From an uncultured Actinomycetes bacterium (lineage in GTDB: Bacteria; Actinomycetota; Thermoleophilia; Gaiellales; Gaiellaceae), in the NCBI GenBank assembly GCA_963803325.1, contig CAWDLU010000002.1:154982-218981 (forward strand): a stretch of 64,000 bases of DNA, read 5' to 3'. The notes under the pieces were generated by a model. That model worked only from the letters and a program-made list of their open reading frames with translations. It did no database searches and was not told where the DNA came from. Shown here piece after piece: positions 1 to 64,000 of the stretch. The position numbers were made by a program, and so were the translations under genes. Numbering within the stretch: the first letter of the stretch is position 1; each line of letters begins with the position of its first letter.

Positions 1-213
1 ATTCCGGTCGACCGTCACGAGATCGCCGCCACTCACGGCGCCGGCTGCACCCATTCGGCCACCCTCGCCGCGCTGCTGGCGCGGGGTCTGACCCTGGAAG
101 AGGCGGCGCGTGGCGCGGCCCGTGCGGCTTCGCGCGCGGTTCTGAACGGCCTGGTCGAGATCGGCTCGGGGGAGGGGCCGGTCGACGTGCTGGGGATCCG
201 TGCGCCTCGCTGA
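1..213 (+). CDS. thiD: Hydroxymethylpyrimidine/phosphomethylpyrimidine kinase (ThiD), C-terminal fragment running in from the left edge
   Basis: Frame-1 translation IPVDRHEIAATHGAGCTHSATLAALLARGLTLEEAARGAARAASRAV...GPVDVLGIRAPR ends at TGA 211-213. The GxGCT..S...A motif and C-terminal layout are ThiD-like, and thiL lies directly downstream. Confidence 0.6.
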   Translation: MPVDRHEIAATHGAGCTHSATLAALLARGLTLEEAARGAARAASRAVLNGLVEIGSGEGPVDVLGIRAPR

Positions 214-1054
214 CCTCGGCGAGCTCGGCCTGCTCGCGGAGCTCGAGCGCCGCGGCCTCGCCGTGCGCATCGAGAACGACGCGGCCGAGCTTCCCGGGGG
301 TCGGGTGGTCACGCAGGACGCGCTTGTCGAGGGCGTGCACTTCCGGCTCGACTGGATCTCGTGGCGCGACCTCGGCTTCCGCGCGGCCGCCGTCAACCTC
401 AGCGACCTCGCCGCCTCGGGAGCGGAGCCGGAGGGCCTGATCGTCAGTCTCGCGGCGCGATCCGACATCGCCGTTGCCGACGTGGTCGAGCTGTACGAGG
501 GCCTCGCCGAGGCAGGCGTGCCCGTGATCGGCGGCGATACCTCTGCGTCCGAGCTGCTGATGCTGAGCGTGACCGCGCTCGGGCGTTCCGAGCGGGTGCC
601 CGGCCGGGGAGGAGCCGTTCCCGGCGACACGGTCGTCGTGACCGGCCCGCTTGGAGCAGCCGGGGCCGCGTTCCGCGCGCGGCGCTACGCGCGTCCGCCG
701 CTTCGCCTCGAGGAAGGCCGCCGCCTGGCCGCGACCGCGCACGCACTGATCGATCTCTCGGACGGGCTTGCCCACGACGCCGGTCAGATCGCGCGCCGCT
801 CCGGCTGCAGGATCGTCATCGACCTCGAGCGCGTCCCGCTTGCCGCCGGAGCGACGATCGAAGATCTGGCCTTCGGCGAGGACTACGAGCTGCTTGCCGC
901 TCTGCCCGCCTCCGGGACGTTCGTCGAGGTCGGCCGCTGCGAAGACGGCGGGGGTGTGGAGCTGCGCCACGGCGGCGCGGCGGTCGAGCTCGGCGGTTTC
1001 GAGCACTTTCGCCGGGCGATGTCGCGGCGGCCGGCCACGCCGTCGAGCGGCTGA
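200..1054 (+). CDS. thiL: Thiamine-monophosphate kinase
   Basis: 284-aa ORF with a ThiL/AIR-synthase-like pattern: 'TQDALVEGVHF', 'NLSDLAASGAEP', 'GGDTS', 'GEDYELLA'. Confidence 0.85.
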   Translation: MRLADLGELGLLAELERRGLAVRIENDAAELPGGRVVTQDALVEGVHFRLDWISWRDLGFRAAAVNLSDLAASGAEPEGLIVSLAARSDIAVADVVELYEGLAEAGVPVIGGDTSASELLMLSVTALGRSERVPGRGGAVPGDTVVVTGPLGAAGAAFRARRYARPPLRLEEGRRLAATAHALIDLSDGLAHDAGQIARRSGCRIVIDLERVPLAAGATIEDLAFGEDYELLAALPASGTFVEVGRCEDGGGVELRHGGAAVELGGFEHFRRAMSRRPATPSSG

Positions 1055-1062
1055 CCGAGGCT

Positions 1063-1440
1063 CTACGGCTCGAGCCAGGCGGCGAACGTCTTCTCGAAAT
1101 GCCCGCGCGGGCGGGCGCCGACCACCTGCTCCTGCGCTTCGCCGCCGTCGAAGAGGATCACGGTCGGGATCGACAGCACTCCGAGATCCGCTGCCTGCTG
1201 CGGGTGCTCGTCGATGTTCATCTTCACGAAGGCGACCCGCTCGCCGTGCTCGGACTCGAGCTCCTCGAGCACCCGGCCGACCGCCTTGCACGGTCCGCAC
1301 CACGGCGCCCAGAAGTCGACCACGACGGGCCGGTCGGCGGCGAGCACATCTGCGGCGAAGCCGGAGTCGGTGACCTCGACCACTCTAACCCGCTCCGGCG
1401 CCGGCAAAGCCGGCGCCTCCGCTACCGGATGCTCCGTCAA
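1063..1440 (-). CDS. trxA: Thioredoxin
   Basis: 125-aa ORF with the canonical WCGPCK active site and a thioredoxin-fold layout ('VVVDFWAPWCGPCK...IPTVILF'). Confidence 0.9.
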   Translation of the reverse strand: MTEHPVAEAPALPAPERVRVVEVTDSGFAADVLAADRPVVVDFWAPWCGPCKAVGRVLEELESEHGERVAFVKMNIDEHPQQAADLGVLSIPTVILFDGGEAQEQVVGARPRGHFEKTFAAWLEP

Positions 1441-1454
1441 GCCTACGCATGTCG

Positions 1455-2177
1455 CTAGCGTAGCCGTCCGAGCAGCGCCAGCGCCCCGAGATAAGGCACG
1501 CGCCAGATCGCCTCGACCACGATCGCCCGGCTCATCTTCGAGCTTCCCACCTCCCGGTCGACGAACGTGATCGGGATCTCGACCACGCGGAAACCGGCCC
1601 GCAGCGCCCGATAGGTCGTCTCGATCTGGAAGGCGTAGCCGCGGGCCGAGACTGCGCCGAGGTCGATTCGCTCGAGCACCTCACGGCGGTAGCACTTGAA
1701 GCCGCCGGTCAGGTCGCGCACGGGCGCCCAGAGTAGCGACTGCGCGTACCACGAGCCGGCGCGGGAGACGAAGCGGCGCGCCGGTCCCCAGTTCACGATC
1801 CGTCCACCGGGCACGTAGCGTGAGCCGAGCGCCAGGTCCGCGTCCACTGCGGCCGCGATCAGTCGCGGCACGTCGGCCGGATCGTGGGAGAAGTCGCAAT
1901 CCATCTCGAGGATCAACTCGGCTCCGTCGGCGAGCGCGCGCCGGAAGCCGACCAGGTAGGCCGGCCCGAGACCCTCCTTGGTCGGGCGATGGAGGACGGC
2001 GACCCTGGAGTGCTCGGCCGCCAGCCGGTCGGCCTCCTCGCCGGTGCCGTCGGGCGAGGCGTCGTCGATGACGAGCACCCGGTCGTCGGGGCCGAGGTGC
2101 TCGAGCAGGGCGAGGACCATGGGCTCGATGTTCTCCCGCTCGTTGTAGGTCGGAAGGCAGACGGTCGCCCCGGGCAC
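1455..2177 (-). CDS. GT2 glycosyltransferase, polyprenol/dolichol-phosphate mannosyltransferase-like
   Basis: 'VCLPTYNERENI', 'VLVIDDASPDGTG' and 'MDCDFSHDP' are typical of Ppm1/DPM1-type GT2 enzymes. The start is placed at in-frame GTG 2177; the tracked ORF extends to 2258, which would overlap polX. Confidence 0.8.
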   Translation of the reverse strand: MPGATVCLPTYNERENIEPMVLALLEHLGPDDRVLVIDDASPDGTGEEADRLAAEHSRVAVLHRPTKEGLGPAYLVGFRRALADGAELILEMDCDFSHDPADVPRLIAAAVDADLALGSRYVPGGRIVNWGPARRFVSRAGSWYAQSLLWAPVRDLTGGFKCYRREVLERIDLGAVSARGYAFQIETTYRALRAGFRVVEIPITFVDREVGSSKMSRAIVVEAIWRVPYLGALALLGRLR

Positions 2178-2184
2178 GGTTCGT

Positions 2185-3897
2185 ATGATCGCGGGAATGG
2201 CGAAGGCGCTTCCGATCAACTCCGTGATCGTCGAGCAGCTCGAGCTTCTGGCCGACATGCTCGAGCTCGAGGGAACCGAGACGTTCCGCGTCCTCGCATA
2301 CCGCCGAGCGGCGCAGCGGGTGCGCGAGACCGGGGGTTCGATCGCGCAGCTCGCACTTGACGGGCGCGCGAAGGAGCTTCAGGGGATCGGCAAGACGATC
2401 GAGGAGAAGATCGTCCAGATCGTCGACACGGGCGAGATCGAGGCGCTCGCCAAGCGCAAGGCGCGGATTCCGGCAGACGTGGTCGCGTTCATGCGGCTCC
2501 CCGGTCTCGGGCCGAAGACGGCGCGGAGGATCTGGCAGGAGCTCGGCGTCTCGACGCTCGGAGAGCTCCGAGCCGCGGCCGAGGAGGAGCGCCTGCGCAC
2601 GCTGACCGGGCTCGGCCCGAAGGTGGAGGAGAACATCCTCAAGGCGCTCGAGGAGCGGTCGAAGCCGAAGGCGGCGGTGCGGCCGCTGCTCGGTGCGGGG
2701 CTGCCCGCGGCGCTCGCCGTGGTCGAGGCGCTTCGCGGTCATCCTGCGTCGGAGCAGGTGTCCGAGGCGGGCAGCGTGCGGCGCAGGCGCGAGACCTTTC
2801 GCGATCTCGACGTGATCGCCACCGCGACCGACGCACGGGCTCTGATCGACGCGTTCACCGGCTTCGACTGGGTTGTCGAGGTCGTCGCCAGGGGCGGGAC
2901 GAAGGCGACCGTGATCTCTCAGGACGGGCTCCGCTTCGACCTGCGGGTCGTTCCACCGGAGTGCTACGGGAACCTCCTCCAGCATTTCACCGGCTCGAAG
3001 AACCACAACGTGGCGATGCGCGAGGAGGCCGTCCGGCGCGGTCTTTCGATCTCGGAGTACGGGATCACCGAGGTCGATTCGGGACAGGTGCACACGTTCC
3101 GTACCGAGGATGAGCTGTACCGGTGGCTCGGCTATCAGTACATCCCGCCCGAGCTGCGTGAGGACGCCGGCGAGCTGGCGGCTGCGCGCGAGGGGCGGCT
3201 GCCGGTGCTCGTCGAAGAGCGCGACCTGCGCGGCGATCTGCACGCGCACACGACCTGGTCTGCGGACGGGAAGAACACGATGGAGGAGATGGCGCTTGCG
3301 GCCAAGGCGCGCGGCTACTCGTACCTGGCGATCACCGACCACTCGCACTACCTCCGCGACGGCAGGCTGGAGGCGCAGGCCGAGGAGCTGGCGGCGCTGA
3401 ACGCCAGGCTGAAGCCCTTCCGCCTGGTGCACGGCATCGAGGTCAACATCCGTGCGAACGGGACGCTCGACGTGCCCGACGAGGTGCTCGCACGCCTCGA
3501 TTGGGTGGTCGCGTCGATCCACGCGGCCTTCTCGACGAGTCCGACCGAGCGCGTGCTCGCGACGATGGAGAACCCACACGTCGACGTGATCGGACACCTG
3601 ACCGGGCGGAAGATCAACAAGCGCGCCCCGATGGACATCGACCTCGAGCGCGTGTGCGAGGCGGCGGTTTCGACCGGCACGGCACTGGAGATCAACTCGC
3701 AGCCCGACCGGCTCGACCTGCGCGACGCGCACGCTCGCCTGGCCGGGCAGCGCGGCGCGCGGATCATCGTCTCGACCGACGCGCACTCGACCGCCGCGCT
3801 CGGCTACGCCACGCTGGGAATCGGCCAGGCCCGCCGCGCCTGGCTGACCAAGGAGCGCGTGATCAACACGCGGCCGTGGTCGAAGGTCAAGAAGTGA
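2185..3897 (+). CDS. polX: DNA polymerase X family protein with C-terminal PHP phosphoesterase domain (PolX)
   Basis: 570 aa. The N-terminus has a Pol-beta-like HhH/8-kDa and nucleotidyltransferase layout ('GIGKTIEEKI', 'LPGLGPKTARRIW'). The C-terminus has PHP His motifs ('GDLHAHTTWSADG', 'ITDHSH', 'STDAHS'). Confidence 0.85.
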   Translation: MIAGMAKALPINSVIVEQLELLADMLELEGTETFRVLAYRRAAQRVRETGGSIAQLALDGRAKELQGIGKTIEEKIVQIVDTGEIEALAKRKARIPADVVAFMRLPGLGPKTARRIWQELGVSTLGELRAAAEEERLRTLTGLGPKVEENILKALEERSKPKAAVRPLLGAGLPAALAVVEALRGHPASEQVSEAGSVRRRRETFRDLDVIATATDARALIDAFTGFDWVVEVVARGGTKATVISQDGLRFDLRVVPPECYGNLLQHFTGSKNHNVAMREEAVRRGLSISEYGITEVDSGQVHTFRTEDELYRWLGYQYIPPELREDAGELAAAREGRLPVLVEERDLRGDLHAHTTWSADGKNTMEEMALAAKARGYSYLAITDHSHYLRDGRLEAQAEELAALNARLKPFRLVHGIEVNIRANGTLDVPDEVLARLDWVVASIHAAFSTSPTERVLATMENPHVDVIGHLTGRKINKRAPMDIDLERVCEAAVSTGTALEINSQPDRLDLRDAHARLAGQRGARIIVSTDAHSTAALGYATLGIGQARRAWLTKERVINTRPWSKVKK

Positions 3898-3917
3898 CGA
3901 GCCGCTCCGGCCCTGTG

Positions 3918-3934
3918 CCAGGGACAGTCCCTGG
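3918..3934. repeat. Perfect 17-nt palindrome CCAGGGACAGTCCCTGG in the polX/decarboxylase intergenic region
   Basis: Read directly. Its partner, with the complementary core GGGACTGTCCC, lies at 4090-4108. Confidence 0.6.
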
Positions 3935-4089
3935 AACGCCTTGTCCACAGGCTCGTTTTGGCTCAACCGTGGGGCTTTGGGGAGGGTGGAGGCGCGTCTC
4001 TGTGGATTCGCGGCGCGGCGTGCCGTCTCCGCTGTCTTTCGCTTGTCCAAAGCGTTTGCGCCTCGTTTGCACGGCTCGATCGGACATGG

Positions 4090-4108
4090 CCGAGGGACTG
4101 TCCCTCGG
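4090..4108. repeat. Perfect 19-nt palindrome CCGAGGGACTGTCCCTCGG preceded by GGACATGG
   Basis: Read directly. The GGACATGG lead-in is also seen at the 21074-21148 repeat. Confidence 0.6.
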
Positions 4109-4138
4109 ACACGGCTCGTTGGGACACGGCGAGAAGCG

Positions 4139-5434
4139 GTGAGCTTTCGCGACGACGGCCACCGCGCGGTCGACTGGGCCGCCGACTACCTCGAGCGGGT
4201 CGGCGACCTGCCCGTCCTTGCGCGGGTCGAGCCCGGCGAGATCCGCGGGCGGCTGCCGGAGTCGGCCCCGGAGAAGCCGGACCCGTTCGAGGCGGTGCTG
4301 CGCGACCTCGACGAGATCCTTCTGCCCGGCGTCACCCACTGGCAGCACCCGCGCTTCTTCGCGTACTTCGCCGTCACCGGCTCCGAGCCGGGGATCCTCG
4401 CCGAGCTGCTCGCGGCCACCCTGAACTCGGTCGCGATCCTCTGGCGGACCGCGCCGGCATCCACCGAGCTCGAGGTGACCGTCCTCGACTGGGTTGCACA
4501 GCTGATCGGCCTGCCGCGTGGCTGGCACGGGCACATCGAGGACACCGCCTCCACCTCGACGCTGGCCGCGCTGGTCGCGGCGCGGGAGACGACAGGGCGC
4601 AACGTCGTCGTCTGCTCCGAGCACGCTCACTCCTCCGTCGAGAAGGACGCGCGCATGCTCGGCATGCAGGTGCGCAAGGCGCCGGTGGACGACACGTTCC
4701 GGATGCGGCCGGACGCGCTCGCGCTCGACGACGTCGCCGCGGTCGTCGCGACGGTCGGGACGACCTCGACCACGTCCGTCGATCCGGTCGCGGCCGTGGC
4801 CGACCGCTGTGCCGCCGCCGGCGCCTGGCTGCACGTGGACGCCGCCTACGCGGGCTCGGCGATGGTCTGCCCCGAGCTGCGCTGGGCCTTCGACGGGGTC
4901 GAGCGCGCCGACTCGCTCGTCGTCAACGCGCACAAGTGGCTGTTCACGCCGATGGACTGCTCGCTCCTCTGGACGAGCCGCCCGGACGACTTTCGGGCCG
5001 CGTTCTCGCTGATCCCGGAGTACCTGCGGACGACCGACGAGGACGCGTTCAACATCAGCGAGTACGGCCCCGCTCTCGGCCGCCGCTTCCGATCGCTGAA
5101 GCTCTGGGCGGTGCTTCGCTGCTACGGGGCGGAGGGTCTGCGCGGCCGGATCCGCGAGGCGATCCGCCTGGCAGAGCTGTTCGAGGGCTGGGTGAGGGAC
5201 GAGCCCGGCTGGGAGCTTTCCGCGCCGCGACCGTTCTCGGTCGTCTGCTTCCGGCGTGAGGGCTCCGACGAGGAGAACGAGGCGATTCTCGAGCGCGTGA
5301 ACGCAAGCGGCGAGATCTTCATCTCGCACACGCGCCTCGACGGCCGGTACGTGCTGCGGCTCGCGATCGGCAGCGACCGCACAACCGAGGAGGACGTGCG
5401 TCGCGCCTGGGACGTCCTACGTGACGTTCGGTAA
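4139..5434 (+). CDS. Pyridoxal-dependent (group II, aromatic-L-amino-acid/DOPA-type) decarboxylase
   Basis: 'HWQHPRFFAYF', 'SSTLAALVAARE', 'LHVDAAYAGSA' and 'NAHKWLFTPMDCS' (PLP-Lys context) match group II decarboxylases. The start is set to in-frame GTG 4139 (VSFRDDGHRAVDW...); the tracked ORF starts at 3941 inside the repeat-rich spacer. Confidence 0.8.
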   Translation: MSFRDDGHRAVDWAADYLERVGDLPVLARVEPGEIRGRLPESAPEKPDPFEAVLRDLDEILLPGVTHWQHPRFFAYFAVTGSEPGILAELLAATLNSVAILWRTAPASTELEVTVLDWVAQLIGLPRGWHGHIEDTASTSTLAALVAARETTGRNVVVCSEHAHSSVEKDARMLGMQVRKAPVDDTFRMRPDALALDDVAAVVATVGTTSTTSVDPVAAVADRCAAAGAWLHVDAAYAGSAMVCPELRWAFDGVERADSLVVNAHKWLFTPMDCSLLWTSRPDDFRAAFSLIPEYLRTTDEDAFNISEYGPALGRRFRSLKLWAVLRCYGAEGLRGRIREAIRLAELFEGWVRDEPGWELSAPRPFSVVCFRREGSDEENEAILERVNASGEIFISHTRLDGRYVLRLAIGSDRTTEEDVRRAWDVLRDVR

Positions 5435-6469
5435 CAGCGCGATCACGCCCGCGTAGATCACGACCAGCGCGATCGAGTCGATCCCGAGCCAGAGGAAGGT
5501 GCGCTTGGGCCGCGCGATCACCGCCGCCGCCGCGATCGCGGTCATCAGCAGGCCCGCGCCGCCGAGCCAGACGTCGGAGCCGCGCTCGGCGACGATCACC
5601 GGCGTCCCCGCGAGGACATCGGCGAGCAGGAACAGCGTGATCTGGAACGAGTTGCCGCCGAGGATGTCGCCGACAGCCAGCTGGTGGTCGCCGAGCCGCA
5701 CCGCCGCGATCCCGCTCGAGATCTCCGGCAGGGCGGTTGCGAGTGCGAGCACCGTCGCGCCGAAGATCGCACCCTGGAGGCCGATCCGGTCGGCGATCAG
5801 GCTGCCCGACTCCTGGAGGGCGACGCCCGCGCCCAGCGTGACCGCCGAGGCGGCCGCAAAGACGCAGGCGACGAACGCCGTCGAGCGATGCTCGAACGGC
5901 CGCTTCTCGTCCGGGTGCTCCTCGCGCGGGTGCCGCCTGCCCGGCCGGCTGCCCGGCATCTCCACCTTCCAGCTCGGCTGCTTCCGCACCCGGTTGACGA
6001 CCCAGAGCCCGCCGAGCCAGAGGAGGACGACCGCGATCGAGGTCGGGCTGACGCCGCCGACGCTCGTCGATGCCGGCAGCGCCGCGCCGCCGAGCACGGT
6101 CGCGAGCACGACGACGACGATCAGCGCCTCGAGCACCGGCACCAGCGAGCCGACGAGGTAGCTGAGCGGCCGCTCGCGGCCGGCCGAGAAGTCGAGCACG
6201 ACCAGGACGAGCGTCTGCACCGCGACGCCGCCGATCAGGTTCCCGACCGCGAGATCGAGGTGGCCTGAGAGCGACGCCGAGGCGACGATCGCGATCTCGG
6301 GGAGCGTGCCTGCGATCGCGAGCAGGATCAGCCCGCCGAGCTCCTCGCCGAGTCCGAGCCGGCGGTCGAGCGAGTCCGTGGTGCGCGAGAGCGAGATACC
6401 GGCGAACCACGTGGCGGCCGCCCCGGCGGCGAAGACGAGGACGAGGAGCGGGGTCGAGAGACCGCTCAC
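5417..6469 (-). CDS. Sodium/calcium exchanger family (CaCA) membrane protein
   Basis: 350 aa and polytopic, with two alpha-repeat-like motifs: 'GTLPEIAIVASAS...GNLIGG' and 'TALPEISSGIAAV...GDILGGNSF'. Confidence 0.8.
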   Translation of the reverse strand: MSGLSTPLLVLVFAAGAAATWFAGISLSRTTDSLDRRLGLGEELGGLILLAIAGTLPEIAIVASASLSGHLDLAVGNLIGGVAVQTLVLVVLDFSAGRERPLSYLVGSLVPVLEALIVVVVLATVLGGAALPASTSVGGVSPTSIAVVLLWLGGLWVVNRVRKQPSWKVEMPGSRPGRRHPREEHPDEKRPFEHRSTAFVACVFAAASAVTLGAGVALQESGSLIADRIGLQGAIFGATVLALATALPEISSGIAAVRLGDHQLAVGDILGGNSFQITLFLLADVLAGTPVIVAERGSDVWLGGAGLLMTAIAAAAVIARPKRTFLWLGIDSIALVVIYAGVIALLPNVT

Positions 6470-6486
6470 CGGCGTACCCTACGGCG

Positions 6487-7002
6487 ATGGTCCCCCGGGA
6501 GCTGACCACCGAGCGGCTGCTCCTGCGTCAATGGCGTGACGACGATGTCGAGCCCCTGCACGAGATCTACGAGCAGCCCGAGTTCCTCCTGACCATGCCG
6601 GGCAAGACGCTTGTCGAGACCATGGAGCAGGTGGAGCGCTTCCGGCAGGGCTGGGCCGAGGACGGCTACTCGGTGTGGGCGGCCTGTGATCGGGAGACCG
6701 CTACGCTCGTCGGCCGCATCGGGTTGTTCTGTCATCGCGACTGGCCGCTGTCCGATCGCCCCGTGCCCGAGGCGGCCTGGGTGCTGCACCGCGACTGGTG
6801 GGCTCGCGGGCTCGCGACGGAGGGTGGGCGGGCGAGCGTGGACGCCTGGCGTGAACATCTGCCGGACGAGCCGTGCCTCTACTCGTTCACCACCCCCGGC
6901 AACCAGCGCTCGCGGGCGGTGATGGCGCGGCTCGGCTTCACCCCGCGCGGCCGGCTCGACTATCGGGGCTGGGACACGATCTGGCACACGATCGAGCGTT
7001 AG
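6487..7002 (+). CDS. GNAT family N-acetyltransferase (RimJ/RimL-like)
   Basis: 'TERLLLRQWRDDDVEPLHEIY' and 'WARGLATEG...NQRSRAVMARLGF' are typical of Acetyltransf_3-type GNATs. Confidence 0.8.
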   Translation: MVPRELTTERLLLRQWRDDDVEPLHEIYEQPEFLLTMPGKTLVETMEQVERFRQGWAEDGYSVWAACDRETATLVGRIGLFCHRDWPLSDRPVPEAAWVLHRDWWARGLATEGGRASVDAWREHLPDEPCLYSFTTPGNQRSRAVMARLGFTPRGRLDYRGWDTIWHTIER

Positions 7003-7553
7003 CCGTTGAGCACCGCGAGCGCCGCGTCGTGCAGCGCAACCCGGTAGCGCCAGAACGCACGGCCGGTGGCCAGTAGCCGCTCGCGCAACGGGCCGGCCAG
7101 CTCCTCGAGCGTCCCCCACCTCGCCGCTGCGATCTCCTCCGTATCGCGCGGGTCGAGCTCCTCGCCGTCGGTCGTGGCCAGGAAGACATGCGTTCGCCAC
7201 TCGAGCTCGAGTGGCGGATAGACGAACCGCGCGCGGGTCTCGACGAGGTAGCGCTCGAGCTTCACGAGCAGGCCGGTCTCCTCGAACGCCTCTCTCAGCA
7301 CGGCTGCGTCGAAGTCCTCACCCGGCTTGACGCCGCCGCCCGGCGGCCGCCAGATGTCTTCCGGAAACTGCGGCTTGCGGATCAGGGCGAGCCGCTCGCC
7401 CTTGAGGATGAAGAGCGTCACGTCATGGGTTCTGAACGGGTCGTAGGTCGCGATCCCGTACTCGTGCTCGCTGATCTCGCCCTCCCAGTCGAGCACGTGG
7501 GGCTCGCCGTAGCGGGCGCGGATCGGTGCGAGCACGTCCTCCGTGAGGTGCAT
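6999..7553 (-). CDS. NUDIX hydrolase
   Basis: Nudix box 'GGGVKPGEDFDAAVLREAFEETGL'. Confidence 0.8.
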   Translation of the reverse strand: MHLTEDVLAPIRARYGEPHVLDWEGEISEHEYGIATYDPFRTHDVTLFILKGERLALIRKPQFPEDIWRPPGGGVKPGEDFDAAVLREAFEETGLLVKLERYLVETRARFVYPPLELEWRTHVFLATTDGEELDPRDTEEIAAARWGTLEELAGPLRERLLATGRAFWRYRVALHDAALAVLNG

Positions 7554-8278
7554 CAGCCGAGGAGCTCGCCGAGGAGCTCGACCAGCTCGCCGGTGCCTCC
7601 GACCACGATGTCGGCTGCGCCCGGAAGCTCGTTCGGCCCCTCGTCGGAGACGACCGCGACCCGCACGGCGAGCTCGAGCCCGTCCAGGCCGCGGAACGCG
7701 TCGAGGTCGGTCGAGTCGTCGCCGGCGTAGATCCCTCGATCAAGCCCGCGCTCGCCGAGCAGCATCCGGACTGCGGTCCCCTTGTCCGCGTCGACCGGCG
7801 GCCGTACCTCCAGCACCTTGCGGCCCCAGTGCGGCCTGAGCCCGAGTTCGGTCGCAAGCTCGGCAACGCCATGAAGCTCGGCGAGTGCGGCCTCCTCGTC
7901 ACCCGCCGTTCGGTAGTGGAATGCGGCCGAGTGCGGCTTCCGCTCGGCCGGCCAGTCGACGGCGGCGAGCAGGCGATCGAGCCGGCCGGTCCACTCGGCG
8001 GATCTCGGATCGAGCCCCAGCCCGTGCTCGCCGACGTAGACGAGCTCCTCCACGCCGACGACGCGGCGTGCGTCGCCCTCGGGCCGCCCGCTCACGCAGG
8101 CGACGAGCGCGTAGCGTCCGGCGAGCCGGCGCAGGAGCTCGCGGGTCGGCTGCGGTACGGCGGCATCCTCGGCCCGGTCGACGATCGGAGCCAGCGTTCC
8201 GTCCACGTCCAGCAGCACCCCCGTCTCGTGCGGCCGCTCGGCGATCAGGTCGATCAGGCGTCGCGTGTCCACTCTCAC
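7553..8278 (-). CDS. otsB: Trehalose-phosphatase (HAD superfamily)
   Basis: 'LLDVDGTLAPIV', 'SGRP', 'DKGTAV' and 'YAGDDSTDLDAF' are OtsB/HAD-IIB motifs. The start is set to GTG 8278; the tracked ORF's N-terminal 68 aa are low-complexity and overlap the next gene's region. Confidence 0.75.
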   Translation of the reverse strand: MRVDTRRLIDLIAERPHETGVLLDVDGTLAPIVDRAEDAAVPQPTRELLRRLAGRYALVACVSGRPEGDARRVVGVEELVYVGEHGLGLDPRSAEWTGRLDRLLAAVDWPAERKPHSAAFHYRTAGDEEAALAELHGVAELATELGLRPHWGRKVLEVRPPVDADKGTAVRMLLGERGLDRGIYAGDDSTDLDAFRGLDGLELAVRVAVVSDEGPNELPGAADIVVGGTGELVELLGELLG

Positions 8279-8293
8279 CGGGAGAATAGGCGG

Positions 8294-8638
8294 GTGGCGC
8301 AGCTCATCCTGATCGGCCTCGTCGCAGGCCTGTTCAGCGCGCTCTTCGGGGTCGGCGGCGGGATCATCGTCGTTCCGCTTCTGCTGCTCACCGGCCGCTG
8401 GCTGGAGCGGCCGGCGATGGCGACCTCGCTGGCAGCGATCGGGATCATCGCGCTGGCGGGAACCGTCTCGTATGCCTTCCACGGGGAGCTCAAGCCCGGC
8501 GCCGCGGCGCTGGTCGGGCTCCCGGCCGCAGTCGGGGCGATCGGCGGCGCGGCGCTCCAGCAGCGGCTCGCAAATCGCACCCTCTCGCTCCTGTTCGCCC
8601 TGCTGCTCGCCGGACTCGGCACACGGCTCCTGATCTGA
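8294..8638 (+). CDS. TauE/SafE (DUF81) family membrane protein, half-size (N-terminal half equivalent)
   Basis: 114 aa from GTG 8294: 'LIGLVAGLFSALFGVGGGIIVVPLLLL...'. About 3-4 TM. Stop TGA 8636-8638 overlaps the ATG of the next half-gene. Confidence 0.65.
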   Translation: MAQLILIGLVAGLFSALFGVGGGIIVVPLLLLTGRWLERPAMATSLAAIGIIALAGTVSYAFHGELKPGAAALVGLPAAVGAIGGAALQQRLANRTLSLLFALLLAGLGTRLLI

Positions 8639-9018
8639 TGGACGTCGTCCTGCTCGCCATCGCGCTCGGCTTCGTCGCCGGCATTCTGGCGGGTCTCTTC
8701 GGCGTCGGCGGCGGGATCCTGTTCGTGCCGACGCTGACGCTCGGGCTCGGCCTGACGCAACTTCATGCCCAGGCGACCTCGCTGCTCGCGATCATCCCGA
8801 CCGTGCTGGCCGGCGCGTGGCGGCAGCAGCGCTACGGCAACGTCAGGTGGCGGCATGCGCTCATCCTCGGAGTCGCGGCGATCGCCGGCGTCGAGGGAGG
8901 CGTCCTGCTCGCCGAGCGCCTTCCCGAGCATCTGCTCCGCCGGCTGTTCGGGACGTTGATGATCCTCGTCGCCGCGCAGGTCGTCTGGCGCGTCCGTACC
9001 AGCCGCGGTCGCACCTAG
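8638..9018 (+). CDS. TauE/SafE (DUF81) family membrane protein, half-size (second half)
   Basis: 126 aa: 'FVAGILAGLFGVGGGILFVPTLTL...', homologous to the preceding half. Stop TAG 9016-9018 lies inside the IS terminal repeat/target CTAG. Confidence 0.7.
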   Translation: MDVVLLAIALGFVAGILAGLFGVGGGILFVPTLTLGLGLTQLHAQATSLLAIIPTVLAGAWRQQRYGNVRWRHALILGVAAIAGVEGGVLLAERLPEHLLRRLFGTLMILVAAQVVWRVRTSRGRT

Positions 9019-10470
9019 TAGTGCTTTGTCGGTCTTGAGGAAGGGTCCTCGGCCCTCGTGTCGAATGGTGTCTGCGTCAGCGGTCATCGTTGAAGGAGGG
9101 TTCGATGGAGGCGACGCTTGCTCTGGAGATGCCTGTGGTCGAGACGCGTGAGCGTCTGATCGGGTTCGTCGACAGGATCGTGTCGGGGTTGGCGCATGTG
9201 CGGCAGCGGGAGAACGCCGGGTTGTACGTGCGGGGGTTGATCGAGCAGGGGGGTCGGAAGAGTCTGCAGCCGACGCTGTTTCGGCTGGAGGAGACGTCGG
9301 CGCGGTACGAGTCGATGCAGCAGTTCCTGGCCGACTCTCCGTGGGATCCGATGCTGGTCGTTCGGCGGTGCGCTGAACGGGTTGCGCCTGAGCTCGAGGT
9401 GGAGGCGTGGGTGCTCGACGACACCGGGTTTCCGAAGGACGGGAAGCACTCCCCGGGGGTGAAGCGGCAGTACTCGGGGACGCTGGGGAAGATCGGGAAT
9501 TGCCAGATCGGCGTGTCGGTGCACGCGGTCGGGAAGCGCGGGACGGCGCCGCTTGGGTGGGCGTTGTACCTGCCCGAGGAGTGGTGCTCAGACGCCGGGC
9601 GGCGGGCGGAGGCGAAGATCCCTGAGGAGATCGCGTTCAAGACGAAGCCCGAGCTTGGTGTGGATCTCGTCGAGGAGGCGGCCGGCTGGGCGATCCCATC
9701 AGCGCCGGTATTAGGCGACCAGGCCTACGGCGACAACACCGCTTTGCGCGAACGGCTCAACGACGCCGAACGCGAGTACGTGCTCGCGGTCGGCGGCGCA
9801 ACCAAGGTGTTCGCGCCCGAGACGGTGTTCGCCGTCCCTGAGTCGACCGGTGGGCGCGGCAGGCCGAAGAGCCGGCCGTTGCCGGACCACGAGCCCGAAG
9901 CGATCGGTGAGCTGATCGCCAGGGTCGGCGACGAGCTGGCGCAGACCGTCAGCTTCCGCGACGGGCCCGACGGCAAACCCGTCAGCTCCCGGTTTGTGTT
10001 CGTGCGGGTCAGGGCGGCACACGACCGGAAGAAAGCGACGCCGTGGCCGCCCCGGGAGGAGTGGCTGCTCGCCGAATGGCCCGCCGGCAAGGATGAGCCG
10101 ACCGACTACTGGCTCTCGAACCTCCCCGCGGACACCGAGCCCGAACGGCTCGCCCGGCTCGCCCGGCTGCGCTGGAAGATCGAACTCGACTATAAGCAGC
10201 TCAAGGGCGAGCTCGGCCTCGACCACTACGAAGGCCGCTCATGGATCGGCTGGCACCACCACACTGCCCTCGTCACGGTCGCGCACGGGTTCCTCACCCT
10301 GGAGCGCCTATGCCCGCCAGCTCCGCGGCTGGCCTGACGCTCCCCCAGGCGGTGCTGCTCCTCCAGCCCGTCTTCAAGTGTTGGGACAGCCGCTGCCGCA
10401 CCTGCCACCAGCCCGTCGACCTCGACCAACTCGTCCTCTTCCCGCGCCGTGAGTAACAAAGCACTACTAG
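9015..10470 (+). mobile_element. IS701-family insertion sequence (about 1.46 kb)
   Basis: Perfect 15-bp terminal inverted repeats: CTAGTAGTGCTTTGT (9015-9029) and ACAAAGCACTACTAG (10456-10470). The outer CTAG may be a 4-bp target duplication. Encloses a DDE transposase ORF. Confidence 0.8.
9090..10337 (+). CDS. IS701-family DDE transposase (C-terminus possibly frameshifted)
   Basis: 415 aa with 'LADSPWDP', 'WVLDDTGFPKDG', 'QYSGTLGKIGNCQIGV', 'GDQAYG' and 'GWHHHTALVTVAHGFLTLERL', typical of IS701/ISXXX transposases. A second frame (10241-10456, '...GLTLPQAVLLLQPVFKCWDSRCRTCHQP...') runs exactly to the right IR. Confidence 0.85.
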   Translation: MKEGSMEATLALEMPVVETRERLIGFVDRIVSGLAHVRQRENAGLYVRGLIEQGGRKSLQPTLFRLEETSARYESMQQFLADSPWDPMLVVRRCAERVAPELEVEAWVLDDTGFPKDGKHSPGVKRQYSGTLGKIGNCQIGVSVHAVGKRGTAPLGWALYLPEEWCSDAGRRAEAKIPEEIAFKTKPELGVDLVEEAAGWAIPSAPVLGDQAYGDNTALRERLNDAEREYVLAVGGATKVFAPETVFAVPESTGGRGRPKSRPLPDHEPEAIGELIARVGDELAQTVSFRDGPDGKPVSSRFVFVRVRAAHDRKKATPWPPREEWLLAEWPAGKDEPTDYWLSNLPADTEPERLARLARLRWKIELDYKQLKGELGLDHYEGRSWIGWHHHTALVTVAHGFLTLERLCPPAPRLA

Positions 10471-10633
10471 ATGATTGATCGATAATTCAGGCACCGCCGG
10501 CTGGCGATCACGACACGGCGCATCGCGGCACGCTCGACGACGCCGCGTACTCCACGGTACGCGCCACCGTCGATCCCGCCACGCTGCTTGGTCGTGGCCG
10601 TCCCCGGCAGCACCCCAATTACCGATCAATCAT
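10471..10633. repeat. MITE-like miniature element abutting the IS
   Basis: 17-nt terminal inverted repeats with one mismatch: ATGATTGATCGATAATT (10471-10487) versus AATTACCGATCAATCAT (10617-10633). Ends are AT-rich and flanked by CTAG / CTCTAG. No ORF. Confidence 0.45.
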
Positions 10634-10674
10634 CTCTAGCCCATGTCCACCCCGAACGCCCATAATGGGTTGCC

Positions 10675-12186
10675 GTGACGGCGCGTTTTCCTGCCGCTCT
10701 GGCCCTGGCCTGGTCGGGACTGCTCCTCGGTGGAGGCGCCTCCGCCGCACCGCCGATCGCGCCCGGGCCTCCCGCCACCGCCGAGGGGCTTGCGGTGCAG
10801 ATCGTCGCGCCGGACCAGACCGTGACCGCGTCGACGCCGGACCAGGTCGCTCCGGCGCCCGCGAAAGGCGAACGCGCCCCGTTCCTCTACCCCGACGACG
10901 GCTCGATCGTCTCGACGGCCTGGACGTCCGTGACCGCCTCGGCGAGCGCGGCAGAGGGAACCGCCGCCGTCGAGACCGACGTCTCGACCCTGTCGCTCTT
11001 CGGCGGAGAGGTCACGGCCGACGAGGTTCGAGCTTCGGTGAGCGCGGCCGGGACGGTCGGTGACCTCTCGCGCTCGGTCGTGACGAACCTGGTTCTCCTC
11101 GGCGCGCCGGCTCCCGACCTGGGGCCGAACATCAAGATCCCGCTCGGGGACTGGGGCTTCCTGACCGCCCTCGGTCAGACCACGAAGCAGGGACCGGCGG
11201 CGCTGCCCTCGTGGCGGGGAACTCTGACGGCGCTCGTCGTCCACCTCGATGTCGCCCACGGTGGACTGGCGGCCGGAAGCGAGATCCGGATTGCGTTCGC
11301 CGACGCGTTCGCCCGCGCACCGGCCGAGCCGCCGGCGACCACCACCGATGCGACCGAGACGACGACGAGCACCGCTGCGGCCTCACCGCCCCGCCCCGCC
11401 GCGCAGCGCCGTACGCCTGCGCCGGTGATCGCCGCGGTTGCTCCCGCCGCCCGGAAGGCGCCGCAGCCGAAGCAACGGAAGGCGCATCCGATCGCGCCGA
11501 TTCCGACCGTCACCCCCAAACTGACCGCCGCGGGCTACGTCTTCCCGGTCTACGGGCCGTCGGCGTACGGCGACACATTCGGTGCTCCCCGCGGAGACGT
11601 CTCCGGCGGCTGGCACCACGGCGACGACATCTTTGCACCGCTCGGGGCACCGCTCCTGGCGGTCACCGAAGGCACGGTCTTCTCGGTCGGGTGGAACAAC
11701 ATCGGCGGTTACCGGCTCTGGCTGCGCGACCGCGGCGGAAACGAGTTCTACTATGCCCACCTCGCTGCCTACACGAGCCTCGCGGTCAACGGGCGACACG
11801 TGCGGGCGGGCGACGTGCTGGGTTTCGTCGGCAACACGGGCGACGCCGAGGGCACGCCTTTCCACCTCCATTTCGAGGTGCATCCGGTCTCGCTCCTCTT
11901 CCTCGGCTACGACGGAGCGGTCAACCCGACGCGCTACCTCGACGGCTGGAAGCGGCTCGAGGACGTCCGCATTCTCCCCGCGGTCCCGTACGCCGGGCCG
12001 GCCGCCGAGGTGTCGGCCGCGCCGACGCCGGGTGCGATCCTGCTCGAGTCGAGCGACATCTCGACCGCGAACGGCCTCGAGCCGGGCTCGCTTCGGCGGG
12101 CGATGACCGCCCCGGCGACGGTCGATGCGACCGTGCCGCGCGTCGCGCAGCTGCCGACGCCGCTCCCCCTCCTCGATCGCGCCTAG
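10675..12186 (+). CDS. Secreted M23 family metallopeptidase (LytM-like)
   Basis: Signal-like N-terminus, a Pro/Thr/Ala linker, and a C-terminal 'WHHGDDIFAPLGAPLLAV...FVGNTGDAEGTPFHLHFEVH' (HxxxD / HxH M23 motifs). Confidence 0.85.
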   Translation: MTARFPAALALAWSGLLLGGGASAAPPIAPGPPATAEGLAVQIVAPDQTVTASTPDQVAPAPAKGERAPFLYPDDGSIVSTAWTSVTASASAAEGTAAVETDVSTLSLFGGEVTADEVRASVSAAGTVGDLSRSVVTNLVLLGAPAPDLGPNIKIPLGDWGFLTALGQTTKQGPAALPSWRGTLTALVVHLDVAHGGLAAGSEIRIAFADAFARAPAEPPATTTDATETTTSTAAASPPRPAAQRRTPAPVIAAVAPAARKAPQPKQRKAHPIAPIPTVTPKLTAAGYVFPVYGPSAYGDTFGAPRGDVSGGWHHGDDIFAPLGAPLLAVTEGTVFSVGWNNIGGYRLWLRDRGGNEFYYAHLAAYTSLAVNGRHVRAGDVLGFVGNTGDAEGTPFHLHFEVHPVSLLFLGYDGAVNPTRYLDGWKRLEDVRILPAVPYAGPAAEVSAAPTPGAILLESSDISTANGLEPGSLRRAMTAPATVDATVPRVAQLPTPLPLLDRA

Positions 12187-12611
12187 CTCGTGCCGTTGTC
12201 CGAGGCCGGCGGGCCGTCGAAGCCGAACTCGCCGCCGCCGAAGAGCTTGTTCTTCACCCAGCGGCGCGTGTCGGGTCCGGTCACCGGGTTGAAGAGCAGA
12301 CCGGCGACGACACCGGCGAGCAGCAGCAGGCCCCGCCCGGAGCGGGCCTCGCGGGCTCCCTGGAGGCGGTTCGCCGCCTGGCGGAGCTCGGCAACCGCCG
12401 TCCGGAGGTTGTCATGGACGTCTCCGTCGCTCGCGACCCGGGCTGCGAGGCCGGTCACGCTGCGCGGGGCGATCAGCTCGTCGTAGATCTCACGCGCAGC
12501 CGAATAGGCCTGCTTGACGTGCTCGCGGAGTTCCTCGTCGTGCAGGGCGCGCTCCACGTAGGGTTTCGCAGTACCGGCCACACCGGTCACCTTGTCCTTG
12601 GCATTGGGCAT
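12183..12611 (-). CDS. Hypothetical protein with C-terminal hydrophobic helix (YtxH-like?)
   Basis: 142-aa ORF with helical charged N-terminal part and 'GLLLLAGVVAGLLFNPV' helix; no confident family. Confidence 0.45.
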   Translation of the reverse strand: MPNAKDKVTGVAGTAKPYVERALHDEELREHVKQAYSAAREIYDELIAPRSVTGLAARVASDGDVHDNLRTAVAELRQAANRLQGAREARSGRGLLLLAGVVAGLLFNPVTGPDTRRWVKNKLFGGGEFGFDGPPASDNGTS

Positions 12612-12648
12612 ATCGGCCCGTCCTTTCGCTCGTCGCTATCGGCCCCGA

Positions 12649-13188
12649 GTGTACCCCCAGCGTCATCCCACGATTCGAGCCGCACTGCTCGGCGCTGTGC
12701 TGGCTGCCCTGGTCGGCGGCTGCGGCGGGGGTGGCAACACGACGAAGCCGGCGGAGGCCGGACGGCTCGTCAGCGGCGACGGCTTCACGTACCGGGCGCC
12801 CTCCGACTGGACGGTGACCATCGCCTCGCACGTCACCGCCGCCAAGCACGACCAGGTCACACTCGTCTCGGTCACTGTGCTGCCACTCGTACGCGCCTAC
12901 CGGCCCGCGCTCTTCCCACGGGTGATCGGCGAAGTCGACCGTCTCGCCGATACGCTCGCGTCCCGCCTGCACGGCTCGGTTGCCTCACGGCGAACGATCG
13001 CCCTCGCCGGCGGAAAGGTTCGCCAGTACGAGATCGACCACGGCGGACTGGTCGACCGGCTGACCTTCGTGTTCCGCGGAAAGCGCGAGTACCTGCTCAC
13101 CTGCCGCTGGCGCAACCGGGACGGCGAACCTGCTGCCTGCACACGGCTCGTCTCGAGCTTCAGCCTCCGCAAACGCCCCGCGGGATAG
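12649..13188 (+). CDS. Putative lipoprotein
   Basis: From GTG 12649: 'RHPTIRAALLGAVLAALVGGCGGGG' is a signal peptide with an L-V-G-G-C lipobox. No recognisable domain. Confidence 0.55.
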   Translation: MYPQRHPTIRAALLGAVLAALVGGCGGGGNTTKPAEAGRLVSGDGFTYRAPSDWTVTIASHVTAAKHDQVTLVSVTVLPLVRAYRPALFPRVIGEVDRLADTLASRLHGSVASRRTIALAGGKVRQYEIDHGGLVDRLTFVFRGKREYLLTCRWRNRDGEPAACTRLVSSFSLRKRPAG

Positions 13189-13189
13189 C

Positions 13190-15349
13190 GTGGCGGAGGC
13201 CTGGACGAGAGCGGCGATCCGGCTGCGCTGGCCGATCGCGATCGCCTGGCTCGTAGTCGTGATCGCGGGCGGCTGGGCCTCCGGCCGGCTCTCCGCGCTC
13301 CAGTCGAACGTCTTCAGCGTCCCGGGCACCGACTCCGAGCACGTGCGGAACGTGCTCGAGGAGCACTTCGGCGATCGGAGCGACGGCGCGTTCACGGTCG
13401 TCTTCCGCGTGCCGGACTCGGCGATCCCTGCGCTCAGAACTCGCTTGCAGCGGGTCGTCGACCGAGCGGCCGCAACCGTTCCGGGGGGGAAGGGAACCGC
13501 GCTCGAGGCGGCCGGCCCGCACGTCCTGTACGGCAACGTGGTCTCGCCGCTGAACCTCGCTCAGGCGAAGAACCACGCGGACGACCTCGTCGAGGCGGTC
13601 GGGCAGCCGTCCGGGACGAGCGCCTACGTCACCGGCGCGCCGGCGATCCAGAACGACCTCGACCCGATCTTCAACGACGATCTCCGGAAGGGCGAGTCGA
13701 TCGCCCTGCCGATCGCCCTGCTCGTGCTGCTGCTCGTCTTCGGGCTGTCGTGGGCGGTGACGATCCCGTTCCTCTTCGCGGCGAGCACCGTCTTCGCGAC
13801 CCTCGGGATCGTCTACGTGGTCGCCCACTACATGACCATGCCGACCTACGTCACCAATCTCGTCTTCCTGATCGGGCTGGGGATCGCGATCGACTACTCG
13901 CTGCTGATCGTCTACCGCTTCCGCGAGGAGCTCGGGCATGGGCTCGAAGTGGAGGCTGCGGTCGTCCGCACGATGCAGACGGCGGGCCGCGCGGTGATCT
14001 TCTCGGGCGCGACGGTCGCGATCGGTCTCGCCCTGCTGCTGTTCATGCCTCTCCCGTTCATGCGCGCGATCGGCGTCGGTGGGTTTCTGCTTCCGGTCGT
14101 GTCGATTCTCGCCGCGGCGACGCTCCAGCCCGCGCTCCTCTCGATCTACGGTCGCCGGGGTACACACCGAGCAGCGGTGGCGGCGCTCCTGCGCCGGCGC
14201 TCTGCGCGGGCAGACGACGTCGAGCACCGCTTCTGGGCGCGTCTTGCCCGCTCGATCATGCGGCGCAAGTGGCGGTACGTCACGGTTGTCGCCGCACTCC
14301 TGCTTGCGGCCGCAATTCCCGCCTTCTGGCTTCAGCTGACGCCGGGCGCGACCGCCGGTATCCCGCAGTACCCGCAGTCGGTCCGCGGCCTGACCGTGCT
14401 GGAGGAGGCGCTCGGACCGGGGGCGATCGCTCCTGCGCAGGTGCTCGTCGACACCGGGGTGCCGGGAGGGGTGCGCACGCCTGCCGCACAGGCGGCGATC
14501 GGCCGGCTGGTGGTCGAGGTGCAGCGCGATCCGGAGGTGGCGGTCGCCTACTACCTCGATTCCGGACGCTTCGTCGACGCGACCGCCCGCTACGCGCAGG
14601 TGATCGTCGCCACGCGGCACGAGTACGGCTCGGAGGAGGCGCAACGCTTCGTCGACCGGCTGCGCGACCGGCTGATTCCCGGCGCCGGCTTCCCGCCGCG
14701 CATGCAGGTGCGGGCGGGCGGCGCTCCTCCGCAGGGCGTGGACTTCCTGACCCGTGCGTACGGGGTCTTCCCCTGGCTCGTGCTGGCGGTGCTCGCGCTC
14801 ACCTACCTTCTGCTGATGCGCGCCTTTCGCTCGCTGCTGCTCCCGCTGAAGGCGGTCGTTCTCAACCTGCTCTCGGTCGCCGCCAGCTACGGCGCTCTCG
14901 TCGTCCTGTTCCGGTTCGGCGTCGGCAGCGACGTCCTCGGCCTCTACCGGTTCCCGCAGATCGAGGGCTGGATTCCGATCTTTCTCTTCGCGATGCTCTT
15001 CGGCCTCTCGATGGACTACGAGGTCTTCATGGTCAGCCGCATGCGCGAGGCCTGGGACGAGACCCACGACAACGGGCGCGCGGTCGCGATCGGGCTCGAG
15101 CGAACGGGGCGGATCGTCACCGCGGCGGCGGTGATCATGGTCGCCGCCTTCTCGGGCTTCATGGCGGGGAGCATCGTCGGCCTCCAGGAGTTCGGCGCCG
15201 GGCTCGCCGTTGCGATCTTCCTGGACGCGACCGTGGTTCGCGCGCTGCTGGTGCCGTCGACGATGGCGATCATGGGCCGCTACAACTGGTGGCTTCCGGC
15301 CCGGGTCGCACGAGTCGTCAGGGTGAGTCCGTCGCCGCTCGTCCAGTAG
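13190..15349 (+). CDS. MMPL family (RND superfamily) transporter
   Basis: 719 aa. Two 6-TM bundles each preceded by an extracytoplasmic domain. 'GIAIDYSLLIVYRFREEL' and 'GLSMDYEVFMVSRMRE' are MMPL hallmarks. Confidence 0.85.
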   Translation: MAEAWTRAAIRLRWPIAIAWLVVVIAGGWASGRLSALQSNVFSVPGTDSEHVRNVLEEHFGDRSDGAFTVVFRVPDSAIPALRTRLQRVVDRAAATVPGGKGTALEAAGPHVLYGNVVSPLNLAQAKNHADDLVEAVGQPSGTSAYVTGAPAIQNDLDPIFNDDLRKGESIALPIALLVLLLVFGLSWAVTIPFLFAASTVFATLGIVYVVAHYMTMPTYVTNLVFLIGLGIAIDYSLLIVYRFREELGHGLEVEAAVVRTMQTAGRAVIFSGATVAIGLALLLFMPLPFMRAIGVGGFLLPVVSILAAATLQPALLSIYGRRGTHRAAVAALLRRRSARADDVEHRFWARLARSIMRRKWRYVTVVAALLLAAAIPAFWLQLTPGATAGIPQYPQSVRGLTVLEEALGPGAIAPAQVLVDTGVPGGVRTPAAQAAIGRLVVEVQRDPEVAVAYYLDSGRFVDATARYAQVIVATRHEYGSEEAQRFVDRLRDRLIPGAGFPPRMQVRAGGAPPQGVDFLTRAYGVFPWLVLAVLALTYLLLMRAFRSLLLPLKAVVLNLLSVAASYGALVVLFRFGVGSDVLGLYRFPQIEGWIPIFLFAMLFGLSMDYEVFMVSRMREAWDETHDNGRAVAIGLERTGRIVTAAAVIMVAAFSGFMAGSIVGLQEFGAGLAVAIFLDATVVRALLVPSTMAIMGRYNWWLPARVARVVRVSPSPLVQ

Positions 15350-15421
15350 TCCCGCGAGCCGGGCGGGCGGGCCGCTCGTCATTTCGGGGACGGCGCGGTA
15401 CTGTCTTCGCAGAGGAGGTCA

Positions 15422-18172
15422 GTGCGGCACCAGGCAGGCGCAACGCCGGCGGAGATCGTCGGCCGTGAAGGCGAGATCGACCGTCTGCACGGGTTTCTGA
15501 ACCGTGATGCGCCGGGAGCGCTCCTGCTTGTCGGGCAGCCCGGAATCGGCAAGACGACGCTTTGGGAGGCCGGAGTCGACGCAGCTGTGGAACGCGGTCA
15601 CAGGGTGCTCGCTGCTCGGTCCAGCGGAGCCGAGGCCCAGCTCGCGTTCGCCTCCTTGATCGATCTCCTCGACCGCGTCGAGACGGCCGACCTCGCCGGG
15701 TTGCCGGCGCCGCAGCGGCGTGCGCTCGAGGTCGCACTGCTGCGCGTGGAGGCTGGAAGGTCGCCGGCGCAGGGTGCGATCTCGCTCGGCTTCCTGAATA
15801 CGGTGCGGGCGCTGGCGGCCGCCGAGCCGCTGCTGATCGCGATTGACGATCTCCATTGGCTCGACCGGCCGTCCGCGGACGTGATCGCGTTTGCCGCGCG
15901 GCGGCTTCGAGGCGAGTCGGTGGCGTTTCTCCTCTCAGGGCGGCCCGGCCGGCTCTCGGATCTCGAGCGTGTGCTCGACCCTCGGCTGGACCGGCTCGAC
16001 GTTGGGCCGCTGAGCCTGGGTGCAGTGCGGCACCTGCTCGCGGAGCGGCTCGGCTTGACCCTACCTCGCCATCTTCTCCGGCAGGTGGTCGAGCTCACCC
16101 TCGGCAACCCGCTCTTCGCCCTGGAGGTCGGCCGCACCCTGCTCGAGCGTGGCCCGTCGGCGACCGGACGCGAGCTGCCGGTGCCGGACACGCTCGAGGA
16201 CCTCCTCGGGACACGGGTGACGCGGCTGCCGGCGCGGAGTCGAAGGCTTCTGCTCGCCGTCGCCCTCCACGGAGACGCGACCGTCCCGATCCTGTCGGCG
16301 ATCGGAGGCGCCGGCGCGCTCGAAGAGGCAGTCGACGCGGGCGTGCTGGCCGTCGTCGGCGATCGCGTGCGGGCGTCGCATCCCCTGCTGGCGGCAGTTG
16401 CGAGCAAGCACGCGCGTTCGCCCGAGCGGCGGCGGCTTCACCGCGCACTCGCCGGGATGGTCACCGACGAAGAGCTCCGCGCCCGCCATCTCTCGCTGGC
16501 GGCCGAGCGTCCGGACGAGGCGCTCGCGGAGAGAGTTGCTCGGGCGGCGGCGAGCGCCTCCGCGCGCGGCGCCCGCCGGGAGGCAGTGGAGCTCGCGGAG
16601 CACGCGCTGCGGCTGACCCCGCCGGGGCGCCGGACGCGGGCCGACCGCCTCCTTGCGCTCGGCGACTACCTCGTCGCCGCCGGCGAGGCTCAGCGGGTGA
16701 CCGAGCTGCTCGCTCCGCAGCTCGCGACGCTGCCCGCAGGGGCCGCCCGTGTCCGTGCCTGTTTGATCCTCGTCGGCGGGCTGAACAGGACGAACGACGA
16801 GTTTCGCCGCTGGCTCGAGCGGGCGCTGACCGAGTGCGGAGACGACTCCGCGTTGCGCGCGACGGTCATGGCCGAGCTTACGCTCAACGACGTCTCCATC
16901 CAGGCCGCTCGGATTCGTGAGGCGGAAGTCAGTGCACTCGAAGCGGCGGAGGCGACGAAGCGCGCCGGGCTGCCCGAGGACGAACGGTGGGCGCTGTTCG
17001 CGCTCGGCCTCGCCCGTATCCTCCGTGGGCATTCGATCGAGGACGTGTGCGCTCGCTTCGAGCAGGTGTCGACGGCGGTGTTCGAAGTGGGCTCGTCGCC
17101 GGGGCGGCTGGTCGCCAAGCAGCTTCTCTGGCGCGGGGAGCTGGATCGCGCCCGTTCCCTCTTGACTGATCTGTTCGCGCTCGCCGACGAGCGCGGGGAG
17201 CCGTGGTCGTACGCGTGGCTCCGGGTCGACCTGTGCGAGCTCGAGCTCCGTGCCTCGCGCTGGGACGAGGCGGTGCGTCTGCTCGACGAGTGGGCCGAGT
17301 CGACCGACCGAGAGGCTATGCCCTGGCCGCAGTACGAACGGTGCCGCGCGCTGCTCGAGGCCGGCCGGGGCGTGCCCGCAGAGGCGCAGCGGTGGGCACG
17401 CGAGGCCTTGGCGCGCGCCCGGGCCATCGGAGCTCGCTGGGACGAGCTCGAAGCCCTGCGGGCACGCGCCACCGCGGCGGCGCTGGCCCACGAGCCGCAG
17501 CGGGCGGCTGAGAGCTTGCGGGCCGTGTGGGAGCACGCGGAGCGCGAAGGCGTCGACGAGCCGGGCGCGTTCCCCGTCGCGCCGGACTTCGTCGAGGCGC
17601 TCGCGGAGCTGGGGGAGCTGGACGAGGCGCGTGCGGTCACCGACCGGCTGCGGATGTTGGCGGAGGATCAGAGGCATCCCTGGGGCCTTGCGAGCGCCAG
17701 GCGGTGCGCCGCCCTGGTGCTGCTCGCCTCGAAGACCGACGAGGAGACGGCTGCGGCCGAGCTCGAGGAGGCGGCTGCCGCCTACTGCGAGCTGGGCCTG
17801 CGCTTCGACCAGGCGAGGACCCTGCTGCTGCTCGGCCGGGCGCAGCGCCGGCGCAGGAAGTGGGCGGCGGCGAGGGACGCGCTCGACCGGGCCGCGGCAG
17901 TGTTCGAGGAGCTGGCGTCGCCCGGTTGGCTCGAGGAAGCCCGCTCGGAGCTGGCAAGAGTCGGGGCACGTCGGCCGGGAGCGGTCGGGGAGCTCACTCC
18001 GACCGAGCGACGGGTGGTCGACCTCGCGGTGCAGGGACTCTCCAACAAGGAGATCGCGAGCAGGCTCTACGTCACAGTGAACACGGTCGAGTCGCACCTC
18101 TCGCATGCGTACGCGAAGCTCGGCGTCCGCACGCGCGGACAACTCGCGGTGCGTTTCGCCGCCGGTCCGTAG
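15422..18172 (+). CDS. Large ATP-binding LuxR-family regulator (LAL/MalT-like STAND)
   Basis: 916 aa. N-terminal P-loop 'GQPGIGKTTL', Walker B 'LLIAIDDLHWLD', a long helical/TPR-like middle, and a C-terminal LuxR HTH 'LTPTERRVVDLAVQGLSNKEIASRLYVTVNTVESHLSHAYAKLGV'. Confidence 0.85.
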   Translation: MRHQAGATPAEIVGREGEIDRLHGFLNRDAPGALLLVGQPGIGKTTLWEAGVDAAVERGHRVLAARSSGAEAQLAFASLIDLLDRVETADLAGLPAPQRRALEVALLRVEAGRSPAQGAISLGFLNTVRALAAAEPLLIAIDDLHWLDRPSADVIAFAARRLRGESVAFLLSGRPGRLSDLERVLDPRLDRLDVGPLSLGAVRHLLAERLGLTLPRHLLRQVVELTLGNPLFALEVGRTLLERGPSATGRELPVPDTLEDLLGTRVTRLPARSRRLLLAVALHGDATVPILSAIGGAGALEEAVDAGVLAVVGDRVRASHPLLAAVASKHARSPERRRLHRALAGMVTDEELRARHLSLAAERPDEALAERVARAAASASARGARREAVELAEHALRLTPPGRRTRADRLLALGDYLVAAGEAQRVTELLAPQLATLPAGAARVRACLILVGGLNRTNDEFRRWLERALTECGDDSALRATVMAELTLNDVSIQAARIREAEVSALEAAEATKRAGLPEDERWALFALGLARILRGHSIEDVCARFEQVSTAVFEVGSSPGRLVAKQLLWRGELDRARSLLTDLFALADERGEPWSYAWLRVDLCELELRASRWDEAVRLLDEWAESTDREAMPWPQYERCRALLEAGRGVPAEAQRWAREALARARAIGARWDELEALRARATAAALAHEPQRAAESLRAVWEHAEREGVDEPGAFPVAPDFVEALAELGELDEARAVTDRLRMLAEDQRHPWGLASARRCAALVLLASKTDEETAAAELEEAAAAYCELGLRFDQARTLLLLGRAQRRRRKWAAARDALDRAAAVFEELASPGWLEEARSELARVGARRPGAVGELTPTERRVVDLAVQGLSNKEIASRLYVTVNTVESHLSHAYAKLGVRTRGQLAVRFAAGP

Positions 18173-18271
18173 CCCGCGAAAGTTTCAGGGTTTCCGGGAT
18201 TTCGTCGCACGCCGGACGTGAGTACGGTCGGCGGCGTGACCCGCTCCCGGATCCGTCGAAGAAGGATCGTC

Positions 18272-19150
18272 ATGCGCCGGCAAGCGCCCGTCGTCCTGTC
18301 GAGCGCCGCTCTTGTCGTCGCCGTCCTCGGCGCCACTCCGCTCGGTCGAGCCGCAGGCGAGACCCTGACCGCGGTCGTCCCGTTCGCGAAGACCGCGGGC
18401 AACGCCCAGAAGCTGAACGGCCACCGCTCGGCCCTCTCGGGCGCGCCCGGAACCATCCCGGTGATCGGCGGGAGCGGGAAGCTGCCCGCGACGGTCGGAG
18501 CGGTCGGGCCCGAGGGCGCGCGCGGCCCCCAGGGCGATCGCGGCCCGCAGGGCCCGCCCGGGCCGCCGGGCTCGAACGCCGGCGGCGGCGCTGCGGCCGG
18601 GCCAGCCGGCGGGGCTCTCACAGGCACCTATCCGAACCCTAAGATCGCGTCGAACGCGATCGGCTCCGGAGAGGTGATAAACGACTCGCTTACCGGCGCC
18701 GACGTCGCCGAATCGACGCTCGGCCAGGTTCCCTCCGCACTCGCCGCAGTCCTGGGCGGTCTTGGCCGCCGGTCGGGGAGCAACAGCTGCGACCCGGAGA
18801 GCGCGACCTTCCTGACGTGCGCCGCAGTCGGCCTCAACCTGCCCGTCAGGACGCATGTCCTCCTGATCGGGCAGGTACGCGCCGTCCCCGAGGTCGATGC
18901 GAGCAAGGGGGAGGGCACCTGTCGCCTCGGCACGAGCGTCACCGGCGGCCTCGCCGAGACGCAGACGGTGTTGACCGTGCTCAGACGTGGCGCCGACTTC
19001 GCGTCAGATCAGGGCACGCTGGTCGGTGTGACTCCTCCGCTCGGTCCCGGCTCGGTCTCGTTCGGGATCGACTGCAACCAGAACCCGCACTACGGCGCCG
19101 TCCAGTACTCCTACGCGGGGATCGCCGCGGTGGCGATCTCCCCGAGCTGA
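18272..19150 (+). CDS. Secreted protein with short collagen-like G-X-Y tract
   Basis: ATG 18272 is preceded by GAAGAAGGA. Signal-like 'MRRQAPVVLSSAALVVAVLGATPLG', then the G-X-Y run 'GPEGARGPQGDRGPQGPPGPPG', then a beta-rich C-terminal domain. Confidence 0.6.
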   Translation: MRRQAPVVLSSAALVVAVLGATPLGRAAGETLTAVVPFAKTAGNAQKLNGHRSALSGAPGTIPVIGGSGKLPATVGAVGPEGARGPQGDRGPQGPPGPPGSNAGGGAAAGPAGGALTGTYPNPKIASNAIGSGEVINDSLTGADVAESTLGQVPSALAAVLGGLGRRSGSNSCDPESATFLTCAAVGLNLPVRTHVLLIGQVRAVPEVDASKGEGTCRLGTSVTGGLAETQTVLTVLRRGADFASDQGTLVGVTPPLGPGSVSFGIDCNQNPHYGAVQYSYAGIAAVAISPS

Positions 19151-19151
19151 C

Positions 19152-19430
19152 ATGGCGGAGTTCCTGCTCGAGCTGTACGTCTCGCGGGCCGACCCCGCCG
19201 GGGTCGAGCGGCGCGCCGAGCGGGCGCGTCTGGCGGCCGAGGAGGTGAGCCGGGACGGCACGCCGGTCCGCTACCTGCGGTCGATCTTCGTCCCGGAGGA
19301 CGAGACCTGCTTCCTCATGTACGAGGCCGCCAGGGCGGAGGACGTCGAGGAGGCCGCGCGGCGGGCGTCGTTCCAGTTCGGACGCGCCTCTGCCGCGGTC
19401 GTTGCACCGAAAGGAGAGGAGGGGTTGTGA
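19152..19430 (+). CDS. Small hypothetical protein (alpha+beta, DUF4242-like?)
   Basis: 92-aa ORF with non-biased composition, tightly spaced after the previous gene. Family assignment is tentative. Confidence 0.4.
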   Translation: MAEFLLELYVSRADPAGVERRAERARLAAEEVSRDGTPVRYLRSIFVPEDETCFLMYEAARAEDVEEAARRASFQFGRASAAVVAPKGEEGL

Positions 19431-19456
19431 ACAGTGTCGATCGAGAGGAGAAGGAG

Positions 19457-20398
19457 ATGAGTCAGGAACGCAGGAAGCACATTCGCGCCCGCTTGATCTG
19501 GTCCGTGGCGCTGGCTGCTCTACTGACCGCCGCCGGCGCATCGGCTGCGGGAACCACGGTCGGCGCGGCGAGAGCGGTGGGTTCGGGCGCGACCGACGCA
19601 CCGGTAGCGGGGACGTTCGCCGGCAAGGCCGACGGTGTGGTGGCCGGCGTCGCGGTGGTGGCGGGGAAGCCGGCGGCGGAGGGGCAGGCGCGGACGATCT
19701 CCGTGTACGTCTGCAACGGGACCTCGCTGTCGGTGTGGCTCACCGGCACGACGGACGGCAACACGATCGACCTGCGGTCGGCCGACGGCCGGTTCGGCGT
19801 GCACGTGAGCCTGGCGGCGCAGGCGGCGAGTGGGAAGTTCGGCATTTCCGGCGGGAGCGGGTTCACCTTCGCGGTGCCGCGCGCACTGGGGACCGCCGGG
19901 CTGTTCGACGTGAGCATTCTGGCGAATGGGTTTCTGCGAGGGACGTCGCCCGCCGGGGGGTCGCTGACAGGGCAGGTGGGGACGGCCGGCAAGCTGCCGG
20001 CGAAGGGAACGGTGGTGGCAAGCGCCACCGTCGGCGACCAGAAGGTGAAGCTGCGCGCGCCCGCGCGTCACCTGACGCCCGGCGCGTACCGCTGGATCGT
20101 CCTGTCGAACGGGAAAGTGTGGGGCGCGAGCAAGCGTGGCCCGATTCGGGGCGGGATCGGCGGCTTCGTCCCCTCGACCGGCGGGAAACAGGCCAGGATC
20201 AAGGCCGGCAGCGCGGGACAAAAAGGCTACGACGACAAGAAGTGCGGGGGCCTGGCCGGCCAGTTCAACAAGCTCAACAAGCAGTACGAGGCGGGGATCG
20301 CCTCTGGGAAGGAAACGGCCGCCTCAAAAGCTGCGGGCGTGGCGGCGCAAAAGATCATCGACGAACTGGACGACCACTGCATGGTCATCGCGGAGTAG
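19457..20398 (+). CDS. Secreted hypothetical protein
   Basis: ATG 19457 with GAGGAG upstream. Signal-like 'IRARLIWSVALAALLTAAGASAAG'. No recognisable domain. Confidence 0.5.
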   Translation: MSQERRKHIRARLIWSVALAALLTAAGASAAGTTVGAARAVGSGATDAPVAGTFAGKADGVVAGVAVVAGKPAAEGQARTISVYVCNGTSLSVWLTGTTDGNTIDLRSADGRFGVHVSLAAQAASGKFGISGGSGFTFAVPRALGTAGLFDVSILANGFLRGTSPAGGSLTGQVGTAGKLPAKGTVVASATVGDQKVKLRAPARHLTPGAYRWIVLSNGKVWGASKRGPIRGGIGGFVPSTGGKQARIKAGSAGQKGYDDKKCGGLAGQFNKLNKQYEAGIASGKETAASKAAGVAAQKIIDELDDHCMVIAE

Positions 20399-20474
20399 CC
20401 CGACCCGGACACGGCCTCTGAGCAAAGGAGAGCCTCGGCTGCGCCGGGGCTCTCCGCTTGGTAGAAGTTCGGCC

Positions 20475-21068
20475 GTGGCCTCACCGGCCGGTCTGATCCT
20501 CTCCGACGGCAGCGAACGGCAGCTCGCGGCCGATTTCACGATCGGCCGCGCCGAAGACAACGACCTCGCCATCGAGAAGCCGACGGTGAGCCGGCACCAC
20601 GTGGTCATCTCGTCGGAGGGCGACCGCTGGTTTCTCGAGGATCGCGGCAGCTTCAACGGGACGCTTCTGAACGGCAGCCGGATCCAGGCGGGCGCGAAGG
20701 TGCCGCTCCGCCACGGCGACCGGATCGGGCTCGGCGCCGAGAGCGTCGTCTTCTCCGCCCCCGACTCGCTCGTCGACCCGGAGGTAACGACCGCGCTCCA
20801 GACGGGACCGCCGGGGATGACCCGGCCGCTCTCGCCGTTCCAGCGCCAGGTGGTCGAGGCGCTCTGCTCCGCCTGGCTTGCCGGAGGATCGCTGGACGAG
20901 CTGCCGACGAACGAGGAGATCGCCGCCCGCCTCGGAACGCCCGGCGCCACCGAGACGGTGAAGGCCGCCCTTCGCCGGGCGTACGCGAAGGCGGGTCTGA
21001 CGGATGGCTCGCCGTACGCGAAGCGGCGGGCCCTGTGCAAGATCGCCCGCCAGCGCGGCTGGATCTGA
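20475..21068 (+). CDS. FHA domain protein with C-terminal HTH-like region
   Basis: From GTG 20475: 'FTIGRAEDNDLAIEKPTVSRHHVVISSEGDRWFLEDRGSFNGTLLNG' is a canonical FHA core. The C-terminal 'NEEIAARLGTPGATETVKAALRRAYAKAGL' looks like a sigma-r4/LuxR-type helix-turn-helix. Confidence 0.75.
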   Translation: MASPAGLILSDGSERQLAADFTIGRAEDNDLAIEKPTVSRHHVVISSEGDRWFLEDRGSFNGTLLNGSRIQAGAKVPLRHGDRIGLGAESVVFSAPDSLVDPEVTTALQTGPPGMTRPLSPFQRQVVEALCSAWLAGGSLDELPTNEEIAARLGTPGATETVKAALRRAYAKAGLTDGSPYAKRRALCKIARQRGWI

Positions 21069-21073
21069 ACAGA

Positions 21074-21148
21074 CATGTCAGGGGTCTGACCCCTGCTCTC
21101 TCTTCCGGGCAGGTCCATTTCCGCCAGAGGGGTCAGACCCCTGACATG
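21074..21148. repeat. Intergenic inverted repeat pair built on the palindrome GGGGTCTGACCCC
   Basis: CATGTCAGGGGTCTGACCCCT (21074-21094) and its exact reverse complement AGGGGTCAGACCCCTGACATG (21128-21148). A third GGGGGTCAGACCCCGG copy lies at about 21206-21221, and GGCCGAAACGGCC-type hairpins are adjacent. Confidence 0.7.
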
Positions 21149-21257
21149 GCCGAAACGGCCCGCTGGTGGACGAGGAAGCCAAAGCGGCGCGGGAACGAAC
21201 GCCGCGGGGGTCAGACCCCGGACGCGTCCGTTTCGGCCGCGAGTAGCATCAGCGGCC

Positions 21258-22001
21258 GTGAAGGGTGTTGTCCTGGCCGGTGGCACGGGTTCGCGGCTCC
21301 ATCCGCTGACCCGGATCACGAACAAGCATCTGCTGCCGGTCTACGACCGGCCGATGGTCTCCTACGCGATCGAGGCGCTCGTCCGTGCCGGGATCGTCGA
21401 GCTGATGCTGGTCACCGGCGGCACGCACGCGGGTGAGTTCTTCCGCCTGCTCGGCAACGGCCACGAGTACGGGATCGACAAGCTCCTCTACGCCTACCAG
21501 GAGAAGCCCGGCGGGATCGCCGAGGCGCTCGGGCTCGCGGAGCGCTTCGTCGACCGCGACCGCACCTGCGTGATGCTCGCCGACAACGTGCTCGAGCGGA
21601 CGTTTCGATCGACGGTGGAGCGGTTCTCCGCCCAGCCGCGGGGCGCGCGGATCCTGCTCTCGCACGAACCCGACCCGGAGCACCTTCGTCACCTCGGCGT
21701 CGCCGAGCTCGATGCCGCAGGCCGGATCACGCGGATCGTCGAGAAGCCCGACAAGCCTCCGAGCGAGTACGCGGTCACCGGCGTGTACTTCTACGACGAG
21801 ACCGTGTGGGATCTGCTGCCGACGCTGGAGCCGTCGGGTCGCGGGGAGCTGGAGATCACGGACGTGAACAACTGGTACGTCGAGCAGGGCACGATCGAGC
21901 ACGACGTGCTCGAGGGGTTCTGGGGCGACGCGGGCGAATCGATCGAGGCGTACCACGCCGTCAACGACGTCGTCCGCGCCCGGGGGGCGAACAACGCGTG
22001 A
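21258..22001 (+). CDS. rmlA: Glucose-1-phosphate thymidylyltransferase (short form)
   Basis: 'MKGVVLAGGTGSRLHPLTRITNKHLLPVYDRPM' and 'KPGGIAEAL' are nucleotidyltransferase motifs. Followed by rmlC and rmlD. Confidence 0.85.
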   Translation: MKGVVLAGGTGSRLHPLTRITNKHLLPVYDRPMVSYAIEALVRAGIVELMLVTGGTHAGEFFRLLGNGHEYGIDKLLYAYQEKPGGIAEALGLAERFVDRDRTCVMLADNVLERTFRSTVERFSAQPRGARILLSHEPDPEHLRHLGVAELDAAGRITRIVEKPDKPPSEYAVTGVYFYDETVWDLLPTLEPSGRGELEITDVNNWYVEQGTIEHDVLEGFWGDAGESIEAYHAVNDVVRARGANNA

Positions 22002-22462
22002 TCGACGGCCTGATCAGGATTCCGCTCGAGCGCTACCCGGACAACCGCGGATGGGTGATGGAAGTACGGCGCGAGTCCCTGTTGGGAAAGCGCACCGCAC
22101 AGACGAACGTCTCGTTCTCGCGACAGGGCGTGATCCGCGGCCTTCACTTCCACGAGCGGGGCCAGGACGATCTCTTCTGCTGCCTCACCGGCACCGCGCG
22201 CGTGGTCGTGCTCGACCGCACAACCGGAGAGACGTTCACCGAGGACATCGGCGAGGAGAACCCGGTTGCGGTCTACATCCCCGGCAGGCACGCGCACGGC
22301 TTCGAGGCGCTCACGGATGTGCTCTTCTGCTACCACGTGACCGAGGAGTACGACCCCGCCCACCCCGACGAGCACGGGATCCCGTGGGACGATCCGCGCG
22401 TCGCCCACCTCTGGAGCACGTCATCGCCGATTCTCTCCGTCAGAGATACCCCCGCGTCCTGA
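21998..22462 (+). CDS. rmlC: dTDP-4-dehydrorhamnose 3,5-epimerase
   Basis: GTG 21998 overlaps the rmlA stop (GTGA). 'DNRGW...RGLHFH...HGF...Y' is the cupin epimerase pattern. Confidence 0.85.
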   Translation: MIDGLIRIPLERYPDNRGWVMEVRRESLLGKRTAQTNVSFSRQGVIRGLHFHERGQDDLFCCLTGTARVVVLDRTTGETFTEDIGEENPVAVYIPGRHAHGFEALTDVLFCYHVTEEYDPAHPDEHGIPWDDPRVAHLWSTSSPILSVRDTPAS

Positions 22463-23235
22463 TCACCGGCGCCGGCGGGCAGCTCGGCGCTGCACTGCGT
22501 GAGACGTTCCCCTGGGCCGATGCCCGCAGCCGCGACGAGCTCGACGTCGTCTCGTTGCCGGTGCTCGACCGCGTGCCCGACCTCGTCCTGCACGCAGCCG
22601 CCTGGACCGACGTCGACGGAGCCGAGGCGGATCCCGACGGCGCGCGCCGGGTCAACGTCGAGGGCACGGGCAACGTGATCGCACTGGGCGCACCGGTTCT
22701 CTACTTCTCGACCGACTATGTCTTCGACGGGCGAACGCGCGAGCCGTATCTCGAGACCGACCGGCCGAACCCGGAGTCGGTCTACGGACGGACGAAGCTC
22801 GACGGCGAGCGTGAGCTCCGCGACGGCTGGATCGTCCGCTCCTCGTGGCTCTTCGGCCCGACCGGTCACAACTTCGTTCGGACGATGCTGCGACTCGGCG
22901 CGGAGCGCGACGAGGTCGCGGTCGTCGACGATCAGCGCGGGTGCCCGACCTACGTCGGCCACCTGGCCGAGGCGACCCGCGCCGTGCTCGACCTGCCCTA
23001 CGGCACGTACCACGTCGCCGCCGAGGGCGATTGCACCTGGGCCGAGCTCGCGGAGGCGATCTTCGGGGAGGCCGGTCTACGCACCCGTGTGCGCCGGATC
23101 TCGACCGCCGAGCTCTCGCGACCCGCGCCCCGGCCGGCGTACTCGGTGCTTCGCTCGGAGAACCGGGCGGCGCCGCGACTCCCGCACTGGCGCGACGGCC
23201 TACGTGCCTGTCTCGATCGGCTCCTGCCAGGCTGA
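22384..23235 (+). CDS. rmlD: dTDP-4-dehydrorhamnose reductase
   Basis: 'VLITGAGGQLG', 'HAAAWTDVDGAE', 'STDYVFDG' and 'YGRTKLDGE' are RmlD motifs. The start is uncertain: the nearest in-frame GTG is 22384, and no ATG/GTG lies immediately before VLITGAGG. Confidence 0.8.
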   Translation: MGRSARRPPLEHVIADSLRQRYPRVLITGAGGQLGAALRETFPWADARSRDELDVVSLPVLDRVPDLVLHAAAWTDVDGAEADPDGARRVNVEGTGNVIALGAPVLYFSTDYVFDGRTREPYLETDRPNPESVYGRTKLDGERELRDGWIVRSSWLFGPTGHNFVRTMLRLGAERDEVAVVDDQRGCPTYVGHLAEATRAVLDLPYGTYHVAAEGDCTWAELAEAIFGEAGLRTRVRRISTAELSRPAPRPAYSVLRSENRAAPRLPHWRDGLRACLDRLLPG

Positions 23236-24222
23236 CGCCTCGGCCACGGGGGCCCGCTCCTTCAGCGGCTCCCACCAGGCACGGTGCTCGGCGTACCAGC
23301 TCACCGTCTGCGGCAGGCCCTCCTCGAACGCGATCTCGTCTCGCCAGCCGAGCTCGTTGCGGATCTTCGACGAGTCGAGCAGGTAGCGGCGGTCGTGACC
23401 CGGGCGGTCGGGCACGATCGACTTCAGGTCGTGGGGCTTCCCGAGCGCGTCGAGGACGGCATCGGCGATCTCTTCGACCGACCGCTCGACGCCGGACCCG
23501 ACGTTGTACGTCTCACCGAGTCGTCCACGCCCGAGCACGAGCTCGACGGCGCGGCAATGGTCGTCTACGTGCAGCCACTCGCGCCGGTTCTGCGAAGACT
23601 CGTACAGCGGGAGCGGTGTGTCGTCGAGCGCGTTGGTCGCAAACAGCGGGATCACCTTCTCCGGGAACTGGTACGGCCCGTAGTTGTTCGAGCAGTTCGT
23701 GATCGTCACCGGCAGCCCGTAGGTCTCGTAGTAGGCGCGCACCGCATGGTCGGCGGCCGCCTTCGAGGCGTTGTACGGCGTGCGTGGCCGGTACGGCGCC
23801 TCCTCGGTGAAGACGCCGTCGCTGTCGAGCGGTAGGTCGCCGTAGACCTCGCACGTCGAGACGTGGTGGAATCGCTCCAGACCGATCCGCCGCGCCGACT
23901 CGAGGAGCGTCTGCGTGCCGAGCACGTTCGTCCGGAAGAAGCGACCGGGGTCGACGACCGCGAGCGAGTTGTGGGACTCGGCGGCGAAGTTCACGATCAC
24001 CTCGATCTGCTCGTCTCGCAACGTCCGCTCGGCCAGCTCCGCGTCGCCGATGTCGCCGTGGACGAAGACGATCCGGTCACCGATGTCGTCGAGGTTCTCC
24101 CGGTTGCCCGCGTAGGTGAGCAGGTCGTAGGCGACGATGTGGTCGGTCGGATGCCGCTCGAGCCGGTACCTGACGAAGTTGGAGCCGATGAAGCCGGCCC
24201 CACCCGTGACGAGGATCCGCAT
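23200..24222 (-). CDS. rmlB: dTDP-glucose 4,6-dehydratase
   Basis: From ATG 24222: 'MRILVTGGAGFIGSNFV', 'STCEVYG' and 'YNASKAAADH' match the SDR-extended RmlB signature. The upstream 101 aa of the tracked ORF look non-coding. Confidence 0.9.
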   Translation of the reverse strand: MRILVTGGAGFIGSNFVRYRLERHPTDHIVAYDLLTYAGNRENLDDIGDRIVFVHGDIGDAELAERTLRDEQIEVIVNFAAESHNSLAVVDPGRFFRTNVLGTQTLLESARRIGLERFHHVSTCEVYGDLPLDSDGVFTEEAPYRPRTPYNASKAAADHAVRAYYETYGLPVTITNCSNNYGPYQFPEKVIPLFATNALDDTPLPLYESSQNRREWLHVDDHCRAVELVLGRGRLGETYNVGSGVERSVEEIADAVLDALGKPHDLKSIVPDRPGHDRRYLLDSSKIRNELGWRDEIAFEEGLPQTVSWYAEHRAWWEPLKERAPVAEASAWQEPIETGT

Positions 24223-24315
24223 CGGCCGGAGCGTAGCCGCAGGAGCGGCAAGCGCCGTGAGGAACTCAGCTACCCTGAATCCTCTGCCGGCCCGCCAGCC
24301 GCCCGGCCGCCGCCG

Positions 24316-25680
24316 ATGTCCAGACGCCGTCTTGCGCTCGCGCTCGTTGCCCTGGCCGCCCTGCTCGGCCCCGCCGGCGCGAGCACGCAGGCGGGCCCCG
24401 CCACAGTCACCGTCACATCGTTCGTCTTCAGCGGCCGTGGCTGGGGTCACGGGGTCGGCATGAGTCAGTGGGGGGCATACGGCTACGCGAAACGCGGGGT
24501 CACCTACGACACGATCCTCTCCCACTTCTACCCGGGCACGAAGCTGGCGCCGGCGCCGGTCGCCAGGGTCAGAGCCCTGCTGATCGAGCAGGCGCGCAGC
24601 ATCGTCGTCTCCTCGCCGTCAGCGTTCGGTGTCAGGGACGGGGCCGGAGCGCTGCACCTGCTCGCGGCCGGCAACTACAGGCTCGATGCCGGCCTCGTGC
24701 TGGCGATCGATCCTGACAAGCCGCCCGAGGCCCTCCCGGGCCCACTCACCTTCCTGCCGGGGTCGAGCCCGCTGTGGCTTGCGCATCCGTTCCGCGGGAC
24801 ACTCGTCGTCACCGCGGCAGGGACGAACCTGTCGGTGGTCAACTCGGTGCCCGTGGAGGCATACGTGCGCGGGGTCGTGTCGAGCGAGATGCCGCGCGAC
24901 TGGCCGCTCGAGGCGGTCAAGGCGCAGGCGGTCGCTGCCCGCTCGTTCGCACTCTCGCACCTGCGGGGCGGGGCGTTCGACGTCTACGCCGACACGCGCG
25001 ACCAGGTGTACGGCGGGATCGCGGCCGAGACGCCGGTCGGAGATCAGGCCGTCGCCGGAACGGCGAACCAGGTGCTCGTGTACAAGGGGAAGGTCGCGAC
25101 GACGTTCTTCTTCTCGAGCTCGGGCGGACGGACGGCCGCGATCACGGACGTGTTCACGGGCTCGAAACCGACCCCCTACCTCGTCTCCGTGCCCGACCCT
25201 TACGACACCGCATCGCCGTACCACACGTGGGGCCCCGTGGTCGTCGCCGCGGCGGATGCGAGCCGGAAGCTCGGGATCCCCGGCCTCGCCGGTCTCCGGC
25301 CCCAACCCGCCTCCGGTCGCGCGAAAGCCGTCGTCGTCACCGGCCGGCGCGGGGTGCGCACCGTCGCCGCTGGCGATTTCCGCCGGGCGCTCGGCCTGCG
25401 CTCCACGTGGATCCGCATCGGCGTCCTGTCGCTCGCGCGGCCGGTCGGAACACCGAGTGCCGGCACATCGATCACTCTGACCGGCCGGATCGAGGAGGTC
25501 GGCGGGGTCACGCTCGAACGGCGCGTCGCCGGCTCCTCCGATTGGCAGGTGGGGCAGGCCGTCAGTCCGCAGCCGGACGGGTCGTTCTCGGTTCCGGTGG
25601 CCGTGCCGGCGGCGACGGACTTCCGGTTGACGTCCGGGACGGTGAAGGGCGCCGTTCTGCGCGTTCCCGTCGGGACGTGA
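24316..25680 (+). CDS. SpoIID/LytB domain protein (secreted)
   Basis: ATG 24316, signal peptide 'MSRRRLALALVALAALLGPAGA', 'GRGWGHGVGMSQWGAYG' and 'YLRGVVSSEMP...EAVKAQAVAARSFAL' match the SpoIID amidase-enhancer family. Confidence 0.8.
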   Translation: MSRRRLALALVALAALLGPAGASTQAGPATVTVTSFVFSGRGWGHGVGMSQWGAYGYAKRGVTYDTILSHFYPGTKLAPAPVARVRALLIEQARSIVVSSPSAFGVRDGAGALHLLAAGNYRLDAGLVLAIDPDKPPEALPGPLTFLPGSSPLWLAHPFRGTLVVTAAGTNLSVVNSVPVEAYVRGVVSSEMPRDWPLEAVKAQAVAARSFALSHLRGGAFDVYADTRDQVYGGIAAETPVGDQAVAGTANQVLVYKGKVATTFFFSSSGGRTAAITDVFTGSKPTPYLVSVPDPYDTASPYHTWGPVVVAAADASRKLGIPGLAGLRPQPASGRAKAVVVTGRRGVRTVAAGDFRRALGLRSTWIRIGVLSLARPVGTPSAGTSITLTGRIEEVGGVTLERRVAGSSDWQVGQAVSPQPDGSFSVPVAVPAATDFRLTSGTVKGAVLRVPVGT

Positions 25681-27137
25681 TGAGACCCGTCGCCCTCGCA
25701 CTCGCCGCCGTCGCGTTCGCCCTGCCGGCCGGCGCAGGCGGGAGCGCCAGGTTCGTTCCGAGCGACCCGCTGGCCGCGAAGCAGTGGTACCTGACGTCGA
25801 TCCACGCCTTCGACTACTGGGCCGATCTCCCGACCACTCTGACGCCGGTTCGGATCGGGGTCGTCGATTCGGGCCTCGATCTGGATCACCCCGAGTTCGC
25901 CGACCGGGTCGCGAGTGCCCGAAGCTTCGTCGGCGGTGACATCGCCGATCGCGAGGGTCACGGGACGTTCGTCGCCGGGGTGATCGCAGCTGCGCTCGGC
26001 AACGGGCAGGGGATCGCCGGGATCGCGTTCCCGGCCCAGCTACTCGTCGCCAAGGTCGTGCGAGGCGACGGAACGATCGCCCCCGAGGCCGAGGCGAAGG
26101 CGATCCGGTGGGCGGCCGACAACGGCGCACGCGTGATCAACCTCAGCCTTGGGGGGATTCGCGACCCGCTCGACAAGAACGACGACTCGTACTCGGCGGC
26201 CGAGCAGGATGCGATCGCGTATGCGTACAAGAAGGGGGCGGTCGTCGTCGCCGCGGTCGGGAACTCGGACACGGCGCCGAAGCGCCCCTGGTACTACGCG
26301 AGCTACCCGGCGGCACTCCCACACGTGCTGGGGGTCAGCGCGCTCGCCCAGGACGGCTCGGTGCCCGGGTTCTCCAATCGGGACGCGGTCTACAACGACA
26401 TCTCCGCGCCGGGGACGGGGATCGTCTCGACGCTGCCGCGCGCTCTCACCGCCCAGCGCCCCACCTGCGTCGATCAGGGCTATTCGCTCTGCGGCCCACA
26501 GGAGTTTCGGTCGGCGGAGGGAACCTCGTACGCCTCCGCGCAGGTCTCGGCCGCGGCCGCGCTGCTGATCGCCGCCCGCCCCACTCTCGGCCCCGACCAG
26601 GTCATGGCGCTGCTCGAGCGCAGCGCGACCGACGTCAACGCCGCCACCGGGTGCAGGCAGTGCCCGCTCCTCCGCGATCTCTACAGCGGGTGGGGGGAGC
26701 TGAACGTCAGTGCCGCGCTCAAGGCCCTCGACGGGCCGATTCCTCCTCGCGATCGATACGAGGCAAACGACGACGCCGGGACGAGGGCCTTCACTCTCTG
26801 GGGCCGGTCGAGCCGGATCGCCGCCACGCTCGACTTCTGGGACGACCAGATCGACGTCTACCGCACCCGGCTGCGCAAGGGTCAGACGGTGTCCGTCTCG
26901 TTGCGCGGGCCGGCCCGTACGAACACGAACCTCGTCCTCTGGCAACCGGGCACGATCGAGGTCGAGGGCCTCTCGGCGCAGGTGCAGGCGCGGCGGGTGA
27001 CTCAGTCGGTCCGTGTCGGTCCGAACGAGCACTTCCTGCACCGGGCGACTGCGACCGGTTGGTACTACGTCGAGGTGAAGATGTCGACGCCGAGCTCGGG
27101 CTCGTACACGCTCCTCATCTCGAAGAGCCCGACGTGA
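25680..27137 (+). CDS. Secreted S8 (subtilisin-family) serine peptidase with C-terminal pre-peptidase-like domain
   Basis: ATG 25680 overlaps the spoIID stop. Catalytic triad contexts are 'VVDSGLDLDHPEF' (Asp), 'HGTFVAGVIAA' (His) and 'GTSYASAQVSAAAALL' (Ser). The C-terminal 'YEANDD...DVYRTRLRKGQTVSVSL' is PPC-like. Confidence 0.85.
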   Translation: MRPVALALAAVAFALPAGAGGSARFVPSDPLAAKQWYLTSIHAFDYWADLPTTLTPVRIGVVDSGLDLDHPEFADRVASARSFVGGDIADREGHGTFVAGVIAAALGNGQGIAGIAFPAQLLVAKVVRGDGTIAPEAEAKAIRWAADNGARVINLSLGGIRDPLDKNDDSYSAAEQDAIAYAYKKGAVVVAAVGNSDTAPKRPWYYASYPAALPHVLGVSALAQDGSVPGFSNRDAVYNDISAPGTGIVSTLPRALTAQRPTCVDQGYSLCGPQEFRSAEGTSYASAQVSAAAALLIAARPTLGPDQVMALLERSATDVNAATGCRQCPLLRDLYSGWGELNVSAALKALDGPIPPRDRYEANDDAGTRAFTLWGRSSRIAATLDFWDDQIDVYRTRLRKGQTVSVSLRGPARTNTNLVLWQPGTIEVEGLSAQVQARRVTQSVRVGPNEHFLHRATATGWYYVEVKMSTPSSGSYTLLISKSPT

Positions 27138-28018
27138 AGCAGCCGCTTCGCGTCGGCGTGCAGCTGCCGGAGGCCGAACGCGAGGTGCGCTGGCCCGAGT
27201 ACGTCGCGATGGCGCGCGCGGCGGAGGGGAGCGGCTTCGACTCGATCTGGCTCGGCGACCACCTGCTCTACCGCGGCGACGGCCGGGAAGAGCGAGGGCC
27301 CTGGGAGATGTGGACGCTGCTCGCTGGCCTTGCCGCCGTGACCGAGCGCCTTACGCTCGGCCCGCTCGTCGCGTGCACGAGCTTCCACCCGCCCGGCCTC
27401 ATCGCCAAGATGGCTGCGACCGTGGCCGAGATCGCGCACGGCCGCTTCGTGCTCGGGCTCGGCGCGGGGTGGAACGAAACCGAATACCGCGCGTTCGGCC
27501 TCCCGTACGACCACCGCGTCTCGCGGTTCGAGGAGGCATTCGAGATCGTCCGGCGCACGCTGGCCGGAGAGCACGTGACGCTCGCCGGGCGCTTCTCGCA
27601 GGCCGTGGACGCGGTCGTGCTCCCTCGTCCGGCCGGGCGCATCCCCCTGATGATCGGCTCGAACGGCGAGCGGATGCTCTCGATCGCGCTACCGCATGTC
27701 GACTGGTGGAACACCTGGTACGCCGGCTACGGGAACACGGTGGACGGTTTCGCGGAGCTGAACGTTCGGATTGGCACGGCTGCCGAGCGAGCGGACCGCG
27801 ATCCCGGTGCGATCCAGCGGAGCGCGGCCGTGCTCGTCGAGCTAGACCCCGACGCCGTCACGCGCCCGCACAGCGATAAGGACCTGCCGCCGGTGGGCGC
27901 CGACGTGCTCGCCGGTCACCTGCGCGATCTGGCCGAGGCGGGCGCCGACGAGGCGATCCTGGTCCTCCGCCCGATCACCGAGGCCTCGATCCGGACCATC
28001 GGTACGGCACTTCGGTGA
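27134..28018 (+). CDS. LLM-class (luciferase-like) F420-dependent oxidoreductase
   Basis: GTG 27134 overlaps the protease stop (GTGA). 'FDSIWLGDHLL', 'GLGAGWNETEYRAFG' and 'PLMIGSNGERML' are typical of LLM flavin/F420 oxidoreductases. Confidence 0.8.
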   Translation: MKQPLRVGVQLPEAEREVRWPEYVAMARAAEGSGFDSIWLGDHLLYRGDGREERGPWEMWTLLAGLAAVTERLTLGPLVACTSFHPPGLIAKMAATVAEIAHGRFVLGLGAGWNETEYRAFGLPYDHRVSRFEEAFEIVRRTLAGEHVTLAGRFSQAVDAVVLPRPAGRIPLMIGSNGERMLSIALPHVDWWNTWYAGYGNTVDGFAELNVRIGTAAERADRDPGAIQRSAAVLVELDPDAVTRPHSDKDLPPVGADVLAGHLRDLAEAGADEAILVLRPITEASIRTIGTALR

Positions 28019-28043
28019 GGCCGGGCCCGTACCGCAGCCGCGG

Positions 28044-28709
28044 CTAGGCGCCGAGCAGCTCGTCGTCCGGAACGTCGCGAATGCGGTGGGCCGGGTTGCC
28101 GACCACGACCGCACGTGGCGGCACGTTCTCGGTTACGACTGCACCCGCGCCGACGAATGCCTCCTCGCCGATCACGACCCCCGGGCAGAGGATCGCCCCA
28201 CCCCCGATTCTTGCGCCGCGGCGAATCGTCGGGCCTTTGATCAGGGCGTGACGGGCCTCGGTTCGTCCCATGAAGTTGTCGTTCGTCGTCACCACGCAAG
28301 GGGCGATGAACACGTTGTCCTCGAGGGTCGAGTACGCGGTGATGTACGCCTCCGCCTGGATCTTCGTCAGCGCGCCGACGGTCGTGTCGTTCTCGATCAG
28401 CGAGCCGCGGCCGACGACGACGTCGTCGCCGAGCGTGACCCGCTCGCGGACGCATGCCTGGTCGCCGACGATCACGCGCGCGCCGATTTGCGCTCCGGCG
28501 AAGACGACCGCGCCGGTGGAGACGATCGCCCCCGCGCCGATCTCCGCAGGCGGCACGTCGTCGCGCTTGGCGGTCGAGCGCGGCGAGAGGACCGGTTGCT
28601 TGCCGACTACGGCGTACTCGAGCACGCGCACGCCCGCGCCGAGAACGGTGCCGGGATGGACGATCGCCGTCGGATGAATGTCCGCGCGCTCAGTCACGGA
28701 GGGAGTCAC
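28044..28709 (-). CDS. Left-handed beta-helix (hexapeptide) sugar N-acetyltransferase, WbpD-like
   Basis: 221 aa of hexapeptide repeats ('IHPTAIVHPGTVLGAGVRVLEYAVVG...'). Last gene of a UDP-sugar operon. Confidence 0.8.
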   Translation of the reverse strand: MTPSVTERADIHPTAIVHPGTVLGAGVRVLEYAVVGKQPVLSPRSTAKRDDVPPAEIGAGAIVSTGAVVFAGAQIGARVIVGDQACVRERVTLGDDVVVGRGSLIENDTTVGALTKIQAEAYITAYSTLEDNVFIAPCVVTTNDNFMGRTEARHALIKGPTIRRGARIGGGAILCPGVVIGEEAFVGAGAVVTENVPPRAVVVGNPAHRIRDVPDDELLGA

Positions 28710-29658
28710 TCAGCCGCTCGAGCGCCCGGACGACCATTGCGCCGTCGCGTGCCACCTGCTGCCGGTCGCCGTCGCCTTCGACCAGGCCTAGGAAGTGCTC
28801 GCACTCGAGCCGCAGCGGCTCGGAGGTCGGGATCTTCGGGATGAAGATGTCGCCGCTCCGCGTCTGCCACTCGCCGTAGGTCTCGGCACGCTTCCACGGC
28901 GCCTTGTCGTAGACCGTCACCTTGCGCTCGAGCTCCATGTCGTCGAAGACCGCCATCTTGTCGCGTCCGACGACGGTCATCCGCCGCATCTTGTGCGGAT
29001 CGAGCCAAGAGAGATGCATGTGCGCGATTCTTCCCGAGGGAAAGCGGAGGTAGCAGAAGACGACGTCCTCGACGCCGTCGGTGAGGAAGTCGCGGCCGTG
29101 TGCGACCGCCTCGGCCGGCTCCTCGTCGAGCAGGTAGAGGATGACGGACAGGTCATGGACGCCGAGCGACAGGAGCGCGTTCTCGTTCGTCCGCACGATC
29201 CCCAGGTTCTGGCGGTTGCCGTAGACGCAGAGCACCTCGCCGAGCTCGCCGGCGTCGATCAGCTCCTTCAGCTTCTGGACGCCGGGGTGGTAGAGGAGCA
29301 GGTGCCCGGGCATCAGCACCAGGTCGCGGTCGCCGGCGAGCGCGACCAGCTCGTCCATCTCCGCCGCCCGCATCGCCGGCGGCTTCTCGACGAGGACGTG
29401 CTTGCCCGCGGTCAGGGCGCTGCGGGCCAGGTCGTAGTGGGTGGGGACGGGAGTTGCGATCACCACGGCGTCGAGCGCGTCGTCAGCGAGCATCTCGTCG
29501 AAGCTCCCGGTTCGTCTCGCCTCCGGATACCTGCTGGCGAACGCTCCCAGGCGTTCGGGCGATGCATCGCAGATCCACGCCAGCTCGGCGAGGTCGTCGA
29601 AGTTGCGGGCGAGGTTCGGGCCCCAGTAGCCGAGCCCGGCGACGCCGATCCTCGTCAC
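28690..29658 (-). CDS. Gfo/Idh/MocA family oxidoreductase, WbpB-like
   Basis: From GTG 29658 (overlapping the upstream stop as GTGA): 'RIGVAGLGYWGPNLARNF', 'GKHVLVEKP'. Confidence 0.8.
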   Translation of the reverse strand: MTRIGVAGLGYWGPNLARNFDDLAELAWICDASPERLGAFASRYPEARRTGSFDEMLADDALDAVVIATPVPTHYDLARSALTAGKHVLVEKPPAMRAAEMDELVALAGDRDLVLMPGHLLLYHPGVQKLKELIDAGELGEVLCVYGNRQNLGIVRTNENALLSLGVHDLSVILYLLDEEPAEAVAHGRDFLTDGVEDVVFCYLRFPSGRIAHMHLSWLDPHKMRRMTVVGRDKMAVFDDMELERKVTVYDKAPWKRAETYGEWQTRSGDIFIPKIPTSEPLRLECEHFLGLVEGDGDRQQVARDGAMVVRALERLSDSLRD

Positions 29659-30917
29659 AGCTTCCAGACCTTTCCGTCCACCTCGCTGCCCTTCGTGGCG
29701 TTGCGGAAGTCGACGATCACCTTGCCGCGGCGAACGACGTCGGCGTAGTCGATCGAGGAGTGCGCGGTGACGATCGCGACGCAGTCGTAGGCCTCCGGCT
29801 CGAGCGGCACGGAGTGGAGACCCTCGAAGTCGGGTACGTGCGGGTCGTGGTAGGCGACGTCGGAGCCGCCGTTCCGGAGCAGCTCGACGATCTTTTCGGC
29901 GGGCGACTCCCTGACATCGTCGATGTCCGCCTTGTAGGCGACGCCGAGCACGAGGATCTTCGAGCCGCGCAGCGGCTTCTGCGCGCCGTGGTTGAGCGCC
30001 TGCGAGATCACCGACCGGCAGAAGTACGGCATGTTGCTGTTGATCTCGCCCGCGAGCTCGACGAAGCGGGTGTTGAAGTCGAACTCGCGAGCCTTCCAGG
30101 AGAGGTAGTACGGGTCGAGCGGGATGCAGTGCCCGCCGAGGCCGGGGCCGGGCTTGAAGGACATGAATCCGAAGGGCTTCGTCGCGGCCGCCTCGACCAC
30201 CTCCCAGACGTCGATTTCCATCCGGTCGCATAGCTGCGCGAGCTCGTTGACGAGCGCGATGTTGACCGAGCGGAAGATGTTCTCGAGCAGCTTCGTCAGC
30301 TCGGCGACCTCGGCGGTGGAGACGGTGTGGACGGAATCGACGGCGCCGCGGTAGAGCTCGGCGGCCGCCTCGGTCGACGGCTCGTCGATGCCGCCGACGA
30401 TCTTCGGCGTCGTCTTCGTGGTGAAGTCCTCGCGGCCCGGGTCGACCCGCTCGGGGGCGAACGCGAGGTGGAAGTCGACTCCCGCTCGGAGACCGCTGCC
30501 GTCCTCGAGGATCGGCCGGAGCACCTCGCGGGTGGTGCCGGGGTACGTCGTCGACTCGAGCACGACGAGATGGCCCTTGCGGAGGTGCGGGGCGATCTCG
30601 CGCGCAGCGCGCTCGATGTACGAGACATCGGGCTCGCGTTGCGGCGAGAGCGGCGTCGGCACCGCGATCACGATCGCGTCGGCGTCGCGTACCACCGAGA
30701 AGTCGGTGGTCGCGGTGATCGCGCCCGAGTCGATCATCGGCCTCAGCTGGTCCGACGGGACGTCCGTGACGTGGCTCTCGCCGCGGTTGATCGCGTCGAC
30801 GATCTCGGTGACCACGTCGACGACGACGACGCGTTTGCCGGCGCCGGCGAACGTCTGTGCATGCGGCATGCCGACGTAGCCCGCGCCGATCACTGCGATG
30901 TCGTACTTCGCGCTCAT
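29655..30917 (-). CDS. UDP-N-acetyl-D-glucosamine/mannosamine 6-dehydrogenase (WbpA/WecC-like nucleotide-sugar dehydrogenase)
   Basis: From ATG 30917: 'YDIAVIGAGYVGMP', 'GGHCIPLDP' (catalytic Cys context) and 'LGVAYKADIDDVRESP'. Confidence 0.85.
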   Translation of the reverse strand: MSAKYDIAVIGAGYVGMPHAQTFAGAGKRVVVVDVVTEIVDAINRGESHVTDVPSDQLRPMIDSGAITATTDFSVVRDADAIVIAVPTPLSPQREPDVSYIERAAREIAPHLRKGHLVVLESTTYPGTTREVLRPILEDGSGLRAGVDFHLAFAPERVDPGREDFTTKTTPKIVGGIDEPSTEAAAELYRGAVDSVHTVSTAEVAELTKLLENIFRSVNIALVNELAQLCDRMEIDVWEVVEAAATKPFGFMSFKPGPGLGGHCIPLDPYYLSWKAREFDFNTRFVELAGEINSNMPYFCRSVISQALNHGAQKPLRGSKILVLGVAYKADIDDVRESPAEKIVELLRNGGSDVAYHDPHVPDFEGLHSVPLEPEAYDCVAIVTAHSSIDYADVVRRGKVIVDFRNATKGSEVDGKVWKL

Positions 30918-31978
30918 GCCGGTGCCGAAGCGTACAGAGCAGCTGCGATGCGGCCCGACGCCTGTCCGTCCCCGTAGAGCGGCGGCGGGTCGGGCGGCAT
31001 CGCCGCGGTGCGCACGGCCTCGGTCAGCCGGTCGGGGTCGTCGTCGACGAGGACGTTGGCGCCCGCCTCGACGGTGTCCACCCATTCGGTCGACGGCCTG
31101 GCGGTCACGCACGGAACGCCGTACCAGTACGCCTCTTTCTGCAGCCCGCCGGAGTCGGTGACGATCACCCTCGCCTGCGAGGCGAGGGCGGCGAAGTCGA
31201 GGTAGCCGAGCGGAGGTACCAATCGGACATTGTCCGGGGTCTGACCCCAGAAATGTCCGATTGCGGCACGAGTGCGTGGGTGGGCCGGGAAGATCACGGG
31301 GTCCTCGATCCGGGAAAGCCCCTGCAAGAGCCGTCCGAGGCGAGGCTCGACGACGTTCGCCTCGCGGTGCAACGTCGCGACCACGTATGTAAAGGGTCTG
31401 ACCCCGGCCGTGTCCAGAATCGCCGAGCGATCCCGGGCGAGCGGGGCGAGCCGGAAGTTCGCGTCCGCCATCACGTCGCCGACGACCTCCACCCGGCCGG
31501 CGATGCCCTCGTGCTCGAGGATTCCGCGCGAGCGCTCGTCGGGAGCGAACAGGAGCTGGGAGAGCCGGTCGGTCTCGATCCGGTTGTGCTCCTCGGGCAT
31601 CGACAGGTCGTAGCTGCGAAGACCTGCCTCGACGTGCGCGATCGGCACGCCCGCGTCCGCCGCCGCTCTGGCCCCGCCGAGCGTCGAGTTGGTGTCCCCG
31701 TAGACGAGCACCCAATCCGGCCGCTCGGCCGCGATCGCCTCGGACAGGCCGGGCGCGAGCGCGGCCAGCATCTCGTCGCGCGCCAGCCCGCCGACATCGA
31801 GCCGGTAGCGGGGCTCTGCAAGCTCCAGCTCCTCGAAGAACACCTGTGAGAGCTGGTGGTCGTAATGCTGCCCGGTGTGCAGCAAGACCTCCTCGATCCC
31901 GCGCTCCCGGAGCGCCACGGAGACCGGCCCGGACTTGACGAACTGGGGCCGGTTGCCGACGACCGACAGCACTTTCAC
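30914..31978 (-). CDS. wecB: UDP-N-acetylglucosamine 2-epimerase (non-hydrolysing)
   Basis: 'MKVLSVVGNRPQFVK', 'HTGQHYD', 'VYGDTNSTL', 'HVEAGLRS', 'PEEHNR' and 'TDSGGLQKEA' are canonical WecB/MnaA motifs. Confidence 0.85.
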   Translation of the reverse strand: MKVLSVVGNRPQFVKSGPVSVALRERGIEEVLLHTGQHYDHQLSQVFFEELELAEPRYRLDVGGLARDEMLAALAPGLSEAIAAERPDWVLVYGDTNSTLGGARAAADAGVPIAHVEAGLRSYDLSMPEEHNRIETDRLSQLLFAPDERSRGILEHEGIAGRVEVVGDVMADANFRLAPLARDRSAILDTAGVRPFTYVVATLHREANVVEPRLGRLLQGLSRIEDPVIFPAHPRTRAAIGHFWGQTPDNVRLVPPLGYLDFAALASQARVIVTDSGGLQKEAYWYGVPCVTARPSTEWVDTVEAGANVLVDDDPDRLTEAVRTAAMPPDPPPLYGDGQASGRIAAALYASAPA

Positions 31979-32001
31979 CCGGGCTACACTACGCAGCCCG
32001 C

Positions 32002-32074
32002 GGGCCGTTAGCTCAGTTGGTAGAGCAGGGGACTCTTAATCCCAAGGTCGAAGGTTCGAATCCTTCACGGCCCA
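32002..32074 (+). tRNA. tRNA-Lys (anticodon CUU)
   Basis: 73-nt cloverleaf folded by hand. Acceptor GGGCCGT/ACGGCCC plus discriminator A, D-arm GCTC/GAGC, anticodon loop CTCTTAA (CTT at positions 34-36), T-arm GAAGG TTCGAAT CCTTC. CCA is not encoded. Confidence 0.9.
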
Positions 32075-32107
32075 ACGCTCGCCGCGACAAGGCCGCGGGC
32101 TCGCTCG

Positions 32108-32136
32108 CACGGGGGGAACGGCCGGTTCCCCCCGTG
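32108..32136 (+). terminator. GC-rich hairpin downstream of tRNA-Lys
   Basis: 11-bp perfect stem CACGGGGGGAA / TTCCCCCCGTG with a 7-nt loop. There is no U-tract, so the terminator function is inferred. Confidence 0.4.
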
Positions 32137-32374
32137 GACCCCCCCTCCCTAACCTCCTTCGCCCCCCAGGGGCGTTCGTGTGCCGCGCCCGCCAGGGTCG
32201 GTCGCGGCGGAGGAAAGGTGTGCCAAACGCGAATGGGTGGTCCAGGACTGCACTTCGCTCGGCGAGAGGCCGAGCCCGGTCAGGTAGCTGACTGCTGCGG
32301 CCGATCTGGAGTCAGAATGCGACCGGCCGCTTACAGGCCACTGACAGCCGGCAGACACGGCTTGGAGGCAGAGG

Positions 32375-32690
32375 ATGGAGTTCCGGATTCTTGGGCCGCT
32401 CGAGGTGCTCGATGGAGATTGCTACCGGTGCCTTCGGCAGTATGGCCGGCCGCGCGATGATCGGCCAAACAATGATCAACGTCCGGGTCAGCGGCGCTTG
32501 CACCCGTCTCTCGACCTTCGCCGCCGGCGTCTTCCTGCTCGTCCTCGTCGCGGTCTTCGGTGGCCAGGTTGCCCAGATACCGATGTCCGCACTGGTCGCG
32601 GTCATGATCATCGTCGCGGTTTCGACGTTTACAGCGTCGCTATCCACCAGCGCCTTACCGGCCAGCTTCGTCGGGCCGGCCGAGGACTGA
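32375..32690 (+). pseudogene. Chimeric gene remnants: SARP-type regulator N-terminus (about 15 codons) joined to a SulP-family permease internal fragment
   Basis: '[15 protein letters not shown]' is the stereotyped start of SARP/AfsR-type regulators. The overlapping frame gives '[68 protein letters not shown]', which matches the distal TM region of SulP sulfate permeases. Neither is full length. Confidence 0.55.
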
Positions 32691-32722
32691 GAGCGCTACG
32701 GCCGAAACAGAATCCGTGAGAT

Positions 32723-33355
32723 GTGTGCGGATTTTCCGGCTACGATGCGGCGCATCCTTCGGCCACTCCGCATCCGTTGACGGCCGCCGGCGGTTCCTCG
32801 ACGAGGCTCGCACAGGAGCTCGGCAGCCTGGTTGACGAGCTGGGCCTCGACGAGCGCCAGAAGCACTTCATGCGCGCGCGGTGGCTCGACCAGGTCCTGT
32901 GGCTCGAGCGGAAGGCAACGCAGGCCCAGCAGCGCTACTACGTGCTCCGGCTGGTCGGCATCGTCGGCGGGCTCGTGGTGCCCGCGCTCGTCAGCCTCAA
33001 CCTTCGCCGCGCCGACGTCGCATCGACGATCGCGTGGACGACCTTCTCGGTCAGCCTGGTCGTGGCGATCGCGATCGCGGTCGAAGGGTTCTTCAACTAC
33101 GGCGGCCGCTGGCGTCGCTTCCGGCGCACGGCCGAGCAGCTGAAGGGCGAGGGCTGGCAGTTCTCCGGGCTCGCCGGTGCATACGCGGCCTACCGCACGC
33201 ACGGCGCTGCGTTCCGGCCGTTCGCCGCCGCGGTCGAGTCGCTGATCGCCCAGGACGTCGAGAGCTACCTGACCAGGGTCGCGCGCGAGCAGCATCGTGC
33301 CGTCGAACCCAAAGGGCAGGAGCAACCCGGCGGCGACGCCGAGCCGACGCCCTAG
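32723..33355 (+). CDS. DUF4231/SLATT-like two-TM protein
   Basis: 210 aa. N-terminal helix 'KATQAQQRYYVLRL', two hydrophobic helices ('VGIVGGLVVPALVSL', 'TTFSVSLVVAIAIAVEGFF'), then 'GGRWRRFRRTAEQLKGEGWQF...AY', the W..[YF]R...E.L..E pattern I associate with DUF4231/SLATT. Stop is 20 nt before the TIR gene. Confidence 0.7.
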   Translation: MCGFSGYDAAHPSATPHPLTAAGGSSTRLAQELGSLVDELGLDERQKHFMRARWLDQVLWLERKATQAQQRYYVLRLVGIVGGLVVPALVSLNLRRADVASTIAWTTFSVSLVVAIAIAVEGFFNYGGRWRRFRRTAEQLKGEGWQFSGLAGAYAAYRTHGAAFRPFAAAVESLIAQDVESYLTRVAREQHRAVEPKGQEQPGGDAEPTP

Positions 33356-33375
33356 CCTCGAGCTCGCGGCGCGCC

Positions 33376-36357
33376 GTGGCTGACGTCTTCATCTCGTATT
33401 CGCGTCAGGACGGTGAGTTCGTCCGCGGGTTGCACGAGTTCCTGCAGGGGGCGGGCCGCGATGTGTGGGTCGATTGGGAGGACATTCCGGCGGCGTCGGC
33501 GTGGGCGCAGGACATCGACGACAGCATCGACGCGGCAGAGAGCGTCGTCTTCGTCGTCTCGACGCACTCGCTCGCCTCCGAGTACTGCACGGCCGAGTTT
33601 CGCCATGCTCAGGAGCGGGGCAAGCGGATCGTGCCGATCGCCTGTGACGCTGCCGATCCGGAGGCTGCCCAGCCCGGTCTGCGTCAGCTGAACTGGATCT
33701 GGTGCCGGGTAGGCGACGATCGGGACGCCGCCTTTGCGAAGCTGGCGGGCGCGCTCGACACCGATCTGGAGTGGGCGCGGACGCACACCCGGCTGCTCGT
33801 GCGGGCGGTCGACTGGGAGGCTCGCGGCGACAGCAGCCTGCTTCTGCGCGGGCGGGATCTGAAGCAGGCGGAGGAGGTGCTGGCGGCGAACGCGGCCAAG
33901 GAGCCGAAGCCGACCGAGCTTCAACAGCGCTACGTGCACGCGAGCAGGAGTGGCGCGTCGAGGCGCCAGCGGATCCTGCTCGGCGGCGTGCTGCTCGCCC
34001 TGGCCGTCTCGATCGGTCTCGGTGTGGCGGCGCTGCTTCAGCGGAACACGGCGAATCAGCGGGCGCGGATCGCGCGCTCGCAGGCGCTTGCCGCCCAGGC
34101 TGTGGGGGCGCTCTCGTCCGCGCCCGCGGCGGCACTTGCAGACGCGGTCAAGGCGGTCGAGACGAGCCGGACCGACGAGGCGGAGGTTGCGCTCCGCCGC
34201 GCGATCCTGGCGAACCCGGTCGAGTACGTGATCCCGGCCGGACCTGACGACCGGCGGCAGGTCGCATCGGCCGGCGCGCGCGTCGACACGAGAGCGACAC
34301 TCGCCTTCAGCGCAGACGGACAGCTGCTGGTCGGACTGACGCCGGCGGGCTCGCTTCAGGTCTGGCGCGGCGCGGACGGACGGCCCGCCGGGCAGGCGAT
34401 CTCGGCAACGACGGCGGTGGCGCTCGCGCCCGGCAAGCTGCTCTCCGCGGACGGCCGCTCGATGCGGCTCGCCCGGCCGGATGGAGCCGTGGTGCGCACT
34501 CGGGCGGTCCCTGCCGGACAGCGGGTGGTCGGGGTCGGGTTCGTGGGTCGCTCTCCGAGCGCGGTCCTGGCAGGCCGGGGAGCGGTCGCGATCGTCGACG
34601 TCGTCAGCGGCCGCGAGGTGAGGCTGCACGGGCGAGCCGTTTACGCCGGGCAGGCCGTGTTCAGCGCCGGCGGCAAACGGGTGGTGACCGTTGCCGGCGG
34701 CGAGCAGGGCACCGTGCGGGTGTGGGAGACCCACACGGGGCGTCAGCTCGCGGCGCTGCGCGCGTCCTTCCCCGAGTCGGCCGCGATCAGCCCCGACGGC
34801 CGGTTCTTCGCGGCGGTCGCACCGGACGGGGCTGAGCTCTGGTCGGTCGACCGCGGCGTCCGCCTCGCGAGGCTCGGCCCCGCTGCCCGCGTCATCTTCA
34901 GCCCCGACGGCCGCCTCGTGGTTGCGGTCGGCGAGAACGGCGGCGCCGGCGTCTGGCGATCGAACGGCGGTCGTCTCGTCGCCGCTCTGCCCGGTTTCGG
35001 CAGCCTCCATGCCGGCGCCCTCGGCAGCTTCCGCACGCCCTTCGCTCCCGGTGCCGCGTTCAGTCCGGACGGGCGGCTGCTCGCGCTCGCCGCGTCGGAC
35101 GCGATCGTGCGGGTCTGGGAGCTCGCGACGCGCAAGCAGGTCGGGGCGGTGGCGATGGGCTGGGCGAACACACTGGCGTTTGGGCCGAACGGTGGCCGGC
35201 TTGCCGCGATGACCTGGGACGGTCACGTCGTCGTTGCGCGCGCACCCGCGAGCCTCGCGCTCAGAACGGCGTTCCACCCGAGCAGCTGCGTCGCGCAGTT
35301 CGACCCCGTCCTCAGCCCGGACGGCAGACGCGTTCTCGCGCCTGTCGCCGGGGGCGCCGGCGTCTGGGATGTCGACGGCAAGCGCCTCCAGCTCCTGCCG
35401 ACGCCGGCCCGCCCAGCCGGTCCCGCCGACGCAGCCGCAGTGAGCGCGGCCGCCTTCAGCGGCGACGGAACGACGGCGGTGGTCAGCGCCAACTCCGGCG
35501 GCTGCCACCAGTCGCAGGATCAGCGGTTCTGGACCGCGGTCTGGCGTGTCGGCGGCCACTCCCAGCTTCGCCGGTTTCCGCAGGCGCTCGACATCGCTCT
35601 CGATCCGCACGGTTCGCTCATCGCCGCCGGCGGGAAGGCTTGGCGGACGGCGACCGGCGCGCCGGTGCGCTCGCTCGACGGAATCGTCGGCCTGAGTCCG
35701 GACGGGCGCCTCGCCCTGGTGCGCCGAAACTGGATTGCCACGATCGTGCAGGTCGGCTCGGGAGCGGCTGTAGCGAAGCTTCGCGGGTTCGGAGGCTTCA
35801 CGCTCTCCGACGTGTCGGCGACCTTCAGCCCGGACGGTCGCCGCCTGGTCACGTTGCGGGGAGGGGACGTGCTGCGTCTCTGGGACGCTGCGAGCGGTGA
35901 GCCGCTCGGACGCCTCGGTCGGGCCGGCGAGATCGCCGACGGCTACTCGTTCAGCAAGGACGGCCGACTCGTGCGAGTGATCTTCGAGGACGAACGAGCG
36001 GCGACGTTCAGCGCCGCGGACGGCTCGCCCGTCTCGTCGCTGGCCGGGAGGTTCGCCGCGATCTCGCCCGACGGTACCCTCGCGACGGCCGCGCGAGACG
36101 ACGGCAGCGTCGTGGTCGCCGACCTGGCGACGGAGCTGAGCGTCGCCGTCCAGACCGACACCGCCGAATCGCTCGTCAGCGCCTCGTTCGGACCGACGCC
36201 CGGGCTGCTCGTCGCCGCCGACGCGACCGGCGACGTCCACTTGCTGCGGTGCGCGATCTGCGGGTCGGAAGCCGAGCTGCTGACGCGCGCCCGGGAGCAA
36301 CTCGCACTGGTGTCGCGTTTCCATCCGCGGCGGCCGCCGGCGAGCGGCGTTGCCTGA
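33376..36357 (+). CDS. TIR domain - hydrophobic helix - WD40 repeat protein (993 aa)
   Basis: GTG 33376: 'VADVFISYSRQDGEF...SEYCTAEFRHA' (TIR_2-like, Glu retained). Linker 'LEWARTHTRLLVRAVDWEARGDSSLLLRGRDLKQAEEVL'. Hydrophobic helix 'ILLGGVLLALAVSIGLGVAALL' at about 33973-34038. Then divergent WD40-like blades ('VRVWETHTGRQL', 'IVRVWELATRKQ' and others). C-terminal 'HLLRCAICGSEAELL'. Confidence 0.85.
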   Translation: MADVFISYSRQDGEFVRGLHEFLQGAGRDVWVDWEDIPAASAWAQDIDDSIDAAESVVFVVSTHSLASEYCTAEFRHAQERGKRIVPIACDAADPEAAQPGLRQLNWIWCRVGDDRDAAFAKLAGALDTDLEWARTHTRLLVRAVDWEARGDSSLLLRGRDLKQAEEVLAANAAKEPKPTELQQRYVHASRSGASRRQRILLGGVLLALAVSIGLGVAALLQRNTANQRARIARSQALAAQAVGALSSAPAAALADAVKAVETSRTDEAEVALRRAILANPVEYVIPAGPDDRRQVASAGARVDTRATLAFSADGQLLVGLTPAGSLQVWRGADGRPAGQAISATTAVALAPGKLLSADGRSMRLARPDGAVVRTRAVPAGQRVVGVGFVGRSPSAVLAGRGAVAIVDVVSGREVRLHGRAVYAGQAVFSAGGKRVVTVAGGEQGTVRVWETHTGRQLAALRASFPESAAISPDGRFFAAVAPDGAELWSVDRGVRLARLGPAARVIFSPDGRLVVAVGENGGAGVWRSNGGRLVAALPGFGSLHAGALGSFRTPFAPGAAFSPDGRLLALAASDAIVRVWELATRKQVGAVAMGWANTLAFGPNGGRLAAMTWDGHVVVARAPASLALRTAFHPSSCVAQFDPVLSPDGRRVLAPVAGGAGVWDVDGKRLQLLPTPARPAGPADAAAVSAAAFSGDGTTAVVSANSGGCHQSQDQRFWTAVWRVGGHSQLRRFPQALDIALDPHGSLIAAGGKAWRTATGAPVRSLDGIVGLSPDGRLALVRRNWIATIVQVGSGAAVAKLRGFGGFTLSDVSATFSPDGRRLVTLRGGDVLRLWDAASGEPLGRLGRAGEIADGYSFSKDGRLVRVIFEDERAATFSAADGSPVSSLAGRFAAISPDGTLATAARDDGSVVVADLATELSVAVQTDTAESLVSASFGPTPGLLVAADATGDVHLLRCAICGSEAELLTRAREQLALVSRFHPRRPPASGVA

Positions 36358-36378
36358 GCGCGCGGGGCTCAGAATCGC

Positions 36379-37122
36379 TCAAGAACGTTTGAACACGCGA
36401 GCGAGCCGTTGCAGCATCGAGTCGGCAGGGATCAAGAGGCCGCGGCCGGCCATGCCCGTCATCCGGTCGAGCGTGGCCAGAAACTCCGCGGCAAGCTTCG
36501 GCTCGTCGCGCAGCGCCCAGAGCGCATGCGCGTTCGTCCATGCAGCATCACGGGCTCGTTCGACGTTCCACATCGCGGCGATGTCGTCGATCCGGTGAAA
36601 GCGGTGTACGGCTCGATCGAGTAATCCCAGCCAACCGGTGAGGTACAGCCGCTTGATCCTCGGCTCGACGTCCGCCAGCAGGGCATTCACCTGCTTGAAG
36701 TCGGCTTGTGCGGGTGAGCCCTCGCGCAGGTCGAGCCCGAGCTCATGGCAGGTCTTCACCAGCGCCACCGGTAGGTCGCGGTTGATGTGTGCGTTCATCC
36801 CGGCCAGGGCGAACTGGAGCGGCGTCAGCCCCCGCCCCGACCGCTGCGCGAACAGCGGCACCCACGCGGACGGCGCGCTCGCCGGATCGCGCTCGTACGC
36901 GTCGAGCGCCGAGAAGAACAGGCCGGCGAAGCAGACATCGAGCCGCTCCAGAAACCGCGGGTCGGCGAAGCCCGCCTGTGCGAGGGTGGCGTTGACGCCC
37001 TCGGTCACCTCCCGGTACAGATGCGCGAAGCAGGCGACGCCGTCCGAGCGAGGCGCCGCGGCCTCGATCCCGCGCAGCCGCTCGATCACCGCCGGGACGG
37101 TCGCTGGATTGGCCACGCTCAC
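36379..37122 (-). CDS. Hypothetical protein, DUF5995-like
   Basis: 247 aa, all-helical. 'CFAHLYREVTEGV', 'FLERLDVCFAGLFFSA' and 'LAGMNAHINRDLPVAL' match my recollection of DUF5995; not verified. Last gene of the minus-strand string. Confidence 0.5.
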   Translation of the reverse strand: MSVANPATVPAVIERLRGIEAAAPRSDGVACFAHLYREVTEGVNATLAQAGFADPRFLERLDVCFAGLFFSALDAYERDPASAPSAWVPLFAQRSGRGLTPLQFALAGMNAHINRDLPVALVKTCHELGLDLREGSPAQADFKQVNALLADVEPRIKRLYLTGWLGLLDRAVHRFHRIDDIAAMWNVERARDAAWTNAHALWALRDEPKLAAEFLATLDRMTGMAGRGLLIPADSMLQRLARVFKRS

Positions 37123-37162
37123 GGGCCAATGACTGTAACCGGCCGAGGGCCGCGGGTCGGAC

Positions 37163-40087
37163 TCAGCGTTCGTGCAGGAACCGGAGCCGCTCGACGGCGG
37201 TGAGCCTGCGGCCGACGGAAACGTGCGCTTGGACGTCGGCGAGCAGTTGCTCCAGGTTCCCGCAGGCCTGGCAGGTGTGCAGGAGGACCGTGCCGTCGCG
37301 GCTGCCGGTGATCAGATCTCGGGGGTCGCTCCCGAACGCGACGCTCGTCACCCAGCCGTGGCGATCCTCGAACCGCGCCGTCAGGCGTCCCGTGGCCGCC
37401 TCCCACACCAGCGCGATGCCGTCGCGCCCTCCCGTCGCGATCCAGCGTCCGTCGGGGCTGAACGCAGCGACGTTCGTCTCGCCGGACTCGCCTCGGAGCT
37501 CCAGCACGGCGCGTCCGCTGGCGATCTCCCAGAGGCGCGTCGGATCTCCGCGGCTCGCCGTCAGCAGGAACCGCCCGTCGGGGCTGAAGGCGACGCTGAC
37601 GATCTCGGCGGTCAGGTCGCCCAACGTGAAGATCGGCTTCCCGGTGGCCGCGTCGCGCACAGCCGACGGGCCGGCGATCGTGGCCGGGGGGGCGGTGGTC
37701 ACGACCAGGCGCCCGTCGGGGCTGAACGCGGCGTCGGCCCGCAGGATCCCCGGCTGCCCCGGAAGGGTCGTCAGCAGCCGGCCGCTCGCGACGTTCCAGA
37801 TCTTGGTCGAGTCGAACCGGGCGACGGACGCGAGCCGGGTCCCGTCCGGGCTGAAGACCACCCGATCCACCTCCCGCCGGTGCCCGCGCAGCTCGTGCAG
37901 CAGCGTGCCGGTCGTCGCGTCCCAGATGCGCACCACGTGATCCGTTCCGCCGCCGGCCGCAAGCCGGCCGTCCGGGCTGAAGGCAACGGACAGCGCCTTG
38001 CCGCCGGTCGGGTTCCGGAGGCTGACCACCGGACCGCCGGCATCGACTGCCGAGATCATCGCGGCGACGCCCGCACGTCCGATCGCCCCGGTCAGGACGC
38101 GCCCGCCGTCCGGGCTGAGCGCGGCGTCCAGGACGGGCAGGCGCTTGGGGTCGCCGATCGTGCGGACGCGGGTTCGGGCGTTCGTGTCCCAGAGGCGTGC
38201 TGTCCAATCGGCGCCCCTGCTCAACGCGAGACGGTCGTCAGCGGCAAAGCCGACCACGCTCACCTCGCGGCCGTGGGATCCAAGCCGGGCCGGTTGCCCG
38301 CTGTCCAGGGACCAGACCCGTGCGGTGCCGTCGTCGCTCGAGGTGAGCACGAGGCGTCCGTCGGAGCTGAAGATCGGGACGCCGACGCCGTTGGTGTGTC
38401 CGCGCAGCTCGGCGAGCAGACGCCCCGTGCGCGTGTCCCACACCCGCGCGACCGGGTCCTCGCCGGTCGTGGCCACCTCGGCGCCGTCTGGGCTGAACAC
38501 CGCCCTGGTCACGGGATCCGGATGACCTCTGAGGGTGACGAGCAGACGGCCGCTCTGCGAGTCCCAGATGCGTGCGGTCCGGTCGGCCGAGGCCCCGACC
38601 ACGCGCGCACCCTCCGGGTCGAACGCCGCGTAGTTCACGCTCGCTCCGGCGCCGCGGAGCACCGCGACGCTCGCGCCGGTGACCGCCGACCAGACGCGAG
38701 CCGTGCCGTCGTCTCCGGCCGTGACCACCCGGGTGCCGTCCGGACTGAAGAGGGCGCGGTTCACCCCGCCCCGGTGGCCTCGCAGGACGTACAGCCGAGC
38801 ACCCGTACGCGCGTCCCACACGGTGGCTCCGTCGGGCCCGGCGGCGACCACGCGAGTGCCGCCGTGATCGAACGCTGCATTGAACACGGACCCGTTTCCC
38901 CGAAGCGCGGTCGCCGGCCGTCCGCCGGTGAGGTTCCAGACCCAGACCACGCCGTCGGCGCTCACGGCGAGCGCCCGGGTGCCGTCGTCGCTGAACGAGG
39001 CGCCGTAGAGCGCCGCCGTTGGGCCCTGAAGGACGGCGCGCGGGTCGCCGGTGTGGGCGTCCCAGATCCGAACGGTGCCGTCGGAGCCCGCGGTCAGCAG
39101 CCGCTCGCCCCGGCGGTCGAACTTGACCGCGTCGACCGTTCCCCGGTGCCCGCGCAGCTCGGCGACGAGCCTGCCGGTCCGCACGCTCCAGAGACGCGCG
39201 GTGCCTTCGGCCGCGGCGGTCACGGCCCGGTCGCCCTGCGGCGCCAGATCGGCGGCAAACAGAGGCGCGGGCAGTCCGTCGAAGGTAGCCCGTGAGTGGG
39301 AGCTGAGGATCGCCTGGCGCAGCGCGTCCTCGGCCTCCGCGGTCGGCTTCGTCTCCGCGGCGCGAGCCGCCAGCAGCACGCTCAGCTCGGGATCGAGCGG
39401 GAGCTGCTGGTTGGCCAGGGCGGCGATCTCACGCGAGCGGGCGGTGTGCTCGCGGTCGATCGCCTGGCTGCGCGTGACGAGCGAGTAGGCGGTGAGCGCG
39501 AGCGAGACCGCGAGCGCGAACCCGACCGCGCCGAGGACGATTTGCTGCCTGCGGCTGGCGGCCCGGCGGCTCGCCGCGACGAAGTCCCGCTGGAGATCCG
39601 TCGGCGACTCCCCGTGCGGCCCGGGGTCGTTGAGCCATCTCTCCTCGGCCTCCTTCAGCCGGCCGCCGCGCAGCAGCGTGCTCTTGTCCCTGCCGCTTGC
39701 AACCCAGTCGTGGGCCTGGATGGTCAGCTCGTTGTGCTTGTCGCGCCACCACAGATCGGCGTTGACCGCCTCGACGACCTGCTCGATGCCGAGGTCGACC
39801 GGATCGGCCTCCCCGAGCTGGATCCGCTGGATCTTCGCGAGCGCATCCGGCACCCGGTCGTCAGGCACGTCGATGCGCACGATCGGGACGAGCGGCTTGC
39901 CGAGCTCGACTGCGACGCCGAGCTCGCGCCGGCAGTACTCGGACTCGAGTGACCCCGGGCTGATCACGAAGGCGAACGCGCGCGCCGCCCGGATGCCGGT
40001 GTCGATGCGCTCTTGCCAGTCGGCGCCCGGCTCGATGTCGTCGAGGTCGAGCCAGACGTTCTTTCCCCGCGCCTCGAGTGCGGTCAC
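37163..40087 (-). CDS. TIR - hydrophobic helix - WD40 repeat protein; annotated from the first canonical start, but the TIR N-terminus continues upstream without a start codon
   Basis: 974 aa from GTG 40087. TIR remainder 'VWLDLDDIEPGADW...SEYCRRELGVA', linker 'DLWWRDKHNELTIQAHDWVASGRDKSTLLRGGRLKEAEERWL', helix 'IVLGAVGFALAVSLALTAYSLV', about 15 WD40 blades ('LRGHRGTVDAVKFDRRGERLLTAGSDGTVRIWDAHTG' and similar), and C-terminal 'LLHTCQACGNLEQLL'. The in-frame upstream sequence encodes 'ADAFISYSRRDTREFVQGQL'. Confidence 0.75.
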   Translation of the reverse strand: MTALEARGKNVWLDLDDIEPGADWQERIDTGIRAARAFAFVISPGSLESEYCRRELGVAVELGKPLVPIVRIDVPDDRVPDALAKIQRIQLGEADPVDLGIEQVVEAVNADLWWRDKHNELTIQAHDWVASGRDKSTLLRGGRLKEAEERWLNDPGPHGESPTDLQRDFVAASRRAASRRQQIVLGAVGFALAVSLALTAYSLVTRSQAIDREHTARSREIAALANQQLPLDPELSVLLAARAAETKPTAEAEDALRQAILSSHSRATFDGLPAPLFAADLAPQGDRAVTAAAEGTARLWSVRTGRLVAELRGHRGTVDAVKFDRRGERLLTAGSDGTVRIWDAHTGDPRAVLQGPTAALYGASFSDDGTRALAVSADGVVWVWNLTGGRPATALRGNGSVFNAAFDHGGTRVVAAGPDGATVWDARTGARLYVLRGHRGGVNRALFSPDGTRVVTAGDDGTARVWSAVTGASVAVLRGAGASVNYAAFDPEGARVVGASADRTARIWDSQSGRLLVTLRGHPDPVTRAVFSPDGAEVATTGEDPVARVWDTRTGRLLAELRGHTNGVGVPIFSSDGRLVLTSSDDGTARVWSLDSGQPARLGSHGREVSVVGFAADDRLALSRGADWTARLWDTNARTRVRTIGDPKRLPVLDAALSPDGGRVLTGAIGRAGVAAMISAVDAGGPVVSLRNPTGGKALSVAFSPDGRLAAGGGTDHVVRIWDATTGTLLHELRGHRREVDRVVFSPDGTRLASVARFDSTKIWNVASGRLLTTLPGQPGILRADAAFSPDGRLVVTTAPPATIAGPSAVRDAATGKPIFTLGDLTAEIVSVAFSPDGRFLLTASRGDPTRLWEIASGRAVLELRGESGETNVAAFSPDGRWIATGGRDGIALVWEAATGRLTARFEDRHGWVTSVAFGSDPRDLITGSRDGTVLLHTCQACGNLEQLLADVQAHVSVGRRLTAVERLRFLHER

Positions 40088-40205
40088 CAGTTGCCCCTGG
40101 ACGAACTCTCTGGTGTCGCGGCGCGAGTACGAGATGAACGCGTCGGCCCGAGCGGCGCCGGCTTCGGCCCCCGCTGTGGGGAGACCGGCACTCGGGGCGG
40201 CGTGG

Positions 40206-41924
40206 CTACCAGTTCGGGACGAGGTTCTGTCCCCGGCTGTTGGTCAATCGTCTCTGGCCGCTTCCGTCGCGGTTCACGACCGAGATCTCGGTGTCTTTGG
40301 CCTGCCCCTCGGCGAACGCGATCCTGGTTCCGTCGGGTGACCACGTGGGGTGGAACTCGTACTCGTCGACGCTCGTCAGCCGCTGCTGGTTTCCGCCGTC
40401 CGCGTCCATCACGTAGATGCGCTGCTTGCCGTCGCGGTCGCTCTCGAAGGCGATCTCCGCCCCGTCGGGCGACCAGGCGGGATTGACGTCCGACGCGGGG
40501 TTCGAAGTCAGCCTCTTCTGGCCGCTCCCGTTCGCGTTCATCACGTAGATCTGGGGCTTTCCGTTCCGGCTGCTGTCAAAGGCGATCTTCGTTCCGTCGG
40601 GCGACCAGACGGGGTCAGCGTTCTTGCCGGCTCCCGCGGTCAGCTTCGTGCGCCCGGTCCCGTCTGCATCGATCACGTAGATCTCGGTGTCCCCGGCCAG
40701 GTTCCCCTCGAAGGCGATCTTCGCCCCGTCCGGCGACCATTTCGGGAACCGGTCGCCCGCGGGGCTCGTGGTCAGCCTGGTCTGGTCGCTTCCGTCGGCG
40801 TCCATCACGTAGAGCTGTGAGCGGCCGTAGGTCGCCCGGTTGCTCTCGAAGACGAGCTTCCCGCCGTCGGGCGACCAGGCGGGGTCGAAGCTCTGATGGG
40901 GCGGCGAGGTCAGTGGTCTCTGGCCGCTTCCGTCGGGGTTCATCGTGAAGACCTGGAAGTCGCCGCTGCGATCGCTCTCGAAGGCGATCTTCGCCGATGC
41001 GCTCCTCTCGATCGTCCACGAGTAGGAGACCGCCGGGCCGGTGTTGCCCGCTTGATCGGTCGCCCGCACCGAGAACGTGTGGCGACCGGGTGGGAGCGTG
41101 TACGGCTGGGGCGACGTGCAGGCGAACACCATCCCCCCGTCGATCGCACAGCCGTACACGGTCCCACCGGAGAACGTGAACGACGCGTCTCTGCGCGGTG
41201 TCGGGTCGCCGGGGCGGCCGCCGAGCGTCGTCGTCGGAGGTGTGAGGTCGGTGACCGGCGGCAGCGCGCTCGCCAGTTGGGCAAACGTCGTTTGCTCGAC
41301 CCGGGTCAGCTTGACCTTCTGCGGGGGTCGCGGGTTCTTTCCGAGCGGCACGACCACCTGACGGGCATAACGCTTGTCCTTCAGGTTCAGCGCCACGACG
41401 ACGCCTTTGCCCTTGCGCCCGCTCACGACGGCGACTCCGCGCCGCAGCCTGACGATTCCGCTGCGCTTGCCGACGGCGACCTCGAAGACGGGATCGGTCG
41501 TCGTCACCGTCACGTCCCGACCGAGCAGGAACTTCTTCTTCTGGCCTTTGGGCGAGGTCGAGCAGGTGGCGCCGCCGTCGAGGAAATGGATCAGCCTGGC
41601 TGCGTCCGGTACCACCTCGAGCCGGACACGCACATTCGTCTGGCAGGCCGTGCCCTTCTTCTTGACCTTGAGGCTGAAGCTGAGGAAGGTCTTTCCCCCG
41701 CCGCCGGCGCTGATCAGGTCGCCGGAGTGCAGGGGGTCTCCGGTGTGGATGCCGTGGCGGTTGATCGTCACCCCTCCGCCGGTGACTCTCTTCACCTTGC
41801 CGACGACGGCACGACCCGCTGCGCCGCCCGCCGCATCGGCCGGCACGAGCACGATCGCGCAGAGCAGCAGCGCGAGAGCTGCCCGCGGTAGGCGAGGGTG
41901 CCGGCGGACGTCGGCGAATCGCAT
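40206..41924 (-). CDS. Secreted TolB-like beta-propeller (PD40 repeats) protein with FecR-like and Ig-like N-terminal regions
   Basis: ATG 41924 with signal 'MRFADVRRHPRLPRAALALLLCAIVLVPADA'. C-terminal repeats 'FESDRSGDFQVFTMNPDGSGQRPLT', 'WSPDGGKLVFESNR...LYVMDADGSDQTRLT' and similar, six or more in all, are the PD40/TolB pattern. The tracked ORF starts at TTG 41948. Confidence 0.75.
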   Translation of the reverse strand: MRFADVRRHPRLPRAALALLLCAIVLVPADAAGGAAGRAVVGKVKRVTGGGVTINRHGIHTGDPLHSGDLISAGGGGKTFLSFSLKVKKKGTACQTNVRVRLEVVPDAARLIHFLDGGATCSTSPKGQKKKFLLGRDVTVTTTDPVFEVAVGKRSGIVRLRRGVAVVSGRKGKGVVVALNLKDKRYARQVVVPLGKNPRPPQKVKLTRVEQTTFAQLASALPPVTDLTPPTTTLGGRPGDPTPRRDASFTFSGGTVYGCAIDGGMVFACTSPQPYTLPPGRHTFSVRATDQAGNTGPAVSYSWTIERSASAKIAFESDRSGDFQVFTMNPDGSGQRPLTSPPHQSFDPAWSPDGGKLVFESNRATYGRSQLYVMDADGSDQTRLTTSPAGDRFPKWSPDGAKIAFEGNLAGDTEIYVIDADGTGRTKLTAGAGKNADPVWSPDGTKIAFDSSRNGKPQIYVMNANGSGQKRLTSNPASDVNPAWSPDGAEIAFESDRDGKQRIYVMDADGGNQQRLTSVDEYEFHPTWSPDGTRIAFAEGQAKDTEISVVNRDGSGQRRLTNSRGQNLVPNW

Positions 41925-42014
41925 CGAACAGGTGGCGGAGATGGGCAACGAACGCCCCCAGGTGAGCTGACAGCAACAACGACGCTCTCACGCCGCGTGG
42001 GGGGTGTCAAGCCC

Positions 42015-42040
42015 CCGAACCGGTAACGGGACCGGTTCGG
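42015..42040 (-). terminator. Hairpin downstream of the 42056-45004 gene
   Basis: 10-bp perfect stem CCGAACCGGT / ACCGGTTCGG with a 6-nt loop, 16 nt after the stop codon on the minus strand. Confidence 0.4.
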
Positions 42041-42055
42041 ACTCGCGGGTGCGGG

Positions 42056-45004
42056 CTACTCCGCGGCGAGGCGCTCGCGCGCGAGCGCGCGCAGCGGGCC
42101 GATCGGCACGCAGAGGTCGCAGGCCCAGAGCCGTGCCGTTCCGTCGTCTCCGACAGTGAGGACGAGCTTGCCGTCGGGGCTGAAGACCGCGCTTTCGACC
42201 GGGCGGCGGTGACCTCTGAGGGTGTCGACTCGGTGGCCGCTGGCGGTGTCCCAGAGCCGCGCCGTCCCGTCGTCGCCGGCGGTGAGGACGAGCTTGCCGT
42301 CGGGGCTGAAGACGGCGCCGTAGACGGGGCCGCTGTGGCCGCTGAGCGTGCGGACGGGATCGCCGCCGGCCGTCTTCCAGAGCCGGGCGGTCCCGTCGTC
42401 GCCGGCGGTGAGGACGAGCTTGCCGTCGGGGCTGAAGACGGCGCCGTAGACGGGGCCGCTGTGGCCGCTGAGCGTGTGGACAGGGTTGCCGGTGGCGGTA
42501 ATCCAGAGCCGCGCGGTCCCGTTGGACCCGTCGCTGCCGGCAGTGAGGACGAGCTTGCCGTCGGGGCTGAAGACGGCGCTCGTGACGGGACCCTTGTGGG
42601 TGAAGGTGTGGTCGGGGGCGATGGGGTGGCCGGGGCTGCCGCCGGCGGTTCTCCAGAGCCGTGCCGTCCCGTCATCGCTGGCGATGAGGACGAGCATGCC
42701 GTCGGCACTGAAAAGCGCACTGGAGACGGTGCCGTCGTAGCCCTTCAGGATGGGTCCCGGGAGGCCGTCGGCAGTGTCCCACAGCTGCGCCTTTCGACCG
42801 ACGGTGAGGACGAGCTTGCCGTCGGGGCTGAAGACGGCTGTGGAGGCGGTCCCGCCGTGGCCGAGAGTGTGGACGGGGTCGTCGCTTGCAGCGTCCCAGA
42901 GCCGCGCGGTCCCGTCGTCGCCGGCGGCGAGGACGAGCGTGCCGTCGCGGCTGAAAACGGCACTGGTGACGGCGACGCGCTGGCCGATGAGGGTGTGGCC
43001 CGCTTCGCCGCCGGGCGTCTTCCAGAGACGCGCCTTCCGACCGGCGGTGAGGACGAGCGTACCGTCGGGGCTGAAGACGGCGCTGTGGACGGGGTCCTTG
43101 GAGCCGCCGAGGATGATCGGGCGGTCGCCGCCGACGTCCCAGAGCCGCGCAGTCGTGTCGTCGCCGGCGGTGAGGACGAGCTTGCCGTCGGGGCTGAAGA
43201 CGGCGCTGTGGATCGGGTCCTTGTCTGCGCTGAGCGTGTCGATGGGGTCGCCGGTGGCCGTATCCCAGAGCCTCGCCGCCCCGTCGGCGCCGGCGGTGAG
43301 GACGTGCGCGCCGTCCGGGCTGAAGACGGCGCCGGCCACGAGCTTGCCGTGGTGACCGTTGAGAGTGTGGACGAGGTGGCCGCTCGCGGTCCTCCAGAGT
43401 CGCGCAGTTCCGTCGTCGCCGGCGGTGAGGACGAGCTTGCCCCGGGGGCTGAAGACGGCGCTGGAGACGCGGCCGCGGTGGCCGTGGAGGGTGCGGATGG
43501 GCTCGCCGCTGGCCGTCTGCCAGAGCTGCGCCGTTCCGTCGTCGTCGGCGGTGAGGACGAGCGTGCCGTCGGGACTGAGGACCGCGCTGTGAACCGGGCC
43601 GTGGTGGCCGCTGAGGGTGTGGACGAGGCGGCCGGTCGCAGTCCTCCAGAGCCGCGCCGTCCCGTCGGTGCCTGCGGTCAGGACGAGCTTGCCGTCGCGG
43701 CTGAAGACGGCGCTGGAGACAAGGCCGTGGTGGCCCTTGAGGGTGTGGACGAGGTGGCCGCTCGCAGTCGTCCAGAGCCTCGCGGTTCCGCCGGCGCCTG
43801 CGGTGAGGACGAGCTTGCCGTCGCGGCTGAAGACGGCGCTGGAGACAAGGCCGTGGTGGCCGCTGAGGGTGTGGACGAGGTGGCCACCGGCGGTCTTCCA
43901 GAGCCTCGCCGTTCCGTCGGCGCCGGCGGTGAGGACGAGCTTGCCCCGGGGGCTGAAGACGGCGGTGGAGACGGGCTTGCCATGGTGGCCCTTGAGGATG
44001 GGGCCGGGCTCACCGCCGACCGTGTCCCAGAGCCGTGCGGTCCCGTCCTCGCCCGCGGTGAGGACGAGCTTGCCGTCGGGGCTGAAGACTGCGCTCGAGA
44101 CGGCAAGCCTGTTACCCCGGAGCGTCCTGCGGAGCAGGTCCGCGGCGAGCGCCACCCGCAGCGCGCCTTCCGCCTCGCGTGTCGGCGACGTCTCCGCCGC
44201 TCTCCCTGCCAGTGCGAGCGCCGCCGAAGGATCCGCGTCGACAGCTGCAACCGACTGCCCCGCCAGTGCCCGCGACTCTCCGATGAGAGCCTGGTCGCGG
44301 GCCCGCACTGTAAGCACGGCGAGGGTCGCTGCACCGATCGCCAGTGCTGCGAGCAGCGCCCCGGCTGACCAGGCGAGGCGCAAAATGCGCCTGTGCTGGG
44401 TGATGTCCTCGCCGAGCAGCGTGTCCTTGTCGCGGCCGTGGATCGGCGCAGCGATGTCGGCGATCGCGTTGCGGAAGTCGGGCTGGCGGAGCGACACGTC
44501 CGATTCGGCGCGCGCGAAGCGGAGGTCGATCCAGAAGGGCTCGGAGGCGAACGCGTGCTCGAGCGCGCGTGGCAGCGCGGTCGTCCGCTGCCAGTCGAGA
44601 TCGCCGGTGTGTTCGTCCCAGGCGATCTCACCGTCGGTCAGCGCGATCAGAAAGGTGTCGATCGACTTGTGCTCGCGCCAGTAGCCGATCTCCTTGCCGA
44701 CCCACTCCGACTCGGCCGCGTCCGGTGAAGCCAGCAGGACGAAGAACCGCGACCCGGCCAGCGCGCGTTCGATCCCCGACCAGAGCGCAGGCGTCGCCGA
44801 CAGGCTCGTCTGGTCGCGGAATACGCGCAGCGCGTTCAGCCGGTACCACGGCTTCGCAAATCGGCGTAGCCCGCGCTGAAGCGACGGCGCGAGCCTTCCG
44901 TCGGCCGCGTGGCTGTAGGAGATGAACGCGTCGTACCCGGCCGCACCGTCCGGCGAGCGTGCCCGCCGCCGGCGGAGCGAGTACCTACGGGCCGGGCGGC
45001 TCAT
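42056..45004 (-). CDS. TIR - hydrophobic helix - WD40 repeat protein (982 aa) with highly homogenised blades
   Basis: 'YDAFISYSHAADGRL...SEWVGKEIGYW' (TIR). Helix 'LAWSAGALLAALAIGAATLAVLTV'. About 16 blades of consensus 'TLxGHxGxVxSAVFSPDGKLVLTAGDDGTARLWxTAxGxxVx', several identical at the DNA level. C-terminal 'RLWACDLCVPIGPLRALA'. Confidence 0.85.
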   Translation of the reverse strand: MSRPARRYSLRRRRARSPDGAAGYDAFISYSHAADGRLAPSLQRGLRRFAKPWYRLNALRVFRDQTSLSATPALWSGIERALAGSRFFVLLASPDAAESEWVGKEIGYWREHKSIDTFLIALTDGEIAWDEHTGDLDWQRTTALPRALEHAFASEPFWIDLRFARAESDVSLRQPDFRNAIADIAAPIHGRDKDTLLGEDITQHRRILRLAWSAGALLAALAIGAATLAVLTVRARDQALIGESRALAGQSVAAVDADPSAALALAGRAAETSPTREAEGALRVALAADLLRRTLRGNRLAVSSAVFSPDGKLVLTAGEDGTARLWDTVGGEPGPILKGHHGKPVSTAVFSPRGKLVLTAGADGTARLWKTAGGHLVHTLSGHHGLVSSAVFSRDGKLVLTAGAGGTARLWTTASGHLVHTLKGHHGLVSSAVFSRDGKLVLTAGTDGTARLWRTATGRLVHTLSGHHGPVHSAVLSPDGTLVLTADDDGTAQLWQTASGEPIRTLHGHRGRVSSAVFSPRGKLVLTAGDDGTARLWRTASGHLVHTLNGHHGKLVAGAVFSPDGAHVLTAGADGAARLWDTATGDPIDTLSADKDPIHSAVFSPDGKLVLTAGDDTTARLWDVGGDRPIILGGSKDPVHSAVFSPDGTLVLTAGRKARLWKTPGGEAGHTLIGQRVAVTSAVFSRDGTLVLAAGDDGTARLWDAASDDPVHTLGHGGTASTAVFSPDGKLVLTVGRKAQLWDTADGLPGPILKGYDGTVSSALFSADGMLVLIASDDGTARLWRTAGGSPGHPIAPDHTFTHKGPVTSAVFSPDGKLVLTAGSDGSNGTARLWITATGNPVHTLSGHSGPVYGAVFSPDGKLVLTAGDDGTARLWKTAGGDPVRTLSGHSGPVYGAVFSPDGKLVLTAGDDGTARLWDTASGHRVDTLRGHRRPVESAVFSPDGKLVLTVGDDGTARLWACDLCVPIGPLRALARERLAAE

Positions 45005-45016
45005 CGGCCGGCACTT

Positions 45017-46135
45017 CTAGGCGGGGAAGCCGGCGAAGTGCTCGCGTTTCACCTTCGAGGCGACCGCGCGGCCGACCTGCTGGAGCTCGGCCACGTGCTC
45101 GATCGAGTCGAGCCGCTGCACCTCGGCCGGGTTGATGTCGGGCACACCGAGGAGCGTCAGGCCTTCCTTCGACAGCTCGCCGTTGTAGCGGGCGTAGGTG
45201 AAGAGCTTCGGCTCGACGGGCCCTCGCACAGTGGCGAGGTCGCCGACCTCGCGGTCGAGCGGGTCGCCTGCGAGGCAGCGGCCGAAGACCCGGCAGAGCA
45301 GGTCCTGCTCGTTCAGCGCGGCGCCCATCAGGGCGGCGGGGATCGAGCCGGCGTTGTAGAGCAGGTTCATCTCGTCCGGCCGGAGGTTCACGTTCGCGCG
45401 CGGGTTCGTTCCCGTGCCGATCGAGACCAGCAGCATCTGCTCCTCGCCCGTCGCCCAGCCGAGGCCGTACGGCTCCACCGTCGCCATCAGGAAGAGCTGG
45501 AACGCCGGGTTATTGTACATCGTCACGCCGCCGTCGACGAAGACGAACGACTGCCCGCCGCCGATGTCGATCACCTCCGGCGGGAAAAAGGTGGGCGCCG
45601 CCGTGCTCGCGCGCACGAGCTGCCAGAGCGGGAGGTCGAGATTCCGGAACGGGCGGTCGGGCAGGTTGTACCGCGCCGCCGGGTTGTTCGAGAGCGGCCA
45701 GGGCGAGTCGGTCGTCGCGTTGCGCACGACGACCAGCAGCAGCGTTCTGAGCCGGTCGCTGCCGAGTGTCGTGTCCTCGCCGAGCTCTTTCCGCAGACGC
45801 CTGGCGAGGTGGTCGTCCTCGTACTTGTAACGGAAGCGCGCCAGCACCCTTGCCTTGTCGAACATGTCGGTGGCGTTCTCGACGTAGAAGTCGCGGATCC
45901 GCTCGGCGGACATCCCGACAGAGAGGCAGGTCGCGATCACCGCGCCGGTGCTCGTGCCGGCGATGTAGTCGAAGTAGTCGGCGAGGACGAACTCCCTGCC
46001 GCCGCCGCAGTCTTCGCGCAGAAGCCGCTCGATCTCGGCCAGCACCTCGATCGTGATCAGCCCGCGGATGCCGCCGCCGTCGAGTGCAAGCAGCTTGCGC
46101 GGGCCGGCCTTCGCGAGCTTGTCGGCCACCGTCAT
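45017..46135 (-). CDS. Patatin-like phospholipase
   Basis: From ATG 46135: oxyanion 'LALDGGGIRGL', nucleophile elbow 'IAGTSTGA' (GxSxG), and the catalytic Asp context 'FVDGGVTMYNNP'. Stop lies 12 nt before the TIR-WD40 start. Confidence 0.85.
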   Translation of the reverse strand: MTVADKLAKAGPRKLLALDGGGIRGLITIEVLAEIERLLREDCGGGREFVLADYFDYIAGTSTGAVIATCLSVGMSAERIRDFYVENATDMFDKARVLARFRYKYEDDHLARRLRKELGEDTTLGSDRLRTLLLVVVRNATTDSPWPLSNNPAARYNLPDRPFRNLDLPLWQLVRASTAAPTFFPPEVIDIGGGQSFVFVDGGVTMYNNPAFQLFLMATVEPYGLGWATGEEQMLLVSIGTGTNPRANVNLRPDEMNLLYNAGSIPAALMGAALNEQDLLCRVFGRCLAGDPLDREVGDLATVRGPVEPKLFTYARYNGELSKEGLTLLGVPDINPAEVQRLDSIEHVAELQQVGRAVASKVKREHFAGFPA

Positions 46136-46137
46136 CG

Positions 46138-48168
46138 TCAGACGTCCATCCTCGTCGGGTTGACGATCGCAAAGCGGCTGCTCATCTGCTCGGCTCTCCG
46201 GGCGAAGTCGGAGGTCCCGCCGGGCCCGTCGCCCGTCGGCTTCTCGTCCCAGACCATGATTGTCGAGATCCGGCCGTTGGGCGCCTCCACCCGAGCCGTG
46301 TCGAGGATCCAGAGATTGGTGCGCGCGAAGACGTCCAGCCCGGCGGGAGGGTCGCCGAGCCGGTCCGGCTGCACGGCGACCTCGGCACGCTCGAGCACCT
46401 GGTGGAACCGCTCCTCCCACCGGCCGGCATCGCCGCGAAGCCGCACCGACCTCGCGAGGAACTCCGGCTCGGGGAGGGCGAGCAGGATCCGCACATCCGC
46501 ATCCAGCTCGAGTGCGAGCTCGGCGAACAGCAGGTCGGCGCCGCGGGCCCCGCCGCTGATCGCGAGCGTTCCTGGCCCGACCGACGCAGCCTCGAGCTCG
46601 TGCCGCATCCGCTTCCGAACCGCATCCTCCTTCTCCGGCGGAAACCGGGGTTCCGGGCGGTCCGGCGCGTCGATCATGTGGCCGCTGCAGACGATCACGT
46701 TGCCGTAGCGCTTCGCCGGCGGCGCGACGCGGTCCCGGATCGGCTCGAGGGCGGCCCGAACCTTCGCTACAGCTTCGCCCCGAAAGCCGAGCTCCTCGTA
46801 CAGGCTCAGCTGGGAGAGCATCGACTCGAGCTGAAACAGGGTTGCGCCGGGCGCGGCCAGTGCCTCCAGGTACAGCTCGACCGCGCGATCCGAGTTGCCG
46901 GCAAGCAGATCGAGCTCGCCGAGCGTCGACGCGGGCCAGACGACCGCGTCCTCCGCACCCGTGTCGTATGCGCGCCGCCGGGCCTCGGCCGCCGCCACGC
47001 GGACGCACGCGGCCAGGTCGTCGCTGTTCTCGGTGGCGGGCCCTTCCGGGTCGGCGGCCGCTCCCACGTGCTCGAGGAGCTGCGTCAGCCCGACGACGTT
47101 GATCCCGTTGTAGTACGACTCGAGGTCTCGCCGGTGCGCGCGGCGGTAGCTGCGGATCGCCAGTCGTGCCTGTGCCGCCGACTCGCGGGCGATCGCCCGC
47201 CGCTGATCGGGGTCGCCGACACCACTCCAGAGCGCGCGCCAGGCGTCCTTGTAGATGCGGCCGAGCGCGCCGTGAGACTCCGGATCGTCGGGTCGCCCCT
47301 CGAGCACGGTTGCAATCCGCTGCTCGGCCTCGGCCGCCCGGCCGAGCCGACCGAGGACGAGGGCGAGGATGCGCATCGCGCCGAGATTGCCGGGATCGAA
47401 GTCGAGCAGTTCGTCGAGGACGCTCTCCGCGACGTCGAACCGCTGGAGCTCGACCAGCGCACGCGCCGCCTCGGTCAGAAGCTTGCCCCGGTGGAACCGC
47501 GTCGGCGCGTCACGCGCGAGCGTCAGGACGTCGCCGGCGTGCCCGTTCCGGCGCGCGATGCGCACCCGTGCCTGCCAGTCGTCCAGAACGCCCTGGAAGT
47601 ACTTTGCGGTCGCCGTCTCGATCCCGCTCCAGTCCGCAGGCCGAAGCCCCCGCAGCGTCAGGTAGACAGGGCTGCCGATCGTCCGGCCGTCGGTGGCCAG
47701 CGCTTGCCGGAACACCACCCCGAGGCGCTTCGCCTCGGCGGCGACCCGTTCCGCCCACGCGTCGCCGCGTCTGGCGGCGGCCAGGAAGAGCGATCCGTCG
47801 TAGCTGAACGTGCGATCGGGGGCGACGTCGAACGGGCGGGGAATCCAGCCCGCGGTGATCATGAACACGCCGCGCTCGGCGACGCCGTGGCGGATGCCGA
47901 GCTCGTAGAAGACGTTCGGGTTCAGGATCGAGATGTCCGCGACCACGAGGTCGGCCGTGACCAGCTCGAAGTACATGTCGGTCCGGATGTCGCCGGCGCC
48001 CGGCTCCTCGTCCGCGCGGAACGGGTCGCAGCCCGCCTCGCGGAGCGCCGGTGCGATCACGAGCCCGTACAGCTCGTTGAAGTCGACGGTCACGGTTCGG
48101 CCTCGCTGCGTCGGTGACGGCACCTTGCGCTTCCCGAACGGCATCGCGACAAACGCGCGCGGCAGCAT
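46138..48168 (-). CDS. Three-part protein: N-terminal flavodoxin-fold DUF4071/nucleoside-deoxyribosyltransferase/TIR-like domain, TPR-like helical middle, C-terminal SLOG-like Rossmann domain
   Basis: From ATG 48168: 'MLPRAFVAMPFGKRKVP...VDFNELYGLVIAPALREAG...ADISILNPNVFYELGIRHG'. The middle is a helical repeat region ('ARALVELQRFDVAESVLDELLDFDPGNLGAMRILALVLGRLGRAAEAEQ'). C-terminal 'NVIVCSGHMIDAPDRPEPRFP...LAISGGARGADLLFAELALELDADVRILLALP'. Stop TGA lies 2 nt before the patatin ATG. Domain names are from memory of the families. The tracked ORF starts at 48264. Confidence 0.65.
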   Translation of the reverse strand: MLPRAFVAMPFGKRKVPSPTQRGRTVTVDFNELYGLVIAPALREAGCDPFRADEEPGAGDIRTDMYFELVTADLVVADISILNPNVFYELGIRHGVAERGVFMITAGWIPRPFDVAPDRTFSYDGSLFLAAARRGDAWAERVAAEAKRLGVVFRQALATDGRTIGSPVYLTLRGLRPADWSGIETATAKYFQGVLDDWQARVRIARRNGHAGDVLTLARDAPTRFHRGKLLTEAARALVELQRFDVAESVLDELLDFDPGNLGAMRILALVLGRLGRAAEAEQRIATVLEGRPDDPESHGALGRIYKDAWRALWSGVGDPDQRRAIARESAAQARLAIRSYRRAHRRDLESYYNGINVVGLTQLLEHVGAAADPEGPATENSDDLAACVRVAAAEARRRAYDTGAEDAVVWPASTLGELDLLAGNSDRAVELYLEALAAPGATLFQLESMLSQLSLYEELGFRGEAVAKVRAALEPIRDRVAPPAKRYGNVIVCSGHMIDAPDRPEPRFPPEKEDAVRKRMRHELEAASVGPGTLAISGGARGADLLFAELALELDADVRILLALPEPEFLARSVRLRGDAGRWEERFHQVLERAEVAVQPDRLGDPPAGLDVFARTNLWILDTARVEAPNGRISTIMVWDEKPTGDGPGGTSDFARRAEQMSSRFAIVNPTRMDV

Positions 48169-48266
48169 CCGCTCGTCCTGTGAGCTCACAGGCGGCCGCC
48201 TCTGGCAGTCATCGCAATCGAGAGCGTACGCTCCCCGCTGTGGACGCGAGCGGAAGGTGATCACGC

Positions 48267-51200
48267 GTGGCCGGTGTCTTCATCAGCTACCGGCGTAGCG
48301 ACACGGCCCCGTACGCAGCGCGTCTGAAAGTACGCCTCGACTCCGAGTTCGGCGACGGGTACGTCTTCATGGACGTCGACTCGCTCAGACCCGGGGAGCC
48401 GTTTCCAAAGGTGATCGAGCAGACGATCGCGTCCACCGAGGCCGTGCTCGCCCTGATCGGGCCCGACTGGCTGACCGTGACCGGCGCCGACGGGCGGCGC
48501 CGGCTCGACAACCCCGGCGACTTCGTCCGGATCGAGCTGGCGACCGCCTTCCGGCAGGGGCGGGTCGTGATCCCGGTGCTGCTCGAGAACGCCTCGATGC
48601 CGCACGCGGTCGAGCTCCCCGAGCCGCTCGCTGCCCTCGCGGAGCGGCACGCGATCGAGCTCGGGGACAAGGGCTGGGACGGTGACGTTGCCCGCCTCGT
48701 GCAGCGCCTCGAGGAGGTTGTCGACACGATTCCGCCCCGCCCGTACCCGGGCATGGTCGCGTTCGGGCGAGCCGATGCCGCTCGGTTCTTCGGGCGGGAG
48801 AAGGAGGTCGGCGAGATCGAGGACCGGCTCGCCTCGCAGCGGTTCCTGTGCCTCGTCGGCCCATCCGGGTGCGGCAAGTCGTCGCTGATCGCGGCGGGCG
48901 TGCTTGCCGACCTCGAGCGCACGCAGGCGGTTCGTTGGGCTGTGCGCACCATGCGGCCGGGGGGAGCGCCGATGCGTTCGCTCGGCGAGGCGCTCGGTGC
49001 CGAGCTCGATCACACGGCCACGCCCGAGGCGGTCGGGCGGGCGGCCGGACAGGCGATCGCCTCCCAGCAAGAGGCGGCGCGGCTGCTGCTCGTGGTCGAC
49101 CAGCTCGAGGAGCTGTTCGCGCAGGCCGGCTCGGACGAGCAGGCGCGGTTCGTCGCCGCGCTCGAGGCGATCCACGAGGTCGACGAGGCCTCGATCGTGC
49201 TGGCGATCCGAGCCGACTTCTACGGCGAGTTGATGGAGAGCGCGCTCTGGCCGCTCGTCGAGGGAGGCAAGGTCGACGTGCCCCCACTCACCGGCGACGC
49301 TCTCGCCGAGGCGATCGTCGAGCCGGCGAAGGCCTGCCACGTGACGATCGAGCCCGACCTGCTCGAGCGACTGCTGGCGGACGCAGGCAACGAGCCCGGA
49401 GCGCTGCCGCTCCTCCAGGAGGCGCTCGTACGCCTGTGGGGGTCGATGCACCTGCACCGGATCTCGCTCGCCGCCTACGAGCAAATCGGCGAGGGCCGCG
49501 GCGGCCTGTCCGCCGCCGTCGCCGAAACGGCCGACGCGGCGCTGGCGGCGCTCTCGCCCAAGCAAGTGTCGATCGCCAAGCGCGTGCTGCTCCGGCTGGT
49601 TCAGTTCGGGCAGGGCCGTCCGGACACGCGCCGCCGGCTCGCCTTCGAGGACCTGCGCAGCGAGGGCGACGACGACCGCGCGCTCGAGGAGGTGCTCGAC
49701 AGCCTCGCCCGCTCCCGCCTCGTCACGCTCGCCGGCTCGGCCACCCCGGGCGCGGGCGGTGAACTGGTCGACCTCGCCCACGAGGCGCTGATCGCCGGGT
49801 GGCCGACGATGCGCGAATGGCTGGCCGAGCGACGCGACGCCGAGCAGGCTCGCCGGCGGCTCGAGGGTCACGTTGCGACCTGGGAGGAGCACGACCGCAC
49901 CGCCGCCTTCCTCGACGAGGTCGAGCTGCGGGAGGCCCAGGGCTGGCTCGCCGGCCCCGACGCGCGAGAGCTCGGGGTCCCGCGCGGCCTGCCCGAGCTC
50001 GTCGCGGTGAGCGCCGCCAAGCTGCGCCGCCGCCGCCGTCTCCGCCGCGCTGCGATCGCCGGTCTCGCCGGCCTGCTGATCGCGGCGATCGTGCTCGCGG
50101 GCGTCTTCCTGCGGGCACGCAACGACGCCATTCACCGGGCCAACGTCGCGCTCTCGCGCGAGCGGGCGGCCGGTGCGCTCGCGGCTCTCTCCGTCGACCC
50201 GCACCACAGCCTGCGGCTCGCGCTCCAGGCTGTCGACGCGCTCAGGGCGGACCGCTCCGCCACGGCGGCGGACCGCCAGGAGGCCGAGGCGGCCCTGCGG
50301 GACGCGGTCCGCGCGTCACGGGTTCGCGCGCTGCTGAAAGGGCACACGGCCGAGGTCGTGTCGGCGCACTTCGACGCGAGCGGCCGGCGCGTCGTCACCG
50401 CCGGCTGGGACGGGACAGCGCGCGTATGGGATGCGCGCACCGGTAGAGCCGAGGCGGTGATGCGTACCGGCGCGGTTCAACTCGAGACAGCCGCCTTCGA
50501 TCCCGACGGGACGCGTGTGATCACGGCCCAAGACGACGGCACCGCCCGCGTGTGGAACGCCGGGACCGGAGCCCCTCTGGCGGTGCTTCGCCACGAACCG
50601 CGCTCGAAGGTGCTCGATGCCGGCTTCAGCGCTGACGGCCGCTTCGTCGTCACCGCCGGCTCCGACGGGACCGCGCGCGTCTGGGACGCGAGCACCTGGC
50701 GGCCGGAGACGACGCTCGGCCGTGTCGGCGGGCCGGAGATCCGGCGCGCGGTCTTCAGCCGCGACGGCTCGCTGGTGGCGACCGCCGGACGCGACGGATT
50801 CGCCGTCGTCTGGAGCACGTCCACCGGCAGGTCGCTTGCCCGGCTCCGGCACGGGGCCGCGGTCGGATCGGTGCGCTTCGGCCCTGACCGGTCGATCGTG
50901 ACCGCGAGCGACGACGGCACCGCGCGGGTCTGGTGTCCGTTCGCGCGCGAAGCGAAGCCGGTCGTGCTCCGCGGGCACCAGGGCGTGGTCACCGACGCCG
51001 AGTTCAGCCCCGACGGCACGCGCGTCGTCACGGCGAGTCTCGACGGCACGGCGCGGTTGTGGAGCCCGCGGACGGGCGAGGAGCTCACCGTCCCGCTCAC
51101 ACACGGCGGCGCGGTCCGCACCGCGACGTTCAGCCCCGACGGGACGCGTGTCGTCACGGCGAGCGCCGACCAGACCGCCCGAATCTGGGACGCCCGCACG

Positions 51201-52400
51201 GGCAAGGAGCACGCCGCGCTTCGGGGTCACGACAACTACGTCGGGAGCGCCGAGTTCAGCCCCGACGGGACACGGGTCCTCACGTCGAGCTTCGACGACA
51301 CCGCTCGTGTCTGGGACGCGGCCGAGGAGGAGCCCCTGGTCACGGTGGGAAGCAGCAGGTTCCCGGTTGCTCGCGCCGCCCTCAGCCCGGACGGCAAGCG
51401 ATTCGTGACGACGCCGTCGCTCGGTGATCCGCGCGTCCTCGACGCCGGGACCGGGGCGGCGGTCTCTACCCTGGCCGTTGACGGCGCTCGGGTCGTCAGC
51501 GCAGAGTTCAGCGCCGACGGCCGCGACGTGGTCACCGCGGAGGCGGGCTCCGTGCGGATCTGGGCCGCGGCCACCGGCAGACTCGTGGGCTCGAAGGAGC
51601 TGAAGGGTGACCCCGTGGTCGCCGTCCCGAGCCCCGATGCCGCCGCCATCGTCTCGGTCAGCGTGGACGACTCCGCCGATCGGTCCGTGACCACGGTCGC
51701 GCTCTGGAATCGCACACGCCCGGAGCCGGCCGCGACCTGGCACCTCGACGGGCGTGGGCAGGGAGCGGACTTCGACGCGAACGGCCGCCGGCTCGTCGTC
51801 TGGTCGGAGGACGGCGGCGTCTCGGTGTGGGACATCCCCTCACGCCGCAGGCTCGCCGCCTTCTCGATCCCCACCGCGCTGCGGTCCGCTTCGCTCAGCC
51901 CCGACGGCTCGCGCGTGGTCACCGCCGGGAACGACGGCATTGCTCGGATCTGGGATGTCGCGAGCGGAGGGGAGCTGAAGAGCTTCAGCCATGCTCTCGC
52001 GGTCGTCGCCGCATCGTTCAGCGCCGACGGCAGCCGGCTGCTGACCGCCGGCCTCGACCAGACCGCGAAGATCTGGGACGCGCAAACGGGTGACGAGCTC
52101 GTCTCGTTGAAGGGTCACGAGTCCGAGCTTGCCGGTGCGACCTTCAGCGCCGGCGACCGATGGGTGGTGACCGCCGGTCTCGACGAGACGGCGCGCACCT
52201 GGGACGCGCTGACGGGTCAGGAGCTCGCGGTCTTTCAACATCCGGCCGCCGTCACCGAAGCGACATTCGACCGGGACGGCCGCCGCGTGCTCACGCTGGC
52301 GGCCGACTTCCGCGCACGCGTGTTCCGCTGCGATACGTGCCTTTCGCTCGACGGGCTCGTTCGCCTTGCCCGCAGCCGGCTCGTCGCCGGTCTCCAGTAG
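48267..52400 (+). CDS. TIR - nSTAND-type P-loop NTPase - hydrophobic helix - WD40 repeat protein (1377 aa)
   Basis: GTG 48267: 'AGVFISYRRSDT...DFVRIELATA' (TIR). 'PYPGMVAFGRADAARFFGREKEVGEIEDRL...FLCLVGPSGCGKSSLIAAG' (Walker A at about 48858-48884) and 'LLLVVDQLEELF' (Walker B) match the nSTAND1-type pattern. Helix 'AAIAGLAGLLIAAIVLAGVFL' at about 50050-50112. About 16 WD40 blades. C-terminal 'RVFRCDTCLSLDGLVRLA'. Confidence 0.85.
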   Translation: MAGVFISYRRSDTAPYAARLKVRLDSEFGDGYVFMDVDSLRPGEPFPKVIEQTIASTEAVLALIGPDWLTVTGADGRRRLDNPGDFVRIELATAFRQGRVVIPVLLENASMPHAVELPEPLAALAERHAIELGDKGWDGDVARLVQRLEEVVDTIPPRPYPGMVAFGRADAARFFGREKEVGEIEDRLASQRFLCLVGPSGCGKSSLIAAGVLADLERTQAVRWAVRTMRPGGAPMRSLGEALGAELDHTATPEAVGRAAGQAIASQQEAARLLLVVDQLEELFAQAGSDEQARFVAALEAIHEVDEASIVLAIRADFYGELMESALWPLVEGGKVDVPPLTGDALAEAIVEPAKACHVTIEPDLLERLLADAGNEPGALPLLQEALVRLWGSMHLHRISLAAYEQIGEGRGGLSAAVAETADAALAALSPKQVSIAKRVLLRLVQFGQGRPDTRRRLAFEDLRSEGDDDRALEEVLDSLARSRLVTLAGSATPGAGGELVDLAHEALIAGWPTMREWLAERRDAEQARRRLEGHVATWEEHDRTAAFLDEVELREAQGWLAGPDARELGVPRGLPELVAVSAAKLRRRRRLRRAAIAGLAGLLIAAIVLAGVFLRARNDAIHRANVALSRERAAGALAALSVDPHHSLRLALQAVDALRADRSATAADRQEAEAALRDAVRASRVRALLKGHTAEVVSAHFDASGRRVVTAGWDGTARVWDARTGRAEAVMRTGAVQLETAAFDPDGTRVITAQDDGTARVWNAGTGAPLAVLRHEPRSKVLDAGFSADGRFVVTAGSDGTARVWDASTWRPETTLGRVGGPEIRRAVFSRDGSLVATAGRDGFAVVWSTSTGRSLARLRHGAAVGSVRFGPDRSIVTASDDGTARVWCPFAREAKPVVLRGHQGVVTDAEFSPDGTRVVTASLDGTARLWSPRTGEELTVPLTHGGAVRTATFSPDGTRVVTASADQTARIWDARTGKEHAALRGHDNYVGSAEFSPDGTRVLTSSFDDTARVWDAAEEEPLVTVGSSRFPVARAALSPDGKRFVTTPSLGDPRVLDAGTGAAVSTLAVDGARVVSAEFSADGRDVVTAEAGSVRIWAAATGRLVGSKELKGDPVVAVPSPDAAAIVSVSVDDSADRSVTTVALWNRTRPEPAATWHLDGRGQGADFDANGRRLVVWSEDGGVSVWDIPSRRRLAAFSIPTALRSASLSPDGSRVVTAGNDGIARIWDVASGGELKSFSHALAVVAASFSADGSRLLTAGLDQTAKIWDAQTGDELVSLKGHESELAGATFSAGDRWVVTAGLDETARTWDALTGQELAVFQHPAAVTEATFDRDGRRVLTLAADFRARVFRCDTCLSLDGLVRLARSRLVAGLQ

Positions 52401-52515
52401 CCGGCACGAGATGCTGCGATTGTTGCGATTTCTTCACCGATGAGCGATCATCGCTGGACGGCAGGCGAACTGCGAGGGAGGGATCGTGCACCCGACGCGG
52501 GACGATGCTGCGGCC

Positions 52516-53790
52516 ATGCGGAGACCTAGGATCTTCGTCTTTGCCCTGCTCCTCCTCGCGATGATCGCAGTCTCGGGCTCGGCTCCGGCGGCCGGGAGCT
52601 CGCCTCTCGGCGCCGCCGCGGGCACGACCCAGGTGTTCATCGTCCCGAGCGGATACGGAGACATCGCGGTCGAGGGCGCCGGCGCTCCGTTTACCTGCAC
52701 GAACGAGCTGTACGCCGGCAGCGGGTGCGGGGTGTCGGTCCCGACCGGTACCAAGCTCACGTTCAGAGCGACCGCGAAGCCCGTACAGGCCCCGGAGCCG
52801 GGCGTCGACCCGCGCCCGAATCCGCCGGTTGCATCCGTGTTCGGCGGGTGGAGCCGGCCCGAGTGCACGTCCGGCGGGCCGTGCGTGGTCAAGGCCGCCG
52901 CCGCCGAGGAGTGGATCGTCGCGCAGTTCTCGCCGGTGTGGCTCGAGGCGCTCGTGGCCGGATCGGGCACAGTCAGCGCAGGCAATGTGCAGCGCACCTG
53001 CACCGACGATCGATGTGTCATGGGCCTGTTCAAGGCCGGTACGCAGGTGACGGTGACTGCCCGGCCGGCGACCGCCGGAGCGGCCACCAGGTTCGGCTTC
53101 GGCTGCGACCCGTACGAGAGCGATCTGACCGCCGGTCGCTGCGTCGTCGACATGTCGAACGTCAGGAACTTCGTCAGCGTCGGATTCGGCGACGCCGACC
53201 CGGACGGCTCCCCTCCGTTCAATCAAGCGGTCGATCTCAAGGTCGCGCGCGCCGGCAACGGTCAGGGACGAGTTCAGGGGAGCGGTCAGTCGGCCGATCT
53301 GAATGCGGGCCCGTGGAACATCGATTGCGGCAGCGCGTGCGACGTCAACGGTTTGCAGTACCAGACCCAGGTGCGGTTGCGGGCAGTGAAGAGCGACGGC
53401 TCGGTCTTCGAGCGCTGGACGGGACCGCCGTGTCTCAGCCAGGAGACCTGCACCTTCACAGCGGGCAGGTATCCGAAGGCGATCGCGATCTTCCGGAAGG
53501 AGCAAGCCTTCAGCGCAGCGGTTGTGACGGTCACGGCTACCGGGACGCGGGCGACGCGCGCCGTCGTCGCCCGCCTCTCGACGAACGCCGCCGCCACGGT
53601 GAGCCTGCGGCTTCTGCGGATGGGCAAGTCTCTGAGCCGGGGGAGCTTCGACGTCTCCGCGGGCACGAGCCGGCTCACCCTCAAGGTTCCCCGCAGCGCG
53701 GCGCCCGGCTGGTGCGCCCTCGACCTCTCCGTCGCCGCCGCCGACGGCACCACGCGCACGTTCCGTAAGTGGATCCGGATTGGAGCATAG
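52516..53790 (+). CDS. Secreted repeat protein (divergent InlB B-repeat-like modules)
   Basis: ATG 52516 with signal 'MRRPRIFVFALLLLAMIAVSGSAPAAG'. Recurrent 'F.GW..P.C....C' modules ('VFGGWSRPECTSGGPCVV', 'VFERWTGPPCLSQETCTF', 'FGFGCDPYESDLTAGRCVV'). Family call is tentative. Confidence 0.5.
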   Translation: MRRPRIFVFALLLLAMIAVSGSAPAAGSSPLGAAAGTTQVFIVPSGYGDIAVEGAGAPFTCTNELYAGSGCGVSVPTGTKLTFRATAKPVQAPEPGVDPRPNPPVASVFGGWSRPECTSGGPCVVKAAAAEEWIVAQFSPVWLEALVAGSGTVSAGNVQRTCTDDRCVMGLFKAGTQVTVTARPATAGAATRFGFGCDPYESDLTAGRCVVDMSNVRNFVSVGFGDADPDGSPPFNQAVDLKVARAGNGQGRVQGSGQSADLNAGPWNIDCGSACDVNGLQYQTQVRLRAVKSDGSVFERWTGPPCLSQETCTFTAGRYPKAIAIFRKEQAFSAAVVTVTATGTRATRAVVARLSTNAAATVSLRLLRMGKSLSRGSFDVSAGTSRLTLKVPRSAAPGWCALDLSVAAADGTTRTFRKWIRIGA

Positions 53791-53795
53791 GAGGC

Positions 53796-55322
53796 ATGGT
53801 GAATCTCTCGCAGACCGAGTTGAGGCGGCAGGTTCGGACAGCGAAGAAGAACGGCTGGGCGGCGATCTGCACCGAGGCGGAGCAGGCCGCCGGACTGCCG
53901 GCCGGGATCCTGCTCGCCGTCGCCTCACGGGAGACGAACGTGACCGACATCGTCGGCGATCGGGGACACGGCCGCGGGCTCTTTCAGATCGACGATCGCT
54001 CGTGGAAGGAGTGGCTCGCCGCGCAAGGCGCAGGCGGCAGTGGGAAGACGCCGCCGGTCGCCGCGGCGGCCCGCCTCGCCGCGTCGATCATCCGGGACAA
54101 CCGCGCCTTCGGGCGCAAGAACGGCGTCGCCGAGCCCGACCTCGCGAAGTTCGCGCTCTCCGCCTACAACGCGGGTGCGGGCGGTGCGATCAGGGGCTAC
54201 CGCGAAGGCGACTCGGACCTGCACACCACGGGGGCGGACTACGGGAAAGACGTCCTCGAGCGCCTGGCCGCGATCGCGGGTGGTGCTGCACCCGACCCGA
54301 AGCCGGCCGCGGACGACGTTCTCCGCGTCGGCTCGCGCGGGAGCCGCGTCACCGGACTCAAGGAGAGGCTCCGGCAGTGGTTCGACCTGAACGCCCCTGG
54401 CGAATGGGAGACGTTCAAGGTCGGCCAGGGCCCGCTCTTCGATCCGAAGCTGAAGCGCGCCGTCCGAGTGTTCCAGGAGCGGCAGGGGCTCCTGGTCGAC
54501 GGGGAGGTCGGCGCTCAGACGCTGGGGGTTCTCGGCATCGCCCCTGCTCCGGCGCCCGCTCCAGCCCCGAGTCTGCCGCCTGACCTGACGCTCGATCGCG
54601 TCTACCGGAAGGGAAGCGGCGGCGTGCATGTCCGGCTGATTCAGGGATGGCTCTGCCTGGGGGGCTTCGCGCTCGCGGCCGACGGGGAGTTCGGCCCGGC
54701 GACGCTGCGCCAGGTAAAGGCCTTCCAGAAGCAGAAGGGGTTGAAGCCGACCGGGGCGGTCGACGAAGCGACCTACGACGCCCTGACCGCCCCGATGCAC
54801 GCGGCGCTGAGGCCGCTCCCACCGGCCGCCTCGCTCGGTGCGATGGTGGTCGCGTATGCGAAGCAGCACCTCGCCCAGCATCCCCATGAGGTGCGGCTGA
54901 TGCCGAACGACGGGCCGTGGGTACGTCTGTACACCGACGGGCACGAGGGCGATGCCTTTCCCTGGTGTGCCGGCTTCGCGACGTTCGTCCTCAAGCAGGC
55001 GTGCGAGACGATGGACGTCCGGATGCCGGTCGCGCGAACGCTGTCGTGCGACGAGATGGCCGCGACTGCGAAGGCGTCGAGGATCTTCCTGGCGAGCCCG
55101 TCGACCGCCGAGCGCAAGCGGATCACGCCGGGAAGCATGTTCCTGCGGCGGGCGGTCTCCGGCGGCCTCGCGTACGCCCACACCGGCATCGTCACCGAGG
55201 CCGGCGCCGACACGTTCGCCTCGATCGAGGGCAACACGAACGACGGCGGCAGCTTCGAGGGCATCGAGGTGATCGACCGCGTCCGAAGCTACGACCGGAT
55301 GGACTTCGTTCTGATCCGGTAG
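53796..55322 (+). CDS. Multi-domain peptidoglycan hydrolase: lysozyme/transglycosylase-like N-terminus, two PG_binding_1 repeats, C-terminal CHAP/NlpC-like domain
   Basis: ATG 53796 is preceded by AGGAGG. 'LLAVASRETNVTDIVGDRGHGRGLFQIDDRSW' is a lysozyme-like Glu context. 'FDPKLKRAVRVFQERQGLLVDGEVGAQTL' and 'FGPATLRQVKAFQKQKGLKPTGAVDEATYDAL' are PG-binding repeats. 'FPWCAGFATFVLKQA...HTGIVTEAG...IEGNTNDGG' is a CHAP-like Cys/His. No signal peptide seen. Confidence 0.7.
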   Translation: MVNLSQTELRRQVRTAKKNGWAAICTEAEQAAGLPAGILLAVASRETNVTDIVGDRGHGRGLFQIDDRSWKEWLAAQGAGGSGKTPPVAAAARLAASIIRDNRAFGRKNGVAEPDLAKFALSAYNAGAGGAIRGYREGDSDLHTTGADYGKDVLERLAAIAGGAAPDPKPAADDVLRVGSRGSRVTGLKERLRQWFDLNAPGEWETFKVGQGPLFDPKLKRAVRVFQERQGLLVDGEVGAQTLGVLGIAPAPAPAPAPSLPPDLTLDRVYRKGSGGVHVRLIQGWLCLGGFALAADGEFGPATLRQVKAFQKQKGLKPTGAVDEATYDALTAPMHAALRPLPPAASLGAMVVAYAKQHLAQHPHEVRLMPNDGPWVRLYTDGHEGDAFPWCAGFATFVLKQACETMDVRMPVARTLSCDEMAATAKASRIFLASPSTAERKRITPGSMFLRRAVSGGLAYAHTGIVTEAGADTFASIEGNTNDGGSFEGIEVIDRVRSYDRMDFVLIR

Positions 55323-55393
55323 CCGCGAACGCTGTCGGCGAGGCGCCTGCGGCGCAGGCATTTGACTGGGAAATCAACGGTAGGCTTTCCCCA

Positions 55394-55630
55394 GTGCAGA
55401 CGACGATCGATTCCGGCGGACGAGTTCTCGTTCCCAAGGCGCTCCGGGACGCGCTGGGACTTCGACCAGGCTCGGTGGTTGATATCTCTCGCTACGGCGC
55501 CGGCCTGCAGGTGATCCCTGCCGGGCGAACGGCGAGCATCGTCGATGAGGATGGCGTCCCGGTGGCCACGGGGGACACCGTTATCGGCGACGAGGACGTG
55601 TTTGCGCTGATCGACGCCGGGCGGCGCTGA
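55394..55630 (+). CDS. AbrB/MazE/SpoVT-family antitoxin (VapB-like)
   Basis: From GTG 55394: '[28 protein letters not shown]' is the swapped-hairpin SpoVT/AbrB motif. Directly upstream of a PIN gene. Confidence 0.7.
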
Positions 55631-55641
55631 TCCCGATCGGG

Positions 55642-55977
55642 GTGGATACCAGCGTCGCGGTGCCATTGCTCGTGCAGACGCATCGGGCGCGCGCAGAGGT
55701 GACGCGCTGGTGGGAGGGCCAAGAGATCGCGCTCTGCGGCCAGGCGCTCGCCGAGACCTACTCCGTGCTGACCAGGCTCCCCGGCGACGCGCGAATGGAG
55801 CCGACCGACGCAGCGCTGTTGTTGCGCGAGCGATTCGCCCGTCCGTTCGTGCTCCGGGCCGAGGCAACCGAGCGCGCCTTCCGCGGCGAGCTCGTCCCGC
55901 AGAGCCCCTCCGACGAGCCCGCGTCGGTCCTGCTCGAGCGCATCCGCGCCGAGCGCGCCGAGTCGTCCGACCTGTAG
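55642..55977 (+). pseudogene. Truncated PIN (VapC) toxin fused in frame to an hsdS C-terminal remnant
   Basis: The N-terminal about 75 aa, '[14 protein letters not shown]...[17 protein letters not shown]', are PIN/VapC-like, but the C-terminal half of the PIN fold is absent. From about 55869 the frame reads '[29 protein letters not shown]', the stereotyped C-terminus of type I S subunits. Confidence 0.55.
55869..55951 (+). repeat. 83-bp direct repeat, copy 1 (hsdS 3' end)
   Basis: CGAGCGCGCCTTCCGCGGCGAGCTCGTCCCGCAG...CTCGAGCGCATCCGCGCCG. Differs from copy 2 (56903-56985) at 3 positions by eye. Confidence 0.8.
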
Positions 55978-55991
55978 GCGATCATTTCGAA

Positions 55992-56706
55992 ATGAGCGGC
56001 GGAGCCGCGCGTCAGCGACCCTCGAATTTCGGATTCGCATTCCTCGACGAGACGGGAACGCTCGGGAGCGCTCGCGACCCGTTCTTTGCGGTCGGGCTCA
56101 TCCGGTGCAGCGACCCGTACAAGCTCCAACGCCCGATGCAGCGGATCCGGGACCGGCAGCACTTCTACGACGAGATCAAGTGGAACAAGGTGTCTGCGAA
56201 GAAGCTCCCACTCATGATCGACCTTCTGAACGTGTTCTTCAGCTCCGACGCGACGTTCAGCGCCTTTGTCGCGGACAAGTCCAAGCACGACGTGATCGGC
56301 AGGTTCGGAGGACAGTTCAAGGCGTACGAGGCGCTCGCTCGTCAGCTCGTCAAGGCGAGCGTGCGGCGCGGCGAGACACTCTGGGTGATCGCGGACGAGT
56401 ACAGCACGCCGCCGGGCGAGACATTCGAGGAGAACGTCTGCGACTACGTCAACGCGAGACTTCGGCGACCGGCAGTCGCCGGGGGTGTGCCGAATGCGAT
56501 CCACCGGCATCGACTTGCTCAAGCTGATCGATCTGCTCCTCGGGGCGGTCGTCTACGAGTACAAGGCGGCCTCGGGCGTCGTGGATCTGGCGGTCTACAA
56601 GCCGAAGGTGAAGCTTCTCCAGCATGTGAAGAAGAGAGCGGGCGTGCGGTCATTCACCGGCGGTTTCGGCGACGACAAGCTCAACGTCGCCGAGTACAAC
56701 TCATAA
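55992..56706 (+). pseudogene. DUF3800 family gene, frameshifted
   Basis: ATG 55992: 'FGFAFLDETGTLG...YDEIKWNKV...WVIADEYS' (DUF3800-like). After about 56470 the family-like sequence continues in another frame ('IDLLKLIDLLLGAVVYEYK...', ORF 56485-56706), while the original frame becomes Arg/Gly-rich. A G5 run at about 56482-56486 is the likely slip site. Confidence 0.6.
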
Positions 56707-56828
56707 GCGCGCCGCGCGAGGCGTAAAAGAAGAGCAGGCCATGGACCCTACGGTCGACGCCTGCTCGCCTCATTCTGCCTATCGGCCGCCGTCCGGTCAA
56801 TCGTTACCGGTCATTCCTTACACGTCGG

Positions 56829-57035
56829 GTGGCGGTTGGAACGACGCCTGCCTGGATCGAGCGGGCGCAGCGCCGTTCCGCGTCGCTCCGCCGCGCGGTG
56901 CTCGAGCGCGCCTTCCGCGGCGAGCTCGTCCCGCAGGACCCCTCCGACGAGCCCGCGTCCGTCCTGCTCGAGCGCATCCGCGCCGGGCGAGTCGCGGTTG
57001 ACTCCGCGCCTCGTGGCCGGAAGGGTCGTAGGTAG
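56829..57035 (+). pseudogene. Type I restriction S-subunit (hsdS) C-terminal remnant
   Basis: '[34 protein letters not shown]' is the conserved distal region of HsdS. Only about 60 codons remain and no target-recognition domain lies upstream. Confidence 0.55.
56903..56985 (+). repeat. 83-bp direct repeat, copy 2 (hsdS 3' end)
   Basis: See copy 1 at 55869-55951. Confidence 0.8.
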
Positions 57036-57126
57036 CGAGGGGGCACTCCCGAGCTGAGCCTGTCCGTTCCGGCCAATCGCGGCCGGCGGGGTCTGCGAGT
57101 ACGATCGAAGAGCGAGAGGAGGTTTC

Positions 57127-57825
57127 TTGAGCAACACCAAGGACGAGCGCTTCACCGTTCCGCGCTACACGATTGCCGAAGCCGCGCGGTTTCTCGGCGT
57201 GCCCACCACGACGTTCTCGAACTGGGCCCGCGGCTACAAGGCGACGTTCAGCGATCGGAAGAGCGTGATCGGGCAGCCGATCGTCACGGCGTTTGCAGCC
57301 GAGCGCCTCTATCCCTGCGTGCCCTTCGTCGGGCTGGCGGAGGGGATGGTAGTCGCGGCATTCCGGGAGGCAGGCGTGAGCTTGCAGCACATCAGGAAGG
57401 CCGTCGAGGTCCTCAAGCGGGAGATGAAGATCGAGCATGCTCTCGCCTCCGAGCGGCTCTTCACGGACGGTGCGAGCATCCTGTTCGACTACGCGAGCGA
57501 TGCGGACGACGAGCTGCTCACCCATGTCGTTACGCAGCAGCGCGTATTCGGCGCAATTGTCCGGGAGTACCTCCGCCGCATCACCTACGGCCGCAATGGA
57601 TGGCCCGTCCGCCTCGTCTCACCGACGACGCCCGGCGACATCATCGCAGTCGATCCCGCTCGGGCGTTCGGTCAGCCGATCCTCATCCGGGGCGGCGTTC
57701 GCCTGGAAGACGTGCTCGACCGGATCAGGGGAAACGATCGACCTTCTGACGTCGCTGTGGATATGGGTGTTCCGCTGGAGGACATCGAGGCCGTGCTGAG
57801 TGCCGAGCTCAGACGAGCTGCTTGA
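57127..57825 (+). CDS. HTH + DUF433 protein (VapB45-like putative antitoxin)
   Basis: N-terminal 'YTIAEAARFLGVPTTTFSNWARG' (MerR-like HTH). C-terminal 'AVDPARAFGQPILIRGGVRLEDVLDRIRGNDRPSDVAVDMGVPLEDIEAVL' matches the DUF433 pattern. Confidence 0.65.
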   Translation: MSNTKDERFTVPRYTIAEAARFLGVPTTTFSNWARGYKATFSDRKSVIGQPIVTAFAAERLYPCVPFVGLAEGMVVAAFREAGVSLQHIRKAVEVLKREMKIEHALASERLFTDGASILFDYASDADDELLTHVVTQQRVFGAIVREYLRRITYGRNGWPVRLVSPTTPGDIIAVDPARAFGQPILIRGGVRLEDVLDRIRGNDRPSDVAVDMGVPLEDIEAVLSAELRRAA

Positions 57826-58216
57826 GGTCTACGTCGATCGCAGCCTCGGGGCAACCGTCGTCCCCGCTGCGGTCCGGGCACGCGGTGTCGTGGTTCACGC
57901 CGAAATCGAGATCTTTGGCCGCGTCGCGGAGGGCGTGCCGGACACCGAGTGGCTCGAGCGCGCCGGCCGCGAGGGCTGGATTGTCTTCACGAAGGACACG
58001 CGTCTCAGATACCGCGTGGACGAAGTCGCCGCTCTTGTGCGCCATCGCGTAAGGGTGTTCGTACTCACAGCGGGCAACCTTGGCGCCTCGGAGCAGGCGG
58101 CGCGGTTCGTGAACAACCTGAACCGGATTCGGCGCGTGTCTCGTCGCCCCGGCCCATACGTGTACGCCGTGCACGCACGCGGACTGGAGCGCCTCTGGCC
58201 GAGGGATCCCTCGTGA
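57800..58216 (+). CDS. DUF5615/Mut7-C-like PIN-fold protein (putative toxin partner of DUF433)
   Basis: 138 aa, overlapping the upstream gene by 26 nt. 'VYVDRSLG...DTEWLERAGREGWIVFTKDTRLRY' resembles DUF5615-type proteins that pair with DUF433. Start is uncertain. Confidence 0.55.
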   Translation: MPSSDELLEVYVDRSLGATVVPAAVRARGVVVHAEIEIFGRVAEGVPDTEWLERAGREGWIVFTKDTRLRYRVDEVAALVRHRVRVFVLTAGNLGASEQAARFVNNLNRIRRVSRRPGPYVYAVHARGLERLWPRDPS

Positions 58217-58318
58217 GGGCGCCGCATCGTCGCGCGGTGTCGTGGAATAGCGGACGCGACGGCTGAGGATCGCGCGCCCGGCGCAGATTTCCGCCCAGCG
58301 GTGTTGCCTATCAATCAT

Positions 58319-58345
58319 CGGTTGATGCATAATAGACATCAACCG
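58319..58345. promoter_or_regulatory. Perfect 9-bp inverted repeat (candidate operator) at the start of the wHTH-NTase gene
   Basis: CGGTTGATG-cataataga-CATCAACCG. The right arm ends on the first base of GTG 58345. Locally AT-rich. Confidence 0.4.
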
Positions 58346-58935
58346 TGCGCACCGAGCCTTCCCTTCTTCTTCCCATCTTCCGTTCCGACGGTCAGCAACG
58401 ACTGCTCGCTCGCGTCTACCTCTCTCCTGACCAGGCTGTCCCGATCTCTGAGCTCGCGCGCGAGCTGGGGGTCGACCGAGGGGGAGTGAAACGCGAGGCC
58501 GACAGGCTCGAACGTGCCGGGCTCATCCGCTCGGAACGGGTGGGGCGCCAGCGACTTCTCCACCCCGACCCGAGCTCGCCGTACTACCGGGAGCTTTACG
58601 GCCTTCTCGTCAAGGCGTTCGGGCCCAAGACCATGCTCAGGCAGGAGCTCGCTGCGATCGACGGTATCCAGCAGGCCTTCCTGTACGGGTCCTGGGCAGC
58701 GCGCTATCACGGGGAGGAGGGTCTCGATCCTGCCGACATCGACGTGATCGTCGTCGGCCGCCCGTCACGAATGGCGATCGCGGGAGCGGGACGGCGACTG
58801 ACCGAATTGCTGGGTCGGGACGTGAACGTGACGATCGTGACCCCAGAGGACTGGGAGGCGGCGGAGAGCGGCTTCCTCAAGGAGGTCCGCCGAAGCCCGC
58901 TGGTTCCGATCCGGCTGCGGGAGAGCCGAGGATGA
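58345..58935 (+). CDS. Winged-HTH (ArsR-like) + nucleotidyltransferase (MNT-type) protein
   Basis: 'PISELARELGVDRGGVKREADRLERAGLIRSERVGRQRL' (wHTH). 'AFLYGSWAARYHGEEGLDPADIDVIVVG' (pol-beta NTase GS...D.D motif). Confidence 0.65.
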   Translation: MRTEPSLLLPIFRSDGQQRLLARVYLSPDQAVPISELARELGVDRGGVKREADRLERAGLIRSERVGRQRLLHPDPSSPYYRELYGLLVKAFGPKTMLRQELAAIDGIQQAFLYGSWAARYHGEEGLDPADIDVIVVGRPSRMAIAGAGRRLTELLGRDVNVTIVTPEDWEAAESGFLKEVRRSPLVPIRLRESRG

Positions 58936-59366
58936 ACGCGGACGATGTGGACGCGCTGCTCGCCGAAGGCGTGCTCGCACGAGTTGTCGCCGACACCGAG
59001 GAGGCGCGGCGCGAGCTCGACGCGGCGAAGGCGCATCTCCGTGGAGCCAAGGCGGCCGTGAAGGTCGACCCGACCGGTGCTTTCACGCTCGCCTATGACG
59101 CCGCGCGGAAGGCCGTCGTTGCGCACATGCGGGCAAACGGGTTTCGCGTCGGGCGGCGGTTTGGAGTCCATGTCCAGACCGGTCGCTATGCACGCGCGGC
59201 GCTCCGGGGTCCCGACGCCGATCGGCACCTCACCGCTTTCGAGAACATGCGGATCGTGCGCAACGACACTGAGTACGGAGCCGAGATCGTGAGTGCCGCC
59301 GACGCGGCTGAAGCTCTGGCTCATGCACGTGCGATCGTCGCAGCGGTCGAGGCCGAACTCGGATGA
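58932..59366 (+). CDS. HEPN domain protein (toxin partner of MNT)
   Basis: 144 aa and helical, with 'MRIVRNDTEYG' (R-x4-E/H HEPN-like motif). Has 4-nt overlaps with both neighbours. Confidence 0.6.
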   Translation: MNADDVDALLAEGVLARVVADTEEARRELDAAKAHLRGAKAAVKVDPTGAFTLAYDAARKAVVAHMRANGFRVGRRFGVHVQTGRYARAALRGPDADRHLTAFENMRIVRNDTEYGAEIVSAADAAEALAHARAIVAAVEAELG

Positions 59367-60841
59367 GCACCCAGAACGGACTCGTCCAGCGGCTGTGGAG
59401 CTACTGCAACGTCCTCCGCGACGACGGGCTCTCGTACGGCGACTACCTCGAGCAGCTCACCTACCTGCTGTTCCTGAAGATGGCAGACGAGCAGACGAGG
59501 CCGCCGTTCTCGCGCCCGGCGGTCGTCCCCGAGGGGCTCGACTGGGCCTCGCTCTTGGAGCGCGACGGCGACGAGCTCGAGGTCCACTACCGCCAGGTGC
59601 TGACCGAGCTGGGCCGGAAACCCGGGATGCTCGGGGTCGTGTTCCGCAAGGCGCAGAACCGGATTCAGGACCCGGCCAAGCTGCGGCGCCTCGTGGTTGA
59701 TCTGATCGACCGGGAGAGCTGGCTGACGCTCGACGCGGACGTCAAGGGCGACGCGTACGAGGGGCTGCTGGAGCGCAACGCGGAGGACGTGAAGTCGGGC
59801 GCAGGCCAGTACTTCACGCCGCGGCCGCTGATCCGGGCGATCGTCGAGGTGATGCGGCCCGAGCCGGGGATGCGGATCGCCGACCCGGCCTGTGGCACGG
59901 GCGGCTTCCTGCTCGCCGCGCACGAGTGGATCGCGACGAACCACCTGCTCGACCCCGACGAGAAGCGGGCACTGCGCTACGAGGCGCTGAAGGGCTGGGA
60001 GATCGTCGACAACACCGCGCGGCTCTGCGTGATGAACCTGCTGCTGCACGGGATCGGCGACGAGGAGCACGAGAGCCCGATCGTCGTCGACGACGCGCTG
60101 AAGGCCGATCCGAATGAGCGGTTCGAGCTGGTGCTGACCAATCCGCCGTTCGGGCGCAAGTCGTCGATGACGTTCGTGAGCGACGAGGGCGAGGTCGGCC
60201 GCGAGGACCTCGTCGTCGTGCGCGATGACTTCTGGGCGTCGACCTCGAACAAGCAGCTCAACTTCGTCCAGCACGTGAAGACCCTGCTTGCGATCGGCGG
60301 CCGCGCCGCGGTGGTCGTGCCCGACAACGTGCTGTTCGAGGGCGGCGCCGGCGAGACCGTGCGGCGCAGGCTGCTCGACGAGTGCGACGTGCACACGCTG
60401 CTGCGCCTGCCGACCGGTGTCTTCTACGCCCAGGGCGTGAAGGCGAACGTCCTCTTCTTCGACCGCAAGCCCGCGGCGGAGGCTCCGTGGACACGCGAGC
60501 TGTGGGTGTACGACCTGCGCACGAACATGCACTTCACCCTCAAGCAGAACCCGCTCCGCCGGGAGCACCTCGCGGAGTTCGTCGAGGCGTACAGGACGGA
60601 GAGCCGGCACGAGCGGGTCGAGTCGGAGCGCTTCAGGCGCTTCGTCTACGACGAGCTGGTCCAGCGCGACAAGGTCAGCCTCGACCTGATCTGGCTCCGC
60701 GACGACTCCCTCGAGGACATGGACAACCTGCCCCCGCCGGAGGTGATCGCCCAGGAGATCGTCGAGGACCTCGAGGCCGCGCTCGCGGAGTTCGCCGCGG
60801 TCGCCGAGTCGCTCGCACGGGGAAGGAGTGGAGAGGTCTAG
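59363..60841 (+). CDS. hsdM: Type I restriction-modification DNA methyltransferase subunit M
   Basis: 'LWSYCNVLRDDGLSYGDYLEQLTYLLFLKMADE' (HsdM N domain). 'GQYFTPRPLIRAIV', 'DPACGTGGFL' (motif I) and 'LTNPPFG' (motif IV). Confidence 0.9.
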   Translation: MSTQNGLVQRLWSYCNVLRDDGLSYGDYLEQLTYLLFLKMADEQTRPPFSRPAVVPEGLDWASLLERDGDELEVHYRQVLTELGRKPGMLGVVFRKAQNRIQDPAKLRRLVVDLIDRESWLTLDADVKGDAYEGLLERNAEDVKSGAGQYFTPRPLIRAIVEVMRPEPGMRIADPACGTGGFLLAAHEWIATNHLLDPDEKRALRYEALKGWEIVDNTARLCVMNLLLHGIGDEEHESPIVVDDALKADPNERFELVLTNPPFGRKSSMTFVSDEGEVGREDLVVVRDDFWASTSNKQLNFVQHVKTLLAIGGRAAVVVPDNVLFEGGAGETVRRRLLDECDVHTLLRLPTGVFYAQGVKANVLFFDRKPAAEAPWTRELWVYDLRTNMHFTLKQNPLRREHLAEFVEAYRTESRHERVESERFRRFVYDELVQRDKVSLDLIWLRDDSLEDMDNLPPPEVIAQEIVEDLEAALAEFAAVAESLARGRSGEV

Positions 60842-60843
60842 AT

Positions 60844-61809
60844 CTAGAGGTTCCGCCGCCGCAGCACGACCCCGAGCGGCAGCACCGCGGCGATCACCAG
60901 ATACGGCGCGAGGTCGGTCCGGCTCGTGACCGTGCCGAGGCGGGTGCGCGGGCCGGTACCGAGCTCGGCCCGGGCCGCCCGGATAGCGCCCTCGACCTGG
61001 TGCTCGCCGAACGCGCGGCCCCGGGTTGCTTCGAGGAAGCCGGCAAGCGCCTGGCCGCTCCCCGGCGGTGCGACGTAGGCCGGCTCCGGCACGCCGGTCG
61101 GCCCGAACACCTGCTCGCGGGCGGAGCCGACCCGGACCAGGACGACGCCCGTTCTCGGCGGACCTGCGAAGTCGCGACGGAGCGTGTCGACGGCGAACCC
61201 CTCGCTCTCGGCATCGGTGATCACGACCAGCAGCCTGCGTGAGGCGCTCGACCGAAAGTACCCGGCGACCGGAATCGAGGCGACCGCGTCGAAGCTCGAG
61301 ATCGTCACGCCGGTCGAGCGTGGCGGCGGCCGTTCGATCCCGATCGCCTTCGCGAGTGCCGAGTCGAACGCCTCCGCGTCCGGCGACGGCAGCAGTAGCG
61401 GGAGCGGCCGATCGGTGAAGGTGCCCACGCCGGTGGGAGTGTCCTCAAGCGCGGCGCGAAGCTGCCCGGCGATTCGCTTCGCCCGATCGAGCCGGGTGAG
61501 CGTGTGCGGCGAGCCGGCCGCCAGCATCGACCGGGACGTATCGACGGCCACGAACGCCTCCGCGTCCAGCCGGGTCAGCCGCGCCCGTTCGCTAGAGAGA
61601 AACGGCTGTGCGGCGGCGAGGCCGAGCACCGCGACGATCGCGGCGAGCGCGAGGGGGAGCTCGACCCGGGCCAGCCGGCCGGGAGCCGGGAGTCCGAGCA
61701 CTCGGCGGGCTCGGTGCGCCCGGCGCTCGACGAGCGCGACGAGAGCGAGCGGCACCAGCCCGGCGAGGCCGATCAGGCCGGCGCTCGGCGTCAGGAAATG
61801 GAGCGGCAT
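60844..61809 (-). CDS. VWA domain membrane protein (BatA-like)
   Basis: From ATG 61809: N-terminal TM 'LIGLAGLVPLALVAL', 'AFVAVDTSRSM' (MIDAS DxSxS), and a C-terminal TM 'LAPYLVIAAVLPLGVVL'. Confidence 0.65.
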   Translation of the reverse strand: MPLHFLTPSAGLIGLAGLVPLALVALVERRAHRARRVLGLPAPGRLARVELPLALAAIVAVLGLAAAQPFLSSERARLTRLDAEAFVAVDTSRSMLAAGSPHTLTRLDRAKRIAGQLRAALEDTPTGVGTFTDRPLPLLLPSPDAEAFDSALAKAIGIERPPPRSTGVTISSFDAVASIPVAGYFRSSASRRLLVVITDAESEGFAVDTLRRDFAGPPRTGVVLVRVGSAREQVFGPTGVPEPAYVAPPGSGQALAGFLEATRGRAFGEHQVEGAIRAARAELGTGPRTRLGTVTSRTDLAPYLVIAAVLPLGVVLRRRNL

Positions 61810-62411
61810 CAGTATCCGTGTCCCAGCGAGGCGGCACTCGCTCCCGACCGGGAGGTCCGTGTACTGCGAGGGCTCCCGCGCAGCGTGTTCGGCACCGATT
61901 GCTGCTGGTATGCGAGCTCGAGGTTGGCCTTCGCCTGCTCGTTGCCCGGATCGAGATGGATCGCGTCCTGAAACTCGAAGACGCTCCGCTCGATCGGCGT
62001 GGCGCTGTCGTCGGCGGTCGTCGCGTCCACGAACGCCAGGATTCCGAGCAGGTTCGCCGCGGCGGACGCGCGACGGCGATCGCCGTCGGCGCGGATCTCG
62101 TGCGCGAGCGCGGTCTCGGCCTGAACTCTGATCGCCGCGCCCTCGAGGCTGCGCTCGAAGCTCGGAATGCGTGTGTATGCGCGCCGGAAGAGGGCGCTCG
62201 CGCGCCGGAAGGCGAGGTCGTCGTCCACCGCGAGCAGCCGCCGCGCGAGCCCGAGCGGGACCGCCTCGCCCGCGGTCCAGGAAGGATCGGGAGCCTGACC
62301 CGCGGCGGCGACGTCGCCTGACCGCAGCGTCGTGTGCCAGCGGCCGACGTCGCGTGCCAGCAGCGCAGCGACCAGGGCAAGGGCCAGGCAAGCGCCCGCA
62401 GCGGCGAGCAT
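61809..62411 (-). CDS. Hypothetical membrane-anchored protein (Bat operon-like, TPR-ish)
   Basis: From ATG 62411: N-terminal TM 'MLAAAGACLALALVAALLA' and a helical remainder. The stop overlaps the downstream start. Confidence 0.4.
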   Translation of the reverse strand: MLAAAGACLALALVAALLARDVGRWHTTLRSGDVAAAGQAPDPSWTAGEAVPLGLARRLLAVDDDLAFRRASALFRRAYTRIPSFERSLEGAAIRVQAETALAHEIRADGDRRRASAAANLLGILAFVDATTADDSATPIERSVFEFQDAIHLDPGNEQAKANLELAYQQQSVPNTLRGSPRSTRTSRSGASAASLGHGY

Positions 62412-62428
62412 CGCGATCCGCCGGTGCC

Positions 62429-63229
62429 TCAAGCGCTGCTCCTTCCCCAGCTCAGTGTCCCGAGCGCCTGCTCGTTCAGGGCCAGGAGCAGGGCGAGCAG
62501 CCCGACGGCGACGACCACGCCGAACGGGAAGCCGGGTCGAGACCGCGGCAGGGAATCCCGCCCGGGGGCGGACCGGAGCGTGGTCACCGACCCGCCGCCC
62601 GAGCCGAGGGCGCCGCGAAAGAGTCTCTCGTCCTCCTTCGCCGGGTTGACCGCGACGATCCGGATCGGGATCGATTCGCGGGTGTACGAGACGAGCTCGC
62701 GGGCCAGCTCGGACCGGTCGTTCGGCGCGTCCGCGAGGTCGCTGATCAGGACAACCGACCCGTGGACGATCCGGTCGCGGCGGAGCATCCGGTGGGCGAG
62801 AGCGAGCGCGACCGAGATTCTCGTCCCGGCCGAGAAGGCCTGCGTCCACGGGTTCGGCGCACCGTCTCCCTTGAAGAACCGAAGGTACGGATCCAGCGCG
62901 ACTGAACGTGTCCCCGGCGGCAGCGCCTCGTAGGCAGTGTCCGAAAAGAGAACGAGGCCGAGCCGCCGCCCCGACCGGGCGAGGTCGCGGATCGTCCGCT
63001 CGATCAGCTGGGACTTGTCGTACGAAACGCTCCACGAGAGGTCAAGCGCGACCACCGGACTCGTTCCGCTCGGTAGCAGCGCGCCTCCCTTCTTCGTTTC
63101 GTGAGCGGCGACGAAGGCCGCCGCCAGCGTGCCGACCAGCGCCGCGGCGAGTACGACCCTGACGATCAACGTGCGTCTGCCGCGCGGGGCGAGCGCGCGG
63201 GTGGAGGAGAGCGGGATCGCCCGTCTCAT
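62429..63229 (-). CDS. VWA-like membrane protein (BatB-like)
   Basis: From ATG 63229: TM 'IVRVVLAAALVGTLAAAFVA', 'VVALDLSWSVS' (MIDAS-like), 'VVLISDLADAPND', and a C-terminal TM. Confidence 0.55.
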   Translation of the reverse strand: MRRAIPLSSTRALAPRGRRTLIVRVVLAAALVGTLAAAFVAAHETKKGGALLPSGTSPVVALDLSWSVSYDKSQLIERTIRDLARSGRRLGLVLFSDTAYEALPPGTRSVALDPYLRFFKGDGAPNPWTQAFSAGTRISVALALAHRMLRRDRIVHGSVVLISDLADAPNDRSELARELVSYTRESIPIRIVAVNPAKEDERLFRGALGSGGGSVTTLRSAPGRDSLPRSRPGFPFGVVVAVGLLALLLALNEQALGTLSWGRSSA

Positions 63230-64000
63230 TCCGGCGTCCACGACTCCTCGACCCGCGCTGCGAACGCACCCGCCGCCTCGGGCGAGGGAGCGTCCTCCGA
63301 CCAGGCAAGGCGCCCGGCGTCGGTGGCGAGGTCGCCTCGGTCGACCGCCCGGAGCTCGCGCCCAAGGCCGCCGAGCGCCTTCCGCCGCTCGCTCGGGCGG
63401 GCGTTCGAGATGCTCTCGCGCACGCGCCGCAATGCTCGCTCGAGCGGCGAGAGCGGGTGCTCTGCCGGCGCGGGGCGTTCGGCGCGAGAGCGGAGCGCGA
63501 GCGTCCCCAGTGCGGCGGCGGCGAGTGCGAGGGCCGCGCTCAGCGCCGTCAGCAGCGCGCGCAGCGTGGCCGGCGCGATCCGGTACGAGGGTGGGGGGAG
63601 CGCGGGGTCGAACCGCAGCCGGCCGGCCGGGTCGCGGCGATCCGCATCGGTGACCCGTGAGGAGATCTGGTAGCTCGGCCATTCGACCGCGTGCGTCGAC
63701 CTGACCCCCGAGCGCGACCGGAACGAGACGCGCGCCGGTAGGAACCGGCGCTCTCCCGCGCGCGTGGGGACACACGCCGGTAGGAGGCACTCGAGCGCAT
63801 AGCTGTACGAGCGCAGCACCGCGCCGCTCCGGCGGGTCGCCACGCTGGTCGACGCGATGCGGTACGGCGAAAACCGGGGCGCGACGCGGATGCTGGACGG
63901 ATCGACCGCACCGGGGTCGACGAGCAGGTCGAGCCGTGCGGTGACGGGGTCGCCGAACGCGAGTGTGCGCGCCGAGAGCGACGCCGTCTCGACCAGAGCC
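63226..64000 (-). CDS. Hypothetical protein of the Bat-like operon, probably continuing beyond the right edge
   Basis: The frame containing ORF 63226-63843 stays open to position 64000 (checked codon by codon) with plausible composition. One TM, 'LRALLTALSALALAAAALGTLAL'. Confidence 0.4.
   Translation of the reverse strand, partial: ALVETASLSARTLAFGDPVTARLDLLVDPGAVDPSSIRVAPRFSPYRIASTSVATRRSGAVLRSYSYALECLLPACVPTRAGERRFLPARVSFRSRSGVRSTHAVEWPSYQISSRVTDADRRDPAGRLRFDPALPPPSYRIAPATLRALLTALSAALALAAAALGTLALRSRAERPAPAEHPLSPLERALRRVRESISNARPSERRKALGGLGRELRAVDRGDLATDAGRLAWSEDAPSPEAAGAFAARVEESWTPE

What the first reader, a model, noticed from the sequence alone, without database searches (positions are those of the whole stretch)
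48267..52400. 1377-aa TIR / nSTAND-type NTPase / hydrophobic helix / WD40 protein, divergent from the SLOG-patatin operon
Seen in sequence:
- TIR: 'VFISYRRSD', 'DFVRIEL'.
- Then 'PYPGMVAFGRADAARFFGRE...LVGPSGCGKSS' (Walker A) and 'LLLVVDQLEELF' (Walker B).
- Then a hydrophobic helix and about 16 WD40 blades.
- Only 98 bp (48169-48266) separate it from the divergently transcribed SLOG-like/patatin/TIR operon, so the two units may share regulation.

Established knowledge: effector-STAND NTPase-repeat proteins (Avs/NLR-like, nSTAND families) are bacterial pattern-recognition immune proteins. TIR effectors act as NADases or signal synthases.

Inference: this is an NLR-like sensor with TIR output. 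Its product could also feed the adjacent SLOG-like receptor.
Basis: partly seen in the sequence, partly recalled or inferred. Interest (0 to 1): 0.7.

Follow-up and report, generated by a model that had tools for sequence, protein, structure and literature searches.

The report
Membrane-anchored TIR–nSTAND1–WD40 NLR-like receptor
This is an intact gene for a bacterial relative of plant and animal NLR immune receptors (a TIR "death" enzyme, a STAND molecular switch and a WD40 sensor); it belongs to a large family already described by computation, but its sensor appears to lie outside the cell membrane and it is always paired with a secreted partner protein.

Summary
Window 48267-52400 (+) is a real 1377-aa gene with these parts:
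- TIR_2 (aa 4-144). Glu90 aligns with the SARM1 catalytic E642.
- A full-length nSTAND1 NTPase (PF20703, E 1.5e-104) with all STAND motifs intact.
- One strongly hydrophobic helix (aa 595-617).
- 16 WD40 repeats.

It is an ordinary member of a very large family that has been described only computationally (Kaur et al. 2021). About 29,600 cluster representatives match at E<=1e-10.

1. The hydrophobic helix is a family feature. It occurs in 152 of 194 homologues, against 4 of 194 in a control window. It has a positive-inside charge bias, which predicts that the sensor is extracytoplasmic.
2. The conserved partner is the co-directional downstream gene (52486-53790), not the divergent TPR-S/patatin operon. 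This gene encodes a secreted protein with six cysteine pairs. It lies directly downstream in all nine loci that retain the end of a STAND gene.

The TPR-S/patatin pair is linked only loosely. It is absent from three orthologous loci and also occurs on its own.

Most likely mechanism (inferred): sensing from outside the membrane, then NTP-driven oligomerisation, then TIR NADase activity. No function has been tested experimentally.

The parts
48267..52400 (+). Complete gene, 1377 aa: TIR - nSTAND1 - transmembrane helix - 16 WD40 repeats
   Evidence: ORF list and translation. GC3 is 0.90. Domains from Pfam.
48252..48257 (+). Shine-Dalgarno-like GGAAGG, 9 nt upstream of the GTG start
   Evidence: Read from the sequence. 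Identical in the MAG orthologue.
48276..48698 (+). TIR domain (aa 4-144), SARM1-like, with putative catalytic Glu90
   Evidence: Pfam TIR_2, E 4e-14. phmmer against PDB finds the SARM1 TIR at E 1.3e-7; DFVRIEL aligns with DWVHKEI, so Glu90 corresponds to SARM1 E642. Foldseek gives TM 0.84-0.87 and rmsd 2.0-2.8 A to SARM1 TIR.
48741..49901 (+). nSTAND1 STAND NTPase module (aa 159-545). Motifs: CPYPGM; hhGRExE (FFGREKE); Walker A GPSGCGKS (K204); Walker B VVDQLEE (D278, E281, E282); sensor-1 RADFY (R315); GEPGALP; winged-helix His505.
   Evidence: PF20703, E 1.5e-104, full model length. These residues are invariant or nearly invariant in 60 homologues. AF2 pLDDT is 90-98 across the module. Foldseek matches RPP1, CED-4, ZAR1, Apaf-1 and Cdc6/Orc1.
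49902..50048 (+). Conserved helical linker after the NTPase (aa 546-594: '...LDEVELREAQGWL...'), ending in a basic run KLRRRRRLRR
   Evidence: The same module is seen in most homologues and in the neighbouring TIR-TM-WD40 paralogues.
50049..50117 (+). Predicted single transmembrane helix (aa 595-617, AAIAGLAGLLIAAIVLAGVFLRA), oriented N-in / C-out
   Evidence: KD19 is 2.71, with 8 K/R in the 15 aa before the helix and 3 after. It forms part of one 66-residue helix (aa 575-640) in the AF2 model. An equivalent helix is present in 152 of 194 homologues, against 4 of 194 in a control window.
50118..50336 (+). Helical region before the propellers (aa 618-690)
   Evidence: AF2 helices 645-661 and 667-690. 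It is 37% identical over 105 aa to the equivalent part of the paralogue at 37166-40195.
50337..52322 (+). 16 WD40 repeats (aa 691-1352), enough for two beta-propellers; the predicted sensor
   Evidence: Pfam WD40, E 8e-83, plus many propeller families. Repeat count. Mean identity between repeats is 0.36.
52323..52397 (+). C-terminal tail with CxxC (RCDTC) and a closing helix
   Evidence: Read from the translation. The same CxxC-plus-helix tail is present in the three TIR-TM-WD40 paralogues of the window.
52486..53790 (+). Conserved partner gene: 434-aa secreted protein with a signal-peptide-like N-terminus and six closely spaced Cys pairs. It starts 85 nt after the STAND stop codon on the same strand.
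   Evidence: KD19 is 2.3 at aa 16-34. There are 13 Cys, 12 of them in pairs: 71/81, 127/133, 172/177, 207/219, 281/285, 316/322. These features are conserved in the family alignment A4. The gene lies directly downstream of a TIR-nSTAND1-WD40 orthologue in L001, L002, L006, L009, L010, L011, L012 and L015. No terminator-like site lies between the two genes.
48169..48266 (.). 98-nt divergent intergenic region containing a perfect 16-nt palindrome, CCTGTGAGCTCACAGG (48177-48192)
   Evidence: The aligned stretch across this region (window 48120-48300, which also takes in the first codons of both flanking genes) is 97% identical to the MAG orthologue, with one mismatch in the palindrome. No sigma-70-like promoter was matched.

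Best explanation
**What it is**
- The gene encodes a single-chain NLR-like 'conflict' receptor of the nSTAND1 clade of STAND NTPases.
- It forms a two-gene cassette with a downstream gene for a secreted protein.

**Shown by sequence and model**
- An N-terminal SARM1-like TIR domain with the catalytic Glu.
- A complete STAND NTPase module.
- One strongly hydrophobic helix preceded by a basic run.
- 16 WD40 repeats.

**Inferred mechanism**
- The TIR and NTPase halves sit in the cytoplasm.
- The helix crosses the membrane with its N-terminal end inside.
- The WD40 propellers lie outside the membrane, together with the Cys-rich partner.
- There they detect a cue at the cell envelope. Candidates are a phage or competitor component, damage to or loss of the partner, or non-self hyphae.
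- Ligand binding releases autoinhibition of the nSTAND1 module. The module exchanges or binds NTP and oligomerises.
- Clustered TIR domains then become active NADases. They deplete NAD+ or make ADPR-derived signals.
- The outcome is growth arrest or death of the affected cell or compartment.
- Nearby effectors in the same island (patatin lipases, a SLATT pore protein) may be secondary outputs.
For: **Family and motifs**
- PF20703 matches over its full length at E 1.5e-104.
- Walker A, Walker B, hhGRExE, sensor-1, GxP and the winged-helix His are invariant or nearly invariant in 60 homologues.
- The AF2 model of aa 1-700 has pLDDT 87.9 and pTM 0.74.
- Its best Foldseek hits are plant TIR-NLR RPP1 (E 4e-9), CED-4, ZAR1, NRC2 and Apaf-1.

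**TIR**
- TIR_2 at E 4e-14.
- Glu90 aligns with SARM1 E642.
- TM-score 0.84-0.87 to SARM1 TIR.

**Membrane topology**
- KD19 is 2.71 with 8 versus 3 K/R on the two flanks.
- An equivalent helix about 100 aa after the winged-helix His is present in 65/79 and 91/118 homologues.
- K+R is higher on the N-terminal side in 54/65 and 79/91 of these.
- 85 of 91 have only this one hydrophobic segment.
- The pooled figure is 152/194, against 4/194 in a control window.
- Some family members have N-terminal HTH or ParA-like domains that must be cytoplasmic.

**Partner**
- The secreted protein with six Cys pairs lies directly downstream, on the same strand, in all nine loci that retain the 3' end of a STAND gene (window, L001, L002, L006, L009-L012, L015). 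L014 keeps only a WD40 remnant upstream, and L013 has no upstream sequence.
- The WD40 region and the partner both diverge faster than the TIR, NTPase and linker. Identities are 53-62% and 45-57% against 63-79%.

**Conflict context**
- The island also holds three TIR-TM-WD40 paralogues, SLATT, a CapV-like patatin, a PIN protein and HsdM.
- Other loci hold caspase-TIR, CHAT, SLATT and transposase genes.
- The literature predicts that effector-nSTAND1-sensor proteins are counter-invader systems (PMC8195603; PMC13581612).
Against: - No member of nSTAND1 has been tested experimentally in any paper I could find, and no structure of one has been solved. Defence, NADase activity and oligomerisation are therefore all inferred.
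- PADLOC gives only weak TIR hits and no Avs or NLR model.
- Topology rests on hydropathy and charge bias only. No dedicated transmembrane predictor and no experiment was available.
- True WD40 propellers outside the cytoplasm are unusual.
- Published work treats STAND sensors as intracellular.
- About 20% of homologues lack the helix.
- The closest orthologue (a MAG) carries at least five frame changes. These are either assembly errors or decay of the gene.
- The partner family is small (26 homologues) and restricted to this clade.
Confidence: 0.6

Rival explanations
1. It is a conventional cytoplasmic Avs/NLR-like sensor. The hydrophobic helix does not span the membrane; it is peripheral, or buried in an oligomer. 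The WD40 propellers bind a phage protein inside the cell, as Avs TPR sensors and the Apaf-1 WD40 domain do.
For: - All experimentally characterised bacterial STAND defence proteins sense cytoplasmic phage proteins (PMC13581612).
- Apaf-1 uses WD40 propellers in the cytosol (PMC7159879).
- About 20% of homologues lack the helix yet keep the same sensor types.
Against: - The segment has 21 consecutive apolar residues after RRRRRLRR.
- A helix at this position occurs in 78% of homologues, against 2% in a control window, with a consistent positive-inside bias.
- The conserved neighbour is a secreted protein with paired cysteines.
Confidence: 0.25
2. This is the first reader's idea: a multi-gene signalling system. 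The TIR domain makes a nucleotide signal that is read by the adjacent TPR-S protein, through its 'SLOG-like' C-terminal domain, and that switches on the CapV-like patatin. The two units share the 98-nt divergent control region. This idea is compatible with the main explanation.
For: - The units are adjacent in the window and in L001.
- The TPR-S/patatin pair lies within about 10 kb of the STAND cassette in L006 and L009.
- The patatin matches CBASS phospholipase effectors, which are activated by nucleotides (PDLC00758, E 5e-43).
- L009 and L011 have a different patatin (patatin-DUF3376) plus SLATT placed divergently from the STAND gene.
- A perfect 16-nt palindrome lies in the conserved intergenic region.
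- The C-terminal domain of the TPR-S protein is a Rossmann-like alpha/beta fold with GGARGAD and DGPGGT loops.
Against: - The TPR-S/patatin pair is a self-contained unit that is much more conserved than the STAND gene (at least 50% identity across the top 120 hits). It occurs with no TIR or STAND gene in L007.
- It has its own TIR-like N-terminal domain.
- STAND orthologues in L002, L010 and L011 lack the pair.
- Position and orientation vary wherever both are present.
- The SLOG assignment was not confirmed.
Confidence: 0.2
3. It is not anti-phage. Instead it is a receptor for envelope stress, development or allorecognition in a filamentous actinomycete. On this view it controls programmed death of hyphal compartments or kin discrimination, by analogy with the fungal HET-E NACHT-WD40 proteins.
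For: - nSTAND1 homologues are concentrated in multicellular or filamentous lineages. Among plasmid hits: Streptomyces 55, Nostoc 7, Rhodococcus 7, Acaryochloris 6, Tolypothrix 6.
- Kaur et al. report the same enrichment.
- An extracytoplasmic sensor with a secreted partner suits cell-to-cell or envelope cues.
- A PG_binding_1 gene follows the partner in the window and in L001.
Against: - The neighbourhood looks like a defence island, with a restriction-modification methylase, a PIN protein, a CapV-like patatin and SLATT.
- The TIR has an intact NADase Glu, which is typical of abortive-infection effectors.
Confidence: 0.15
4. It is a decaying or non-functional gene.
For: - The MAG orthologue has at least five frame changes across the gene.
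- One paralogue in the window has no canonical start codon upstream of its TIR domain.
Against: - In the window the 4.1-kb frame is open with GC3 0.90.
- Every catalytic and structural motif is intact.
- Intact orthologues of 1394 and 1299 aa exist in L009 and L010.
- Other genes in the same MAG locus are also called in pieces, which suggests the MAG frameshifts are long-read indel errors.
Confidence: 0.03

Closest known systems
nSTAND1 effector-NTPase-sensor proteins (Pfam PF20703; Kaur, Iyer, Burroughs and Aravind 2021, eLife 10:e70394)
   Same: - The NTPase clade is the same, with a full-length HMM match.
- The layout is the same: N-terminal effector (TIR is listed among them), NTPase, then a C-terminal repeat or lectin sensor.
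- The enrichment in actinobacteria and cyanobacteria is the same.
   Different: - The paper centres on FGS/lectin sensors and EAD adaptors; here the sensor is WD40.
- The text searched does not mention a membrane helix between the NTPase and the sensor, nor a secreted partner gene.
Plant TIR-NLRs (RPP1, ROQ1): TIR - NB-ARC - LRR
   Same: - The order is the same: TIR, then STAND NTPase, then repeats.
- RPP1 is the best structural match of the AF2 model (7dfv/7crc, E 4e-9 over about 570 columns).
- The expected logic is the same: ligand-driven oligomerisation activates the TIR NADase.
   Different: - The NTPase clade differs (nSTAND1, not NB-ARC).
- The sensor is WD40, not LRR.
- Plant TNLs are soluble and cytosolic, whereas this protein has a predicted transmembrane helix.
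- Sequence identity is only 12-13%.
Apaf-1 / CED-4 apoptosome proteins and bacterial 'Apaf-1-like' STANDs with WD40 propellers (PMC13581612)
   Same: - A STAND NTPase followed by two WD40 propellers that act as the sensor. Apaf-1 has 15 blades; this protein has 16 repeats.
- Foldseek matches 3shf, 1z6t and 4m9s.
   Different: - Those proteins belong to the AP-ATPase clade and carry CARD or caspase effectors, and they are soluble.
- This protein is nSTAND1 with a TIR effector and a membrane helix.
Avs1-5 / bNACHT antiviral STANDs
   Same: One polypeptide with three parts: effector, STAND NTPase and sensor. The proposed pattern-recognition logic is also the same.
   Different: - No PADLOC Avs or NLR model matches.
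- Avs sensors are TPR-like and bind cytoplasmic phage proteins.
- Avs effectors are mostly nucleases.
SARM1 TIR NADase
   Same: - It is the closest solved TIR by both sequence and fold.
- The catalytic Glu is conserved.
   Different: SARM1 is regulated by ARM and SAM domains and by NMN/NAD+, not by a STAND NTPase.
Toll-like receptors
   Same: If the helix spans the membrane, the topology is the same: extracellular repeat sensor, single transmembrane helix, cytoplasmic TIR.
   Different: - TLRs have no NTPase and use LRRs.
- Their TIR is a scaffold, not an enzyme.
- The resemblance is an analogy only.

Membership tests
nSTAND1 (PF20703) clade of STAND NTPases | Match to the family HMM above the curated threshold, over the whole model | tested here: met
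   351 bits against a cut-off of 27.1, E 1.5e-104. Model positions 1-377 of 379 match aa 159-545.
nSTAND1 (PF20703) clade of STAND NTPases | P-loop NTPase motifs: Walker A GxxxxGK[ST] and Walker B hhhhD followed by acidic residues | tested here: met
   GPSGCGKS (K204) and LLLVVDQLEE (D278, E281, E282). These are invariant or nearly invariant in 60 homologues.
nSTAND1 (PF20703) clade of STAND NTPases | STAND-specific features: the hhGRExE motif before the P-loop, a helical GxP domain, and a winged-helix domain with a conserved His (established knowledge, Leipe et al. 2004) | tested here: met
   FFGREKE (R177 invariant), GEPGALP, and His505 in AHEALIAGW. The AF2 fold matches NB-ARC, CED-4 and Apaf-1.
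nSTAND1 (PF20703) clade of STAND NTPases | NTP binding or hydrolysis and ligand-dependent oligomerisation | not testable with these tools
   This needs biochemistry. No solved structure of a relative exists.
Enzymatic (NADase) TIR domains | TIR fold with the catalytic Glu in the position of SARM1 E642 | tested here: met
   TIR_2 at E 4e-14. Glu90 aligns with SARM1 E642. TM-score 0.84-0.87.
Enzymatic (NADase) TIR domains | NAD+ cleavage activity | not testable with these tools
Avs (antiviral STAND) families 1-5 | Match to Avs HMMs, with a TPR-like sensor for phage terminase or portal | tested here: not met
   PADLOC returns no Avs model; it gives only weak ThsB/SAVED-TIR and mad hits. The sensor is WD40.
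Thoeris (ThsB TIR plus ThsA) | A ThsB-type TIR protein next to a ThsA (SIR2 or TM, with SLOG) effector | tested here: not met
   ThsB hit at only E 1e-5. The NCBIfam Thoeris III ThcB4 model scores 31 bits against a cut-off of 220. No ThsA-like gene was found among the neighbours scanned.
Single-pass membrane receptor (N-in, C-out) | One hydrophobic segment of about 20 residues with a positive-inside charge bias, conserved in homologues | tested here: met
   KD19 is 2.71 with 8 versus 3 K/R. The segment occurs in 152/194 homologues against 4/194 in a control window. The N-terminal flank is more basic in 79/91.
Single-pass membrane receptor (N-in, C-out) | Experimental or dedicated-predictor evidence that the C-terminal domain is extracytoplasmic | not testable with these tools
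   No TMHMM, DeepTMHMM or experimental data were available. The only indirect support is the conserved secreted partner.
SLOG superfamily (claim made about the neighbouring gene 46138-48168) | Match to a SLOG/LOG/YpsA/LSDAT model or fold | tested here: inconclusive
   No Pfam hit at E<=1 for the C-terminal 250 aa. A profile search against PDB found only TPR proteins. AF2 shows a Rossmann-like alpha/beta domain with GGARGAD and DGPGGT loops. Foldseek on the whole model was dominated by the TPR region.

The most novel reading that the evidence does not exclude
The nSTAND1 proteins, this one included, may not be intracellular pattern-recognition receptors at all. They may be single-pass transmembrane NLRs. 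In that case an extracytoplasmic sensor drives a cytoplasmic STAND switch and TIR enzyme. Here the sensor would be two WD40 propellers working with a dedicated secreted, disulfide-bonded partner protein. This would be a bacterial hybrid of Toll-like-receptor topology and NLR mechanism. It would sense phages, competitors or non-self kin at the cell surface, before or without entry of foreign material.
Probability: 0.4. Interest if true: 0.75.

Novelty: new member of a known kind. Interest (0 to 1): 0.45.

Why it matters
As first described, this is one more TIR-STAND-repeat protein from a very large family that has already been named.

It matters more if the topology inference holds. Every bacterial STAND/NLR studied so far senses its ligand inside the cell. 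A family of tens of thousands of membrane-spanning NLR-like proteins with outward-facing WD40, TPR or lectin sensors would add an outside-in branch to bacterial innate immunity, or to kin recognition in multicellular bacteria. It would also be a striking functional parallel to TLRs.

The compact two-gene cassette (receptor plus secreted partner) found here gives a concrete, testable entry point. The nearby patatin and SLATT genes are candidate downstream effectors.

Tried and rejected
**Searches that found little or nothing**
- An exact-sequence look-up of the protein, with V or M as first residue, found nothing on record.
- The genome-contig scan returned only the one close MAG, 'uncultured Actinomycetes bacterium MFD04944.bin.2.116'.
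- The metagenome scan with the partner family returned only four short loci.
- phmmer of the NTPase against PDB sequences gave only P-loop noise from ABC transporters, so there is no solved relative.
- PADLOC and NCBIfam gave no defence-system assignment.
- The supplementary tables of the 2026 Nature STAND survey are not held. I could not check whether the nSTAND1 clade was scored as defence-associated.
- Literature searches for a membrane helix in STAND/WD40 proteins found nothing relevant.

**The SLOG question for the neighbouring gene**
- I tested it with Pfam at E<=1, with a 49-sequence profile against PDB, and with AF2 plus Foldseek.
- Only TPR matches came back, because Foldseek takes the whole model.
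- The question stays open.

**Regulatory scans**
- Sigma-70 promoter and intrinsic-terminator scans of the divergent region and of the STAND-partner gap found nothing. This is uninformative for a high-GC actinomycete.

**Considered and rejected**
- Housekeeping ATPase: the ABC-transporter hits cover Walker A only.
- Membership of Avs, bNACHT or Thoeris.
- A fixed divergon shared with the patatin operon.

**Not done**
The number of propellers is therefore unresolved.

Full report
**1. Observation**

The ORF at 48267-52400 (+), 1377 aa with a GTG start, is present as described.
- The window is about 71% G+C.
- The ORF shows the codon-position bias of a real high-GC gene: GC3 0.90 against GC2 0.54.
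- A GGAAGG site lies 9 nt upstream of the GTG.
- The start region is identical in a closely related metagenome-assembled genome.

**2. Domains**

- Pfam finds TIR_2 at aa 4-144, E 4e-14.
- It finds nSTAND1 (PF20703) at aa 159-545, covering positions 1-377 of the 379-position model, E 1.5e-104.
- It finds WD40, E 8e-83, with many propeller families over about aa 700-1340.
- An alignment with 59 homologues shows these residues to be invariant or nearly invariant:
  - CPYPGM;
  - the STAND hhGRExE motif (FFGR177EKE);
  - Walker A (G198-S206, K204);
  - Walker B (D278-Q-L-E281-E282);
  - sensor-1 (R315-ADFY);
  - the GxP loop;
  - the winged-helix His505.
- By sequence, the TIR domain is closest to SARM1. 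DFVRIEL aligns with DWVHKEI, which places Glu90 on the catalytic E642.
- An AF2 model of aa 1-700 is confident, with pLDDT 87.9 and pTM 0.74.
- Its best PDB matches are the plant TIR-NLR RPP1 (E 4e-9), CED-4, ZAR1, NRC2, Apaf-1 and Cdc6/Orc1. The TIR part superposes on SARM1 TIR at TM 0.84-0.87.
- No solved structure is a sequence relative of the NTPase.
- Counting by sequence gives 16 WD40-like repeats, followed by a CxxC-plus-helix tail.

The only such hits are Walker-A-only matches to ABC transporters.

**3. How common and how well known the family is**

- The NTPase domain finds 43,769 cluster representatives at E<=1e-3, 29,606 at E<=1e-10 and 11,420 at E<=1e-30.
- Many of the best hits are 1,300-1,400 aa long with the NTPase starting near residue 150, which is the same layout as here.
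- Homologues combine nSTAND1 with N-terminal TIR, CHAT, HTH or ParA-like domains.
- Their C-terminal parts are WD40, TPR, FGE-sulfatase/lectin or nuclease domains.
- Among plasmid records, hits are concentrated in Streptomyces, Nostoc, Rhodococcus, Acaryochloris and Tolypothrix.
- The clade was named by Kaur et al. 2021. They predicted that effector-NTPase-sensor proteins with TIR and other effectors are counter-invader systems of multicellular bacteria (PMC8195603).
- nSTAND1-FGE proteins are targets of diversity-generating retroelements (PMC10907252).
- A 2026 survey labels an nSTAND clade and shows WD40 propellers as STAND sensors (PMC13581612).
- I found no experimental test of any nSTAND1 protein.
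- PADLOC has no model for it.

On this evidence the protein is a new member of a known, computationally defined kind.

**4. The hydrophobic helix**

- Residues 595-617 (AAIAGLAGLLIAAIVLAGVFLRA) have a 19-residue Kyte-Doolittle mean of 2.71.
- They follow KLRRRRRLRR. There are 8 K/R in the 15 residues before the helix and 3 after.
- AF2 builds one 66-residue helix, aa 575-640, through this segment.
- The helix is not peculiar to this protein:
  - In the first homologue set, 65 of 79 evaluable proteins have such a segment, at a median of 97 residues after the winged-helix His. The N-terminal flank is more basic in 54 of the 65.
  - In an independent set of 50%-identity representatives, 91 of 118 have it. 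The N-terminal flank is more basic in 79 and less basic in 5. In 85 of the 91 it is the only such segment. Of the WD40-bearing members, 27 of 31 have it.
  - Pooled, 152 of 194 have it, against 4 of 194 for a window of equal size inside the NTPase module.
- The three TIR-WD40 paralogues in the same window have the same basic-run-plus-helix module between the TIR domain and the propellers.
- TIR (which needs NAD+), the NTPase and the HTH domains of some relatives must be cytoplasmic. A membrane-spanning helix therefore puts the sensors outside.
- This is an inference from hydropathy and charge. No dedicated predictor or experiment was available.
- None of the papers searched discusses it.

**5. 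Which neighbours are conserved**

The downstream partner gene:
- The gene 85 nt downstream on the same strand (52486-53790) encodes a 434-aa protein.
- It has a signal-peptide-like N-terminus (KD19 2.3 at aa 16-34) and 12 cysteines in six close pairs.
- Both features are conserved in its family.
- Its only Pfam hint is a weak Flg_new_2 / InlB B-repeat match.
- The family is small, with 26 homologues. Some members carry RTX and DUF11 modules.
- In every locus that retains the 3' end of a STAND gene, a homologue lies directly downstream of a TIR-nSTAND1-WD40 orthologue on the same strand. Where both genes are called intact (L009-L011) the gap is 60-88 nt. These loci are L001, L002, L006, L009, L010, L011, L012 and the partial L015.
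- L014 keeps only a WD40 C-terminal remnant upstream of the partner. L013 has no upstream sequence.
- This includes L002 and L010, which have no patatin or TPR-S gene within the flanks read. L011 has no TPR-S gene and no CapV-like patatin, although it carries a different patatin, described below.
- Across orthologues the WD40 region (53-62% identity) and the partner (45-57%) diverge faster than the TIR, NTPase and linker (63-79%).

The divergent TPR-S/patatin operon:
- The operon consists of a 676-aa TPR-S protein and a 372-aa patatin that matches CBASS phospholipase effectors at E 5e-43.
- It is a highly conserved two-gene unit in its own right.
- It is divergent-adjacent only in the window and in its 91%-identical relative.
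- It lies 10 kb away in L006, and downstream on the other strand, with a truncated TPR-S gene, in L009.
- It is absent from L002, L010 and L011.
- It is present with no TIR or STAND gene in L007.
- L009 and L011 instead have a patatin-DUF3376 gene, a SLATT gene and a DUF5995 gene placed divergently from the STAND gene. SLATT and DUF5995 also occur in the window at 32.7 kb and 36.4 kb.

My conclusions from the neighbourhoods:
- The STAND-plus-partner pair is the functional core.
- Patatin and SLATT genes are recurrent but loosely arranged neighbours. That fits either defence-island clustering or optional downstream effectors.
- The specific claim of a shared divergent promoter is not conserved. 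The 98-nt spacer does carry a perfect 16-nt palindrome, and the aligned stretch across it is 97% identical between the two close relatives.

**6. Mechanism**

Shown by sequence and model:
- an intact TIR with the catalytic Glu;
- an intact STAND switch;
- one conserved hydrophobic helix;
- 16 WD40 repeats;
- a conserved secreted partner.

Inferred from established knowledge of NLRs, of Apaf-1 and of TIR NADases (RPP1/ROQ1 and SARM1):
- The propellers, probably with the partner, bind or monitor a cue outside the membrane.
- The signal releases the nSTAND1 module to bind NTP and oligomerise.
- Clustered TIR domains cleave NAD+.
- The result is growth arrest or death, or a nucleotide signal for nearby effectors.

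Alternatives are a conventional cytoplasmic sensor, a TIR-to-TPR-S/patatin signalling relay, and a developmental or allorecognition role. They are listed in the rival explanations with their evidence.

**7. Verdict**

- The gene is a new member of a known kind.
- It has two features worth following up: the family-wide membrane helix and the conserved secreted partner.
- No function has been demonstrated for any member of the family.

Noticed in passing
window 52486-53790 (+); also L001, L002, L006, L009-L012, L015: A 434-aa secreted protein with six Cys pairs and no confident Pfam match always lies directly downstream of the STAND orthologue. Its family is small (26 homologues). Some members carry RTX/HemolysinCabind and DUF11 modules.
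   Followed up: yes
window 37163-40195 (-): A TIR_2-TM-WD40 paralogue. The start of its TIR domain ('ADAFISYSRRD') lies upstream of the first in-frame ATG/GTG/TTG at 40087. Either it uses a non-canonical start codon or its 5' end is damaged.
   Followed up: partly
window 42056-45004 (-): A TIR-TM-WD40 paralogue, the third gene of the patatin operon. Its WD40 units are highly alike, with mean pairwise identity 0.71 and maximum 0.88, against 0.36 in the STAND protein. This suggests recent repeat homogenisation or shuffling.
   Followed up: partly
window 32723-36357 (+): A SLATT_3/DUF4231 two-transmembrane effector gene (E 6e-29) lies immediately upstream of another TIR_2-TM-WD40-like gene. This looks like a separate TIR-plus-pore two-gene unit. 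A TIR-plus-SLATT pair also lies near the nSTAND1 gene in L005.
   Followed up: no
window 48177-48192: A perfect 16-nt palindrome, CCTGTGAGCTCACAGG, lies 9 nt upstream of the TPR-S gene ATG in the divergent spacer. It is unique in the window and has one mismatch in the MAG orthologue. It may be an operator, or an RNA hairpin overlapping the ribosome-binding site.
   Followed up: partly
window 46138-48168 (-) and 45017-46135 (-): The TPR-S protein has three parts: an N-terminal TIR-like alpha/beta domain, TPR-S, and a C-terminal Rossmann-like domain with GGARGAD and DGPGGT loops. Together with a CapV-like patatin it forms a very conserved two-gene unit (at least 50% identity over the top 120 hits). 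The pair is found from this Actinomycetes MAG lineage and Thermoleophilaceae/Solirubrobacteraceae MAGs to Acidobacteria, and it occurs without any cyclase gene nearby.
   Followed up: partly
L009 1-3574 and L011 1-3593: In two other loci the STAND gene is divergent from a 780-790-aa patatin-DUF3376 gene, followed by SLATT and DUF5995 genes. The same gene families are scattered through the window's island.
   Followed up: partly
L001 10001-14357: The MAG orthologue is colinear with the window gene (89% nucleotide identity) but changes reading frame at least five times. Other genes in that locus are also called in pieces. The likely cause is long-read indel errors rather than decay.
   Followed up: partly
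window 40206-41948 (-): A secreted PD40/TolB-like beta-propeller protein (580 aa) lies between two of the TIR-TM-WD40 genes.
   Followed up: no
window 53769-55322 (+), 55642-55977 (+), 59363-60841 (+), 15422-18172 (+): Four other genes were noted. A PG_binding_1 protein gene overlaps the end of the partner gene by about 19 nt. There is a PIN-domain protein and a type I restriction-modification HsdM methylase. Further upstream lies a MalT-like AAA_16-TPR-LuxR regulator.
   Followed up: no
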